DNA of 58,570 nucleotides, from contig JAIYDG010000525.1 of NCBI GenBank assembly GCA_027487625.1, positions 1-58,570 of the forward strand, written 5' to 3'. Origin of the DNA: Bacteroidota bacterium (GTDB lineage Bacteria; Bacteroidota; Bacteroidia; UKL13-3). A program made the translations under genes and the position numbers. Under the pieces are notes generated by a model. That model saw only the letters and a list, made by a program, of their open reading frames with translations. It did not search any database and was not told where the DNA came from. This document shows, in pieces, positions 1-58,570 of the stretch; position 1 is the first letter of the stretch; every line of letters starts with the position of its first letter.

Positions 1-3000
1 TCCAATTACAAATTCAACCTTTTCACCTGTACCATTAACCGGATACATTCTTCTCAACATCCATCTGTTTGAGCCATCAGGTTTAACTATTTTTTCTTCG
101 AATTCAAGTTGAGTTTTTGAATCAATTACAGTATTAAACGTATTTCTTCTTGTATCAGCAATTTCGACAGGAACTTTGTATTTTTCGCAATAATTATAAT
201 CGTCATGCCCAATTAACCATTTACGTTTTTCTATATCACGAACTGCCATTTCATTGATAAATAAATATTGGTGTTCATGATTAAATACCACTACATCTGA
301 AGGAATTTTATTGAGGATGTTTTCATAGAATAATTTAAGTCTGTTGCTTTCTTCTTCTGCAATTAATCTTTCAGTAATATCCCTTGAATTCACAACAATC
401 CCGTTCACTTCAGGTTCATGCAAAAGGTTATTTCCAATTGATTCAACTGAAATATAATGCCCATCTTTATGGCGCATTCTAAATTGAACTGAAGAAGAAA
501 CGCCACCTTTTTCCAAGCCTTTTTGGAATTCAACAATTGCGTGTTCAACATCTTCTGGGTGAATTAATTCAAAAATAGTTTTGTTTTTTACATCATTTTC
601 TTCGTATCCGAAAATTCTGTAGAATGAAGGACTTTCATAAATTACTTCACCATTTGCAGAAAGTACAGTTGTAATATCAGTAGCATTTTGAACCAGAGAC
701 CGGAAACGTTTTTCACTTTGTAAAACCAAATCTTCTGCTTCTTTTCTTTCGGTAATATCTAAGGCAAATCCAATAATGCTATCCGAATCGGTTTCATCAG
801 CAAACACAAAATTATCGTAATACCATAGTCCATTAGGACCCATGCCCGAAGTTACGTAATTATTTGATTGCCTAAATTTAAGGGCTTCTTCCAATTGATT
901 GTATAAAACAGGATATTCTTCCTGATTATAAATATCTCTGAAATTTTTATCATTGAGTTCATTGTTTGAAAGACTAATTCTACTTAGGCCTTTTCCAATA
1001 CTTTCTGTAAAAATTCCATCTTTATTAATCCTGTAAAGAATTACAGGTAAATTATCTGTAATTGCTTTTAGAATTTGGCTCTTATCTCTGATTTCTTTCT
1101 CAATTTTCTTTCTTTCTGTAATGTCACGAATAGCTGCAACAACTACTTCTTTTCCATCTAAATTTACCCAATTTACGCTTGCCTCTACAGGGAAAGAGCT
1201 ACCATCCTTTTTAATATTTGAACCTTCAATTATTTGAGCACCTTTTTGTTTTACATCATCAAAATGAGTTTCCCATATTTTTTGGTCTTCAAATATTTTC
1301 TCCATTTTAGAGATATGCATACCAATCAATTCTTCTTTAGATTTTCCTAAAGCATTTGCATGACTTTGGTTTACATAAATGAGGTGACCCGATTTATCTG
1401 CAACAGAAATAGCATCATTAATTTGATCTGTAATTTTATTGTAGAGTAAAATTTCACTTTCACGTTTTTTGATTTCTGTGATATCTGTTAATACTGCAAT
1501 TAAGAACTTACTATTTCTGCTGGTGAATAAATTTTTCTTTATCAATAAATTTTTAACATCACCATTTGGATCAATTTCAGTGCTTTCTCTAACAGATTCT
1601 TTTTCGTCCAAGAATTGCTCCTCATCTAATTTAACATAATGAGTTGCATCAACTGCATTTAAGAAATCATGATCGGTTTTACCTAGAATATTTTCTTTTC
1701 CAATTCCTGTCAAATTACAATATGCCTTATTCACCAGTACCCATTGATGTTGGCGGTTCTTAACAAATAATGGATTTGGAATAGAATCAATAATTTCATT
1801 TAAGAAATTTCGTGAAACCTCAACTTCTAACTGAGCAGTTTTTAAGTTTGTAATATCTCTAGCAATGGCTTGAATTCCTTCAACCTTTCCGCCATGAACT
1901 ATCAACTGAACATTTTGTCCAACCCAAGCAATTTTACCTGATTTTGTTCTAATTGGAAATTCGTTGTATGTAACTCTTTGGCCTTTGAAAGTTTGAATAG
2001 AGTAGAAGCTTTTCACTTCCTTTCTATGCGAAGGTTCAACCAAATCAAGGTATTTCATTGAAAGCAATTCTTCGTTTGAATAACCTGTGATTTTTGAAGC
2101 AATTTCGTTTACATAAGTAAAATTGCCTAAAGAATCGGTATAGTAGAAAATATCTGTTGCAGATTCAATAAGTAATCTAAACTTTTCTTCATTTTCTTTT
2201 AATTTATTTTCAGAAGAATTTCTTTCAATTGCCGCACCAAGCGTATTTGAGAAGTTTAATAAAAACTGTTCTTCAGATTTACTCCAGTGTTTATCTGGAT
2301 TATCGTAATTAAAAGTAATAAATCCCCAGAAATTTCCTTGAATATGAATTGGTGAAATAACCAAGGAATGCATTTGGGAAGTAACTTTTCCGCTTAAAAT
2401 GTTTTCTTGATTTGTGTCTCTAACAATATTTCCTTTTGATAGCGTTTCAATCCAATTTTGGTAACCACTTAATTCGTAATTTAAGTTTTGCTTTTCAATT
2501 CTATTAGGGATAAAATTTCCTTTAAACCTTTCCCAAAAGAAGCGTTCATTTAATACAGGAGTAGAACCATATGTATTTTCATAAATCTGAATTTGGTCAA
2601 CTTGTAAAGCTTTTCCAATCGTGGAAATTGAATTTCCTATTGCCTGTTTGAAATTTGAATTAACTAATAACTCACTCGATGCTTTATTTAATGCCTGTAG
2701 TATTCTTTCGTTTTCAATGAGCTGTTGTTCTGCAATTTTTCTTTCAGTAATATCAGATTCAATAGCTATAAAGCCAATGTGTTTATTGTCTTCAAAAAGT
2801 GGGGTGATATTAATTGAAATCCAATATGTTTTTTTTGATTTTGTATAATTAAGAATCTCGGTATTACATGGAACTTTATCTTTAAGAGCTTTAGAAATTA
2901 TAGCTTTTGTTTCAGGGTCGGTTTTGGGTCCTTGTAATAAATGACCCGGAATCTGACCTACAACTTCTTCAACCGTAAATTCTGTAATATCTGTAAATGC

Positions 3001-3624
3001 CTCATTGGCCCAAATTGCTCTACCTTCTGCATCAGAAATAATTACTGCATTTTGTGTTTTTTGAGCAACAAGAGCAAGCGTTTTTATTTCTTCTTCAATC
3101 TTTTTTCTGGCTGTAATATCAAATCGAATGCTGATAAACTGGAAGGGTTTTCCATTTTCGAGCATAAAAGGAATAATGGTAGAATTTACCCAATACAATT
3201 CACCATTTTTCTTTTTGTTACATATTTCTGCTTTAAAAGTTTCACCCTTGGCAATAGTTTGCCACATTTCTTTCCAGAACGATTTAGGATGGCATCCAGA
3301 GTTTACAATATTATGGTTTGAACCAATTAATTCACTTAATGAAAAGCCTGAAACTTTAACAAAGTTCTCGTTTGCAAAGAGAATTTCACCTTTAACATCT
3401 GTAATTGTTACAATTGCAGCCTCATCAATTGCTCCCTTAAAATTAGTGAGTTCCTTAAAGGATTCTTTTGAACTTAGCTCAAGAATTCTCTCTAGTTTTT
3501 GATAATCTTCCTGAAAGTGGATATAGCTTTCATCAACCAAATCAATTAATTGGTTAATTTCTAGAGAAGTAAGGTCTTTCTCCCCGAATATCTTTTTTAA
3601 TTGTCGTTTAAGTAACCTGTGCAT
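1..3624 (-). CDS. Multi-PAS/GAF sensory protein, C-terminus beyond the window (partial); probably a signalling kinase or similar
   Basis: Absent from the supplied ORF track because it is open at the window edge. The reverse-strand frame is uninterrupted from the ATG (complement of 3622-3624) to base 1, which is 1208 codons starting MHRLLKRQLKKIFGEKDL. My translation shows at least seven PAS-like modules, each closed by a DIT-E/A-RK type linker (RFDITARKK, ESDITERKI, ARDITNLK, LTDITEIKK, IRDITERKK, ALDITERKE, SRDITERLI). There is also a GAF-like segment (SLVISPIHIQGNFWGFITF). No N-terminal TM segment is present. The start lies 10 nt downstream of the hybrid kinase stop. Confidence 0.85.
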   Translation of the reverse strand, partial: MHRLLKRQLKKIFGEKDLTSLEINQLIDLVDESYIHFQEDYQKLERILELSSKESFKELTNFKGAIDEAAIVTITDVKGEILFANENFVKVSGFSLSELIGSNHNIVNSGCHPKSFWKEMWQTIAKGETFKAEICNKKKNGELYWVNSTIIPFMLENGKPFQFISIRFDITARKKIEEEIKTLALVAQKTQNAVIISDAEGRAIWANEAFTDITEFTVEEVVGQIPGHLLQGPKTDPETKAIISKALKDKVPCNTEILNYTKSKKTYWISINITPLFEDNKHIGFIAIESDITERKIAEQQLIENERILQALNKASSELLVNSNFKQAIGNSISTIGKALQVDQIQIYENTYGSTPVLNERFFWERFKGNFIPNRIEKQNLNYELSGYQNWIETLSKGNIVRDTNQENILSGKVTSQMHSLVISPIHIQGNFWGFITFNYDNPDKHWSKSEEQFLLNFSNTLGAAIERNSSENKLKENEEKFRLLIESATDIFYYTDSLGNFTYVNEIASKITGYSNEELLSMKYLDLVEPSHRKEVKSFYSIQTFKGQRVTYNEFPIRTKSGKIAWVGQNVQLIVHGGKVEGIQAIARDITNLKTAQLEVEVSRNFLNEIIDSIPNPLFVKNRQHQWVLVNKAYCNLTGIGKENILGKTDHDFLNAVDATHYVKLDEEQFLDEKESVRESTEIDPNGDVKNLLIKKNLFTSRNSKFLIAVLTDITEIKKRESEILLYNKITDQINDAISVADKSGHLIYVNQSHANALGKSKEELIGMHISKMEKIFEDQKIWETHFDDVKQKGAQIIEGSNIKKDGSSFPVEASVNWVNLDGKEVVVAAIRDITERKKIEKEIRDKSQILKAITDNLPVILYRINKDGIFTESIGKGLSRISLSNNELNDKNFRDIYNQEEYPVLYNQLEEALKFRQSNNYVTSGMGPNGLWYYDNFVFADETDSDSIIGFALDITERKEAEDLVLQSEKRFRSLVQNATDITTVLSANGEVIYESPSFYRIFGYEENDVKNKTIFELIHPEDVEHAIVEFQKGLEKGGVSSSVQFRMRHKDGHYISVESIGNNLLHEPEVNGIVVNSRDITERLIAEEESNRLKLFYENILNKIPSDVVVFNHEHQYLFINEMAVRDIEKRKWLIGHDDYNYCEKYKVPVEIADTRRNTFNTVIDSKTQLEFEEKIVKPDGSNRWMLRRMYPVNGTGEKVEFVIG

Positions 3625-3634
3625 AGATTCTTAA

Positions 3635-6600
3635 TTATTGATTGAAAACTAGCTTCGAAATTTTATGATACAATTCATCCTGGTTAAATGGTTTACTAAT
3701 AAATTCGTCCATTCCTGCTTCAAGCGCTTGTTTCTTTATTTCCGGGAAAGCATCAGCCGTTAATGCAATGATGGGAATTTTATTCCATTTTTTGTGATTT
3801 CTTATATTTTTAGTGGCTTCGTAACCATCCATCTCTGGCATTTGTAAATCCATTAAAATTAGATCGAATTCTTCTTTTTGAAGTATTTCTAATGCCTCAA
3901 TTCCATTGAAAGCTCCAGTTACATGAGCATTCCATTTTTTAAGCAACTGATTGGCAACAATTTGGTTCATATTATTATCTTCAACAAGAAGTATTTTTAT
4001 GTTTTGTAAGTTTCGATTTTCTTGACTAATATATTGTAATTTATTGAGTTTTAAAGCCAATTTAAATGGAAGTGTTACAGTAAATATGCTTCCTTTCCCT
4101 TGTTTACTATCTAATTCAATGGTTCCGTTTAGTAATTCTGCCAGGTGTTTCGATATACTTAAACCCAATCCAGTGCCTCCAAATCTTCTTGTTATTGTGC
4201 GGCCTTCCTGCGCAAAACTTTCGAATATTTTACTTTGACTTTCAGCTGCAATTCCAATGCCTGTATCAATAACCTTAAATTTTAATTTTACATAATTATT
4301 GTCAATTTCACCTACCAGAATTTCTAATTTAACTTCTCCTTTTTCAGTAAATTTTACAGCATTACCAATAAGGTTAACCAAAATTTGATTTAATCGTACA
4401 GGATCACCATGTAAATATTCAGGAGTATTTCTTTGAAATGAATAGTGAAAATTAATGCCTTTTTTATCAGCTTTAAACTTAAAGGTTCTTATTATTTGTT
4501 CAATTAATTCAATTAAATTAAAATCTATATAATCTATCTCTATTTTTCCTGATTCAATTTTAGATATATCAAGAATATCATTGATGATAACCAAAAGATT
4601 ATCTGCGGAACGTTTAATAAGTGAGAGATTTTCTTTTTGAACAGGTTCTTCAATTTCGTCAAGCATCATATCTGTAATTCCAATAATTGCATTCATTGGA
4701 GTTCTAATTTCATGACTCATATTTGAAAGAAATTGCATTTTTGTTTGATTCGCTTTCTCTGCTATTTGTTTAGCTTTCATCAGTTCTTCCTGATTCAATT
4801 TTGATTCTGTAACATCAATAAAAACAATGATAGCTTTATTGGTAGTTTCATTTGATTCTTCAAATGGTGAAATTCTAATTTCATAATATTTAGTTTCGCC
4901 TTTTTTATTTTCAAACGTGAATTCTTTGGTTTCATAAAATTGAAGATGAATGCATCTTTCAATTGCTTGTTTTATTTCAAGCGATTTAATAGAATCAAAC
5001 ATCTGTAATAATGATTGATTTACTTGAATTGAGAATTCTTGTCCTCGAGAATTATTAGGAAAAAATGACTCCAAACAAATTCCAAATTCGTTTACAATAG
5101 CAGAGTTAAATGGCATTGAAAGGATATAAGATTCCATCCTTTTCTCTTTACTAATTAAGCCACTAATATTTTTCTTATTGTTGATTAAATATTTGATTGA
5201 AATGAACAACAATGCGATTACAAGTAGAATAATGGGTAAGATAAAGGTTAATTGAAGATAGTAAGGATATGGAACCTTAATTATACTTTTAAAAACAGAT
5301 AAATGGTTATTGGGGAATATTCCTTTTACACGGTATTCAAGTTTGTTTTCTCCAAATTTTAAACCCTGAACTAAAACTTGTTGTTCTGTTGACCATATAC
5401 TCCAATCACCTCCATTTACTGAATAGGAAATACTATAGTCATCTGGGTAAGTTTGGTCGTAAGTAAATGCTTTCCAAACAAAACCTGCTTCTTTGCCTTC
5501 AACCTGAATTGGACTTAAAACTACCTCGGGTGCTGGAATATCTAATATTGATAAATCAAGCGTATTGATGCCTTCTCCATTTGTGCCGATATATAGTTTA
5601 TTTTTTATCTGAATAATTGGCCAAGCAGTTTGCGATTGAAGACCTACTTTTTGGTCGATTTGATAATGGGAATAATTTGAATAGGCAAAAAGTCCTTCAC
5701 TACCTGTGTACCAAATAATGTTTTTGTTATCAATTAATATTTCGGCAACACTTCTTTTGCTGTCTTGATCTTGTTGATTATCTATATTGTTTATCTTATT
5801 GTTTTGAATGTAGTGTAATCCTTTAGGTACTGCAAAAAACCAAATTTTACCTGATTTATCTTCAGTTAAATCATAAATATTACCGTTTGGAAGTCCATTC
5901 TTTACCTGAAATTCATAAATATTATCGTGTTTAATTCTAACAATATAACTTAAACCAACAAGCCAGATTGAAGAATCTTTTTGTTGCAAAAATGAATAGA
6001 ATCTTTTTTGTTTAAGTTTAGTTGCCCAATTGGGTTTTAAAAACTTCCCCTTATTAAGAATATAAATTCCTTCACCACCTTCGTTTTGGAAACCTTTATT
6101 AATGAAAACCAAAAAGTATAAATTTCCATCAATCCCTTTTTCAATTTTATGAACACTTTGATTTGTAAATCCATTAGTCGAATTGTGTTGAGTCCAGGTT
6201 TTACCATCATATGAAAACGTCATGTTTTTTAATGCTCCTGAACCTATCCAGATTTTTCCAGTTTCATCCTGATTTATGGTAGTAATTTCTCTTATTGTTT
6301 GTCCATTTGCAGTTTCTATAAAGGTTTCATTTCCGTATTTATCTAACTTAACCAAACCTACCAATAATGAAGTCCATATATTGGAATCTTTATCCATAAA
6401 TAAACTCTTGCAATCATTATTGTTTCCTTTGAATCTAAATTTTCTATACGACCAATATTTACTTTTTGTTTGGAACCAATGTAATTTCCCAAATGAGCCC
6501 ATCCAAATGCTTTCATTTTCATCAATAAATACAAAATTCCTACTTCCTACATTTGAAGGCTTAGCCCATTCATGAAAATGGTTGTTTTTATCTAAAATAT

Positions 6601-7450
6601 GTGTATTTCCTTGTCTATTTAGGATTAAAATATTTCCATCATTAAAAATATCTAATGAACGAGGGAAATTATTGCTTTGAAGAAGGATTTGTTTAGTTTT
6701 ATTGGATTGGTTAAAATTAAAACGATGAATTTTAAAATCTGATGGAATACTGGCAAATGCAACAAATCCGTCGCCTTTTTTATTTTCTGAAATCTGAGAA
6801 ATCTTACATTTTTCTGATGAAACAGAGCATAAATACTTGACTTGATTTTTTTGAATTTTGAAAATTTTCTCCTCAATGGAAAAGTAAATATTTCCAGCTT
6901 TCGTTTTGAATAAATTTGAATAAGGGGTAAGGGGATATTTTTCTCCCGACCAAAAACTACTTAACTTACCATTAACAATTAAGCCTAACCTAAAGAAATT
7001 TTCATTCTTTATTCTATACTTGATATATAAAGAATCTGATTTGAAGAATGCTTGTTCAATTAAGATGTTTTCCTGATTGATTGAAAATAGTATTTTCCTT
7101 ATATTCTGCTTGGATATAATAAACAATGTATCATAAAAGCAAGTATAAAGATTGCCTTTACTGTCTTCATCTATTATTCCGGGATTACTAAATCTATCCG
7201 TTGCATTAAATGCTTTAACCCGATTCCATTTAAAATGGTCATAATAAAAAATACCTTTATCACTTACGGTCCAGATATCACCATTTTTAGCCTGGTAAAC
7301 ACTGTTAAAAGCTGTCCGGATTAATCCGTTTTTTTCATCAAAATTTGCCCATTTCCATTTTTGTTCAAGCGTTTCAATAGAAATTGATGAAGCATTTTTG
7401 TAAAATAGAATAGAAATAAAAAGCAGAAAAATTGAGAATCTTTTTAGCAT
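3635..7450 (-). CDS. Hybrid sensor histidine kinase/response regulator with a periplasmic two-component-regulator propeller + Y_Y_Y sensor domain; no DNA-binding output
   Basis: 1271 aa. It has a signal/TM segment followed by repeated IWxG..GL propeller motifs (IWMGSFGKLHWF, IWIGSGAL, IWYTGSEGLFAY, LYIGTNGEGINTL). Next come a Y_Y_Y-like segment (YSISYSVNGGDWSIW), a TM segment (LTFILPIILLVIALLFISI) and a PAS domain. The kinase core shows the H-box SHEIRTPMNAIIG, N-box LVNLIGNAVKFT, G1 DTGIGI and G2 GGTGLGLSI. The receiver domain shows ILLVEDNNMNQ, DLILMDLQMPEMDG, ALTA and KPF. Confidence 0.93.
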   Translation of the reverse strand: MLKRFSIFLLFISILFYKNASSISIETLEQKWKWANFDEKNGLIRTAFNSVYQAKNGDIWTVSDKGIFYYDHFKWNRVKAFNATDRFSNPGIIDEDSKGNLYTCFYDTLFIISKQNIRKILFSINQENILIEQAFFKSDSLYIKYRIKNENFFRLGLIVNGKLSSFWSGEKYPLTPYSNLFKTKAGNIYFSIEEKIFKIQKNQVKYLCSVSSEKCKISQISENKKGDGFVAFASIPSDFKIHRFNFNQSNKTKQILLQSNNFPRSLDIFNDGNILILNRQGNTHILDKNNHFHEWAKPSNVGSRNFVFIDENESIWMGSFGKLHWFQTKSKYWSYRKFRFKGNNNDCKSLFMDKDSNIWTSLLVGLVKLDKYGNETFIETANGQTIREITTINQDETGKIWIGSGALKNMTFSYDGKTWTQHNSTNGFTNQSVHKIEKGIDGNLYFLVFINKGFQNEGGEGIYILNKGKFLKPNWATKLKQKRFYSFLQQKDSSIWLVGLSYIVRIKHDNIYEFQVKNGLPNGNIYDLTEDKSGKIWFFAVPKGLHYIQNNKINNIDNQQDQDSKRSVAEILIDNKNIIWYTGSEGLFAYSNYSHYQIDQKVGLQSQTAWPIIQIKNKLYIGTNGEGINTLDLSILDIPAPEVVLSPIQVEGKEAGFVWKAFTYDQTYPDDYSISYSVNGGDWSIWSTEQQVLVQGLKFGENKLEYRVKGIFPNNHLSVFKSIIKVPYPYYLQLTFILPIILLVIALLFISIKYLINNKKNISGLISKEKRMESYILSMPFNSAIVNEFGICLESFFPNNSRGQEFSIQVNQSLLQMFDSIKSLEIKQAIERCIHLQFYETKEFTFENKKGETKYYEIRISPFEESNETTNKAIIVFIDVTESKLNQEELMKAKQIAEKANQTKMQFLSNMSHEIRTPMNAIIGITDMMLDEIEEPVQKENLSLIKRSADNLLVIINDILDISKIESGKIEIDYIDFNLIELIEQIIRTFKFKADKKGINFHYSFQRNTPEYLHGDPVRLNQILVNLIGNAVKFTEKGEVKLEILVGEIDNNYVKLKFKVIDTGIGIAAESQSKIFESFAQEGRTITRRFGGTGLGLSISKHLAELLNGTIELDSKQGKGSIFTVTLPFKLALKLNKLQYISQENRNLQNIKILLVEDNNMNQIVANQLLKKWNAHVTGAFNGIEALEILQKEEFDLILMDLQMPEMDGYEATKNIRNHKKWNKIPIIALTADAFPEIKKQALEAGMDEFISKPFNQDELYHKISKLVFNQ

Positions 7451-7452
7451 TT

Positions 7453-8583
7453 TTAAACTTCCTTCATGGTAGTAATTGTCATGGTTTGGTTATGCAATTC
7501 ACATGAAGCTCCTATAGAAAATGGGGATATTTCGCCATAAGAATAAAATCCACAGAAAGTAGTATTGTCTCCTAAAATATCAGCAACACCTTCAACTTCC
7601 TCTTCAATCATTTGTTTTAAAACCAATTTGCGGCCAACGCAACTGATTAGAATAGCAATTTCAGGAGAGTTTACAACTGTACTTTTTGCCGCACCAACTG
7701 CACCCTCAATTAGTCTGTCAAAATTAGCTTTCATTAATCTAACATAGGCACCTTCAGGAATGTCACCTGCAAAGGTTAATGAATGTTCTTCTTCATTCAC
7801 TGCAAGAATAGTTCTAACAACTGGTATACTATCTTTTCCAATTCTCATGTTTAATGGAAACAATAATCCTGAAGCTGGCAATTCTGCTGCATGGTCACCC
7901 AAAAACGATTTGTATAAGTCTAATGCGGGTTTTCCATCTAATTCAAATAGCACATTGTTAACAGATTTAGTTACCATTCTTTCTACACCAAAGCTATCCC
8001 AACCACCTAATGAAGCATAACCAAATTCAATCGCATCACCATAAAATCCTATAGCAGAAACTAACTGACTTTCTGCTTCACCTTTTTCATTTAAAATATA
8101 AGTTTCTTTAAAATCAGCACCATCACCAGCTAATCCGCCTGTTGCAGCAACTCCTTCTGGCAAAATATCTCTTATTCCTCTCACCAATTCAGAGCCATTA
8201 ATTTGAAGCCCTTCGCTAATAATTAAAACATGTTTTAAACCTGGTTCAATGATTTGATTTATAATTCTTTTTCCGGCTTCAAAGCTATCCTCAACTGTTT
8301 CTACTTTTTCGCTTGCGTATTTTATTTTTGTTTTTTCAAATTCAATTAATGTAGCAACAACAGTATTATCGTTGACATTAGTCCCAGTAATTTCGCCAGA
8401 GGTGCTGCCTCCAATGAAAATGGCATTTGGATAGGATTTCCTTAATTCACTAACAGCTGATCCTTCTTTAATTAAAGCGGAGGAGCCGAATATTAATATT
8501 AACCCGGCTTCATTCATTTCACCTTTTGAAGAAACTTCTTTCCATCCTGTGTTTGTTGTAAATAATAATTGCTTATTTTTCAT
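7453..8583 (-). CDS. FIST (FIST_N + FIST_C) sensory domain protein
   Basis: 376 aa with FIST-type blocks LILIFGSSAL, IFIGGSTSGEITG and the C-terminal FCGFYSYGEISPF. The stop lies 2 nt before the hybrid kinase ATG. Confidence 0.8.
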   Translation of the reverse strand: MKNKQLLFTTNTGWKEVSSKGEMNEAGLILIFGSSALIKEGSAVSELRKSYPNAIFIGGSTSGEITGTNVNDNTVVATLIEFEKTKIKYASEKVETVEDSFEAGKRIINQIIEPGLKHVLIISEGLQINGSELVRGIRDILPEGVAATGGLAGDGADFKETYILNEKGEAESQLVSAIGFYGDAIEFGYASLGGWDSFGVERMVTKSVNNVLFELDGKPALDLYKSFLGDHAAELPASGLLFPLNMRIGKDSIPVVRTILAVNEEEHSLTFAGDIPEGAYVRLMKANFDRLIEGAVGAAKSTVVNSPEIAILISCVGRKLVLKQMIEEEVEGVADILGDNTTFCGFYSYGEISPFSIGASCELHNQTMTITTMKEV

Positions 8584-8638
8584 GGGACTTATAATTAAGT
8601 CTTCTAAAATAATCTATTTAGTTGAAATTTGTATAAAT

Positions 8639-9265
8639 ATGGCAGAATCTAAAATTATTTATTTAATCAGGCACGGCGAAACTGATTTTAATAAAATGGG
8701 GATTGTTCAAGGTAGCGGAGTAGACAAGGAATTGAACGATTTTGGAAAACTTCAAGCATCAAAATTTTTCGAGTTTTATAAGGATATTAATTTCGATCAT
8801 ATTTATACTTCAGCTTTAATTAGAACCCAACAAAGTGTTTTACCTTTTATTGAACGTGGTCAACAATATACAAAAATGCCTGAATTGAATGAGATTAGTT
8901 GGGGCATATTTGAAGGTAAACAGCAAAATGCAGAAGAGCGAGCTTTTTATTGGGAGGTGGTGAATAGTTGGAGGTCCGGAAATTATGATGCTAAAATAGT
9001 AAATGGTGAAAGTGCATTAGAAATGCAAAACCGTCAAATTCCTGCTATTGAAAAAATCATGGCTAATACCCATGAAAAATGTATCTTAATTTGCATGCAT
9101 GGACGAGCAATGAAGAGTTTATTATGTACGCTGCTCAATGAACCTTTGAGTAAAATGGAGGAATTTGAACACAGTAACTTGGGACTTTATTTATTGGAGA
9201 AAAATGAAAATGGGTTCAGCCTTCTAAAAAGAAACGACAGAACCCATTTTGGTGATTTGATTTAA
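8639..9265 (+). CDS. Histidine phosphatase (phosphoglycerate-mutase-like) family protein
   Basis: RHG catalytic motif directly after the start (IIYLIRHGETDFN) and a later CMHGRAMK histidine block. I moved the start from the track's GTG at 8549, which overlaps the FIST gene, to the ATG at 8639. Confidence 0.85.
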   Translation: MAESKIIYLIRHGETDFNKMGIVQGSGVDKELNDFGKLQASKFFEFYKDINFDHIYTSALIRTQQSVLPFIERGQQYTKMPELNEISWGIFEGKQQNAEERAFYWEVVNSWRSGNYDAKIVNGESALEMQNRQIPAIEKIMANTHEKCILICMHGRAMKSLLCTLLNEPLSKMEEFEHSNLGLYLLEKNENGFSLLKRNDRTHFGDLI

Positions 9266-9271
9266 ACTTTA

Positions 9272-9790
9272 TTAGTGTGCGTGCTCATTTTCAGCATGAG
9301 CATGAGCTTCTTCTTTAACCAATGTATCCGCCAAGTTTATTTCATCCATGGCAGCTTTAGCCCAGTTGATTAATTGGGTTCTTTGTTCGTCGCTTAGTTT
9401 TGCAGCTGAGTGTGTCCAAGTATAAGGAGTCATTGGCATTTCGTGGGCTTCAACTTGCTCAGCAATTTCTTCAAGTTTGTGTTTCTGACGTTTAGGTTTG
9501 TAGGTCTTGAATTCAGAAAAATTCAATTCTTTTTTTCCTTCATCAATATGGTTATTTAATAACAAGCTTATTGGCGCAATGCCGCTGTACCACATGTAAT
9601 TTGTTTTGTTTGAATGGCAATCGAAACAAGCAGCTTCCATCATCGTTTTTATTTCAGGTGGAGTATTCACAACATTCGTAAAATCGTTGGCTCCGTAAAC
9701 ATTTCCGTTGTTTGAAAGATCGTCGAAGAAATTGGGAATAGTGAATAAACCCACTAAAATAGCAATGAGTATTATTTTTACTTTTTTCAT
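9272..9790 (-). CDS. Secreted haem-binding-domain protein (CXXCH) with a His-rich C-terminal tail
   Basis: 172 aa. Signal/anchor MKKVKIILIAILVGLFTI. C-type haem motif CFDCH within AACFDCHSNKTNYMWYSGIAPISLLLNNHIDEGK, which resembles the Haem_bd family. The tail is EEAHAHAENEHAH. Confidence 0.7.
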   Translation of the reverse strand: MKKVKIILIAILVGLFTIPNFFDDLSNNGNVYGANDFTNVVNTPPEIKTMMEAACFDCHSNKTNYMWYSGIAPISLLLNNHIDEGKKELNFSEFKTYKPKRQKHKLEEIAEQVEAHEMPMTPYTWTHSAAKLSDEQRTQLINWAKAAMDEINLADTLVKEEAHAHAENEHAH

Positions 9791-9865
9791 GATTTTAATT
9801 TTTTAGTAATTTAAATTGAATGTTTAAAGTTAAGCTTCTTTTAACTTCTGTAAAATACATTTCGG

Positions 9866-11362
9866 TTAAAACTGCAAATATATCGGCATAACCTGTTCTG
9901 CAGTTTTTACCTGAGCTAACAAGAGGATAAAAACCACCAAAATTACCGCATAGGTTATATTAGGTAAACCAATAAATCTATGGCTAAATTCTTCTTCTTT
10001 TTTTAGGCTGATGAAATGCAATCCAAAGCCCATCAACATAACAAGTAAAACACTTTTATAAGTAGCAAAAAGTTCAGGCCATGCTGCCCATTGAAAATTG
10101 TTCCATATCTGATCCAATATCACCAATGCATCAGAAAAACTTGATGCTTTGAAGAATATCCAGGTGAAGCATACAAAATGAAAAGTGAATACAACTCCAA
10201 GAATATGCATGATTCTTTTTATAGTCGGATTTTCTTTTTGCTCACCTAGAAATTGCTCGGTTAAATACATCCTGATTTTATCAAAACCTAAGGCCAATCC
10301 GTGTAAAGCTCCCCAAAAGATGAATGTCCAGTTTGCTCCATGCCAGAATCCGCCAATCAACATTGTTATTGCCAAGTTGATATTCTGCCTGATTTTGCCA
10401 TGTTTGTTTCCACCTAAAGGAATATACAAATAATCTCTCAACCACGATGAAAGTGAGATATGCCAGCGTCTCCAGAATTCAGTGATATTGGCACTTTGAT
10501 AGGGTGATAAAAAGTTAATATTGATATCAAATCCCATCCATTTTCCAATACCAATTGCCATGTCTGAATAACCCGAAAAATCACAATAAATTACCAATGC
10601 ATATCCATAAACAGCCAACCAGCATTCTAATCCAATATGTTTTGATGGGTCGTCGAAAATGTACTGGACAAAGTTGACATAAATGTAATCTGATATCACA
10701 ACTTTTTTAAATAATCCTGCTATAATTAAATAAAATCCTTTGCCCAATGCCTCATTCGTTAATTTATATTCCTTACTGATTTGAGGTATAAAATCCGCAG
10801 CACGAACTATTGGTCCCATAATGAGTTTCGGGAAAAAGCTCAAAAAGAAAACATAATCCAAAAAGCTATTGATGGGTTTAAAATGTCCTCTGTAAACATC
10901 AACGGTATAAGAGATATTTTCGAATGTATAAAAGGAAATACCAATAGGTAAAATCAGGTTGAGTGGTTCAAATTCTCCGAGTTGGTAATCATTCATTATC
11001 CCAATAAAAAAATCGGTGTATTTAAAGTAGAATAACAAAGCCAGATTTATTACAATACTAAATATCAATAAAAGTTTCTTTTTGGTGGCATCCTTTTGTT
11101 CGTAAATCCATCGTGAGATATTAAAGTCCACAACCGCTGATATTAATACCAGTGCTACATAATAACCGCAAGCTTTATAGAAAAAATAGAGTGAAAATGC
11201 AGTAAAAAGCAAAACCCTTTTTTGTTTATCTTGATGAAAGTTCAAAAAGAGAAACAAAAATGCAAGCAGGAAGAACAAGAAGAAAGCACTGTTAAACAAA
11301 AGCGGGTCTTCTGGATTGTATAAAAGCTGTTCGAAGATTTTACTGAACTTAAATGTTTCCAT
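9866..11362 (-). CDS. MBOAT family O-acyltransferase (AlgI/PatA/DltB-like)
   Basis: 498 aa polytopic membrane protein with the MBOAT signature FWRRWHISLSSWLRDYLYIPLGGN and GGFWHGA. Its ATG overlaps the upstream SGNH gene stop by 1 nt (TAATG). Confidence 0.92.
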   Translation of the reverse strand: METFKFSKIFEQLLYNPEDPLLFNSAFFLFFLLAFLFLFLNFHQDKQKRVLLFTAFSLYFFYKACGYYVALVLISAVVDFNISRWIYEQKDATKKKLLLIFSIVINLALLFYFKYTDFFIGIMNDYQLGEFEPLNLILPIGISFYTFENISYTVDVYRGHFKPINSFLDYVFFLSFFPKLIMGPIVRAADFIPQISKEYKLTNEALGKGFYLIIAGLFKKVVISDYIYVNFVQYIFDDPSKHIGLECWLAVYGYALVIYCDFSGYSDMAIGIGKWMGFDININFLSPYQSANITEFWRRWHISLSSWLRDYLYIPLGGNKHGKIRQNINLAITMLIGGFWHGANWTFIFWGALHGLALGFDKIRMYLTEQFLGEQKENPTIKRIMHILGVVFTFHFVCFTWIFFKASSFSDALVILDQIWNNFQWAAWPELFATYKSVLLVMLMGFGLHFISLKKEEEFSHRFIGLPNITYAVILVVFILLLAQVKTAEQVMPIYLQF

Positions 11363-12567
11363 TAGGGTTGAAGTTTTTTAATGGCCTGAAACAATAGTTC
11401 TGCTTGTAAAACATATCCTTTTTTACTAAAATGTAAATGGTCGCGAGCCGCAAGTTCATTGTTCACCCAAAGTTTCATACTGTTTTCTCCTCCCATCACT
11501 TCATACATATTCCAACAAGCAATATTCTTTTCTTTACAGAAGTGCACAATCTGTTGTCCCATCCATTCAGCTTTTGGATTTGAAACAAAAATGGTACGTT
11601 TTTTCCTTTTTTTTCCTACTCTTTTCCTTCTGTCATTATCTGCAGGTGTTGTAAACAATAATGTTGCTTTAAGTGGTAATAAATAGTTGTAAAAATTAGT
11701 GAGGTAATTGTAGAAAGTTATGCTATCAATATTCGAAACACTTTCATTGGTTCCTAATGAAACTACAATTAATTCTGGTTTTAAAATTGATAGTTCTTGA
11801 AAGAAATTTTCTTGTGGAATATAGTCACTAAATTCAGCGCCATTTATGCCAATTGAATGGTAAAAAATGCCAGGATTTCTCTTCTTTAATAAGATTCCTT
11901 TTAACTCAAATTCAGCACTTGTTTTATCAAGTTGAAAATCTACCACTTCAACTGGAAAATCTGAAACAAAAGTAAGGTGATTCAATCCATTTATTATAGT
12001 ATCATTTACTATGCTTAAGAAGATTCCATAAGTATCAAGAATTCTTATTTTGGCTTCACCTTTATAGATAAGTTCCAGTTCCGAAAATCCTTTATTGATA
12101 GCACTTGAATCATCTTTAAACTTCAATTGAAAACCACAATTAGTTTTACTAAGCAAATTGAGTTGAATAGCAGGAATTCCAATATTGTCGAAGTCTTTTG
12201 CTTTTACAATTTTGAGGTTCGACCAAATGCAATTGTTTGCAGGAAATTTGGCATCAGAATGTCCGTTTGTTTTTGCAAATGCATAAGGAAAAACCAATCC
12301 TCTTCCTGCATTTCCATATTCGTTTTGGAACAATTTTCTCAGTTTTCCAGTAAAGAAATCAGCCTGAATATGAGAATCACCAATATGAACTACCGAATGT
12401 GCATTTAAATTATCAACTTGAATTTTCTTTAAAAAATCAATCAGATTTGCAGGATTTAAAATGATGTTTTTTTCTTGTTTGATAAAAGGGAATTCTGCTT
12501 GAGAAAAGCTATATGTTGCATGTAATAGAATGAGTATAAGAAATTTTAACTTTTTGTAAAATGGCAT
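11362..12567 (-). CDS. Secreted SGNH/GDSL-type hydrolase or O-acetyltransferase
   Basis: 401 aa with signal peptide MPFYKKLKFLILILLHATYSFSQA. SGNH blocks are I VVHIGDSHIQ, III SLGTNES and V DHLHFS. Translationally coupled to the MBOAT gene. Confidence 0.8.
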   Translation of the reverse strand: MPFYKKLKFLILILLHATYSFSQAEFPFIKQEKNIILNPANLIDFLKKIQVDNLNAHSVVHIGDSHIQADFFTGKLRKLFQNEYGNAGRGLVFPYAFAKTNGHSDAKFPANNCIWSNLKIVKAKDFDNIGIPAIQLNLLSKTNCGFQLKFKDDSSAINKGFSELELIYKGEAKIRILDTYGIFLSIVNDTIINGLNHLTFVSDFPVEVVDFQLDKTSAEFELKGILLKKRNPGIFYHSIGINGAEFSDYIPQENFFQELSILKPELIVVSLGTNESVSNIDSITFYNYLTNFYNYLLPLKATLLFTTPADNDRRKRVGKKRKKRTIFVSNPKAEWMGQQIVHFCKEKNIACWNMYEVMGGENSMKLWVNNELAARDHLHFSKKGYVLQAELLFQAIKKLQP

Positions 12568-12868
12568 AGCTTAGTTACATCTGGCATAAAGAATGTCATA
12601 AATGTAGGATAAAATATTTGAATGATAACCTACAAGCTTATCTTTATAATTCTAATTGTTTTGATTTTAAAGGATTTGGATTCATCCACAAATAACATAA
12701 TAATGGAAATTAAAATTGATTTTTTTTATTCAATTGATTCAATACATCATGAATAATCTATTTTTCAATTTGGTGATTAGCTTAATAATCTAGAAAAGAA
12801 GAAAATTTATTTTCAGAATAAAAATTGAAAGTCCTTCTTCATCTTAATAATGTTAAAATACTAAAAGC

Positions 12869-12906
12869 AAAAAAGCTCCCGAAGAATTATTTCGGAAGCT
12901 TTTTTT
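12869..12906 (-). terminator. Rho-independent terminator after the LruC gene
   Basis: A 9-bp stem (12875-12883 / 12891-12899) flanked by A6 and T7 runs. The single non-Watson-Crick position becomes a G.U wobble on the minus-strand transcript. It lies 14 nt downstream of the LruC stop. Confidence 0.7.
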
Positions 12907-12919
12907 AATTTCTTAAATA

Positions 12920-14923
12920 TCAATAAATGAAGTTATTATTTCTGTAACCTGATTTATTACTATACCAATCAGGGTAAGCAGTTCCGCCAGATTGAGCCCA
13001 TTGTGCAAAATATGTATAAGCACTTATGATGGGAGATTTTTCTGATGGATAATTAAATCTATCAGGAAAGTTTAATGCAAAAGGTAAATTACCAGTTGTT
13101 TTATAATACCTTCCACTTGATGGAATTGAATTATCGGATTTTGTTCCAAGAACAGATAAATTGGCTAACTCAGTTGGCGACATATTTGGTAAATGTACCT
13201 CATAACCTCGGCCTTTACCAGGTTCATTCACAAAAATAAATGGATTAAATGCTCCCAATGTGATTGATTTTGCTCCATTAAAAGTAGCATTAAAGCTTAC
13301 TGTATCTGTTGAATTGTATGCAGTTCCTTTAAAGGTATTGTAGTTAGGTATTTTTGCTTTTGTATTAGCAAAAACTGATATAATGGCTTTGTTGGCGTTT
13401 TCTTCAAGAGCTAGGCCTGTTATGCTTGAAACTTCAGATTTGTTTAAAGGAATTTCTACAGAGAAACCATTCTTGTTCACTCCACCAGCTGCTCTTAAAG
13501 TAAACTTTCCACTTAAATCAACTAATTTATTTGTTGCATTTGCAGTAGCCTTATATTGATATGCTATCACTACATCATTGATGTCATAATCACCAGTACT
13601 AGGCCAATTGTCTTCGAATGCAACAGTTGCAAATGAATTTGAAGAAGGATAAAACACGGTAAACGCTTTGTTAATATCGTTAGGATATTCATCATAAGCA
13701 TCTAAAACTCCATCTTTGTCTTTGTCGGCCCCAGTTGCTTTTTCTGATTCAAGCACATTCGTTAAATCAATAGAAGAAACTGGATTTGAAGAGGTATAAA
13801 AAACACAATCATTAAAATCATTATCAGCACGTCCATCTCTATTTGTATCTTCAAAACCCATTATTATCCTTTGTGAGTTTTGGTCATATAGGAATGCTAA
13901 ATGTTCTTTATTAGAGGACGTACTTTCAGGATTAAAGTTTCTATTACTATAAAAATAGGTTGTATTTGGGTTAATATTTGTACCGTTATTCCAACCGTTT
14001 ACTGCTATTGCAAAACCAATTGAAGAATCTGCTCCAACTCTGCCAAGATATACTTTGTTTCCAGAGCTTAAACCTCCACCGTTGTTAAGGAAACGCGCAT
14101 TCGGAAACACTGCTATTAAAGAATCAATTGCAGCAACAGATGTAGGGGGATTTGAAGTTTTGTATTTATAGAAAAGTAAGCTGTTTCTATTGCCAGTTAT
14201 GCCGCTAACAAATGTAATCCATACATCACAAAGTGCAGTAAATTTTAAGTCCCTTTGTAAACCACTTGCTAGGTATTGCGAATGATAAACTGTAACAGGC
14301 CTTTGTTCGGGTAACGACGCATTTACATTGGCTAAAAATTGCCCATTTAGTTGGTCATTTGGTAAAGAAAGATAATTTGGAACTCCTCCATTTATACCGC
14401 TTGTATAGCTACCTAATCTGTAAGATATTCTTGAAAATGCTTTTCCAAAACTTATTTGATTTGTTTGTTTACCATCTTTTAAATAAGTTTTAATCATTTG
14501 TGGATTTTTGCCTCCAATTTGAAGTGCAGCTTTATTTCCAGAAATAGGCATTAGTATATCCGAAACCAATCCTACATATTTCGTTATAACATAAACTTCT
14601 TTAACATCAGTTGGAATCTCAATAGTAGATATAAATTTACCTTGTGTATCGGTAAATCCTCTTCCTAATTCAAATCCTCCATTTTCAATTGGCGCTGAAT
14701 ATACTTCAATTGGAACTCCACTTAATACATCATCATTATTTGCTAATGTATTGATTGTAATTTCTACAGGTCTTGTTGTTTCATAATTAAAAGAAGCCGG
14801 TACTACCAAATCACTCATATTACTAGGATTGTTATTGGTAGTTTTAGGATTATTTTCAACTTTTTGCAAACATGAACTTAAGCTGATAATAAAAGTTAAA
14901 CAAAGGATAAGATTCTTATACAT
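12920..14923 (-). CDS. LruC-domain (DUF4842-type) lipoprotein
   Basis: 667 aa. Lipobox LSSC. Signature motifs are GRADNDFNDCVF and AFEDNWPSTGDYDINDVVIAY, followed by NPFIFV and YEVHL. Confidence 0.8.
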   Translation of the reverse strand: MYKNLILCLTFIISLSSCLQKVENNPKTTNNNPSNMSDLVVPASFNYETTRPVEITINTLANNDDVLSGVPIEVYSAPIENGGFELGRGFTDTQGKFISTIEIPTDVKEVYVITKYVGLVSDILMPISGNKAALQIGGKNPQMIKTYLKDGKQTNQISFGKAFSRISYRLGSYTSGINGGVPNYLSLPNDQLNGQFLANVNASLPEQRPVTVYHSQYLASGLQRDLKFTALCDVWITFVSGITGNRNSLLFYKYKTSNPPTSVAAIDSLIAVFPNARFLNNGGGLSSGNKVYLGRVGADSSIGFAIAVNGWNNGTNINPNTTYFYSNRNFNPESTSSNKEHLAFLYDQNSQRIIMGFEDTNRDGRADNDFNDCVFYTSSNPVSSIDLTNVLESEKATGADKDKDGVLDAYDEYPNDINKAFTVFYPSSNSFATVAFEDNWPSTGDYDINDVVIAYQYKATANATNKLVDLSGKFTLRAAGGVNKNGFSVEIPLNKSEVSSITGLALEENANKAIISVFANTKAKIPNYNTFKGTAYNSTDTVSFNATFNGAKSITLGAFNPFIFVNEPGKGRGYEVHLPNMSPTELANLSVLGTKSDNSIPSSGRYYKTTGNLPFALNFPDRFNYPSEKSPIISAYTYFAQWAQSGGTAYPDWYSNKSGYRNNNFIY

Positions 14924-15063
14924 GGGATGATGGTTTTGACAGATTTATACAAAGATGAATCCAATTTGTAATTAATTGATAATGAATTAAAAAGTATTTT
15001 TAGTTCGTTCCAAAATGGGATTTTTAGTTTTTAAATAAGAAATAAATTATACAAACTATAAAA

Positions 15064-16416
15064 TTATTTAAATTGAGAATAAAACGATTTCATGATGGAT
15101 TGAGTAATAAGTCGGCCAACTTTTGCAGCCCCACTATTATTAAAATGGGTATAATCTTTATAAGCTAAAATTGGTTTTTTCTCTGCCCAGCGGGTTATAG
15201 TTCCTTCTCCACCCATGGTTTCATAAAGGTTTAAAAAGGCACAATCATTTTCAAAAGCTAGCTCTTTCTGAACTTTAATTAATGCAGCTACTCCTGGTGC
15301 AGTAACATATTTTCCATTTTTTCTATAAGCTTTATCAGCACTTCCTATCATCAAAATACAAGTATTTGGAAATTGTTTTCTTAGGTACTGAAGTGTTTTA
15401 CTCATGTTCTTTTTGTACCAGCTAAAATCAGTGTTTTCTGGCTTGTATAAAAGATTAGGGCCATAGTGTAAAACCAGCAAATCTAAACTTCTTTTTTCCT
15501 GCATAGATTTTATAAAATCAATACTCATTTTATTGAGTTCTAAACCTGAAATTCCTCTGAAAGAATAATTATCTAGTATCAATCCGGAATCACTTTCAAA
15601 AACACATCCATAAATGGGAGTTTTACTATCAGTATTAAAATTCAGTTTAATTTCTTTGCTTTTTTCTTTTGGGTTGATTTGAATCTGGTTAAAATCAGAA
15701 TTGCCTTCCAATGAATATCGAATTTCATTTTGGAAAACTGCATCCTTTTCTTGAGGTTTTCCGAACAAAAGATGAATGTTTTGAAAGCTATTTAAATGTT
15801 TTGATTTAACAGTTTGATACTTTACCCATGAATTGTGATTTGCATAGAAATTATGCCCTGAAAAAGGTAAAACTACTTTACTTTTTTTATCAAGAAAACT
15901 GATTTCTTTCCAGTCTTTAGAAAACTCATGTTTTATAGTTTGACGGAATCCAGCAACCACAGAAGTGATTGGAACAAAACCAACTCCATTACCTCCAAAA
16001 TAATCTTGTAATGCATCTCTTATATCGCAGGTAATCAAATCACCTTCAATCATAGAATCACCAAAATAACCAATCCTGATTTTCTTTCTTTTTTTTCTTT
16101 TTAAATCCTTTAGGTTACGGGCAAATTGTTGAATGCTATATTGTTTTTCGGTGTTTACTTCTGAAAGGATATTTCCGTTTTCAGAGCTAATTACTTTTTT
16201 ATTTTGTTGATGGGTTTTTGTTGAATCAGATTTTGTTTCAATAACTAAATGCTCTCTTTCTAAAGGTGATGTTTCTTTCAGTTCTGAAAATAAATCAAAG
16301 CGTTTTAAGCCAAACTCTTCAGAGAAAAACTTGGGGTTAACAATGGATAAAAAACTTAAAATTAAAACCGTATAAAGAATAATTTTGAACGGTCGGGAAT
16401 TAGGCAACGCAGACAT
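15064..16416 (-). CDS. Membrane-anchored SGNH/GDSL-type hydrolase
   Basis: 450 aa with an N-terminal TM segment (FKIILYTVLILSFLSIV). SGNH blocks are I GYFGDSMIEGD, III HYGPNLL and V DYTHFN. Confidence 0.78.
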   Translation of the reverse strand: MSALPNSRPFKIILYTVLILSFLSIVNPKFFSEEFGLKRFDLFSELKETSPLEREHLVIETKSDSTKTHQQNKKVISSENGNILSEVNTEKQYSIQQFARNLKDLKRKKRKKIRIGYFGDSMIEGDLITCDIRDALQDYFGGNGVGFVPITSVVAGFRQTIKHEFSKDWKEISFLDKKSKVVLPFSGHNFYANHNSWVKYQTVKSKHLNSFQNIHLLFGKPQEKDAVFQNEIRYSLEGNSDFNQIQINPKEKSKEIKLNFNTDSKTPIYGCVFESDSGLILDNYSFRGISGLELNKMSIDFIKSMQEKRSLDLLVLHYGPNLLYKPENTDFSWYKKNMSKTLQYLRKQFPNTCILMIGSADKAYRKNGKYVTAPGVAALIKVQKELAFENDCAFLNLYETMGGEGTITRWAEKKPILAYKDYTHFNNSGAAKVGRLITQSIMKSFYSQFK

Positions 16417-16422
16417 GTTTTT

Positions 16423-16914
16423 TTATATATTGTATCTGTCTAATCGGTATTTTTTAATTACTAACAAAATTCTTGTTACCCATTTTTTTCTTGCAGCAGC
16501 ATAAGTTCTGCTGATATGTTTAAGCCACAAAGCATCGGGTCTTCTATTTTTAAGTTTCGCATAATAATGTTTTGAACTAACAACTCTACAAAAGTCTCTA
16601 TATGATGCAGAATCTGATTCATATTGTTTGTAATGAGAACGATAAGGTATTCCATTTGCCCTTAATTGGTTTCTTCCAATAATGCCGAAATGGTTTTTCA
16701 AAAGAACACAATTTTTACTATTCCCAAAACCTGATTCTACAATAGCTACTCCTAAAATTACTGATGCAGGAATCCCTGTTTTCTTTTTTAAGTTCATGGC
16801 TACAGGTGCAAACGAATCTATGTATTGCTCAATAGTATACCTCCTGGCAAATAAATCGCCGGAAACTAGGCATAAAAAGAGGAGCAGAAATAGAATTTTT
16901 ACCTTTTGCAGCAT
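16423..16914 (-). CDS. Glucosaminidase (mannosyl-glycoprotein endo-beta-N-acetylglucosaminidase, FlgJ-C-like) domain protein
   Basis: 163 aa with a signal peptide. Motif block PASVILGVAIVESGFGNS followed by NHFGI. It lies 6 nt upstream of the SGNH gene. Confidence 0.8.
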   Translation of the reverse strand: MLQKVKILFLLLFLCLVSGDLFARRYTIEQYIDSFAPVAMNLKKKTGIPASVILGVAIVESGFGNSKNCVLLKNHFGIIGRNQLRANGIPYRSHYKQYESDSASYRDFCRVVSSKHYYAKLKNRRPDALWLKHISRTYAAARKKWVTRILLVIKKYRLDRYNI

Positions 16915-17013
16915 AATACAAAAAAATAAAGATAGCTAAATCGAACCGAGACTTAAAAAATAGTTTTCCAAGTCGCTGTTTATAATTCTGATAATCTAAG
17001 GCTTAGCTTATGT

Positions 17014-19875
17014 TTAAGCGGATTCTAATTCTTTGATAAGAAATTTTCCAGTATGACTTTTTTCTACAATTGCTACTTCTTCAGGAGTTCCGGTACAAAG
17101 AATTTCTCCTCCATATTTACCACCTTCTGGTCCCATATCAATAATATAATCTGCTACTTTGATGACATCTAAATTGTGTTCAATTACTAAAACGGTATTT
17201 CCTTTTTCCACTAGTTTTTGTAGAACATCCAATAGCACTCTTACATCTTCAAAATGTAAACCTGTAGTTGGTTCATCTAAAATATAAAAAGTATTTCCGG
17301 TATCTCTTTTGCTGAGTTCAGTTGCTAATTTAACCCTTTGTGCTTCACCACCACTTAATGTTGTTGAAGGTTGACCCAGTGTGATATAACCCAAACCAAC
17401 ATCATTTAATGCCGATATTTTTCTAAGAATTTGAGGTGTATTTTCGAAGAACTTCACCGCTTCTTCAATCGACATATCCAATACATCATTGATGCTTTTG
17501 CCTTTATATCTTACTTCTAAGGTTTCTCTGTTATAGCGTTTGCCATTGCATGTTTCGCATTTAACATAAACATCAGGCAGGAAATTCATTTCAATGCTTC
17601 TCATGCCACCACCCTGACAAGTTTCACATCTTCCACCTTTTACATTAAACGAAAAGCGACCTGGTTTGTAACCCCGAATTTTTGCTTCAGGTAAACTTGA
17701 AAATAAGTTTCTGATATCAGCAAAAACCTCCACATAAGTGGCAGGATTACTTCTTGGTGTTCTTCCAATCGGACTTTGATCTATATCAATTACTTTGTCA
17801 ATTAAATCCAATCCTTTTAAATCTTTGTATGCAAGTGGTTTTTGATGTGAGTTATAAAAATGCTGGCGTAAAATAGGGTAGAGGGTTTCGTTAATTAAAC
17901 TCGATTTTCCACTTCCACTCACACCACTTACACATATAAATGTTCCTAAAGGAAATTCTGCTGTTACATTTTTTAGGTTATTACCAGAAGCTCCTTTTAT
18001 GACTAATTTCTTCCCGTTTCCTTTCCTTCTTCCAGCTGGAATTTCGATTTTTCTTTTTCCATTTAAGTAATCGGCTGTCATCGAATCTTGTTTCATGATT
18101 TCGGCAAGATTTCCAGCTGCTGCAATATGTCCACCATGCACACCTGCGCCATGTCCCATGTCAAGAATATAATCGCTTTCTGCCATCATATCTTTGTCAT
18201 GCTCAACTACAATTACACTATTTCCAACATCTCTTAATTGTTTTAGAGAATCAATCAAACGCATATTATCTCTTTGGTGTAATCCAATGCTTGGTTCATC
18301 AAGAATATACAAAACACCAGTAAGTTGAGAACCAATTTGAGTTGCAAGTCTTATTCTTTGAGCTTCACCACCACTTAAAGTTTTAGAAGGAGAATGTAAA
18401 CTCAGGTAATCAATTCCAACACCCAATAAAAATCCAATTCTTCCTCGAATTTCTTTTAAGATTTCTGCAGCTATAATTTTTTGGCGTTCATCTAAATAAT
18501 CTTCAATATGATCAAACCATTCAGCCAATGCTTTTAGCTCCATTGAAGCTATCTGCGAGATATTCAAACCTCCAATTTTATAATGAAGTGCTTCTTGTTT
18601 TAACCTCGCTCCATGACATTCAGGACAATCCTGAATTTGCATGAATTCTTCAGCCCATTTAAAAACCGAATCAGCACTTTTTTCATGGTAATGTCGGGTA
18701 ATAAATGGCACTAAACCTTCCCAATTTGCAGTATAATTTTGAGTATATCCAGAACTATATTGATAGGGAATTACCAATGGTTCTTCTGAGCCATAAAAGA
18801 TGATATCAAGTGCTTCTCTTGATATTTTTTCAATGGGGTCTGCAAAGCTGAATTTATGTTTTTTACCTAATTCTCTTAATTGTAAAAATGTCCAATTATC
18901 TCTTGCTTCTCCTAAAGGAGTAATTGCTCCTTTGTTGATTGATAATTTTTTATCGGGAATGATTGCATTCTCATCTATAATACTTTTTACACCTAAACCA
19001 TCACAGGTTTTACAAGCCCCATAAGGAGAATTGAAGGAGAAAGTATTAGGTTGAGGTTCATCATAACTGATTCCTGAAACAGGATCCATTAAAAATTTCG
19101 AAAAATGAAAAGCTTTATTTGAATCAAGGTTTACCAAAACCAAAGTGCCTTTACCTGTTTTCAAAGCGCTTTTTACACTTTCCTGAATTCTGAAACGGGC
19201 ATCTTTTTTAGGTTCAATGCGATCGATTAATACTTCAATATCATGAATTTTGTATCTGTCAACCTGCATTTTCGGAGTGATATCTATTATTGCTCCATCA
19301 ATTCTAACTTTTGTATATCCTTGTTTTCTGATTTGTTCAAACAGCTCTCTGTAATGACCTTTTCTACCTTTAATTAATGGTGCAAGAATGGCTATTTTTT
19401 GTTGTTCAAATTGTTGAATGATTGAGGCAATGATTTGCTCTTCAGTCATTTTAATCATTTTTTCACCACTTACATGACTATATGCATCTGCCACACGTGC
19501 AAATAATAAACGCATAAAATCGTAAATTTCGGTAATGGTTCCAACAGTAGACCTTGGGTTTTTATTGACTGTTTTTTGTTCAATTGAAATTACTGGCGAC
19601 AATCCATTGATTTTATCTACATCAGGTCTTTCCATATTGCCGATAAATTGGCGGGCGTAGGCCGAAAAGCTTTCCATATACCTTCTTTGTCCTTCAGCAA
19701 AAATGGTATCAAATGCCAACGATGATTTTCCACTTCCACTCAAGCCGGTAATAGTAACCAGTTTGTTTCTTGGAATTTTAACATCGATGTTTTTTAAATT
19801 ATGCTCCCTAGCGCCTAATACTTCAATATATTCTTCAGGTTCAACAGGAATTTCAGTTTTTGCTTTTACGGCCAT
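17014..19875 (-). CDS. uvrA: Excinuclease ABC subunit A
   Basis: 953 aa. It has two ABC ATPase modules (GLSGSGKSSLAFDT and GVSGSGKSSL, each with LSGGEAQR), zinc-finger cysteines (CKTCDGLG, CETCQGGG...CETCNG) and a canonical UvrA N-terminus (EVLGAREHNLKNIDVKIPRNKL). Confidence 0.98.
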   Translation of the reverse strand: MAVKAKTEIPVEPEEYIEVLGAREHNLKNIDVKIPRNKLVTITGLSGSGKSSLAFDTIFAEGQRRYMESFSAYARQFIGNMERPDVDKINGLSPVISIEQKTVNKNPRSTVGTITEIYDFMRLLFARVADAYSHVSGEKMIKMTEEQIIASIIQQFEQQKIAILAPLIKGRKGHYRELFEQIRKQGYTKVRIDGAIIDITPKMQVDRYKIHDIEVLIDRIEPKKDARFRIQESVKSALKTGKGTLVLVNLDSNKAFHFSKFLMDPVSGISYDEPQPNTFSFNSPYGACKTCDGLGVKSIIDENAIIPDKKLSINKGAITPLGEARDNWTFLQLRELGKKHKFSFADPIEKISREALDIIFYGSEEPLVIPYQYSSGYTQNYTANWEGLVPFITRHYHEKSADSVFKWAEEFMQIQDCPECHGARLKQEALHYKIGGLNISQIASMELKALAEWFDHIEDYLDERQKIIAAEILKEIRGRIGFLLGVGIDYLSLHSPSKTLSGGEAQRIRLATQIGSQLTGVLYILDEPSIGLHQRDNMRLIDSLKQLRDVGNSVIVVEHDKDMMAESDYILDMGHGAGVHGGHIAAAGNLAEIMKQDSMTADYLNGKRKIEIPAGRRKGNGKKLVIKGASGNNLKNVTAEFPLGTFICVSGVSGSGKSSLINETLYPILRQHFYNSHQKPLAYKDLKGLDLIDKVIDIDQSPIGRTPRSNPATYVEVFADIRNLFSSLPEAKIRGYKPGRFSFNVKGGRCETCQGGGMRSIEMNFLPDVYVKCETCNGKRYNRETLEVRYKGKSINDVLDMSIEEAVKFFENTPQILRKISALNDVGLGYITLGQPSTTLSGGEAQRVKLATELSKRDTGNTFYILDEPTTGLHFEDVRVLLDVLQKLVEKGNTVLVIEHNLDVIKVADYIIDMGPEGGKYGGEILCTGTPEEVAIVEKSHTGKFLIKELESA

Positions 19876-20019
19876 GTTTTGTTTTCACTTTTTAAAAGTG
19901 GGTTTCGAAAATAATTTAATTTTAGGGTTTTCTTTTCTAAACTATTGGTTTAATCTGTTGAATAGATTTTTAAGTTACAAGCGAACTTTTGACCAAAATT
20001 TATTTTTAGGGTTTCTCGA

Positions 20020-20538
20020 TTAAAATTTGCAGGAATTATCAGGAAAAATTAGGTCTTTGGTATCATATCCAAGTGATTGGGCTTTGTTAATTAGATTGTC
20101 AATTATCGATTGTTCAAGTAAGGGTTTTCTGCTTAAAATCCATAAATATTCTCTGCTAGGTTCACCAACAAGTGCATATTGGTAATTACTATCTAATTCT
20201 AATACTTGATAATCAGCATAAAAGGGGCCGAAGAAACTTACTTTTAATTTAGCAGGTTCATTCATATCAGGAATTTTAGCGGTTCCAGAAGCAATTTTAA
20301 ATTTAGAACCGTTATGGCCTTTGTTTAAAACATCAATTTTTCCATTCTCTTTTAATGTATAAGTAGCTGTAATGCATGATAAACCTTTTTCGAAAAAATT
20401 TGGCTTCCTAGCAATTTCAAACCAAGTTCCAAGGTATTTTTTGATATCAAGCTTCTCCACCACAGGTAATGGTTGATTTACTTTTGATTGGCAAGCGAAA
20501 AAAGTTCCAAGAATCACTGCTATTAAATATTTTCTCAT
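20020..20538 (-). CDS. blc: Bacterial lipocalin (Blc-like outer-membrane lipoprotein)
   Basis: 172 aa. Lipobox FFACQ, lipocalin motif YLGTWFEIARKPNFFEKG and a later YLWILSR block. Confidence 0.85.
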   Translation of the reverse strand: MRKYLIAVILGTFFACQSKVNQPLPVVEKLDIKKYLGTWFEIARKPNFFEKGLSCITATYTLKENGKIDVLNKGHNGSKFKIASGTAKIPDMNEPAKLKVSFFGPFYADYQVLELDSNYQYALVGEPSREYLWILSRKPLLEQSIIDNLINKAQSLGYDTKDLIFPDNSCKF

Positions 20539-20630
20539 ACTAACCCAACAAGCACAAACTGAAAGGGTTTTGATTGTCAGATTTTAATTTTATTTAGCGC
20601 TTTTTATTCAAACTTTATTAAATTGTACTC

Positions 20631-23345
20631 ATGAAGAGTTTCGTCCGTTTCTTATTGGTTTATTTGTTGATTTCTGCATTTCAAATTGCCAAATCGCAGA
20701 ACATCAAAGAAGAAAGTATTTATTTTTTAATGACTACACGTTTTTTTTTTTTTTTTTTTACTAACAACAGGCCTTCAGAATGGTGTTCTTATTATCCAAA
20801 CTCAGGAAATAATGTTACCGATCCAAATGACGTAACCTGGAGAGGCGATTTTAAAGGCCTTGTTAAAAAGTTAGATTACATAAAAGACATGGGTTTTACT
20901 GCCATTTGGATAACTCCAATTGTGCAAAATAGAAGTCCTTTAGATTACCATGGTTACCATGCTTGGGATTTTACTAAAGTAGATCCACGTTTGGAATCGC
21001 CTGGTTACACTTTCAAAAACTTAATTGATTCAGCACATGCAAAGGGTTTAAAAATTTTTCTTGATGTAGTTCTTAACCATGCAGGAAGATTTGGAATAAA
21101 AGGTAAAGCTGAAATCAAGTACAATACAGATCCTAATCAGCCTTGGGGTAAGAAATCAAACGGACAAACTCTGCCTGATAATCCTAATTGGGTTTATGAT
21201 GGTATGACTCCCAATCCAGATGATGGAAAACTATGGAGCAGGGCCAATCTTGCTAAAATGCCAGCTCCTTACAATTCAAATTTGGCTGCACACAATTGGC
21301 CTTCCATGGAAAGTTATGTGAATACCAGCGATGCTCTTTGGTTTAATAAATCGGGAAATGGTTTTGCACAAGGTTTTGATGATACAACTAATTTATATTA
21401 TAGAGCATTAGCAGGAGATACGCCAGATTTATTGACATCTGGAGACAGCGTTCGAAATTATTTATTCAATGCCTATAAAACTTTTGTTGATATGGGTATA
21501 GATGGTATGCGTTTAGATGCTGTGAAACACATGCCTAAACGTGATGTATTGTATTTTGTAGATAGATTCAAGCAAATTAATCCCAATTTAATGGTGTTTG
21601 GAGAAGTAGCTCAGAAAAGGCACGAATTACATCAAATCGAACAAATCAATCCGCATTGGTATACTTGGAGAGGAAATACAGGATCTTCTGCAAATTCTGG
21701 AATAGCAGTTCTTGATTTTTTTGCAATGGGAACCTTTCATTTATTTGGAAAAGGAGAGGGCTTTTCGGGAGTTAAAGCAGCTTCAAGATATGACAATTTG
21801 TATGCCGATCCTGGCTCAAATGTGATGTTTTTGGATAACCATGATTTTGGTCCGAATAATGATTGGAATAGAAGGTACGATGGTAGTGCAGAAAACCTTG
21901 CAGCAGCTTTGAATTTTATGTTTACTTGGCGAGGATTACCTTGCGTTTATTATGGAACTGAGGTTCAGTTTATGAAGGGAGCATATGCTGATATTCATAG
22001 TGCCAACGATATCAATAATTCTATTGATTTAACTGGTAGAGCTTATTTTGGTTCACAGTTTGCGAATGCTCCAAACCATGTAATTTACAAACATATTAGA
22101 AAATTAAATGCTATGAGAAAAGCCATTCCTGCTTTGCAAAAAGGTACTTGGCGTTGGGATGGTTCGAATGCTGGAAATGCAGTTGGATTTGTAAGAAAGT
22201 TTGGCAGCAGTGAGTGTGCTGTTGGTTTAGCAAAAGATGGTTCAGCAAGCTTTAATTTCAGCGGTTTAACCAATGGTGTTTATAAAGATGCAGTTACTGG
22301 TAATACCATAACAGTTTCTAATGGCACTTTAAGTTTTACTGTTTCATCATCAAGTGCAGGTGTTTATGTGCTAAATGGTCCTGGTATCATTGGGGCTTTA
22401 GGTGAAGGATTTTTTCAATCGAATAGCAATGGAAATGGAGGAAATACTGGTGGAGGTGTAACTTACTCTCCTTTGAATCCAATAGCAGGACAATCTTTAA
22501 CTGTAACTTATAATGGAACATTGGCTAGCAATTCACAAATCGTAATGCACTATAGTTTCGACAATTGGACTGTAGGTGGAATCAACGATATCAACATGAC
22601 TAAACAAGGAAATGTTTGGGTTGCCACAGTTGCAGTTCCTTTAGTAGCTAAAATCAATTTTTCAGCAGCTTTTAATAACGGTAATGGTACTTGGGACAAT
22701 AACAATTCACAGGACTATAAAACCGCTCTTGCACAGCCTGATTTAATTGCACCAAGCTTGGTTTCGAGTTTGCCTGTTAATAATTCAACAAGTGTTATCA
22801 ATCAGCCAATATTAAAATTGAATTTCACTGAATCTATTAAATTAGGAACAGGTTTTATTTCTATTTATGAAAATAATTCCCTTAAAACTTCAATTGATGT
22901 ATCAAACCACCTAGGAAAAATAGTAGTGAATGGTAATTCAATTGAAATTCTTGGACAAAGTTTTGCTAATGCTGCTCAGGTTTATGTGCTCATTCCTTCT
23001 ACTTGTATTTTAGATTTAAGTGGGAATTCTTTTGCCGGTTTTACAAATCCACAGCAATGGAAATTTACGATTAGTTCAGCAAGTTCTTTAGATGAATTAG
23101 AAAAAAGTTCTTGGCTGGTTTTCCCAAATCCTGCAAGTGAATTGGTTTTTGTGAGAAACAGAGATATAAACAAAAGAATTAAAAATCTCAGAATATTTGA
23201 CATTACTGGCGCTGAAATTCGAATAACTCCTTATGGAAATGAAGAGGTTTTAAGTCTTGATTTATCAGGATTGGCTCAAGGAATTTATATTCTAGAAATT
23301 GAAAACTTTGAAGGAAAAATATTCAGAAAAGAATTGCTTCATTAA
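20631..23345 (+). CDS. Secreted GH13 alpha-amylase family enzyme with CBM25-like and Ig-like domains and a T9SS C-terminal sorting domain
   Basis: 904 aa with a signal peptide. GH13 regions are GDFKGLVKKLDYIKDMGFTAIWITP, DVVLNHAG, GIDGMRLDAVKHM, MVFGEVAQ and FLDNHD. A starch-binding-like module ends in GTWDNNNSQDYK. An SbsA-type Ig-like segment follows. The T9SS CTD spans about 23110-23342 (FPNPASELVFV...GIYILEIEN). Confidence 0.9.
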   Translation: MKSFVRFLLVYLLISAFQIAKSQNIKEESIYFLMTTRFFFFFFTNNRPSEWCSYYPNSGNNVTDPNDVTWRGDFKGLVKKLDYIKDMGFTAIWITPIVQNRSPLDYHGYHAWDFTKVDPRLESPGYTFKNLIDSAHAKGLKIFLDVVLNHAGRFGIKGKAEIKYNTDPNQPWGKKSNGQTLPDNPNWVYDGMTPNPDDGKLWSRANLAKMPAPYNSNLAAHNWPSMESYVNTSDALWFNKSGNGFAQGFDDTTNLYYRALAGDTPDLLTSGDSVRNYLFNAYKTFVDMGIDGMRLDAVKHMPKRDVLYFVDRFKQINPNLMVFGEVAQKRHELHQIEQINPHWYTWRGNTGSSANSGIAVLDFFAMGTFHLFGKGEGFSGVKAASRYDNLYADPGSNVMFLDNHDFGPNNDWNRRYDGSAENLAAALNFMFTWRGLPCVYYGTEVQFMKGAYADIHSANDINNSIDLTGRAYFGSQFANAPNHVIYKHIRKLNAMRKAIPALQKGTWRWDGSNAGNAVGFVRKFGSSECAVGLAKDGSASFNFSGLTNGVYKDAVTGNTITVSNGTLSFTVSSSSAGVYVLNGPGIIGALGEGFFQSNSNGNGGNTGGGVTYSPLNPIAGQSLTVTYNGTLASNSQIVMHYSFDNWTVGGINDINMTKQGNVWVATVAVPLVAKINFSAAFNNGNGTWDNNNSQDYKTALAQPDLIAPSLVSSLPVNNSTSVINQPILKLNFTESIKLGTGFISIYENNSLKTSIDVSNHLGKIVVNGNSIEILGQSFANAAQVYVLIPSTCILDLSGNSFAGFTNPQQWKFTISSASSLDELEKSSWLVFPNPASELVFVRNRDINKRIKNLRIFDITGAEIRITPYGNEEVLSLDLSGLAQGIYILEIENFEGKIFRKELLH
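20741..20759 (+). repeat. T19 homopolymer inside the amylase CDS (currently in frame)
   Basis: Counted directly: cg + 19 T + act. It encodes R-FFFFFF-T at the position where GH13 enzymes normally carry the RF-x-DGD segment. Confidence 0.95.
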
Positions 23346-23363
23346 AGAGTTAAATTCAACAAA

Positions 23364-24416
23364 TTAATCTTTCCATTCAGCAATAAACAAGTTGGTATCT
23401 CTGGTACCGCCATTGTTTCTGTTTGAAGAGAAAATCAGCTTTTTTCCATCTGGAGAAAACATTGGAAATGCATTAAATAAGCTGTTATTAGTAATTCTTT
23501 CAAGGTTTGAACCATCTTCATTAATCATGAAGAGTTGAAAATCGTATCCTTTTGCAGAATGATGATTAGATGAAAAAATGATTTTCTTACCAGAAGGATG
23601 GTAAAACGGAGCCCAATTTGCTTTACCTAATGAAGTAATTTTTTTGAGTTCAGAACCATCAATGTTGCAAGTATAAATTTCCATATTGGTAGGAGCAACC
23701 AATCCTTTTGCTAATAATTCTTTGTAGTCTTTAATTTCTTCTTCTCCTGTTGGTCTTGAGGCTCTGAATACCAATTTTTTTCCATCAGGTGAAAAGAAAG
23801 CACCTCCATCATATCCAAGTCCGAAAGTAATTTGTTTCACATCAGAACCATCAATATTCATGGTGTACAAATCAAGGTCACCATTTCTTGTTGAAGTAAA
23901 TACAATTTTATCGCCTTTAGGGCTAACAGTTGCCTCAGCATCATAGCCTGGTTCTGTAGTTAATTGTTTGGCGATATTTCCTTTTTCATCACTAATAAAA
24001 ATATCAAATTCAGGATAAATTGCCCAAAGGTATCTTTTTGATGGTGGAGGGTCTGCCGGACATTCTTTTGCAGCTAAATGTGTTGATGCAAAAAGAATAT
24101 GTTTATTATCAGGCATATAATAAGAACAAGTAGTTCTTCCTAAGCCGGTTGAAATTAGAGGCGTTTTTCCTAAGCTATCTTTAATCGGATTTTTTAAATC
24201 CATCATAAAAATTTGGTCGCATTTAAGACCCCATTTTTTGTTATTACTTTGGAAGGTAATTTTTTTACTATCGAAGCTAAAATAAGCTTCAGCATTATCG
24301 CCTCCAAATGTAAGTTGCTTTAAGTTCTTAAGATGTGGTTCTTCCTGATTTGTTGAGTTCTGAGAAAAACTAAATAGGGGTAAGGCTACAATTATTCCGA
24401 GTAAAAACTTCTTCAT
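23364..24416 (-). CDS. Periplasmic PD40/TolB-like beta-propeller protein
   Basis: 350 aa with a signal peptide. Repeated PD40 motifs are VSPKGDKIVFTS, FSPDGKKLVFRAS, YHPSGKKIIFSSN and FSPDGKKLIFSSN. There is a 4-nt start/stop overlap with the upstream gene. Confidence 0.85.
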   Translation of the reverse strand: MKKFLLGIIVALPLFSFSQNSTNQEEPHLKNLKQLTFGGDNAEAYFSFDSKKITFQSNNKKWGLKCDQIFMMDLKNPIKDSLGKTPLISTGLGRTTCSYYMPDNKHILFASTHLAAKECPADPPPSKRYLWAIYPEFDIFISDEKGNIAKQLTTEPGYDAEATVSPKGDKIVFTSTRNGDLDLYTMNIDGSDVKQITFGLGYDGGAFFSPDGKKLVFRASRPTGEEEIKDYKELLAKGLVAPTNMEIYTCNIDGSELKKITSLGKANWAPFYHPSGKKIIFSSNHHSAKGYDFQLFMINEDGSNLERITNNSLFNAFPMFSPDGKKLIFSSNRNNGGTRDTNLFIAEWKD

Positions 24417-25438
24417 GGGTGAATTTCTGAAATCTCAAATTTAGGAGAACCTTTTAAACCATCAACAGAATAAAAATCAGTAAACCTTAATTTAAAGAAT
24501 TTTGGTTGAGGTTCTTTTGTTTTGATGATATAATTTACGTGATTTCTAGTTTTATATCTTCCATTTATGAAATCGTAATTTTTCCAGTCGAATCCAATAA
24601 TATCTCTTCTTGTATGAAAATCTAAATTGCTAATTTCTTTAAAACCAATGTTTTCATAATGTAGAGTGCTATCAACTGCAACAGAAATATTTTCATTATT
24701 TATGTAAATTCCTGTAACGGTATATAGCAGTGGAGGTTTGAATTCGTAATAAATCCAACGGTATCTCAGAAAACAAAACTGCCAGTCTTTTTTGTAAGGT
24801 TCAAAATCTAAAAATTTTGGATTACCTTCTCCAAAACTAAAATAGGTATTTTGTTTTAATGGGTTTTTCGGAACTTCAATTTGTTTAATGTTTTTTCCTT
24901 TGATATCACAGATTTCTATGAAATAGGAGTAAGGTGTTACTCCTAATATTTTAAATTGATAAAATCTATATGGATCTTGTTTTAGAATTCCTCTGTCAAT
25001 AACATAAACAGAATCCTTACTCATCATGTTTTTATCACACCAGCTTATTAAAGAAATTGAGTCACCACCGCTAGCCTCGTCCCATCTATAATGTAAATAT
25101 TCTGGATCATTTACTCTTTCAAACCTTGTTTTACCTGAATTAGCAATTAAAACACCAGCACCGCCATTCATGGTGATTCTAAATCCAAAAGATTTTGATT
25201 CAAAAGCTAAATCCCAATCGCTGCATTTAACTGAAGTTTTAAGTGGAATTGAATCAAAAATGTTTAAGAATACTTGTGACTCATAATTTTCACCCAAATC
25301 CAATTGAATTACCCTTAAATCTCCTGCAGGTTTTGGAGGAAGTTTAACAGGCTTTTCTGCTTTTTCACAGGCCAAAAAACTTGTTACCAGCAAAAGTAGA
25401 ATCAGTGGATTTGAATAATATGTAATTGGTCTTTTCAA
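24413..25438 (-). CDS. HmuY-like lipoprotein (putative ligand/haem-binding partner of the TonB-dependent receptor)
   Basis: 341 aa. Lipobox FLACEK. The HmuY-type block is SDWDLAFESKSFGFRITMNGGAGVLIA. It overlaps the receptor gene by 4 nt. Confidence 0.6.
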   Translation of the reverse strand: MKRPITYYSNPLILLLLVTSFLACEKAEKPVKLPPKPAGDLRVIQLDLGENYESQVFLNIFDSIPLKTSVKCSDWDLAFESKSFGFRITMNGGAGVLIANSGKTRFERVNDPEYLHYRWDEASGGDSISLISWCDKNMMSKDSVYVIDRGILKQDPYRFYQFKILGVTPYSYFIEICDIKGKNIKQIEVPKNPLKQNTYFSFGEGNPKFLDFEPYKKDWQFCFLRYRWIYYEFKPPLLYTVTGIYINNENISVAVDSTLHYENIGFKEISNLDFHTRRDIIGFDWKNYDFINGRYKTRNHVNYIIKTKEPQPKFFKLRFTDFYSVDGLKGSPKFEISEIHP

Positions 25439-27483
25439 GAATTCTGTTTGTTAAAATTAAAACGTAAGCTTACAAATATACTTCTTCCCATGCCCATCAT
25501 TGCAGAATTGCTCATTGAATTATGCGGTCCACTTGCAAAACTTGCATTTACGTTTTTTAAATTCGTTAAGTTTTTCAAACCACAACTTAATTGAATTTTC
25601 TGTTTTTTAAACGACTTTGTTGCACTGATATCGAAAATAGTATATGGATTCATATACGTTAGAATCGTCGAATTGGTTTCAGGAATAAACTGATAACTCT
25701 GGAATTTGCCATTAATTTTACAAAACAGGTTTAATGATAAATTTTCTTTGCAAAATGTATAAGTGAAATTAACACGACCTTCATTGTTAAAATAGAATTT
25801 ACTTTCAATAGTATTTTGGCCAAATTCGTTTTTATTACCCGTGTAGGCATACCCTAATGATACCGAATAATTGGGTCTTCTGTATTCTGTATTGATATTA
25901 AAGCCTATTCCTTTATAAGAGTTGAGGTTGAAATATTTAAATCCGGTATTATTACCAGCTCCAAACCGGGCTAAACCAATCATGTCTGAAATTTGGTTAT
26001 AAAATATAGATGGTTCAAATCTAAACACTCTATTTTCTGCTTTGTGGTCGAAGCAAAAGAATATTTGAGTATTGTGTGATTTTTCCGGAACTAAATCAAC
26101 ATTACCTTGAATATTGTGGTTTAAATCGGCAAATTGTAAAAACAATTCTTTCATACCCGGCGTTCTAAAACCCCTTCCATAACTTGCTCTGATTACAAAG
26201 TTTGAGTTGATATCATATTTTAAATTGAAGGATGGAATTAAAGGTGCTTTGTAAATTGTATGGTAGCTAACTCTAAATGCTGGTCTAATTACTAATCGTG
26301 GTGTTGCTTTTATTTCAAAACTCATAAAACCACTGTATTCTCCCATGTTTTTTGTTTCTGCTAATTTTGAACCTATAGCTAATTCATGATTCAATTCATA
26401 ACCTAATTGATAAGCTATTTTTGGTGTCAAAAATGTATTAGAATAGGTTCCTCTGCTCATCATATTATGGAAGCTAGTTGTGTCTTGTGCTTCTGCAGAT
26501 GGTATCACTTTTTCTTCCAGACTTACTAAATCTTTTAAATAAGATTGTAGCATACGCCTGTAAAAGTTATAAGATAATATTAAATTTAAGTTTCTCTTTT
26601 TTTCTGGTTTGAAATCAAAAAATACAGTTGAGCTATATCTATCAGTTAAAAAATATTTATCCTGAGCAGTTGCTTTGGTCCAGTCAATTTCAGCTTCACC
26701 TTTATTGGTCATTTTTTCTGTAAATGCAATATTGTTCCACCTAATTGTTCCTTTAGGAATTTTATAACTCAATTCGAAATTCCCATTATATTGAGTTCTT
26801 GGTTTCCATAATTTGGTTCTTGAATTTGGATCTTCTGAATAACCAGCAAAGAAGTTTCTTCCAAAACCAATTTGACTACTTAGTTTAGAGCCAGAAAATT
26901 TGGCTCCGGCATCGGCATTGTACTGCCCAATAGATTCATAATAAGTGCTAAGAAAAATTTGTCTTTCATTTTCTGTTGGCTTTTTAGTGATGATATTAAT
27001 TACACCACCCAAAGCATCTGTTCCAAAACTTACACTCATTGGTCCTTCTATAAGCTCAATACGTTCTATATTGTTCATATTGATTTGTGTCAAATCAATA
27101 TTCCCAGATTCACGACCGGTTACAGGAACACCATCAATAAGAATTTTAATATTATTACCTCCAACGCCTTGTAATTTTATACTTGAACCTAACATTGGGT
27201 CTTGTATAATTCTAACATTCAGCTCGTTTGATAAAACTTGTTGGAGGTTAAATGCACCTTGAGATTGAATTCTTTTGCTATCAATGATTTTTACTTTATA
27301 AACCGATTTGTTCAGACTAGTTTCTTCATATTGACCGGTTACAATAAGCTCATCGAGATTAAATCTTTTGTCTTTTGCAGTTTGTTTTGTTGGCTGAGCA
27401 TCGGTATTAAAGCACACAAAATTTGTAAGCATCACGAAAATGATACTTACAAATTCTGTTTTATATTTATATCCGAAAAACAA
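25435..27483 (-). CDS. TonB-dependent outer-membrane receptor
   Basis: 682 aa. Plug-domain motifs are DELIVTGQ and NIERIELIEGPMSVSFGTDALGGVINIITK, followed by a long beta-barrel. The start as given is TTG (complement of 27481-27483) and abuts the upstream stop. An alternative ATG 17 codons downstream would truncate the signal peptide. Confidence 0.9.
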   Translation of the reverse strand: MFFGYKYKTEFVSIIFVMLTNFVCFNTDAQPTKQTAKDKRFNLDELIVTGQYEETSLNKSVYKVKIIDSKRIQSQGAFNLQQVLSNELNVRIIQDPMLGSSIKLQGVGGNNIKILIDGVPVTGRESGNIDLTQINMNNIERIELIEGPMSVSFGTDALGGVINIITKKPTENERQIFLSTYYESIGQYNADAGAKFSGSKLSSQIGFGRNFFAGYSEDPNSRTKLWKPRTQYNGNFELSYKIPKGTIRWNNIAFTEKMTNKGEAEIDWTKATAQDKYFLTDRYSSTVFFDFKPEKKRNLNLILSYNFYRRMLQSYLKDLVSLEEKVIPSAEAQDTTSFHNMMSRGTYSNTFLTPKIAYQLGYELNHELAIGSKLAETKNMGEYSGFMSFEIKATPRLVIRPAFRVSYHTIYKAPLIPSFNLKYDINSNFVIRASYGRGFRTPGMKELFLQFADLNHNIQGNVDLVPEKSHNTQIFFCFDHKAENRVFRFEPSIFYNQISDMIGLARFGAGNNTGFKYFNLNSYKGIGFNINTEYRRPNYSVSLGYAYTGNKNEFGQNTIESKFYFNNEGRVNFTYTFCKENLSLNLFCKINGKFQSYQFIPETNSTILTYMNPYTIFDISATKSFKKQKIQLSCGLKNLTNLKNVNASFASGPHNSMSNSAMMGMGRSIFVSLRFNFNKQNS

Positions 27484-28806
27484 TTAGTTTACTAATAATT
27501 TCGCAGTATAAACTGAGCCTTCTGCTTGTAAGTTAACAAAATATATTCCTGAATTTAATCCTGATAAGTCTAAATCAAAACCACTGGTTAAATTCATTGG
27601 GTTTGTTGTTTGATTTGAAATCACTTTTCCACTCATATCTGTAATTAAAATTTGTACAGATTGACTTGGGTTTTTCAATTCAAAGTTAATTGTAGTTAAA
27701 CCAGAACTTGGGTTAGGGAAAATATTTACAGAACTAAATGCTGAATTGAATTCTGAGTTTCCAATCGGCAACAATCTGTATTTTAAAAGATTGAAATTGA
27801 TAAATTGTTTAGTTGGATCTGAGAAATAGCCTGTAAACACCAATCTCGCATAGTTACCATCATTGGCCTTTTTAGTGAAATAAGCTAAACTATCTTTAAC
27901 AGGCCAAGCTCCAGGAGTTGTAGTAATTACTTTCCAATCCCAACCAATATTTGCAATTTTTGAATTAAAGTATAAACTATCATTAGCTCCTCCAATTTTT
28001 AGGGTATCAGCTCCTGGTGACATTATTTTGGCACTTTGCATCATTGGATGGTTTAACACTCCCATAACTGGATACATCAAAGTTTGACCAAATAATGTAA
28101 CAAGCGTTTTGTATTTGGTAAATAATAAATCCCAGCTATTTAAAGCTGGTTCTCTATCAATTACTTGTTTTGAAAATACATTATAGTAAGCAAATAATTT
28201 ATTGTTAAAGTTTGATTTATTGATTGTTACAGTATTGCTATCTGTTCCATTAATGTTAGAAATTGTGAATACCCATTGTGTATCATAAACAATTTTCGAT
28301 ATCATTAACTTTTTTAAAGATTTTGGTGCTGAAGGATTTGGAGAAGTAGTTATTGCCAATAACCAGATTTTGTTACCCAATACATCCCTGCTGTTCATAT
28401 CATATTGGCCCCAACCATAATCAAATGGGTTCGAAAGATTTCTTTGTTGGTTAAATGCGCCAATATCCCAGCTACTATCACTATTGAAGAAAGTTGGCCA
28501 GCTCATCCATTGCGCGGTATCAAAATCATTCCATTCGCTTGAAGTAAAAGACGATTTAAATAACTCAACACCTGAACCTTCATTAATTCTAATAGTTGCA
28601 GCTTGCATTGTTTTAAACGGAGGCTGAGCTTTTCTTGTTGCAAAAGCCAAATGCCAGTTGTTTGTTCTTACAGTATCTTTTGTTCCTTTTTCAATATTGT
28701 AATAAACATCTAATACATTTCTAGGTAGCATTGTAACACTATCAGAAATTTCTTGAGCATTTAAAAAGGTTGGTAGAATGAATAAGGCGAGTAATAATTT
28801 CTTCAT
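27484..28806 (-). CDS. HmuY-like domain protein with a T9SS C-terminal sorting domain
   Basis: I moved the start to MKKLLLALFILPTFLNAQE (ATG at complement of 28804-28806). HmuY-like blocks are NNWHLAFATRK...IRINEGSGVE and NSWDLLFTKYK. The T9SS CTD spans 27487-27732 (IFPNPSSGLTTINF...GIYFVNLQAEG). Confidence 0.6.
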   Translation of the reverse strand: MKKLLLALFILPTFLNAQEISDSVTMLPRNVLDVYYNIEKGTKDTVRTNNWHLAFATRKAQPPFKTMQAATIRINEGSGVELFKSSFTSSEWNDFDTAQWMSWPTFFNSDSSWDIGAFNQQRNLSNPFDYGWGQYDMNSRDVLGNKIWLLAITTSPNPSAPKSLKKLMISKIVYDTQWVFTISNINGTDSNTVTINKSNFNNKLFAYYNVFSKQVIDREPALNSWDLLFTKYKTLVTLFGQTLMYPVMGVLNHPMMQSAKIMSPGADTLKIGGANDSLYFNSKIANIGWDWKVITTTPGAWPVKDSLAYFTKKANDGNYARLVFTGYFSDPTKQFINFNLLKYRLLPIGNSEFNSAFSSVNIFPNPSSGLTTINFELKNPSQSVQILITDMSGKVISNQTTNPMNLTSGFDLDLSGLNSGIYFVNLQAEGSVYTAKLLVN

Positions 28807-28879
28807 TTGTTGATTTTTGTGGGTACAAAGAAAGTTGATAGGCGTTAGGCATAAAAATGACAAAGGTCATCTTGCTTCC

Positions 28880-28901
28880 TTATGACAAACTTATGACAAG
28901 C
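28880..28901. promoter_or_regulatory. Tandem 11-bp direct repeat TTATGACAA(A/G)C x2, with a third ATGACAA at 28857-28863, in the divergent promoter region
   Basis: Read directly from the sequence. On the minus strand one copy reads TAAGTTTG, which matches the Bacteroidetes -7 consensus TAnnTTTG. It lies about 80-95 nt upstream of the uptake-operon start. Confidence 0.35.
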
Positions 28902-28966
28902 TTTTCTAATGTTTGTTAGATTGGGTTTGAAACTACGGATTTTTTTGGTCTTTAGGCTTTTTCAAT

Positions 28967-28974
28967 TAGCTTTG
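28967..28974 (+). promoter_or_regulatory. Possible Bacteroidetes sigma-A -7 element (TAGCTTTG) for panD
   Basis: Matches TAnnTTTG and ends 35 nt upstream of the panD ATG. This is a motif match only. Confidence 0.3.
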
Positions 28975-29008
28975 TGCTTTAATAAGGCATAAGCCTTACC
29001 TATATAGT

Positions 29009-29359
29009 ATGCAAATACAGCTTTTAAAATCAAAAATTCATCGCGCTAAAGTAACGCAAACCGAACTCCATTATGTTGGAAGCATCACAATTGATGAAAA
29101 TCTTTTGGATGCAGCAAATATGATTGAATATGAAAAGGTTCAGGTTGTTAATATCAATAATGGTGAAAGAATCGAAACATATATAATAAAAGGTGAAAGA
29201 GGAAGCGGTACGATTTGTTTAAATGGGCCAGCTGCTAGAAAAGCGGCTACCGGAGACCATGTTATCATTATTTCTTATGGTTTGATGGAATTTGAAGAGG
29301 CAAAAAAATATACGCCAATTGCTATTTATCCCGACCACAACAACCAATTACCTGCTTGA
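29009..29359 (+). CDS. panD: Aspartate 1-decarboxylase
   Basis: 116 aa starting [29 protein letters not shown], including the G-S self-processing site, plus GERIETY and NGPAAR blocks. Confidence 0.96.
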
Positions 29360-30357
29360 GTAAATCAGTAAAAAATATAATTCAATATGCCATTATCCTC
29401 GGAATTGGCGGAGTATTTTTGTTTTATGTTTTTAATGGAATTGATTGGTCAGATCAATTGCAAAGAATAAAATCAGCTAATCCTTATTGGCTCACTTTAG
29501 GAATGAGTATTTCTCTTCTAAGTCACTGGTTTAGAGCATATAGAGCCACGATGTTGTATGATGCTTTGAATTATAAAATCAGTACAAAAAATAGCATTTA
29601 TGCAGTTTTAATTGGATACTTGGTAAATTATTTCATTCCACGAGCAGGCGAAGTTTCAAGATGCGCAGCTCTATCCAAAACTGATGGAATTCCAATGGAG
29701 AAGTCATTAGGTTCTGTTGTTACCGAAAGAGTTGTAGACATGTTTATTCTATTGATTATTCTTCTTGTAATTGTTGTTTTACAAATCGATTTGATAAAGC
29801 AGTTTGTAGAATCTTATTCAGGTGTAAATCAGCAATCAGCTTCGTTTGGTACATTAAAATTTGTGATACTTGGTGTTTTAGTTGCAGGACTTGCTGCAAT
29901 TTATTTTTTTAGAAAAAGAATTTCGGGATTTCCTTTGGTTCAAAGATTTATACTGCTTTTAAAAGGATTTGGTGAAGGCTTGCTAAGTATTAAAGATGTT
30001 AAAAACCCAATTTTATTTGTAATCCTATCAATTCTTATTTGGGTTGGATACATATTTATGATGTATTTCTGCCTTTTTGCTTTGGAATCAACAGCTAGTT
30101 TAAGTTTTGTTGATTGTTTAACTGTTTTTGCAATAGGTACAATTGGTGTTGTTTTACCAGCTCCTGGAGCTGGAGCCGGAACCTATCACTTTTTCGTTAT
30201 GCAATCCCTTCTTTTATTTGGAGTTCAAAAAGAAGATGGTATTGCCTATGCAACATTGGTGCATGGGACACAAATGGTTTTTTTAATTGCATTCGGATTA
30301 ATAGCTTCTTTCATCGTTTTTTTAAAAAAGAAAAATACAGTTCATGAACAAGTTTAA
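29356..30357 (+). CDS. Flippase-like / lysylphosphatidylglycerol-synthase TM-region family membrane protein (UPF0104)
   Basis: 333 aa with about 8 TM segments and the family motif [17 protein letters not shown] start at 29356 overlaps the panD stop. The next in-frame Met would delete the first TM segment. Confidence 0.75.
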
Positions 30358-30838
30358 TCAGGTTCAAAATAAAATTCATACCAATGAATCTCTTAAAAAA
30401 CAATTGGTTGAGTGGGAAATGACCGGGGAGAAAATTGTTTTTACAAATGGATGTTTCGATTTATTACATAAAGGCCACGTTGATTATTTAGCAAAAGCTT
30501 CCGATTTAGGAACCAAATTGGTTTTGGGCTTAAATACCGATGAATCTGTTAGTAAATTAAAGGGCCCACATCGCCCCATTCAGGATGAAAGTTCTCGTTT
30601 ACAGGTAATTGCATCTTTGGGTTTTGTAGATGCTGTTGTTTTATTTGGAGAAGAAACTCCTTATGAACTAATTAAACTAGTTCAGCCTGATGTTTTAGTA
30701 AAGGGAAGTGATTATAAACCTGAAGACATTGTTGGATATGATGTGGTAATGTCAAAAAACGGAGAAGTAAGAACAATTGATTTTATTCCGGGTTATTCTA
30801 CTTCAGCTATAGAGAAAAAGATAAAATTGGCTTTTTGA
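30344..30838 (+). CDS. rfaE2: D-glycero-beta-D-manno-heptose 1-phosphate adenylyltransferase (RfaE domain II-type cytidylyltransferase)
   Basis: 164 aa. Nucleotidyltransferase motif VFTNGCFDLLHKGHVDYL, then LNTDESV and VKGSDY. It overlaps the upstream gene by 14 nt. Confidence 0.85.
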   Translation: MNKFNQVQNKIHTNESLKKQLVEWEMTGEKIVFTNGCFDLLHKGHVDYLAKASDLGTKLVLGLNTDESVSKLKGPHRPIQDESSRLQVIASLGFVDAVVLFGEETPYELIKLVQPDVLVKGSDYKPEDIVGYDVVMSKNGEVRTIDFIPGYSTSAIEKKIKLAF

Positions 30839-30907
30839 GGTAAATCTTTTTAGATTAACTTCATCAATTCAAAAAAAAGATATATTCGCATTGTAAACCT
30901 ACCAATT

Positions 30908-32047
30908 ATGAATTTTGATTTAACAGAGGAACATTTGAATGTTCAACAAGCTGCAAGAGATTTTGCTCAAACCGAATTATTACCGGGTGTTATTGAAAGA
31001 GATAACAACCAAGAATTCCCTTACGAACAAATTAAGAAATTAGGTGAATTAGGGTTTTTAGGTATGATGGTTGATCCAAAATATGGAGGAAGTGGAATGG
31101 ATACCATTTCTTATGTATTAGCTATGGAAGAATTATCAAAGGTTGATGCATCAGCTTCTGTTGTTGTTTCTGTGAATAATTCATTGGTTTGTTGGGGTTT
31201 AGAGGAATATGGTACTGAAGAACAAAAACAAAAGTACTTGGTTCCAATGGCTTCAGGAAAATGCCATGGTGCATTTTTGTTATCTGAACCTGAAGCTGGT
31301 AGTGATGCAACTTCTCAAAGAACAACTGCTATTGATATGGGTGACCATTATTTAATGAATGGAACCAAAAACTGGATTACCAATGGAAATTCAGGTACCT
31401 ATTATTTAGTAATTGCACAAACTCATGTAGATAAAGGACATAAAGGTATCAATGCTTTTATTGTTGAAAAGGGTTGGGAAGGTGTTGTAGTTGGTAAAAA
31501 GGAAGATAAAATGGGTATCCGTGGTAGTGATACACATAGTATTATGTTTCAGGATGTAAAAGTTCCAAAAGAAAACAGAATCGGTGAAGATGGATTTGGT
31601 TTCAAATTCGCGATGAAAGTTTTGGCCGGAGGTAGAATTGGTATTGCTTCACAAGCATTAGGTATTGCTAGTGGTGCTTACGAATTGGCAGTAAAATATG
31701 CTAAAGAACGTAAAGCATTCGGTAAAGAAATCATGCATCACCAAGCTATTCAGTTTAAATTGGCTGATATGGCAACTCAAATTGAAGCAGCTAGATTATT
31801 GTGTTTAAAAGCGGCTTATTTAAAAGATACACATCAGGATTATGCATTAGTTAGTTCTATGGCGAAAGTTTTCGCTTCTGAAACAGCAATGTGGGTAACA
31901 ACCGAAGCCGTTCAAGTGCATGGTGGTTATGGATACGTTAAAGAATACCATGTAGAAAGATTAATGCGTGATGCGAAAATCACTCAGATTTATGAAGGAA
32001 CTAGTGAGGTACAAAGAATTGTTATTTCAAGAGAAGTTTTGAAGTAA
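30908..32047 (+). CDS. Acyl-CoA dehydrogenase (short/medium-chain type)
   Basis: 379 aa. ACAD blocks are GAFLLSEPEAGSDA, WITNG, QVHGGYGY and YEGTSEVQR. Confidence 0.94.
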   Translation: MNFDLTEEHLNVQQAARDFAQTELLPGVIERDNNQEFPYEQIKKLGELGFLGMMVDPKYGGSGMDTISYVLAMEELSKVDASASVVVSVNNSLVCWGLEEYGTEEQKQKYLVPMASGKCHGAFLLSEPEAGSDATSQRTTAIDMGDHYLMNGTKNWITNGNSGTYYLVIAQTHVDKGHKGINAFIVEKGWEGVVVGKKEDKMGIRGSDTHSIMFQDVKVPKENRIGEDGFGFKFAMKVLAGGRIGIASQALGIASGAYELAVKYAKERKAFGKEIMHHQAIQFKLADMATQIEAARLLCLKAAYLKDTHQDYALVSSMAKVFASETAMWVTTEAVQVHGGYGYVKEYHVERLMRDAKITQIYEGTSEVQRIVISREVLK

Positions 32048-32068
32048 AAACCTACTTTAAATGTATAA

Positions 32069-32100
32069 AAAAGGCTCGTCTCATACAGACGGGCCTTTTT
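32069..32100 (+). terminator. Rho-independent terminator after the acyl-CoA dehydrogenase gene
   Basis: Stem aaaaggctcgtc / gacgggcctttt with one G.U wobble, a 7-nt loop and a T5 tail. It lies 22 nt after the stop. Confidence 0.8.
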
Positions 32101-32220
32101 ACTTATTAAGTGGTAAGTAAAAGCGGGTTTTGGTGTTTGGACAGCAGTTTTTTTGCTATAAATTGCGGTATATCTGATATTTAATTAATAAAGTATTAAG
32201 TACATTTAAATGTTCCAAAT

Positions 32221-32580
32221 ATGAAAACAACAATTACTAAAACCACCCAAGTTTCTACCCAAGCTAAATCAGCAAACGAACAGGTTTCTTTAAACAAACC
32301 TTATGTTTTGTGGTCGAAAACCAGCAAAGTAGATTTATTAAGTTTAGAAGTAATAGATGGTTTTCTTAGAGACCATATGATGTTACATTTTTCAAAACAA
32401 AGAAAAGAGTCAGAAACCTTAATTGTTGAATTTGAAAGAGTTAGGTCTTCCAAATTAAACAACTATTTTAGTGGTGAAATTCTTCAGGAATTGGCTGGAT
32501 TAAAATCATTGGTAGTTCACATTTTAGAAAATAAAACGCTAATTTCGGAAACTATCATTCCTATAAATGAATTAAATTAA
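32221..32580 (+). CDS. Hypothetical small protein (no signal peptide), first gene of the surface locus
   Basis: 119-aa ORF with no motif I recognise. The stop lies 4 nt before the giant-protein ATG. Coding status is supported only by length and position. Confidence 0.5.
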   Translation: MKTTITKTTQVSTQAKSANEQVSLNKPYVLWSKTSKVDLLSLEVIDGFLRDHMMLHFSKQRKESETLIVEFERVRSSKLNNYFSGEILQELAGLKSLVVHILENKTLISETIIPINELN

Positions 32581-32584
32581 AAAT

Positions 32585-35500
32585 ATGAAAAGAATATTAC
32601 TCTTATTACTTATTGGGATTGGAATAATTGGGCGAGTTAACGCCCAATTTGGTTTTGATACCTACAATGTTGCGGACGGTGAAATTAATTCCACTTACCA
32701 TGATGTTTCAGCAAACAGAATGTATGTAGCTGGTGATTTCAAGGCATTTGGAGACACCTCTTCTGCTGGTTTTGCTGCATTAAATACAACAAGCGGAGCC
32801 TTAATTAAAAACAGTATTCCTGACATAAATGGACAGGTTAACAAAATTGTTTCAGATGGTTCAACCGGTTTTTTTATAGCTGGTAATTTTACTCAAGTTG
32901 GCTCATTAAATAGAAATTATGTGGCACACATCTTGGCTTCTGGTCAGGTAGATCCCAATTTTAATGCAGCAATTGATACGAAATTAGGGGGCTCAGCTAA
33001 AAGTTTAGCTTATTCTGCTAATGGTTTAGTAATTATTGGGAATTTTAATTCCGTAGCAGGAAGTACCAGAAATGGTATTGTTATGGTAACTCCTTCAAAT
33101 GGTTCACTAAAAACACATTTTGCTCCTAATATTTCAGGATCAATAAATGAAGTTCTTTATCATAATAGTTTACTTTTTATTGCCGGTAGTTATACTTTAC
33201 TCAACTCGAATGGAAGTTCTACTGGTAGAACTAATTTTTGTGCTTACAGTGTAAATGCAAACTCATCTACTTTACAGGTAACAAGTTTTAATCTTTCGTT
33301 TCAAACCGGAGGAGTAGTTCATACAATGGCAATTTCTCCTGGTGCAAATCCAGCTTTGTTTTTAGGGGGTAATTTCACTTTAACAAGTAATCCTGCTTTA
33401 ACTAAATTAATATCAGTTAATTTGCAATCAGGTACTTTAAATTCAAATTTTTTACCAGCAGTAAATGGAGAAGTATTGGCCCTAGCAATTCCTTTTGCCA
33501 ATTATATTTTAGTTGGAGGAAATTTTTCAAGTGCGGGTGGTGTTTCAAGAAGTTTTTTTACAGTATTATCTCCGGGAGGACAAGCATATTCATCTACAGC
33601 ATATAATGTGAATCCAAATGGAGGAGTTGGAAATATTACTTTTGCTTCAAGAGGAACTAATAATTGTTTAATAACAATTTCAGGTGCTTTTAGCAGCATT
33701 AATAGTACTACTGACCCCGCAACTCGTTATACTGCATGTTATGATTTGACAAGTACAGGCGGATTTACTTTTAATGCAGCTTATACAAATGGATTTTCTG
33801 GCGCTGTAAGTACAAGTTTTTTATCAAACAATAAGTTAATTTTTGGTGGAATTTTTCTATTTGCTGGAGGTATTAGATGCCCGCATTTAGCAGTTTTTAC
33901 GAATACAGGACAAATATTAAATACCTTAAATCCTACATATTTATATAGAACAAGTGCTTCACTTTCTATAAAATCAATTGCAAATATTGGTACTAATATT
34001 TATTTAGGAGGTAGATTTTTATCTAATAGTTTTGGAGGAAGAAATAATTTACTAAAGATATCTAAAACTACCGGTGCAATTGATTTAAATTTTTTCCAAA
34101 CCGCTGCTTCTTTGAGTAGCTCAATAAATGTTTTAAAGGCTGATGGAAATAACCTATACTTAGGTGGAGAATTTATAACTCTTGGAATTAGCAGTCAAAA
34201 TTTAACTAGACAAAGATTTGCGGCAATTAATACTGCTAACAACACAGTTTTGCCTTCAGTAAATTTTTCAGGTCCTGTAACTACTATTGCTATTGGTACT
34301 AACCATGTTTTTGTTGGAGGTTCGTTTAATTCCATCATTGCAACAGATTACCTGAACAATTTGGCTAGATTGCAAAAAACAAACTTATCAATAGCTGTAA
34401 GTACAAAATTTTTATTAGCTACTCCAAATACTTCTATGAGTCACAATAACATTAGAGATTTGAGTATTGTATATGGTGATTTATATTTAGGTGATGGAAG
34501 TATATACTATCAGTATGACCAATCAAACTTATTAATGAAAGCTATTTATAGGCCTACGAATTTTCAAAGTTTTACTGCAGTAAGGTCCATAATTCCAACA
34601 AGTTCAAATCAATTTGTAACTGATATCAATAATGGAAGTTGGTTTAAATCATTATTTATTGGAACAAACACACCTATTAATTCTTCTTATTATTCCGTGA
34701 GTCCAGTGAGTCAGGCCGCTGCTTTTGGATGGGATTTTAAATTATTATCTTATACTGCCTCAAATAACAAGGTGTTAGGAACTGTTTATTTTTCAAAGGG
34801 CGGTCAAGCAGGTTATAAATTAGTTTCATTTGTAGCACAGAATCCAACTGCTCCAAGTGCACCTAGTGTTTCTGCAAGCAATTTGAGTTTTCAATCAACA
34901 ATAAACTCTATTACAATAAATTGGACTAAGGGTAATGGAACAAAAAGAATTGTATTGGCTAAAAAGGGAGGAATTCCAACAGCACCAACATCATTGCCAG
35001 CTGGTGTTTTAGGAAATGCATCTTTTGGTAATGGTACAAATTTGGGTAATGGAACCTATGTAGTTTATGATGGAGATGGACAATCATGTACAATAAATAA
35101 TTTATGGATTAATAGTTTATATGGCTTTCGTGTAATAGAATACAATGAAAACTCTTGGGTTAGAACTTATAGATTAACTGCTACACCATCTGGTTCGGCT
35201 TCAACTTTAGATTATACTACACCAACAATTACCTCTAGTAATTTGGTTTTAAATTCGATTAATACCAATTCAGCTTCTTTTAGCTGGAGCAATGGAAATG
35301 GAGATAGCAGATTGTTTTTAATCAAAAGGAACAGTCCTATTACTTTTACTCCTGTTAATGGCAATTCATATTTTTCAAACAGTACATCTTCTGATGGAAC
35401 TATTATTGTTAACTCAAGCGCTTCATTATCGCAAGTAGCCTCTAATTTGATACCAGGTTCAACCTATTATGTTAGAATAATTGAATACAATGGAAATGGT

Positions 35501-38500
35501 GTAAGTGCTAGGTATTTAAACTCAAATACTACGAATACAATAGTTAATACAACTAGTTTTGCAGCAACTCCAACACTTCCATCTTCTGCAATTAATGTGA
35601 CTCCTTCAATAAATTCAGCAGACATAAATTGGGTTAGAGGTAATGGTGGTCGTTCAATTGTTCTTGTTTCAAAAGTTGCAAATAGTCCTTCATTTGGAAC
35701 TTCAGCAATTAATTTAGTAAATGGAACTTCATATTTACCAATGCCAAGCTTATCAAGCACTATTACCGGAGGTTTTGTAAATTATAATGTTTCTGGTATT
35801 AACTACACTAGCCAAGTGGTTTATTTAGGCACTGGAAACTCTGTTGCAATTTCTAGTTTACAACCAAATTCAATTTACCGTGTAGCAGTATGTGAAGTAA
35901 ATGGTGGTGGTTTTAATGGTACAGGACAATTAGCATATTTAACTAATCCCCGTCCAATTGCAACATTTACTACCTTACCTCAAATATTTGCTCCAAGTAT
36001 TATTCCAACTTCACATAATTCAGTTGTAAGCCAGGAAGATGCTAATTTAAATTGGGCTGGTGGAAATGGAACTCATAGTTTGGTTGTTATGAAAAAAGAA
36101 GCTCCTGTTTCAATCATTCCAACTGATAATAATATTTATACGCCACAAAATTCTTTTGGCACCGGAACTCAATTAGGAGTAGGAAATTATTCGGTTTATT
36201 CTTCAACTAGTCAGGGTTTTGTAAATGTACAAAACTTAGAGCCTGATGTTGAATACCACTTTGCTATATATGAATACAACCAAAACGGAGCAATCGTAAA
36301 ATATAATACCAATCCTTACAGAGGAATCTTTAGAACTTCAAAATCTTGGCCAGTTAAAGCTGGTGGTTCTAATAAAGATGCTGGTGGTGGTGTAACAACA
36401 GATGCTTCAGGAAATGTATATGTAGTTGGTTCTTTTGAAAATTCAGCCTCATGGGGTACAAGAACTATTGTTTCTAATGGTGGTAATGATATTTTCATGA
36501 CCAAATATTCTCCAAATGGAAAAGTACTTTGGGCAGTTAATCAAGGTGGTGCAGACCCTGATGCAGCTTCTTCTGTTGCAATAGATGCAGCTGGAAATGT
36601 TATTATGACAGGAAGTTTTAGAGGTACTGGTACATTTGGAACAGGGAATTCTTACATAAGTTCGGGTCTTGATGATATTTTCATTTCAAAATTAGATCCA
36701 AGTGGAAATGTTATCTGGAGTAAAAAAGCAGGTGGAACTGATCAGGATGTTGCATTGGCTATTACTACTGATAATTTAAATAACATTTATATCGCTGGTT
36801 ACTTTAAAGGAATACTAACTTTCCCAGGTACTTCTACATCATTAACTGGTGCTGGTGGTACTGATGCATTTTTGGCTAAATATGATTCCAATGGAAATCT
36901 TATTTGGGCAAAATCTGCTGGGGGTACAGGAAATGATTTTGCACATGGAATTGCATTAAATGGGGGCAATGTTGCTATGGTTGGCCAATTCGATTTAACT
37001 GGAAATTTCTCAGGAACAAACTTAATTAGTGCAGGTAGTTCTGATGCTTTTATAGCGGAATATGGAACTTCTACAGGAAATATGAATTGGGCAAGCAAAA
37101 TAGGAGGTACTGGTGCTGATATAGGTTTTGCCATTACTTCTGCAAATAATTCGTATGTTATAACAGGTCAGTTTTCAAATTCAATTTCAATTGGCTCAAG
37201 TAATTTTATTAGTGCAGGAAACTCTGATGTGTTTATTTGTAGATATAACTCAAGTGGTGTTCCTGTTTGGGCTACAAAAGCTGGTGGAGTTTCACAAGAT
37301 GCTGGTCGTGGTATTGCAATAAATAGCTTAGGAGATAAAGTATTTGTTACAGGAAGTTTTGCTGAAACTGCTAATTTCGGATCAACTAGTTTATCAAGTT
37401 TTGGTAATTTAGATGTATTTGTTACCACAGTTGATTTCACTACTGGTGATATTGAAACTGTTTACCAGAATGGCGGTCCTGCAGATGATGAAGCAAGAGG
37501 AATTACTGCCGGAACTACAAATACAAGCTTTATAACAGGTTACTTCAATGGTCAAGGTGCTTTCGGTAATGTTGATTTAACTAGTGCAGGCGATTGGGAT
37601 ATTTTTGTACATAAATTTACTTTGATAGTAGGTTCTAATTTGCAAAATGGATTAGTTGCCTGGTACAAAATGAACGGAAATGCTAATGATGCCTCAGGTA
37701 ATGGTAATAATGGAGTTGCTCAAAATCTGACTTCAACTTCAGATAGAAGTAACGCTGTTAATAAAGCATATTCGTTTAATCCTAGTGCAACAACTGTTGA
37801 AGTTTTAGGTGTCAATCCAGTTGATGTTGCTGGAACAGCAACTACTAATAATTCTACTTATACTGTTTGGTTAAAAACTGCACCAGATTTTGCGAATTCA
37901 AATATTCCAAAACCAATTTTCACTACAGCAATAGATGGTTTTGAATATAGAAGTATTTCATTATCAGATATTGGTTCTGTAAACTATTCATTTTTCAATG
38001 CAAGTTCAGGAACTCAGATAGATATGATTTCAGCAAATCCAATTCAGGACAATTCATGGCATCATTTAGCTGTTGTTTACAAAGCTGGTTTAGAAGTTAT
38101 ATTCTATCTTGATGGAATTGAGTTTGGTAGAACTGGTTTAACTAGTTTTGAACCTGAAACTTTCTTAGGTACAAATTGGAATATTGGTAGCTTAACAACT
38201 ATCGATAGATTAAATCCAATTTATTCATTCAATGGTTCTCTTGATGATATGAGAATTTACAGACGTGCTTTATCAAGTTCAGAAATCAATGAAATTAAAA
38301 ATTTAAGTGCATTAAATTCAATAGTTGAAAATTCTGATAAATCTAATAAAGCTCCTTTAGATAATATTTCAATGTATCCGAATCCAAGTACAGGTAAAGT
38401 TTATTTAAATCTTGGAAGGGCTGCTAAAACTGTTGATGTATCTATTTTAGACTTATCTGGTAAAGTTTTATTCAATCAAAATTATCCTGAAGTTGCAGAT

Positions 38501-38605
38501 GGTTTAATTCAATTTAACGCATCTGATTTAGGTTCTGGTTTATATATAGTTCGCGTTGAAGAGAATGGTGAAGTTTCTACCAAGAAATTAATTATTTCTA
38601 AATAA
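32585..38605 (+). CDS. Giant T9SS-secreted surface protein: delta-60/DUF5122-like propeller repeats + 4 FN3-like modules + 7-blade SBBP propeller + LamG + T9SS CTD
   Basis: 2006 aa with signal peptide MKRILLLLLIGIGIIGRVNAQ.
- About 32650-34840: some 12 repeats of the type (Y/F)(I/L)GGxFxxxGxxxRxxxA.
- About 34845-36330: four modules (NWTKGNGTKRIVLAKKG, SWSNGNGDSRLFLIKRN, NWVRGNGGRSIVLVSKV, NWAGGNGTHSLVVMKKE).
- About 36355-37622: seven SBBP blades (GG.D.A.GI..D..GNVY..G.F......G...D.F..KY...G..W).
- About 37649-38300: LamG (LVAWYKMNGNANDASGNGNNG ... DDMRIYRRALSSSEI).
- 38372-38602: CTD (MYPNPSTGKVYLNL...GLYIVRVEENG). Confidence 0.9.
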   Translation: MKRILLLLLIGIGIIGRVNAQFGFDTYNVADGEINSTYHDVSANRMYVAGDFKAFGDTSSAGFAALNTTSGALIKNSIPDINGQVNKIVSDGSTGFFIAGNFTQVGSLNRNYVAHILASGQVDPNFNAAIDTKLGGSAKSLAYSANGLVIIGNFNSVAGSTRNGIVMVTPSNGSLKTHFAPNISGSINEVLYHNSLLFIAGSYTLLNSNGSSTGRTNFCAYSVNANSSTLQVTSFNLSFQTGGVVHTMAISPGANPALFLGGNFTLTSNPALTKLISVNLQSGTLNSNFLPAVNGEVLALAIPFANYILVGGNFSSAGGVSRSFFTVLSPGGQAYSSTAYNVNPNGGVGNITFASRGTNNCLITISGAFSSINSTTDPATRYTACYDLTSTGGFTFNAAYTNGFSGAVSTSFLSNNKLIFGGIFLFAGGIRCPHLAVFTNTGQILNTLNPTYLYRTSASLSIKSIANIGTNIYLGGRFLSNSFGGRNNLLKISKTTGAIDLNFFQTAASLSSSINVLKADGNNLYLGGEFITLGISSQNLTRQRFAAINTANNTVLPSVNFSGPVTTIAIGTNHVFVGGSFNSIIATDYLNNLARLQKTNLSIAVSTKFLLATPNTSMSHNNIRDLSIVYGDLYLGDGSIYYQYDQSNLLMKAIYRPTNFQSFTAVRSIIPTSSNQFVTDINNGSWFKSLFIGTNTPINSSYYSVSPVSQAAAFGWDFKLLSYTASNNKVLGTVYFSKGGQAGYKLVSFVAQNPTAPSAPSVSASNLSFQSTINSITINWTKGNGTKRIVLAKKGGIPTAPTSLPAGVLGNASFGNGTNLGNGTYVVYDGDGQSCTINNLWINSLYGFRVIEYNENSWVRTYRLTATPSGSASTLDYTTPTITSSNLVLNSINTNSASFSWSNGNGDSRLFLIKRNSPITFTPVNGNSYFSNSTSSDGTIIVNSSASLSQVASNLIPGSTYYVRIIEYNGNGVSARYLNSNTTNTIVNTTSFAATPTLPSSAINVTPSINSADINWVRGNGGRSIVLVSKVANSPSFGTSAINLVNGTSYLPMPSLSSTITGGFVNYNVSGINYTSQVVYLGTGNSVAISSLQPNSIYRVAVCEVNGGGFNGTGQLAYLTNPRPIATFTTLPQIFAPSIIPTSHNSVVSQEDANLNWAGGNGTHSLVVMKKEAPVSIIPTDNNIYTPQNSFGTGTQLGVGNYSVYSSTSQGFVNVQNLEPDVEYHFAIYEYNQNGAIVKYNTNPYRGIFRTSKSWPVKAGGSNKDAGGGVTTDASGNVYVVGSFENSASWGTRTIVSNGGNDIFMTKYSPNGKVLWAVNQGGADPDAASSVAIDAAGNVIMTGSFRGTGTFGTGNSYISSGLDDIFISKLDPSGNVIWSKKAGGTDQDVALAITTDNLNNIYIAGYFKGILTFPGTSTSLTGAGGTDAFLAKYDSNGNLIWAKSAGGTGNDFAHGIALNGGNVAMVGQFDLTGNFSGTNLISAGSSDAFIAEYGTSTGNMNWASKIGGTGADIGFAITSANNSYVITGQFSNSISIGSSNFISAGNSDVFICRYNSSGVPVWATKAGGVSQDAGRGIAINSLGDKVFVTGSFAETANFGSTSLSSFGNLDVFVTTVDFTTGDIETVYQNGGPADDEARGITAGTTNTSFITGYFNGQGAFGNVDLTSAGDWDIFVHKFTLIVGSNLQNGLVAWYKMNGNANDASGNGNNGVAQNLTSTSDRSNAVNKAYSFNPSATTVEVLGVNPVDVAGTATTNNSTYTVWLKTAPDFANSNIPKPIFTTAIDGFEYRSISLSDIGSVNYSFFNASSGTQIDMISANPIQDNSWHHLAVVYKAGLEVIFYLDGIEFGRTGLTSFEPETFLGTNWNIGSLTTIDRLNPIYSFNGSLDDMRIYRRALSSSEINEIKNLSALNSIVENSDKSNKAPLDNISMYPNPSTGKVYLNLGRAAKTVDVSILDLSGKVLFNQNYPEVADGLIQFNASDLGSGLYIVRVEENGEVSTKKLIISK

Positions 38606-38615
38606 ACCTTTTTTA

Positions 38616-38655
38616 GAAGTCAAAAACTCATCTTGAGTTTTTGACTTCTTTTTTT
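38616..38655 (+). terminator. Strong Rho-independent terminator between the two giant genes
   Basis: Perfect 15-bp stem gaagtcaaaaactca / tgagtttttgacttc with a 3-nt loop and a T7 tail. It starts 10 nt after the stop of gene 1 and ends 20 nt before the ATG of gene 2. Confidence 0.85.
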
Positions 38656-38675
38656 AATTTTTAATCCAATTTGCA

Positions 38676-41600
38676 ATGCAAAAAAAACTACTTTTTATTA
38701 TAATTTCTTTCTTTACTATTCATCAATCTTTCTCTCAAACTTTACAAAATAATTTTTGGGAAACCGATGGTGTTGTAAATTCAATGGTTAAACTAAATAA
38801 TAAACTTTATTTAGCTGGAGAGTTTAATTATGTTGGGCCTAATACTGGTTCTTTTGCAGGTTTTTACGCTACAAGTCAACAAAATTTTGATAAATCGGTC
38901 AATATAAATGGTATTGTACATGCAATAGCAAAAGATGCAACTGGCCGAGTTTATATTGGTGGTGAATTTACAGAACAAGGCAGAACCAATTTATTGGTTT
39001 TAAACCCTGACGGCACATTAAATTCCTTAAATATTTCAGTAAATGGTCCTGTTAAAGCATTAAAAGTTACTGCAAATATTCTTTTAGTAGGAGGTAGTTT
39101 TAGTGAAGTAGGATCTGCTGAACGTTTAAATTGTGCTGCAATTAATATTTCTAATGGACAAATTTTGCCATTGGCTCCAAATCCTAATGGAGAAGTTAAT
39201 GCATTTGAAATTGCTGGTGCTGAAATTATACTTGGTGGTTCATTTACAAGTGTAGCTTCACAAGAAAGATATGGAATTGCTTCAATTAGCGCGATTAGTG
39301 GTAGTTTACAATCTTTAAATACTAAAGTTGAAGGAACAGTAAAGTCATTATTATTAGATAATGCTACTTTATTTATTGGTGGATTATTCACCAAATTGGA
39401 TACAAGTGATAGGAATAACTTAGGTGCAGTTAATATGTTTGATAACACTGTTACTTTCTTTAATCCTAACGTTAATGGTAATGTTAATTCCATGGCCAAG
39501 GATGAAAGCATTCTTTATATTGGCGGAGCTTTCTCTTCAATTGGAAATGAAACACGTAATAATCTAGCTGGTTTAAATAAACTTACAGGTTTAGTTAGTA
39601 CATTTAATCCTTCACCAAATAATGAAGTATTTTCTTTATCACACTCATCGGGAATTTTATATTCTGGAGGATTATTTACCAATATTTCTGGTCAACCTAA
39701 AAAGTTTTTTGCAGCAATAAATTCAAATGCGAGTTTAGCTTCATGTCCTTTAATTTCAGGAAGTGTTAATGCGGTAAGTAGTTCTGGTGATACAGTATTC
39801 GTAGGTGGAGATTTTTCAAGTTTTGGTGGTGCTAATCGTTCTAACTTGGCAGCTGTTGATTTTCAAACTGGTGTTCCAACTTCGTTTGGTCCAATGGTAA
39901 ACAATGGTATTCATGTTATAAAAGAGTATTCTGGTTTATTGATTCTTGGTGGTAAATTTACTAGCATTGGTTCTATTGCAAGATCTGGATTAGCAATTAT
40001 TGATACCTTATCAGGAGTTCCGATAACACTTAATGCAAATGTTAATGGTTATGTAAATGATATAGAAATTGCGGGTAATGAAGCATTTTTAGCTGGTAGT
40101 TTTTCTTCTATTTCAAATGAAAATAGAAGTAATTTAGCGTCAATTTCACTTGCTACAGGTGTTGTAGATTCTTGGAATCCAGGTTCAAATGATGAAGTTC
40201 ATTCATTATTGTTACACGATCAATACTTATATGTTGCCGGTGCTTTTACTACTATTGCTTCTTCAAATAGAGGTAGATCTGCTAGATTCGATATCGCTTC
40301 TGGAAATGTACTTAATAGTTGGAACCCTTCTGCAAATGGTACTGTTTATGATATTCTTGTAGATGATGATAAGGTATATTTGGCAGGAAGCTTTTCGGGA
40401 TTAAATGAAGATTTTTCAAGCTCAATTGCGGCTGTTGATACTTCCATTGGTGCAAAAATTTCTACTTTTATTCCAGTTGTATCCGATGAAATGCACACTT
40501 TGCTTTTAAATGGTTCAATCTTATTTGCTGCAGGAAATTCAACTTTTGGAATTATACCAGTTAATGTAGAAAATTCAGAAATCTTGAATTTAGGTATTCA
40601 AGGTGAATTTACTAGTATTAACAATCTTGATTTAATTGAAGGTAACTTGTTTATGGCTGGCGACTTTAAATTAACTGAAGTTTCTAATCGTAGGAATTTT
40701 GCTGTTTTTAATATGAATGAAATTAGCCCAAATGTTTCTGCTTCATCATTAAGTTTTACTGAGGTTTCTCCAATTAGTATGAAATTAAATTTTACTAAAG
40801 GAAATGGAAAAAAGAGAATAGTTATAGCTCATGAAGGTTCTGCAGTAGATTCTCTTCCTTCTGATGGTAAGTATTATGCAGCTAACTCAATGTTTGGTAT
40901 AGGTGAAAGCATTGGATTTGGTAATTATGTTATTTATAATGGTACTGAAAATTCAGTTGAATTAACTAGTTTGAATATTGGAACTACTTATCACTTTTCT
41001 GTTATTGAGTATAATGGATTTGGTTCATATTCAAAATATGCATCATCAAATGCTTTAATTGGTTCACAAGCTACAATTCTAGGTTATGAAGCACCTACGA
41101 TATCAGCTTCTTCAATTCAATCAAAAGAAATCAAAACCAATTCAATGAAAATTTCATGGACAAAAGGTAATGGTTCAAAAAGAATTGTTGTTGCAAAAGA
41201 AGCTTCTGCTGTAAATGCAATTCCTACAGATAGCACAGCCTTATTTGCTAGTGATAATTTTGGTAATGGTTATGATTTAGGCGATGATAATTATGTGATT
41301 TATAACGAAAGTGGCGATAGTCTTGAATTATTAAATTTAAAACAAGGAACTACCTACCATTTTGCTGTTTTTGAATACAATGGTATTGATGCATTTGCTA
41401 GGGTAAAAACAGATAATCCAGCTTTAGCTAATTTTACTACACTCACACCTGCTGCAGAGCCAACTGAAATTTCTACAGGAATTACTTTCTCTGAAATTGG
41501 AACATCTTCTGTTAAGGTTTCTTGGACTTCAGGAAATGGAGCTAGTAGAATAATTGTTGCTTCTGAAAATCAAGATTTAATGAGCTCACCCGAAGATGGC

Positions 41601-42464
41601 GATAATTATTTTACTGATGGCAATTTTAGTGGTAATTCTTATGGTTTTTCAAACTCTGAAAAGGTTGTATATATTGGTACTGGAAATTCATGCACAGTTA
41701 CAGGCTTAAATCCGGGTTCTACTTATTACTTTGGTATTGTTGAATTTAATGGTACTGGATTTACTGTTAATTATTTACAATCTTCAGTTGCTAAAGGTAA
41801 TGTGAAAATTAAAATTCCTGGAACTCCTCCGGTTAATCCATCAAGGTCATTAACTTTTCCAAGAGTATCATCCGATTCTCTTTATTTGAAATGGATTAGT
41901 GGAATTGGTCAAGGTAGAATAGTTTTTGCAAGAAAAGGTGCCCTTCCTTCTGTTAAACCAGTATCTGGTGTTTCTTATAATGTAAATGCAAGTTTCGGAT
42001 TAGGTGATTCTTTGTCTGATGGCTCATTTGCAATTTACGATGGAAGTTCAAATGAAGCTTTTATTGCTAATCTTGAACCTAATACAATTTATGGTGTTGA
42101 AGTTTTTGATTATAATATTGGTGATTTCGGAAAAACTTATCAAACAGATTCATTTGCATTTGGACTAAAATCAACTGCTCCACTAACTGGTTTAAAAAAG
42201 TTTATAAGCGAAGATCAAGTAAGAATTTATCCAATTCCAGCTCAAAATCAATTGAATATTGACTTTGCTAAATCGATTAAAGGCAAATTAGAAATCAAAA
42301 TTTTCGATTTATCAGGGAAAGCAGTTTATGAATCATTGATAAGTCAAAATTTATCAAATCAAAATTTACAAATTGATTTATCTAATTTAGAGAATGGGAA
42401 TTTCATTCTGTATATCTCAAATGGTAAAGAATTTGTTACCAAGTCTTTAGTTGTTTCTAAGTAA
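38676..42464 (+). CDS. Large T9SS-secreted surface protein, a paralogue of the preceding gene: about 14 delta-60/DUF5122-like propeller repeats + 4 FN3-like modules + T9SS CTD
   Basis: 1262 aa with signal peptide ...IHQSFSQ. The roughly 50-aa repeats are very regular (LVGGSFSEVGSAERLNCAAINISNG, YIGGAFSSIGNETRNNLAGLNKLTG, FVGGDFSSFGGANRSNLAAVDFQTG and others). The four modules are NFTKGNGKKRIVIAHEG, SWTKGNGSKRIVVAKEA, SWTSGNGASRIIVASEN and KWISGIGQGRIVFARKG. The CTD spans about 42219-42461 (IYPIPAQNQLNIDF...GNFILYISNG). Confidence 0.9.
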   Translation: MQKKLLFIIISFFTIHQSFSQTLQNNFWETDGVVNSMVKLNNKLYLAGEFNYVGPNTGSFAGFYATSQQNFDKSVNINGIVHAIAKDATGRVYIGGEFTEQGRTNLLVLNPDGTLNSLNISVNGPVKALKVTANILLVGGSFSEVGSAERLNCAAINISNGQILPLAPNPNGEVNAFEIAGAEIILGGSFTSVASQERYGIASISAISGSLQSLNTKVEGTVKSLLLDNATLFIGGLFTKLDTSDRNNLGAVNMFDNTVTFFNPNVNGNVNSMAKDESILYIGGAFSSIGNETRNNLAGLNKLTGLVSTFNPSPNNEVFSLSHSSGILYSGGLFTNISGQPKKFFAAINSNASLASCPLISGSVNAVSSSGDTVFVGGDFSSFGGANRSNLAAVDFQTGVPTSFGPMVNNGIHVIKEYSGLLILGGKFTSIGSIARSGLAIIDTLSGVPITLNANVNGYVNDIEIAGNEAFLAGSFSSISNENRSNLASISLATGVVDSWNPGSNDEVHSLLLHDQYLYVAGAFTTIASSNRGRSARFDIASGNVLNSWNPSANGTVYDILVDDDKVYLAGSFSGLNEDFSSSIAAVDTSIGAKISTFIPVVSDEMHTLLLNGSILFAAGNSTFGIIPVNVENSEILNLGIQGEFTSINNLDLIEGNLFMAGDFKLTEVSNRRNFAVFNMNEISPNVSASSLSFTEVSPISMKLNFTKGNGKKRIVIAHEGSAVDSLPSDGKYYAANSMFGIGESIGFGNYVIYNGTENSVELTSLNIGTTYHFSVIEYNGFGSYSKYASSNALIGSQATILGYEAPTISASSIQSKEIKTNSMKISWTKGNGSKRIVVAKEASAVNAIPTDSTALFASDNFGNGYDLGDDNYVIYNESGDSLELLNLKQGTTYHFAVFEYNGIDAFARVKTDNPALANFTTLTPAAEPTEISTGITFSEIGTSSVKVSWTSGNGASRIIVASENQDLMSSPEDGDNYFTDGNFSGNSYGFSNSEKVVYIGTGNSCTVTGLNPGSTYYFGIVEFNGTGFTVNYLQSSVAKGNVKIKIPGTPPVNPSRSLTFPRVSSDSLYLKWISGIGQGRIVFARKGALPSVKPVSGVSYNVNASFGLGDSLSDGSFAIYDGSSNEAFIANLEPNTIYGVEVFDYNIGDFGKTYQTDSFAFGLKSTAPLTGLKKFISEDQVRIYPIPAQNQLNIDFAKSIKGKLEIKIFDLSGKAVYESLISQNLSNQNLQIDLSNLENGNFILYISNGKEFVTKSLVVSK

Positions 42465-42493
42465 ATTTAATTTCCTTCACCTTTATTTAAAAT

Positions 42494-44617
42494 ATGAATA
42501 AATTTCTACTAATTTTAGGTAGTTTCCTTTTACTACTTGGAGCATGTAAAAAAGACCTGAATTTTAACAAATTCGATGAACTTACTTTGAGTCCGGAATA
42601 TGCAATTCCTCTTGCTATTATTGATTTGGAAATGAACGACCTTTTAAAAGAGGACTCTAATATTGTTTATGACAATACAGGATTAATTCATTTTACTTTT
42701 AAAGAAGATACGATTGCGTCATTTCCGGTGGATAGTTTTGTTAAACTTCCTGAATTAACTCCAATTACTTCAAATTCAACTTTAGGTGTTCTTGATATTG
42801 ATAATACCTTTACTTCTGATGTAACTTCATTAGGTGATATGGCTACAAATTTTAATGCGCCCACAAAGGCAGCATTAAATTCAGCTAATGGAACAGTTAC
42901 TATCTTTCCAGCAATTACCGATAATAATAATACAGTAACAATTTTGCCGTATTCTAATTCTACTTTTTCTAATATTAATCTTTCTCAAGGATTTTTAGTT
43001 TTAGAATTTAGAAACCGTTTACCAGTTACAATTGATGTTGTTAGGCTGAATCTTTTCAATATGATTCCTTTTCAAAGTTTAATTGGTCAAGTTCTTTTTA
43101 CAAATATCCCTCCAGGTGGTGGTAAAAAAGATTCGATAAATTTGGCTGGATCAACATTAAGCAGCAGTCTTGGCTATAGTTTACCTCAATTTAGGTCTTT
43201 TGCAAGTCAAGCGCCTGTTCTAGTAAATTTGAATGATTCTATAATTGTTGATGCTACTACAAGTAATTTAAAATGTGCCTCTGGATTTGCCGTATTTCCA
43301 AATACAGAAATAAATGCACAAACTCTTGATATCGATATTAAAGCTGATGACCCAACAGCTCAGATAAAATTTGCTACTTTTAATTCAGGTTTAATTAACT
43401 ACAAATTATCTTCAACCATAAAAGAAAAGTTAAGCCTTAAAATTTTATTCCCAGGTGCTACAAAAAATGGTACCCCATTTCCTCCAATTGAAATTGATGT
43501 GAACAATGAAAGTAAATCTGGAGCGATTGATATCAGCGGAATGAAAATGGATTTGACTCAAGATATTTCTCAGCCTTATAACAAGTTGAAGGTTTTGGTT
43601 AAACCGACTTTAGTTTCGTCAGGTCAATTAAAATTGTTTGATTCGTCTGATTATGTGAATGCAGAATTTTCTTTTGATAATTTCCAGTTTGAAGCTATTG
43701 AAGGAAATTTAGGAAAGAAAACAATTCCAATTGATGCAAGTGATATAAAGTTAGATATGTTGGAAGACTTTAACACTGGATTTAATCTTGATGATCCTAA
43801 ATTAAAAATCAATACCAATAATTCAATGGGTATTCCAATTACTGTTTCCTTAGATGTTAATGGAGTAAGTGGTTCGGGGGCTACTCAAAAATTAAATGGA
43901 CCTCCATTTACAATTCCCTACCCAACTAGCTTAAATCAAGGAAGTGTAAACGGAACTTTTGTTTATGACAAAACTAATTCCGACTTGCCAAAATTAGTTT
44001 CTCTACCTCCTAAACAGGTTACTTTTGCTGGAGTAGCACAACTTGATACAAGCGGTAATTTTAACAGAAACAATGATTTCATTAAACGCGGATCATCAAT
44101 TACTGTTGGCTTCGAAATGGATTTACCTTTCAGTTTAAAAACAAATGACTTTACTTTATCTGATACAAGCGATAATCCTTTCTTTGAAGTTAGACCTGAT
44201 GGTACTTTAGGTAACTTTTTGTTAGGAAAAGACTTCGATTCTAACAATGTGGAATTCATAGATTTAATTGTTAAAATGGATAATGGTATTCCTTTTGATG
44301 GGAGTTTGTATATGTTTTTTGCTGATAAAGATGGTATCATTAAAGATTCAGTTTCAACTCCAAGATTTATTCAAGCTGCAATTCCTGATGCAAATGGGAA
44401 AACTATAAAAAATACGGTGAGTGTGAATACTGTTCGATTAACAGGTCAAAACTTAGCCGCTATGCAAAGGTCTAATTTGTCTAAAATGATTTTCAAATTC
44501 CAAATTAGTACCTATGCAAATGGCTCTCAAATCGTGAAAATCTATTCTGATTATAAGTCGAAAATTGGTCTAAGTGCCAAAATTAAGTTGAAGAATTATC
44601 AACCTCTTAAAAAGTAA
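42494..44617 (+). CDS. Hypothetical lipoprotein (707 aa), no recognisable domain
   Basis: Lipoprotein signal MNKFLLILGSFLLLLGAC. A long Ser/Asn/Thr-rich ORF in beta-rich style, separated by 29 nt and 24 nt from the flanking locus genes. Confidence 0.7.
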   Translation: MNKFLLILGSFLLLLGACKKDLNFNKFDELTLSPEYAIPLAIIDLEMNDLLKEDSNIVYDNTGLIHFTFKEDTIASFPVDSFVKLPELTPITSNSTLGVLDIDNTFTSDVTSLGDMATNFNAPTKAALNSANGTVTIFPAITDNNNTVTILPYSNSTFSNINLSQGFLVLEFRNRLPVTIDVVRLNLFNMIPFQSLIGQVLFTNIPPGGGKKDSINLAGSTLSSSLGYSLPQFRSFASQAPVLVNLNDSIIVDATTSNLKCASGFAVFPNTEINAQTLDIDIKADDPTAQIKFATFNSGLINYKLSSTIKEKLSLKILFPGATKNGTPFPPIEIDVNNESKSGAIDISGMKMDLTQDISQPYNKLKVLVKPTLVSSGQLKLFDSSDYVNAEFSFDNFQFEAIEGNLGKKTIPIDASDIKLDMLEDFNTGFNLDDPKLKINTNNSMGIPITVSLDVNGVSGSGATQKLNGPPFTIPYPTSLNQGSVNGTFVYDKTNSDLPKLVSLPPKQVTFAGVAQLDTSGNFNRNNDFIKRGSSITVGFEMDLPFSLKTNDFTLSDTSDNPFFEVRPDGTLGNFLLGKDFDSNNVEFIDLIVKMDNGIPFDGSLYMFFADKDGIIKDSVSTPRFIQAAIPDANGKTIKNTVSVNTVRLTGQNLAAMQRSNLSKMIFKFQISTYANGSQIVKIYSDYKSKIGLSAKIKLKNYQPLKK

Positions 44618-44641
44618 TTTAACTTAAAAGCATTTACGACA

Positions 44642-47017
44642 ATGAAAAGACTATTATTTATAATAACTATATTCCTTTGTAGCCTTTTAGCTGAGGCTCA
44701 AACTAATCTTACTTTTTATAATTTCAATTCTGTTGCACAAAGTAACTTATTGAATCCTGCATTACCTTCCCGACAAGGTTTTACCCTTGGTTTACTCGAT
44801 TTTTATGGTCATGGTTATGTTCCAGGTGTTACTATGTACGATATTTTCAGGAAAGATGAGACACAGGTAACCACAGTTGATAAATTACTTTCTAATCCGA
44901 ATTACCATTTGAGAGATATGCAGTTTAATTCTGAAATCAATCCTCTTTTTCTTGGATTTAGAATCAGAAAAAATTATTTCTCTTTTGGGATTCAAAATAC
45001 ATTAAATCACAATATTGGTTTGCCTAAAGATATACTTGGATTGGTTTATTACGGCAATGGAAGTACCTCTAAACTATTTGGTAAGCCGGTAAATATTGGT
45101 GAATTAGATGTTGAAATGAGCGCTATAACTTCTATTCATGCAGCTTACTCAAGAGATTTTGGCGATAAACTAAGCATTGGTATTAGAGCTAAATACAATA
45201 TTGGAATCTACCATACAAAGGTTGTTCGCAACCAAACTACACTTCTAACAGATAGTGGTGATAATGGTGCAATCAGATTAAATGCATCTACAGATTATGA
45301 GGCAGTTGCTTCTGGTGCTGATAGAATTGAAGATTTAGGAAATGCTACAACTTCTGCAGACCAAGTTAGAATTGCTACCGATTATTTGAATAAGCCAGTT
45401 GGTTCAGGTTATAGCTTTGATTTTGGTTTGAATTATAAAGCAAATTCAAAATTGAGTTTATCTGCTTCATTTTTAGATCTTGGGGTAATGAACTGGTATA
45501 ATGGTAAAAATTATTCAAGAAAAGCCACCTTTACATATGAAGGCGTTTTGACAGATGATCCTTCTAAACTCGATTCTGCTTTCGAAGACTTAGCTGACTC
45601 AGTTGGAAAAATATTAAAAAAAAAAAAAAAATCAGGTTCTTATACTACATCATTTAATCCAAAAGTTTATTTGGGTTTAAATTATAATCTTTATAAAAGC
45701 GGTACTTTAGGACTAGTTGCTTATGGTGAAATGTGGAAAGGCAAGTTTTATCCTGGAGCATCTATTGCATTCACTCAAAGAGTATGGAAAATTCTTGAGT
45801 TAAAGGTAAATTATAATATGTACCGAGAGCAATATTCAAACATTGGAGCTGGTTTGGCTGTGCATCTTGGTCCTCTTTCATTTTATGCTTTATCTGATAA
45901 TATGTTGGGCAATTACAATTGGGAAAAATCACATTATTCAAATACAAGAGTTGGTTTAAATATCAATATTGGTAACCGCTTTGATAGAGATAATGATGGT
46001 GTTCCTGATAGAAAAGATAAATGTAAAACTATTCCAGGAACACGTTTAATGAAGGGTTGTCCTGATGGCGATAAAGATTTAGTTGCTGATAATGTAGATG
46101 AATGCCCTACTGTAAAAGGTTCTCCAAAAGCAAAAGGCTGTCCAGATGCTGATGGTGACGGAGTAAATGATGCGTCTGATAGCTGTGTAAGTGTAAAGGG
46201 TGATCCTATTTTACATGGTTGTCCTGATACTGACGGCGATGGAGTAGCAGATTACAAAGACCAATGTCCTTCAATAAAAGGTTTATCTGAAAATTATGGT
46301 TGCCCAGATAAAGATGATGATGGTGTTTTAGATAAAGATGATGCTTGTCCTGAAAAGGCTGGTCCTAGATATCTAGATGGTTGCCCTGATATGGATAAAG
46401 ATAGTGTTGCTGATAGATATGATGCTTGTCCAGCTGTTCCGGGTTTAATCCAATTTAATGGCTGCCCTGATTCCGATGGTGATGGTATTATCAATAGTAA
46501 GGATAGTTGCATGGCTATTGCTGGTTTAGCTATCTATTCAGGATGTCCAGATTCTGATGGTGATTCTATTCCTGATTATAGAGATTTATGTCCTTTAGTG
46601 GCAGGAAAACCAGAAAACAATGGTTGTCCTAAGATTGAACCTAATGTGGTTGTTTTAACTGTTGAAGAACAAAAAGTAATAAATGAAGCATTCAGTAACT
46701 TGGAATTTGAAGTAGGTACCAGTAAAATTGCTGAAAAGTCGTTGAATAGTTTAGAAGAATTAGCAACTTTATTGATTTCAAAACCACTGTATAAGTTAGA
46801 AATTAGTGGTCATACTGATAATGTTGGAAATCCTGCTGCTAACTTAAAATTAAGTCAAAGCAGAGCTAATGCAGTAAAATCATTCTTAGCCTCAAAAGGA
46901 GTTTCAGTTGCTAGTATGAAAGCAACTGGATTTGGTTCTAAAAAACCAATTGCCGATAATAAAACAGCTGAAGGTCGTCAAAGAAACCGAAGAGTTGAGT
47001 TTAAAATTGTGAAATAG
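44642..47017 (+). CDS. Outer-membrane protein: N-terminal predicted beta-barrel + 8 thrombospondin type-3 Ca-binding repeats + OmpA C-terminal peptidoglycan-binding domain
   Basis: 791 aa with signal peptide ...SLLAEAQ. The first roughly 445 aa show an alternating beta-strand pattern, and the N-terminus FYNFNSVAQSNLLNPAL is faintly PorP/SprF-like. TSP3 repeats (CPDxDGDGVxDxxDxCPxxxG) follow. The OmpA_C domain reads LEISGHTDNVGNPAANLKLSQSRANAVKSFL...GRQRNRRVEFKIV. Confidence 0.88.
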   Translation: MKRLLFIITIFLCSLLAEAQTNLTFYNFNSVAQSNLLNPALPSRQGFTLGLLDFYGHGYVPGVTMYDIFRKDETQVTTVDKLLSNPNYHLRDMQFNSEINPLFLGFRIRKNYFSFGIQNTLNHNIGLPKDILGLVYYGNGSTSKLFGKPVNIGELDVEMSAITSIHAAYSRDFGDKLSIGIRAKYNIGIYHTKVVRNQTTLLTDSGDNGAIRLNASTDYEAVASGADRIEDLGNATTSADQVRIATDYLNKPVGSGYSFDFGLNYKANSKLSLSASFLDLGVMNWYNGKNYSRKATFTYEGVLTDDPSKLDSAFEDLADSVGKILKKKKKSGSYTTSFNPKVYLGLNYNLYKSGTLGLVAYGEMWKGKFYPGASIAFTQRVWKILELKVNYNMYREQYSNIGAGLAVHLGPLSFYALSDNMLGNYNWEKSHYSNTRVGLNINIGNRFDRDNDGVPDRKDKCKTIPGTRLMKGCPDGDKDLVADNVDECPTVKGSPKAKGCPDADGDGVNDASDSCVSVKGDPILHGCPDTDGDGVADYKDQCPSIKGLSENYGCPDKDDDGVLDKDDACPEKAGPRYLDGCPDMDKDSVADRYDACPAVPGLIQFNGCPDSDGDGIINSKDSCMAIAGLAIYSGCPDSDGDSIPDYRDLCPLVAGKPENNGCPKIEPNVVVLTVEEQKVINEAFSNLEFEVGTSKIAEKSLNSLEELATLLISKPLYKLEISGHTDNVGNPAANLKLSQSRANAVKSFLASKGVSVASMKATGFGSKKPIADNKTAEGRQRNRRVEFKIVK
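45616..45631 (+). repeat. A16 homopolymer inside the barrel-TSP3-OmpA CDS (currently in frame)
   Basis: Counted directly: tta + aaa x5. It encodes L-KKKKK-S within the predicted barrel region. Confidence 0.95.
45983..46624 (+). repeat. Coding tandem repeat array: one 25-aa unit plus seven 27-aa (81-bp) TSP3 units
   Basis: The units run DRDNDGVPDRKDKCKTIPGTRLMKG, CPDGDKDLVADNVDECPTVKGSPKAKG, CPDADGDGVNDASDSCVSVKGDPILHG, ... CPDSDGDSIPDYRDLCPLVAGKPENNG. The period was counted from the translation. Confidence 0.9.
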
Positions 47018-47031
47018 AAATATAAAGCCAT

Positions 47032-47062
47032 AAAAAAGGCGACCCTAGGGTCGCCTTTTTTT
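47032..47062. terminator. Bidirectional Rho-independent terminator between the convergent OmpA-family gene and ndk
   Basis: A6 + ggcgaccc-ta-gggtcgcc + T7, a perfect 8-bp GC-rich palindromic stem. Confidence 0.9.
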
Positions 47063-47078
47063 ATTGTAAAAGTCTGAT

Positions 47079-47495
47079 TTAGAATCTTTCGAATGCAGAG
47101 AAGAAGAAACTTGCTTCGATAGCAGCATTTTCATCACTATCAGAACCATGAATTGCATTTGCATCGATTGATTTTGCAAATAAATTTCTGATTGTTCCAG
47201 CTTCTGCCTTTGATGGATCTGTTGCTCCAATTATTTTACGGAAATCAGCAACAGCATTGTCTTTCTCTAAAACAGCTGCAACTATTGGTCCGCTTGTCAT
47301 AAAGCTAACTAAATCGTTAAAAAATGGTCTTTCTCTGTGTACATCGTAGAATGAACCAGCCATTTCATTGCTTAAATGGATGTATTTCATAGATACAATT
47401 TTAAATCCTGATTGGATAATTTGGTCGATGATTTTTCCTGTATGTCCGTTTGCAACGGCATCTGGTTTAATCATAGTAAATGTAATGTTACTCAT
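47079..47495 (-). CDS. ndk: Nucleoside-diphosphate kinase
   Basis: 138 aa. Motifs are [19 protein letters not shown] and NAIHGSDS (active-site His). Confidence 0.97.
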
Positions 47496-47638
47496 TGTTT
47501 TCTCTTTTTCTTTCGCGCCGCAAAATTACAAGAATCTATTAAATTATCATGAATGAATTGATTAATTATTAGTTGAGTCTGCTTTAATGTCTAAAATGAA
47601 GCTAGATTTTTATTTAGAGCCAGCTGAAACGGGAAGGT

Positions 47639-48403
47639 CTAGATGTAACCTTTTAATTGATATACAACCAATCCAATCCATTCTTTTAATAAGAAAGTCC
47701 ATATTTCAAATCCTCCATAAGTTGGCATAATGGTATTTAAAATTGAAAATTTACTTCTGCTTGAACGCATATCAGTAGAATAAGCTGTAACCTGAAATCC
47801 CTGTTTTTCAAAACAAGCAATCGCTCTGCGCATATGAAAGGCTGAAGTTAAAATTAAGTATTCTTTTTTCTTCCAGTTTGGATCTTTCTTTTGAAGCATT
47901 TCCTTAGTTAAATAAGCATTTTCAAAGGTATTAATCGACCTTATTTCCGCCCAAATACAAGTATCTGGAATTCCCGATTTCATTAAATATTCTTTGCCTA
48001 ACAATGCCTCCGGAGAGTATTTGGTGAAAATTGTATCTCTTCCAGCGGTGTAAATTATTCGATTTGAAACTTTATTCTTGAATAAATTCAAAGCCTGCAT
48101 CATTCTGTCATTTCCATCACTAAATACTGCTCGGTTTTCTCCATCAACATCTACATTCGAAATAAATCCACCTAAAATTATAATTCCATCATATTTTTTA
48201 CCTTTTTCAATTCTAATGGGGTCAACTTCATACCAACCCATAACAGTCTGAGCAATAAATGGATTTGAGAAAAATAACATCAATCCAAAAGCCCAGTATA
48301 TCCACTTTTTTACACCTGAAATAAAGTATATAATGAACATAATGAGTACCAAGCTTACAGGTGCTACAATTCCATATAAAACTTTAGATAAAAAGTAAAA
48401 CAT
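47639..48403 (-). CDS. YdcF/DUF218 (ElyC/SanA-like) family envelope protein
   Basis: 254 aa with two N-terminal TM segments. DUF218 blocks are DGIIILGG and ILTSAFHMRRA. Confidence 0.8.
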   Translation of the reverse strand: MFYFLSKVLYGIVAPVSLVLIMFIIYFISGVKKWIYWAFGLMLFFSNPFIAQTVMGWYEVDPIRIEKGKKYDGIIILGGFISNVDVDGENRAVFSDGNDRMMQALNLFKNKVSNRIIYTAGRDTIFTKYSPEALLGKEYLMKSGIPDTCIWAEIRSINTFENAYLTKEMLQKKDPNWKKKEYLILTSAFHMRRAIACFEKQGFQVTAYSTDMRSSRSKFSILNTIMPTYGGFEIWTFLLKEWIGLVVYQLKGYI

Positions 48404-48405
48404 CT

Positions 48406-49392
48406 TTAATTATTAAAATATTGGTTTAAAATTATAGTTGCCAATGTTGTGAAAAGTAGTAATTCCTTTAGCCAAAAGCGTTTGTGACTTATAAAATAAT
48501 TGGCAATGGCTAATGCCAATGAGCTCGATAAAAACGGAATTGCGTAAATAAAACTTTGGTTTTCTACATATAATGAAAATACGCCAAAAACAAAGAATAT
48601 GCCCATTGTTAATTGTAAACGTCTAGTTTTTACTCGGTTTCTGAAAAAATTTCCTTGTAAATGAACGAATGAGAATACAAATGGTGGAATAAATGAAAGC
48701 CAAGTGGTTAGTTTTTGAAGGGGTAAATTAGGTGCGTTAAAATAGCTTTTTTGGATACTGTATTCAAACGATTGAATAAAAGGCCCCAATTGGTCAGTAA
48801 GGTAAAAAATAACTCCTAGAAAGTAAGCGGGTACTATTATTCCAATGATTGCAACTAATAAATACCTAAAATTGAAGGATGTCATGGTGATGATACTCAG
48901 CAATATAAATGGCAGATATACCAGCAAATCATAATTAAACTGCAATCCTATTCCTAATAAAACACCACTATCAAATACGAGTAAAATCGGACTTTCTGAT
49001 TCATACAAATAACAGATTCTAAATAACATCAATAACAAAAATGAATTGGCAATCATCTGCGGACTCAAAATCATTTGCTGAGGATAGATGCTATTAATAA
49101 TCACAAAAAATAAACCGGGTAATAGACTGTCTTTGTATAAAATTGAATTATCAGTACTGATATAGTTTAATAACAAAGCCTGAAAGAATATCAAAAAACT
49201 TGAAAGTAAAAATTGGTTTCCTACAAAAAATGGATTGTTGTTTAACCAATGAAACAACAATTGGGCAAGTGGAGTATTGATATTTGGCTGCTCATGAATC
49301 GGAACAAAAAGAGGAGCTATTCTCAGCAATAATGTGAAAATCAGCAATCCTAAGATTGAAAACAGCGTGTTTGATCGAAATAAATTCAGCAA
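48406..49392 (-). CDS. Hypothetical polytopic inner-membrane protein
   Basis: 328 aa with about 9 hydrophobic segments and no motif I recognise. It sits 2 nt and 4 nt from its neighbours. Confidence 0.65.
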   Translation of the reverse strand: MLNLFRSNTLFSILGLLIFTLLLRIAPLFVPIHEQPNINTPLAQLLFHWLNNNPFFVGNQFLLSSFLIFFQALLLNYISTDNSILYKDSLLPGLFFVIINSIYPQQMILSPQMIANSFLLLMLFRICYLYESESPILLVFDSGVLLGIGLQFNYDLLVYLPFILLSIITMTSFNFRYLLVAIIGIIVPAYFLGVIFYLTDQLGPFIQSFEYSIQKSYFNAPNLPLQKLTTWLSFIPPFVFSFVHLQGNFFRNRVKTRRLQLTMGIFFVFGVFSLYVENQSFIYAIPFLSSSLALAIANYFISHKRFWLKELLLFTTLATIILNQYFNN

Positions 49393-49396
49393 AATA

Positions 49397-50869
49397 TTAA
49401 AATGTTATGCGCATCAAAGTAAATCGCTTGTCTCGAATTGCACAAATAATACCTGAATTTGCAGAAATTTGTTTGTACTCAGTTGGTATGATGGCAGCAT
49501 TTGTATTCGAACTTTTAACTACAATTTTATTTTGAGAAATGCCTTCATAATTCATGCTATATAATGTAATATCAGTTTGTTCATTTCCTTCATTATTATA
49601 TAAAACCTGAATATAATCTAAAGTTGGGATGCTAATAATGGATGAAAAATATCCTCCATCTCCAACTGAACTTTGGTGCTTTTTAATAACTTCATTAAAC
49701 TGAATTTTTCCATCGGGATTAATTGAATAAATGGCAGTTTCATCAAAATTATATACAATACGCGTAGAGGTTTGAGGGAAATTATTTACGTAATAGGTAT
49801 AGGTTTGTCTGGTTTGAAAGAATTTTTCAGCTAAAACAACCAAGCCTCCATCACTTCTTGGTACTATTTTTCTAATATAAAAATCGTTTAAATCAGGATT
49901 GAATTTTTCAATTTTTGCACTGGATAGTTTATTTAAGAAAAATTCATCAAACAAATTAGAAGAGCTAAATTCCAAATTGCTACTTATAAAATTATACCTT
50001 CTATAAAAGTATCCTTTAGTTTCAATTTTTGCTGATTCAGAATATAAACCCGTAACACTTATTGTTTGATTGTAATTATTCAAACACATCCCTAATTCAT
50101 CTATAGAAAAACTGTCTTTAGCTTGAATATCATATTCCAGAATTTTATCAGTTGTTGGGTAATATACATAAAGGAAAAACTTTCTTGGGTCCTCTCTTTC
50201 TCCCTTATAATCCTTAATTGGATAATCAATCATTACAAATGTTTCTCCTGAATTCGACAAGTCGAAAGCAGAAGTAAACACTCCTTTTTCTTCTTCATCT
50301 AAATGAAATTGTTTTCCAAATCTTTGTTGCAGATTCATATCATATTGGTAAAGATTCAAATTTCCTTTTCCATTATCTGCCAAACTAATAAACATAATAC
50401 CAATCAAACTTTTATTAGCATTGGGTTTTATCTGAATGTTTCGTTTTTCGAGAAATGCACTTTCCGGCATACTGCACAAAACCTGAGGATTTCCAATCGG
50501 TTTAAAGTTCAAATCCATTTTTTGTGCTAGTAAATCAATCTGATTTTTTACCGTGTTTTTTGCTGATATAAAAACAAAAAGTTCATCACGAAGTAATAAA
50601 ACCCTTTCAACAGAACCATTAACTGTTAATGGTAGCGGTATTGAAATGTCTAATGCCAAGGTGTTTTTATACTTCTCAATGATTAAATCATTTCTAAAAT
50701 CCTGGTCTTTTCCTCGTAATAGGAAAATATTTCCTCCACTTTCTCCAATTATCTGATTATAAAGATTTTTCTGTTTTAATTTTTGCGGATTACCCCACTC
50801 AATTTGTTGTGCATTTATCTGAAATGAACAAAGCACAAAAAGAATACTGAAAAGCTTAGAAATTGACAT
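49397..50869 (-). CDS. Hypothetical secreted protein
   Basis: 490 aa with signal peptide MSISKLFSILFVLCSFQINAQ. No recognisable domain. Confidence 0.65.
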   Translation of the reverse strand: MSISKLFSILFVLCSFQINAQQIEWGNPQKLKQKNLYNQIIGESGGNIFLLRGKDQDFRNDLIIEKYKNTLALDISIPLPLTVNGSVERVLLLRDELFVFISAKNTVKNQIDLLAQKMDLNFKPIGNPQVLCSMPESAFLEKRNIQIKPNANKSLIGIMFISLADNGKGNLNLYQYDMNLQQRFGKQFHLDEEEKGVFTSAFDLSNSGETFVMIDYPIKDYKGEREDPRKFFLYVYYPTTDKILEYDIQAKDSFSIDELGMCLNNYNQTISVTGLYSESAKIETKGYFYRRYNFISSNLEFSSSNLFDEFFLNKLSSAKIEKFNPDLNDFYIRKIVPRSDGGLVVLAEKFFQTRQTYTYYVNNFPQTSTRIVYNFDETAIYSINPDGKIQFNEVIKKHQSSVGDGGYFSSIISIPTLDYIQVLYNNEGNEQTDITLYSMNYEGISQNKIVVKSSNTNAAIIPTEYKQISANSGIICAIRDKRFTLMRITF

Positions 50870-50909
50870 TATTTTGCAGACTTAATCTTTAAACGAAAAT
50901 AAGCAAGCT

Positions 50910-50917
50910 TAGGTTTG
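50910..50917 (+). promoter_or_regulatory. Possible Bacteroidetes -7 promoter element (TAGGTTTG) for hflX
   Basis: Matches TAnnTTTG and ends 16 nt upstream of the hflX ATG, which would give a very short leader. This is a motif match only. Confidence 0.3.
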
Positions 50918-50933
50918 TTTCAGGAATTTTTTA

Positions 50934-52142
50934 ATGGCGAAACAAAAATTATTTGATACAGTAAAATCTGCTGAGTATGCAGTGCTGGTTGGAGTGGCAA
51001 ATTCTCAACAAAAATTTGAACAGGCTGAGGAGTATCTGGAAGAGTTGGCTTTTCTTGCCTTAACTGCTGGTGCTGAAGTGAAAAACAAGTATTTACAGCG
51101 CCTGAGTTATCCAAATCCACGTACTTATATTGGTGAAGGTAAATTGCAGGAAATAGCCGAATATGTTACTGCTCATGAGATAGATATGGTTATTTTTGAT
51201 GATGAATTAACTCCTTCGCAAATCAGAAATTTAGAGCAAACCATTAAATGTAAAATTCTAGATAGAAGCAATCTGATTCTCGATATTTTCGCTTCAAGAG
51301 CCCGAACTGCTCAGGCAAAATTCCAAGTAGAACTTGCTCAAGCTCAATATATGCTTCCTCGTTTAACCAGAATGTGGACCCATTTAAGTAAACATAAAGG
51401 TGGTATTGGAATGAAGGGACCGGGTGAATCTGAAATTGAAACTGATAGAAGAGCGCTAAGAACTAAAATCGATAGGTTAAAAGAAAGATTGGCTTTAATC
51501 GATAAACAGGCATCTACTCAAAGAAGAAACAGGGATGATAAGGCTCGTGTTGCTTTGGTGGGATATACAAATGTTGGTAAATCAACTATCATGAATTTAC
51601 TCAGTAAAAGTGAAGTTTTTGCCGAAAATAAATTGTTTGCAACGCTTGATAGTACTGTTCGAAAAGTTGTTTGGCCTAAACATACATTTTTGTTAACCGA
51701 TACAGTTGGATTTATTAGAAAACTACCGCATCAATTGGTTGAGTGTTTCAAATCTACCTTAGACGAAATTCGTGAAGCGGATTTACTTCTGCATATTGTT
51801 GATGTGAGCCATGTTGGTTTTGAAGACCAAATTAATATTGTTCATCAAACTTTAAAGGAAATTGGTGCTAGAGATAAGCCTATATTGTTGGTTTTTAATA
51901 AAATAGATGAACTAAAAGAGCCATTTATTTTGGAGGATGAAACAATTAAAGGCAAAGAAGTTTATATCAAAAAGTTGAAAAAATCATGGATGGCTAAGGA
52001 AAATAATCCTGTGGTTTTTATTTCTGCTTTCAAAAAAATCAACTTCAACGAATTAAGAGATCAAATTGAGCTAATGCTCAGTAATATAAAACCTCCGGCT
52101 AAGCCTGATTTGTATTTTGGCTTTGAAAATAAATCCGTTTAA
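50934..52142 (+). CDS. hflX: GTPase HflX
   Basis: 402 aa with an HflX N-domain (FDDELTPSQIRNLE, LILDIFASRARTAQAKFQVELAQ). GTPase motifs are G1 GYTNVGKST, G3 DTVGFI and G4 NKID. Confidence 0.94.
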   Translation: MAKQKLFDTVKSAEYAVLVGVANSQQKFEQAEEYLEELAFLALTAGAEVKNKYLQRLSYPNPRTYIGEGKLQEIAEYVTAHEIDMVIFDDELTPSQIRNLEQTIKCKILDRSNLILDIFASRARTAQAKFQVELAQAQYMLPRLTRMWTHLSKHKGGIGMKGPGESEIETDRRALRTKIDRLKERLALIDKQASTQRRNRDDKARVALVGYTNVGKSTIMNLLSKSEVFAENKLFATLDSTVRKVVWPKHTFLLTDTVGFIRKLPHQLVECFKSTLDEIREADLLLHIVDVSHVGFEDQINIVHQTLKEIGARDKPILLVFNKIDELKEPFILEDETIKGKEVYIKKLKKSWMAKENNPVVFISAFKKINFNELRDQIELMLSNIKPPAKPDLYFGFENKSV

Positions 52143-52302
52143 AACCTGGATTATTTTTGATTGTCGCCTCCACAGGCTTTTTATTTTATTTTTTTCCTAA
52201 TTATCTACCTTTTAACCTTGAAGAATGGCTTAATTTCCTATTTTCGCAACAATTGACTTTGAAGTGTTTTTTTAGTTTAAACTTCAGAATCAATTCATTC
52301 TC

Positions 52303-53460
52303 ATGAGTCAACAAATAGAATTAACTGTAGTAATGCCCTGCCTGAATGAGGCAGAAACAATTGGAACTTGTATTTCAAAAGCCATGAACTGGATGAAACA
52401 AAATTCAGTTTCGGGTGAAGTTGTTATTGGCGATAATGGAAGTACCGATGGTTCTCAGGCCCTTGCAGAAGGTTTGGGCGCAAGAGTTATTGCTGTTCCG
52501 CGTAAAGGTTATGGCAGTGCTTTAATGGGTGCTATTGAAGCGGCTAAGGGAAAATATGTAATTATGGGCGATAGCGACGATAGTTACGATTTTGCAAACC
52601 TGGGTCCGTTTTTAAATGAACTTAGAAATGGTTACGACCTTGTAATGGGCAATCGTTTTAAAGGTGGAATTGCCGAAGGTGCCATGCCTTTCCTACATAG
52701 ATATCTTGGAAATCCTGTGCTTTCATTTATTGGAAGATTGTTTTTTAATTGTCCTGTTCGCGATTTCCATTGCGGATTACGTGGTTTTAGACAAGATTTA
52801 GTTACTATTTTAGATTTAAAAACAACGGGTATGGAATTCGCATCAGAAATGGTTGTGAAATCTACTTTGTTTAAAGTTAAAATTACTGAAGTTCCAACTA
52901 CTTTATCTAAAGATGGTAGAACTCGTCCTCCTCATTTAAGAACTTGGAGAGATGGCTGGAGACATTTACGTTTCTTACTTATCTATTCTCCTCGTTGGTT
53001 ATTTTTATACCCCGGAATTTTTTTGATGGCTTTAGGACTGATATTAGGATTTTTTATCATGCAAGGTCCTTTGGGCTTGTTTCAACATGTGTACTTCGAT
53101 ACAAATACCTTGTTGTATGCAGGAGCTTTTACAATTATTGGTTTTCAGGCTGTTACTTTTGGAGTTTTCACAAGAACCTATGCAGTAGAAGCAGGATTTT
53201 TGCCAGCAAAAGATTCTCTTGAAAGAATCATAGAAAAATTCAGTGTTGAAATGGGTTTGATTATTGGTTTAATTGTATTTCTGGCCGGTTTGGCTGGTAC
53301 ATTTTATTCGCTTTATGTTTGGGAACAAAGTCATTTTGGACAACTTGATTATCCTAAAATTTTAAGGGTTGTTATTCCAAGTGTGGTTTCAATCATCATT
53401 GGATTACAAACAGTTTTATCGAGTTTCTTTTTAGGCGTATTGAGTGTAAATAAAAAATAA
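52303..53460 (+). CDS. Family-2 glycosyltransferase with C-terminal TM domain (polyprenyl-phosphate sugar synthase type: GtrB/ArnC/Dpm1-like)
   Basis: 385 aa. GT2 blocks are LTVVMPCLNEAETI, GDNGSTDGS and IMGDSDDSYD, followed by about 4 TM segments. Confidence 0.85.
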   Translation: MSQQIELTVVMPCLNEAETIGTCISKAMNWMKQNSVSGEVVIGDNGSTDGSQALAEGLGARVIAVPRKGYGSALMGAIEAAKGKYVIMGDSDDSYDFANLGPFLNELRNGYDLVMGNRFKGGIAEGAMPFLHRYLGNPVLSFIGRLFFNCPVRDFHCGLRGFRQDLVTILDLKTTGMEFASEMVVKSTLFKVKITEVPTTLSKDGRTRPPHLRTWRDGWRHLRFLLIYSPRWLFLYPGIFLMALGLILGFFIMQGPLGLFQHVYFDTNTLLYAGAFTIIGFQAVTFGVFTRTYAVEAGFLPAKDSLERIIEKFSVEMGLIIGLIVFLAGLAGTFYSLYVWEQSHFGQLDYPKILRVVIPSVVSIIIGLQTVLSSFFLGVLSVNKK

Positions 53461-53464
53461 TTGA

Positions 53465-54013
53465 ATGAAAGCAATTGATAGGTATTTGCAAAAAGTTAGA
53501 ATAAACAAAGCAAAGGATTTCATTAAAAAAGGTGATACGGTTCTTGATATTGGTAGTGTTGATGGAGTGATGTTTGATGCTTTGGATGGAATTATCAGCC
53601 ATGGTTTTGGTATCGACCCAACTCTTAAAGAAAGAGTTGAAAAGAACAATTACACTTTAATTCCCGGTTATTTCCCTGAAGTTTCTCCTAGCGGTCAGAG
53701 TTACGATGTTATAACAATGTTGGCTGTATTAGAGCATATTCCAACTGAGCTCCAAAAGAGTTTGGCTTTAAATTGTTTTAATTACCTGAAGCCTGGTGGG
53801 AGAGTAATTATCACAGTTCCCTCCCCTCAAGTTGATACCATTCTTGATATTTTAACCAAGTTAAAGCTAATCGATGGAATGAGTTTGGAGGAGCATTATG
53901 GTTACAAACCAGGCGATACCAAAGAAATTTTTAATGAATCTTTATTCAAATTATTGGTTAATAAAAAGTTTCAATTAGGATTGAATAACCTTTTTGTATT
54001 TGAGAAAAAATAA
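53465..54013 (+). CDS. Class I SAM-dependent methyltransferase
   Basis: 182 aa. Motif I is VLDIGSVDG, post-I is DVITMLAVLEHI, and LKPGGRVIITVP follows. Confidence 0.8.
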   Translation: MKAIDRYLQKVRINKAKDFIKKGDTVLDIGSVDGVMFDALDGIISHGFGIDPTLKERVEKNNYTLIPGYFPEVSPSGQSYDVITMLAVLEHIPTELQKSLALNCFNYLKPGGRVIITVPSPQVDTILDILTKLKLIDGMSLEEHYGYKPGDTKEIFNESLFKLLVNKKFQLGLNNLFVFEKK

Positions 54014-54031
54014 ATCCCAAGTTTATAAAAA

Positions 54032-56938
54032 ATGAGTGTGTTAAATGAATCACGTGTTTCCGTTTTAATTAATGCGAAAAACACCAATGAAACTTTTGTT
54101 TCTGGTATTCAGAACCTCTTCCAAAAAAGTAAATTGGACATAGAAGTTCATTGTTTACAAGCGGGAAGTTTAAATACAAAACCTTTAGAAGAATGGATTC
54201 AAAAAGGTAAATTATTTGTTTATTCAGGTAATGAAGGTTTGGGAGCTCAAGCTGCTTTGGCTGCCGAAAAAACTACGGGTGCCTATTCTTTGTTTTTGGC
54301 TGATACACATCACCCTGTTTCAAACCTGATTCAAGGATTTAATGCCCATAAAAAAACGCTAGCAAATTCAACTTTGTTGGTGTTAAATCAGGTTGACAAA
54401 AACAAAAAAACAGCTTCAGGAAAATTAGTAAATGCCTTTGCAAGAATTTTCACACCATTAAATCTTCGTGATAATTTTTCAGGTGCTTTCTTTACTAAAA
54501 CCGGAAATCTAAAAGCCTTATTTGATAATGAGTTTGCATCTTGTAACAATTGGTTACAAATGGTGTATGCAATCAATGCAAATAATATTTCAATAGCCGA
54601 AGTTCAAATTCAAACAGAGAAACCAAATAAACCTGGTTTTGGAAGTTTGTTTGCAGCTGTTTTTAGTTTAAGATGGCATTATTTTATTTCCGATAGTTTG
54701 TTCAGAATTAAAAAGGATGGTATCTCTTTGGCTAATGGCAATAGTGGATTCTATCGTTTATTGTATTTTATATTCTTTGGATTGGCATTCATTTTTATGC
54801 CGATGTTAAGTCAAGATTTTGGCAGTACATGGGATGAAAAAGCACATAATGATTATTCTCAACTAGCTTACCGTTACATTACAACATTTGGTTCTGATAC
54901 TGCTGCTTTGGCTGAACCTGCAAATAGTGCAGAGTATATTCGTCAGGCTTACCGTTTCTATGGTGAGCAAATCAATACAGTTTCTGCTTTTGCTTATAAT
55001 TGGTTAGGTACCGGAGTTTTTGAAACAAGGCATTTCATCAATTCTTTATATGGCTTTTTAGGATTGGTTTTTGTCTCGCTTATTGCTTTCGAATTGGCTT
55101 CATGGAGAGCAGCAGCTTTGGCAATTTTATTCATGTTTTTTAATCCAGGTTGGTTTGGTAATTCTATGAATAATCCAACAGATATACCATTTGCGTTGGG
55201 TTTTGCTTTTTCAGGTTTATTCCTAGTTAAAGTGCTTAGAAAAATGCCTTTCCCTAAGTTTTCTCATGAAGTTTGGTTGGGTGTAGGTATAGGAATGGGT
55301 ATTGCATCAAGGGTAGGAGCATTGTTAATTATCGCCTATTTTGGTTTGTTTTTGGCTGTTTTATGGTTGAATAAATTGAGGTCGAAAAAAGAAAATGCTT
55401 TCAAACTCATTCTTCCTTATGCAAAAATCTTCCTTGTAGTAACCATAGTTGCTTATATAGTTGGAATTTTAGTTTGGCCTTATGCATTAAACAATCCGAT
55501 TACTCATCCATATCAGGCTTATGCAAAGGCATCAGAAAATGCCTTTTATACAAACAATGTGGAGTTGTTTGAAGGTAAACGCATGTACATGTTAACTGCC
55601 GCTCCTTGGTATTATGTAGTGAAGTTTTTGGGTATTGGTAATCCCATCTATTTAATAGTTGGATTTCTTGGTAGTATTTTGGCTTTACCTTTTGTTAGAA
55701 AAGAGAAAAATACACCTTTCTGGCTGATGCTAATTTTCATGAGTTTGTTCCCAATTGCCTATGCAGAATTAAGTAATCTGAATTATTATAATGGTTGGAG
55801 GCACTACTTGTTTATTTTATCATCTGCCGTTCCTTTAGCTGCTGTTTTTTATGATTATTTATTAAGCAGAAATAAAGTTGTAGCTATTGCAGGTGCTGTA
55901 ATTTTAGGTGGATTATTTGTAAAACCTACATTATGGTTTGTTCAAAATCACCCCAATCAATATGTTTATTTTAATGAATTTACTGGTGGATTAAAAGGTG
56001 CTTTTGGAACTTATGAAACCGATTATTATTCTAATTCTTGCAGAGAGGCTGCCGAATGGATTGCCAACCAACATCCAAAAGATTCACTGGTTGTGGGAAT
56101 TAATAATGAGATTACAACAGCAGCTTATTGGGCTCATCAAATCAATCCAAGATTAAATTTTGTATGGACACGTGAAAGTGAAGAACAAAAGCAAAACTGG
56201 GATTATTTAATTATGACAACCAGAACATTTTCACAGCATGAATTATTGAATGGTTCATTTCCTCCAAAAGGTACGGTTTATACAGTTATGGCTGATGGAG
56301 TTCCTTTGGCTGCAGTAGTAAAAAGAGAGAATAATTTTATGCCTTTGGGATATACTTCTCTTGAAAAAAATAACCTCGATTCTGCAATTTGGTATTTTGA
56401 AAATGCTGTAAGATATGCAGATAAAGACGAAGAAACTTGGCGTTGTTTAGGTTTTGCTTTAGTAAATAAAGGAAGATTAGATAGCGCAGAAATGATGTTG
56501 AAAAAAGCTATTGAAATTTATCCTGAAAACTTTTCAGCATGGAGTAATTTAGGAATCGTTCATTTTAACAGAAGAGATTTTGCAAAAGCTAATGAAGCAT
56601 TCGCAAAATCAACGCAATACAAAGAAAACGTAACTGAAAGCTGGTATTATAGCGGCTTGTGTTATATGAATCTGGGTGATTACAATACTGCCATCAAACA
56701 ATTTGAAATGGCTTCAAAACATAGTGGAAGTATCCCTGAAATTTATTACTACATGGCGAAGTGTTATGAATATGTTGGAAGTCTTGAAAAAGCCTCTGAC
56801 GCTTATCAAATGGCACTTGGCATTAACCAAAATTATTCCCAAGCTTGGTTCGATTTAGCTAACGTATTTACTAAGCTTGGAAAAGCCGATTATGCTGCTC
56901 AATGTATGGATAGATACAAAGCATTGGGTGGAAATTAA
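54032..56938 (+). CDS. Fusion protein: degenerate N-terminal GT2-like domain + GT-C (PMT/ArnT, GT39-like) polytopic glycosyltransferase + C-terminal TPR repeats
   Basis: 968 aa. The N-terminal roughly 200 aa look like GT2 (VSVLINAKNTNETF ... GNEGLGAQAAL ... YSLFLADTHH) but lack a clear DxD. About 12 TM segments follow, with an acidic WDE motif in the first periplasmic loop (SQDFGSTWDEKAH). The last roughly 190 aa are TPR repeats (AIWYFENAV, AWSNLGIVHFNRRDFAKANEAFAKS, SWYYSGLCYMNLGDYNTAIKQFE, AWFDLANVFTKLGK). Confidence 0.8.
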   Translation: MSVLNESRVSVLINAKNTNETFVSGIQNLFQKSKLDIEVHCLQAGSLNTKPLEEWIQKGKLFVYSGNEGLGAQAALAAEKTTGAYSLFLADTHHPVSNLIQGFNAHKKTLANSTLLVLNQVDKNKKTASGKLVNAFARIFTPLNLRDNFSGAFFTKTGNLKALFDNEFASCNNWLQMVYAINANNISIAEVQIQTEKPNKPGFGSLFAAVFSLRWHYFISDSLFRIKKDGISLANGNSGFYRLLYFIFFGLAFIFMPMLSQDFGSTWDEKAHNDYSQLAYRYITTFGSDTAALAEPANSAEYIRQAYRFYGEQINTVSAFAYNWLGTGVFETRHFINSLYGFLGLVFVSLIAFELASWRAAALAILFMFFNPGWFGNSMNNPTDIPFALGFAFSGLFLVKVLRKMPFPKFSHEVWLGVGIGMGIASRVGALLIIAYFGLFLAVLWLNKLRSKKENAFKLILPYAKIFLVVTIVAYIVGILVWPYALNNPITHPYQAYAKASENAFYTNNVELFEGKRMYMLTAAPWYYVVKFLGIGNPIYLIVGFLGSILALPFVRKEKNTPFWLMLIFMSLFPIAYAELSNLNYYNGWRHYLFILSSAVPLAAVFYDYLLSRNKVVAIAGAVILGGLFVKPTLWFVQNHPNQYVYFNEFTGGLKGAFGTYETDYYSNSCREAAEWIANQHPKDSLVVGINNEITTAAYWAHQINPRLNFVWTRESEEQKQNWDYLIMTTRTFSQHELLNGSFPPKGTVYTVMADGVPLAAVVKRENNFMPLGYTSLEKNNLDSAIWYFENAVRYADKDEETWRCLGFALVNKGRLDSAEMMLKKAIEIYPENFSAWSNLGIVHFNRRDFAKANEAFAKSTQYKENVTESWYYSGLCYMNLGDYNTAIKQFEMASKHSGSIPEIYYYMAKCYEYVGSLEKASDAYQMALGINQNYSQAWFDLANVFTKLGKADYAAQCMDRYKALGGN

Positions 56939-56997
56939 GGGTTTTAATTCCATTTATTCACAGCACTTTTTTAGCCTGTCTAAAAATTCTTAACTTT

Positions 56998-57034
56998 GTA
57001 GAGCCTTGATTTATCAAGGCTCTACATGTTTTTA
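56998..57034 (+). terminator. Rho-independent terminator after the glycosylation module
   Basis: Perfect 13-bp stem gtagagccttgat / atcaaggctctac with a 2-nt loop, then atgttttt. Confidence 0.75.
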
Positions 57035-57128
57035 CTGGCGAATTGTGCCCCCTTTCCTATACTATCCACCACCCTGTGCTTAGAAGCCAATGAAAAGGCT
57101 ATAGAATTAGGCCTTAGTTTCGTAGTTA

Positions 57129-58295
57129 ATGATTCTTGTTAATAAGTACGAACCACAGATTTCTGCAGACCATGCTTTCATCGATTGTATCAGGCAACAC
57201 GATGAGCTAAGGAATATCTATGAATTTATCGATTTGCCTGAGCAAATTAGAGCGATTGAGGCTCAAAATAGTTCTATTCTTAGGAACTATTATGCCAATG
57301 CTTTGGATCATAACCTAATTGAAATAAAGACGGTAAAGTACATCATCAATAAAAACTTACGTGCGAGCGGCCTGAATGAACGCGCAATCGAAGTTTTTAG
57401 TAAAGCAGAATCTTTGCTTCTTGAAAGTTTAGATCAGCCTTTGAGTTTACCTCTTTTTTATCAATTACATAAAATCCTGGTTTTAGAACTTTACCAAGGA
57501 AATGGAGATGTTAATTTGTTTTCTAGTAACCAAATTCAGTTTCCTGAAAGACTAAATGTTGAAACTGAACTGGAATTGGATGGTTTATTCGAATTTTTGA
57601 ATGCTGACAATGAATTTCATCCAATAGTACAATCGTGGATGCTGCATTTTAAATTAATGTCGTTAAATATTTTTGAGGAACTAAAACCAAAAGTAGCTTG
57701 CCTTTTACAATATTTCTGGTTGTCTAAAAAACAAATGGATTTATTTGGTTTATTGAGCCTAGAGCACGAATTGTACATCAACAAAAATGAATACCTCCAA
57801 CTTACTAAATCTGATGAAGTAAATTTAAATGAACAATTGATTTTTGGTTTAAGAATGCACCTTGATCAATTAACTAAAATCAAGGATTTACTAAGAACAT
57901 TTTTCAGAAAACAGGTTGATTTCGAAAAATTAAATCCGCGCCAAAAAAACATCATGAATTATGTTTTTGAACGTGGTTATAAATTAAAAGAGATTGATGA
58001 GAATGTATTAAACAAGCGTCAGAAGCTTATCATGTACATTGTTCAACATAGAGGCTTTATTTCAACTAAAGAATTAGTAAACGAATTCGATTGTAACAGA
58101 AAAACTATTCAGAGAGATTTTGCTTTGTTACTCGAATTAGGTTTGGTTCGTTCAATTGGTGCGGGAGCTGGGTTACGTTATTGCATCAACTTACATGAGA
58201 AAACAAATCCTCAACTTGAAACTTATCAGGCAGATTTTGTCAATAACAACGAGAATTCTGGAATGGAGGAAGAGGAATTCAACGACGAAATTTAA
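57129..58295 (+). CDS. Fic-like fold protein with a degenerate active site and a C-terminal DeoR-type winged HTH
   Basis: 388 aa. The segment HPIVQSWMLHFKLMSLNIFEELKPKVACLL aligns by eye to Fic HP...H..l..IHPFxDGNGRxxRLL, but His, Gly-Asn-Gly and both Arg residues are replaced. The C-terminus FISTKELVNEFDCNRKTIQRDFALLLELGLV is an HTH. The tail is acidic. Confidence 0.5.
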   Translation: MILVNKYEPQISADHAFIDCIRQHDELRNIYEFIDLPEQIRAIEAQNSSILRNYYANALDHNLIEIKTVKYIINKNLRASGLNERAIEVFSKAESLLLESLDQPLSLPLFYQLHKILVLELYQGNGDVNLFSSNQIQFPERLNVETELELDGLFEFLNADNEFHPIVQSWMLHFKLMSLNIFEELKPKVACLLQYFWLSKKQMDLFGLLSLEHELYINKNEYLQLTKSDEVNLNEQLIFGLRMHLDQLTKIKDLLRTFFRKQVDFEKLNPRQKNIMNYVFERGYKLKEIDENVLNKRQKLIMYIVQHRGFISTKELVNEFDCNRKTIQRDFALLLELGLVRSIGAGAGLRYCINLHEKTNPQLETYQADFVNNNENSGMEEEEFNDEI

Positions 58296-58320
58296 TAGAA
58301 TTAATTTAATCAAATAAAAA

Positions 58321-58356
58321 GGGCTGACTCATAACATGAATCAGCCCTTTGTTTTT
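58321..58356. terminator. Bidirectional terminator between convergent genes
   Basis: A5 + 12-bp stem gggctgactcat / atgaatcagccc with one mismatch (a G.U wobble on the minus transcript) and a 3-nt loop, followed by tttgttttt. Confidence 0.75.
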
Positions 58357-58570
58357 ACAATTCGTCTTCGTTGTAAAAATAATCTTCATTGGTTGGATAG
58401 TCTGGCCAGATCTCTTCGATGGTTTCAAATGGTTCTCCATCATCTTCGAGTTCCTGCAGGTTTTCTATCACTTCCAAAGGTGCTCCCGAGCGGATTGAAT
58501 AGTCAATCAATTCATCTTTGGTTGCTGGCCATGGCGCATCATCCAGATAAGAAGCAAGTTCAAGTGTCCA
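58355..58570 (-). CDS. DUF2795-like small protein, N-terminus beyond the window (partial)
   Basis: Not in the ORF track because it is open at the window edge. My reverse-strand translation reads WTLELASYLDDAPWPATKDELIDYSIRSGAPLEVIENLQELEDDGEPFETIEEIWPDYPTNEDYFYNEDEL*, with the stop at complement of 58355-58357. The (F/W)PATKDELI...GAP..V...L pattern is typical of DUF2795. Confidence 0.65.
   Translation of the reverse strand, partial: WTLELASYLDDAPWPATKDELIDYSIRSGAPLEVIENLQELEDDGEPFETIEEIWPDYPTNEDYFYNEDEL

Follow-up and report, generated by a model that had tools for sequence, protein, structure and literature searches.

The locus considered here raises the question whether two giant T9SS cargo proteins and the envelope proteins encoded next to them form one surface module or are separate units that have come to lie side by side. 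An earlier note on the window (the whole 58,570-nt stretch of a Bacteroidota contig that was analysed) favoured a single module. Five ORFs, all on the + strand, follow each other with intergenic gaps of 4, 70, 29 and 24 nt. They encode a 119-aa protein without signal peptide (32221–32580), giant 1 (2006 aa, 32585–38605), giant 2 (1262 aa, 38676–42464), a 707-aa lipoprotein (42494–44617) and a 791-aa outer-membrane protein with an N-terminal barrel (44642–47017); the last two genes are called below the cassette. The left boundary is a terminator-like hairpin at 32068–32100 (−20 kcal/mol, z = −7.7, T-runs on both sides), which closes the upstream acyl-CoA dehydrogenase gene, and the right one is a hairpin with a T-run at 47032–47062 (−20.3 kcal/mol, z = −4.6), common to the convergent NDK gene. 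On recheck the five same-strand ORFs, the gap sizes, the terminators at both ends and the domain assignments were all confirmed, but a strong terminator-like hairpin inside the locus had been overlooked.

This internal hairpin lies between the two giants, at 38615–38649 of the + strand, and combines a perfect 16-bp stem with a T-run (−20.7 kcal/mol, z = −7.4). Of 16 giant-bearing loci, 13 have a stable hairpin of different sequence at this junction. The two gaps that follow, from giant 2 to the lipoprotein gene and from there to the barrel gene, are short and devoid of structure in the giant-bearing loci compared. The hairpin is likely an intrinsic terminator or attenuator dividing the locus into two transcription units, with giant 1 probably ending at its own hairpin and giant 2 probably being transcribed together with the cassette. 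Scanning for sigma-70 promoters, a procedure ill-suited to promoters of Bacteroidota, revealed no enrichment (72 found versus 81 expected).

Both giants begin with a visible hydrophobic leader, recognized as a signal peptide, and end in a type-A CTD scoring above the cut-offs of PF18962 (27 bits) and TIGR04183 (23 bits): 49.9 and 42.9 bits in giant 1 (38372–38596), 54.3 and 36.5 bits in giant 2 (42225–42455). Their designation as type-A T9SS cargo was thereby upheld. Pfam and NCBIfam searches registered DUF5122/Rax2-type propeller and fn3/Pur_ac_phosph_N matches in both. The N-terminal propellers (residues 1–750 of giant 1 and 1–680 of giant 2) are the outer domains and diverge fast. Each giant has four FN3-like modules (34853–36319 and 40725–42125), marked by the motifs W-x-x-G-N-G...R-I-V and E-Y-N, the latter giving no match in the fourth module of giant 2. 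The two paralogues align collinearly over ~1,270 residues with 27% identity (E = 3e-69). The common architecture ascribed to them holds for the propeller, the four modules and the CTD, but not for ~700 residues present only in giant 1, which comprise an SBBP-like propeller (36569–37618, residues 1329–1678) and a Laminin_G_3 domain (37838–38290, residues 1752–1902). Recent horizontal gain of the giants was considered and rejected, as the GC content is even across the region (0.30–0.355).

The relation between giants and cassette was followed in 28 related species-level loci, 26 of which were informative. Wherever the cassette was found, the lipoprotein gene lay directly 5′ of the barrel gene, and the pair was kept in 26/26 informative loci. 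The giants adjoined it in 17 of them, as well as in four metagenome loci, and were absent from the adjacent position in nine (12 if three further loci are included); one giant-bearing locus (L111) lacks the 119-aa ORF. Thus, the expected co-occurrence of all five genes in relatives was not borne out. On the lipoprotein tree the presence of giants is patchy, with basal branches being free of them. One locus (L014) is collinear with the window and has no giants at this site; there and in L044 the giant pair was found ~8 kb further upstream, behind genes of the opposite strand. If the search starts from the giants, the cassette accompanies giant-2 relatives in 4 of 79 loci, and in L044, L050, L070 and L095 no cassette adjoins the giant-pair orthologues or more distant full-length relatives. 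Species in which the giants do adjoin the cassette, 17 in number, span 47–98% lipoprotein identity; giant 1 orthologues were found in 17 species-level loci and giant 2 is tightly coupled to the cassette. This retained adjacency could reflect selection for co-expression.

Distant DUF5723 loci, that is loci with remote relatives of the barrel, extend this comparison. In five of them (L006, L007, L037, L039 and L120) the gene preceding the barrel encodes a lipoprotein homologous to the 707-aa one, with E-values from 5e-12 to 1.6e-173, and in L038 the homology is weak. Shared are ~95 N-terminal residues and the C-terminal domain. The sampled loci have no Por_Secre_tail gene near the distant pairs, and in L036 and L119 the distant DUF5723 gene had no upstream partner. 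Since the pair is kept without cargo and the giants are patchy, the constant partner of the barrel is the lipoprotein and not the cargo. The best reading is that the giants represent ordinary type-A T9SS cargo inserted beside the cassette in one lineage. The 119-aa protein has no Pfam or NCBIfam family match; four giant-less loci (L004, L006, L014 and L022) have homologues with 25–38% identity immediately in front of the lipoprotein gene, and its gene is an upstream neighbour of the cassette, loosely associated with it.

The 707-aa lipoprotein (lipobox LLGA-C18) matched nothing in Pfam, NCBIfam or PDB sequences. Its AF2 model (pLDDT 85.7) is an all-beta chain of sandwich/jelly-roll domains, for which Foldseek found only generic jelly-roll/beta-sandwich matches, none of them functional and the best being uncharacterised 4h3w (BDI_1231). 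Comparison of its five domain blocks by hhalign gave no significant similarity, leaving internal repeats unsupported. A profile search with this protein collected 4,694 representative homologues, so that of its description as an orphan without recognisable domain only the lack of a catalogued family stands. Partner lipoproteins of the family vary from 204 aa to 1,632 aa, with ~1 to >8 domains. The lipidated Cys of the 707-aa protein is followed by a net positive stretch with one acidic residue (C-K-K-D-L-N), which partly matches the C-X-K-(D/E)2 optimum of the export signal of surface lipoproteins in Bacteroidota (PMC5080379), a signal that may also take the form of an acidic stretch behind the Cys; distant partners have C-L-K-E-D (L038) and C-V-D-S-D-D (L007) in this place.

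In the 791-aa protein, which carries a signal peptide with predicted cleavage before Q20, residues 39–419 (44756–45898) span model positions 1–376 of 376 of PF18990 at 237.6 bits (cut-off 26.8), and by this match the barrel is a member of the named Pfam family DUF5723. The barrel is followed by TSP3 repeats (45983–46681; PF02412, 64 bits), counted as eight "GCP" repeats of 27-residue period preceded by a degenerate copy, and by a peptidoglycan-binding OmpA_C domain (46706–46990, residues 689–783; PF00691, 76.2 bits, cut-off 27.2). This C-terminal combination of spacer and anchor had been proposed before and was upheld. The tail is optional: there are 589-aa forms without OmpA, and distant members consist of the barrel only. 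That the N-terminal part models as a beta-barrel also proved correct (AF2 pLDDT 81.6, pTM 0.79). Foldseek aligned this model with BamG, TbuX, TodX and FadL at probability 1.0 and TM 0.42–0.52, and judged from the model the fold belongs to the FadL superfamily. Its top match was 9n2d_B, which we take to be F. johnsoniae BamG on account of its FadL-like barrel; 9hjm_F and 9hiv_F were also listed, and the top matches include CymD and chains of the BAM complexes of P. gingivalis and B. thetaiotaomicron.

Based on these data one can assume, with a probability of about 0.6, that the locus combines two separable units: a conserved cassette of lipoprotein and FadL-superfamily barrel, stapled here to peptidoglycan, and two giant type-A cargo proteins beside it. 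In the first unit the gene of a multi-domain beta-sandwich lipoprotein is followed immediately by that of a DUF5723 barrel, which may serve as a membrane dock for its own lipoprotein, as BamG docks BamH, and docking would proceed through the conserved N-terminal ~95 residues of the lipoprotein. In this freshwater Bacteroidia clade the barrel has gained a Ca-binding TSP3 spacer, presumably periplasmic, and the OmpA_C domain, through which the complex would be fastened to peptidoglycan and bear load at the cell surface. The barrel–lipoprotein pairing is deduced from synteny, and docking, topology and the load-bearing role we infer. The second unit consists of the two paralogous giants with their rapidly diverging N-terminal propellers. 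Type-A CTD cargo is exported via SprA and handled by PorV, and the giants would presumably take this way. Their two-gene unit sits at different places in related genomes and, in the lineage of the window, between the 119-aa and lipoprotein genes. A functional link between giants and cassette is allowed by the data, which do not require it.

The closest parallel is offered by BamG, a FadL-family barrel anchoring the surface lipoprotein BamH (PMC12611786). The F. johnsoniae pair resembles the cassette in combining a FadL-family barrel with a lipoprotein of beta-sandwich domains, and the best Foldseek match of the barrel points the same way. However, the likeness of the proteins is limited to fold. 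Among PDB sequences the barrel profile matched nothing at E ≤ 10, BamG, PorV and FadL included, and the lipoprotein profile found no BAM chain, BamH included, at the same threshold. The parallel is thus an analogy that extends to fold and the pairing of genes only, and even here the systems differ: in F. johnsoniae bamG (Fjoh_1412) and bamH (Fjoh_0823) lie apart, whereas the cassette genes adjoin, and BamG has no TSP3/OmpA tail.

The same fold admits another function. An NPA motif occupies residues 38–40 of the 791-aa protein, near its N-terminus, and in 27 DUF5723 proteins N-P-[A/G/S] is invariant ~18 residues past the signal cleavage (N38-P39 without exception, A40 nearly so), where a FadL-type hatch would have it. 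The PDB holds FadL N33A, P34A and delta-NPA mutant entries, so this motif was a target of mutational study. The cassette might accordingly serve the passive uptake of hydrophobic or amphipathic compounds as a FadL-type channel, with the lipoprotein capturing the ligand outside in a Sus-like manner and the giants being unrelated neighbours, which we consider rather unlikely. The barrel resembles the FadL/TodX/TbuX channels (PF03349) in fold (TM 0.44–0.52), CymD is also among the top structural matches, and two of the 27 relatives match PF03349 (Toluene_X) weakly, at ~4e-6. Barrel–lipoprotein transport pairs, such as SusCD and BtuBG, are also typical of Bacteroidota. However, the 791-aa protein itself does not match PF03349, has an obligate-looking lipoprotein partner and bears a TSP3–OmpA_C extension unusual for a passive channel. 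Partners with so variable a number of domains look like stalks rather than a ligand-binding lid, and BamG and PorV, also of the FadL family, are not transporters. Nor is there a catabolic context: around the cassette no conserved catabolic or uptake genes were found, its neighbours being housekeeping genes (NDK, CysRS and acyl-CoA dehydrogenase).

Quite improbable is the proposal that lipoprotein and barrel-TSP3-OmpA protein serve the giants as a dedicated anchor or export adaptor, that is a PorV/PorP-like shuttle or holder in which OmpA_C does the job of PorE. The cassette shares with the PorP/SprF, PorV and PorE systems the FadL superfamily barrel, the OmpA_C link to peptidoglycan and, at this site, adjoining T9SS cargo genes. 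According to PMC9143113, CTD proteins are bound by PorV and PorP-like proteins, which are barrels of the FadL superfamily, and PorE links PorP with peptidoglycan. PorV (8gl6_F) does appear in the Foldseek list of the barrel, weakly, at rank 47 and TM 0.28–0.33, and the 17 species-level and four metagenome loci with adjoining giants, together with short unstructured gaps behind giant 2, speak for the same proposal. In an OMV proteome table the P. gingivalis DUF5723 protein Q7MT24 neighbours the T9SS CTD protein Q7MT25, an adjacency at the level of UniProt accession numbers. The corresponding gene arrangement might be PG2172 (cargo), PG2173 (Omp28 lipoprotein) and PG2174 (DUF5723).

Family models argue against this proposal. 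Neither PF11751 nor TIGR03519 matched the barrel domain at E ≤ 10 (Pfam, NCBIfam), PF11751 matched none of the 27 DUF5723 relatives at E ≤ 1, and ten barrel-only relatives gave no NCBIfam match of any kind. Models of PorV and PorQ matched neither the barrel nor its relatives. Membership of the barrel in the PorP/SprF, PorV or PorQ families was rejected on this ground, and the supposed relationship to PorP/SprF survives as a common superfamily fold, but not as sequence or HMM kinship. The idea of a fused PorP-like/PorE-like protein also lacks support in its second half: the PorE model NF052230 scored 51.7 bits against a cut-off of 600 and covered residues 685–771, i.e. OmpA_C only. PorE is a lipoprotein with TPR, beta-propeller, CRD and OmpA_C domains, of which the 791-aa protein shares OmpA_C alone, and the leader of the latter is of signal-peptidase-I type (…AEA/QTN), without lipobox. 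According to PMC12618676, type-A cargo is recognised by PorV and dedicated PorP/SprF shuttles serve type B, whereas both giants are of type A by TIGR04183 and PF18962. Unlike the T9SS barrels, the cassette is conserved without cargo, namely in the 9–12 related loci and in all distant relatives sampled, and giant-pair relatives do without the cassette in turn. With two further CTD cargo genes in the window, genes of this kind are common in the genome; since ~10% of window genes encode CTD cargo, chance adjacency is likely. A DUF5723 protein is also present in the spirochaete Brachyspira, which is not known to have a T9SS. Thus, neither the dedicated adaptor nor the self-contained surface module found support, as cassette and giants each occur without the other.

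The tail of the 791-aa protein also resembles that of TraB (NF033763) from the TraA/TraB outer-membrane exchange pair of Myxococcus, with TSP3 repeats and OmpA_C giving 164 bits in six stretches, but this is far below the cut-off of 700, and the best-scoring stretch falls on the C-terminal TSP3/OmpA part, with no TraB match for the barrel alone. The traB gene is co-encoded with that of the polymorphic surface receptor TraA, to which the giants with their fast-diverging outer domains may be compared; the systems differ in phylum and in sorting (MYXO-CTERM versus T9SS CTD here). It is very doubtful that DUF5723 barrel and lipoprotein constitute a third functional class of FadL-family holders in Bacteroidota, next to the PorV/PorP shuttles and BamG, stapled through TSP3–OmpA in the freshwater clade and recruited there to organise hypervariable type-A giants; were this true, type-A cargo would have a protein-based, cell-wall-tethered anchoring independent of A-LPS attachment, with a possible role in adhesion or, by the TraAB analogy, kin recognition.

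With two separable units as the preferred reading, the T9SS side of the locus is ordinary, being type-A cargo genes beside unrelated envelope genes. What it reveals is a large unstudied outer-membrane gene pair, composed of a DUF5723 barrel and a lipoprotein family of ~4,700 representative clusters with no Pfam/NCBIfam model. FadL-like barrels of Bacteroidota, such as PorV, PorP/SprF and BamG, were recently shown to act as protein holders and not channels, and the barrel–lipoprotein pair, peptidoglycan-stapled here, would be a testable addition to this theme. As a rule of thumb for annotation, a DUF5723 barrel gene can usually be expected to have its partner lipoprotein encoded just upstream. 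Kinship of these partners to Omp28 was considered and rejected, five distant ones having no Pfam match. Separately, weak "Omp28_seleno" matches in NCBIfam were observed to fall on the sequences of barrel proteins, not of partner lipoproteins.

The conserved unit of the locus is a cassette of two plus-strand genes, encoding a 707-aa lipoprotein (42494–44617) and a 791-aa barrel protein (44642–47017). In a scan of close relatives limited to one genome per species 28 loci were found, all in uncultured Bacteroidia MAGs, mostly freshwater. A gene for a DUF5723 barrel was located directly 3′ of the lipoprotein gene at each of the 26 loci with downstream DNA, while genes of the two giants, paralogous T9SS cargo proteins of 2006 and 1262 aa, adjoined the cassette on its upstream side in 17 loci and were not at that position in 9 (the giant-less count is 12 when the relatives' loci L002, L004 and L006 are included). 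Thus, consistent co-occurrence of all five genes, which the earlier note had expected of its adhesin locus, was not observed across relatives. In the neighbour-joining tree of the lipoprotein the basal branches have no adjacent giants, and at least three separate absences fall within the giant-bearing clade. One relative's locus, L014, is gene-for-gene collinear with 23364–47495 of the window, yet carries no giants between the homologue of the 119-aa upstream neighbour and the lipoprotein gene; the end of a giant-like gene appears there about 8 kb further upstream. Another locus, L044, has both giants at this same upstream position, with four opposite-strand and three same-strand genes separating them from the acyl-CoA dehydrogenase gene. 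In the window this site is occupied by an amylase gene (20631–23345, plus strand), encoding an alpha-amylase of 904 aa that carries CBM53/CBM25 and Big_5 domains and is likewise T9SS type-A cargo. Four loci without giants have a homologue of the 119-aa gene (25–38% identity) immediately before the lipoprotein gene, and no ORF of this kind was found in giant-bearing L111. In giant-less L006 the gene of the 119-aa homologue is separated from that of the large lipoprotein by an additional gene (5219–5794), which encodes a 191-aa lipoprotein. Among public sequences L008 (CALRIT020000016.1) resembles the window most closely, with 98% lipoprotein identity, and its record belongs to a MAG that goes under the name of a cyanobacterium, Vulcanococcus limneticus; since this contig bears T9SS CTD genes and the DUF5723 cassette, it is clearly Bacteroidota and probably represents a binning contaminant.

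Residues 39–419 of the 791-aa protein match the whole DUF5723 model of Pfam (237.6 bits). The barrel is followed by eight 27-residue "GCP" periods of TSP3 repeats, with one degenerate first copy, and then by OmpA_C, so that the architecture proposed for the last protein was borne out by domain matches as well as by a confident AF2 model of the barrel (27 homologues, pLDDT 81.6, pTM 0.79). The best structural match of this model in PDB, 9n2d_B from the F. johnsoniae BAM complex, was assigned here to BamG because it is a FadL-like barrel; TbuX, TodX, CymD and FadL came next, then chains of the P. gingivalis and B. thetaiotaomicron BAM complexes, and PorV was first met at rank 47 (TM 0.28–0.33). 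A search of PDB sequences with the barrel profile returned nothing, indicating that the relation to FadL and BamG is one of fold, not family. An N-P-[A/G/S] motif, a hallmark of FadL, is invariant in 27 DUF5723 proteins about 18 residues past the predicted signal cleavage site, and two relatives also match PF03349 Toluene_X. No match to the window's barrel domain was obtained with PorP/SprF, PorV or PorQ models at E ≤ 10, PF11751 did not match any of 27 DUF5723 relatives at E ≤ 1, and ten barrel-only relatives gave no NCBIfam match of any kind. Since PorV and PorP-like proteins are themselves FadL-family 14-stranded barrels (PMC9143113), the suggestion of a PorP-like barrel is right at the level of the superfamily only and fails at that of the family. 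Likewise, the proposed likeness to PorE comes down to OmpA_C, the only part through which the PorE model was matched (52 bits; cut-off 600). The TSP3-OmpA tail is confined to the window's clade and is optional even there, as 589-aa DUF5723 forms without OmpA also occur in it.

The 707-aa protein has a lipobox at Cys18 and a partial match to the surface-export signal C-X-K-(D/E)2. No match to it was found in Pfam, NCBIfam or PDB sequences; nevertheless, it is not the orphan it had been taken for, because a profile of 31 homologues matched 4,694 representative clusters at E ≤ 1e-3, of which 1,771 remain at E ≤ 1e-30. Every family member looked up is named "hypothetical". The AF2 model (pLDDT 85.7) is a chain of beta-sandwich/jelly-roll domains, for which Foldseek gave generic matches only, the best being uncharacterised BDI_1231. 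Some family representatives are two to three times longer (P0111, 1632 aa; P0116, 1311 aa; P0134, 1487 aa) and contain 6–9 profile-matching stretches, one example belonging to Schleiferiaceae. Chains of this family thus differ greatly in domain number, and the smallest partner lipoprotein seen has 204 aa.

Nine distant DUF5723 loci were sampled. Homology of the upstream lipoprotein to the 707-aa protein is clear in five of them (L006, L007, L037, L039 and L120; E = 5e-12 to 1.6e-173), and in L038 the match is weak (E = 5e-7). The lipoprotein upstream of the barrel in L005 (Polaribacter porphyrae) showed no detectable similarity to it, and in L036 and L119 no upstream partner was found. In L007, L037, L038 and L120 similarity to the 707-aa protein covers ~95 residues at the N-terminus as well as the C-terminal domain, the middle being variable. 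None of the nine loci has a CTD cargo (Por_Secre_tail) neighbour, and only 4 of 79 metagenome loci holding relatives of giant 2 contain the cassette.

BamG is a FadL-family barrel anchoring the surface lipoprotein BamH (PMC12611786), and by analogy with this pair one can assume that the DUF5723 barrel docks its own lipoprotein. In the window's clade the TSP3-OmpA tail would then serve as a staple fixing the complex to peptidoglycan. The giants are a two-gene unit of type-A cargo whose position shifts between genomes, and they are expected to follow the general SprA/PorV route, as indicated in PMC12618676. The NPA motif and the structural matches to TodX and FadL may also speak for a FadL-type uptake system, though we regard this as unlikely. 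That the cassette is a dedicated adaptor for the giants appears improbable, as the five genes do not co-occur consistently across relatives, even if 17 species show tight coupling of giant 2 with the cassette, the DUF5723 barrel shares a fold superfamily with PorV and PorP-like proteins, and accessions hint at a possible P. gingivalis parallel. Besides the giants the window has two further CTD cargo genes, so that a chance placement of the cassette beside cargo is not improbable. FadL-like barrels that hold a partner protein are already known, and docking of the lipoprotein by its barrel would add a variant. This pairing is undescribed, DUF5723 having only two passing mentions in a full-text literature search. 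There is nothing unusual in the T9SS part of the locus. As an envelope module the cassette is widespread, uncharacterised and open to testing, though it should be no surprise to a specialist.

Both giants have a signal peptide, DUF5122/Rax2-type propeller and fn3/Pur_ac_phosph_N matches and a type-A CTD above cut-off (PF18962, TIGR04183), in agreement with the propellers, FN3-like modules and CTDs described in the earlier note. They align collinearly over ~1,270 residues (27% identity, E = 3e-69), giant 2 lacking the SBBP-like propeller and the Laminin_G_3 domain of giant 1. There are four FN3-like modules in each, marked by W-x-x-G-N-G-x-x-R-I-V and E-Y-N motifs, the latter giving no match in the fourth module of giant 2. 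The N-terminal propellers (32585–34834 and 38676–40715) diverge about twice as fast as neighbouring genes, as seen across L008–L035; between L009 and the window identity is 36–47% in propellers, 83% in the lipoprotein, 92% in the barrel and 98% in NDK, encoded convergently with the barrel gene. This difference in rate points to diversifying selection on exposed surfaces. The predicted first mature residue is Gln in giant 1 (32645), giant 2 (38736) and the 791-aa protein (Q20, 44699), and DUF5723 proteins keep this Gln with few exceptions, in agreement with the "Q-rule" for N-terminal pyroglutamate in Bacteroidota.

Positions of all five plus-strand ORFs were exactly reproduced, with the 119-aa gene at 32221–32580, giant 1 at 32585–38605, giant 2 at 38676–42464 and gaps of 4, 70, 29 and 24 nt along the order. 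Flanking hairpins at 32068–32100 (z = −7.7) and 47032–47062 (z = −4.6), each of about −20 kcal/mol and followed by a T-run, fold far better than shuffled sequence, as anticipated for terminators. A third hairpin, previously overlooked, lies between the giants (38615–38649; perfect 16 bp with a T-run, −20.7 kcal/mol, z = −7.4). At 13 of 16 related loci this junction also has a stable hairpin of unrelated sequence; it is thus the structure, not the sequence, that is conserved between lineages. The short gaps on both sides of the lipoprotein gene showed no structure on folding. Based on these features the likely transcription units are the 119-aa gene with giant 1, and giant 2 with the cassette; the inter-giant hairpin may be a terminator, attenuator or mRNA-stabilising element setting the ratio of two giants. 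No link to the five-gene locus was seen for a hybrid two-component sensor with Reg_prop propeller repeats (3635–7450, minus strand) or a DUF4114/DUF4842 protein (12920–14923, minus strand). GC content across the region is uniform. A 459-aa T9SS type-A cargo protein with no other domain is encoded at 27484–28863 (minus strand), adjoining a TonB-dependent receptor gene (25435–27483).
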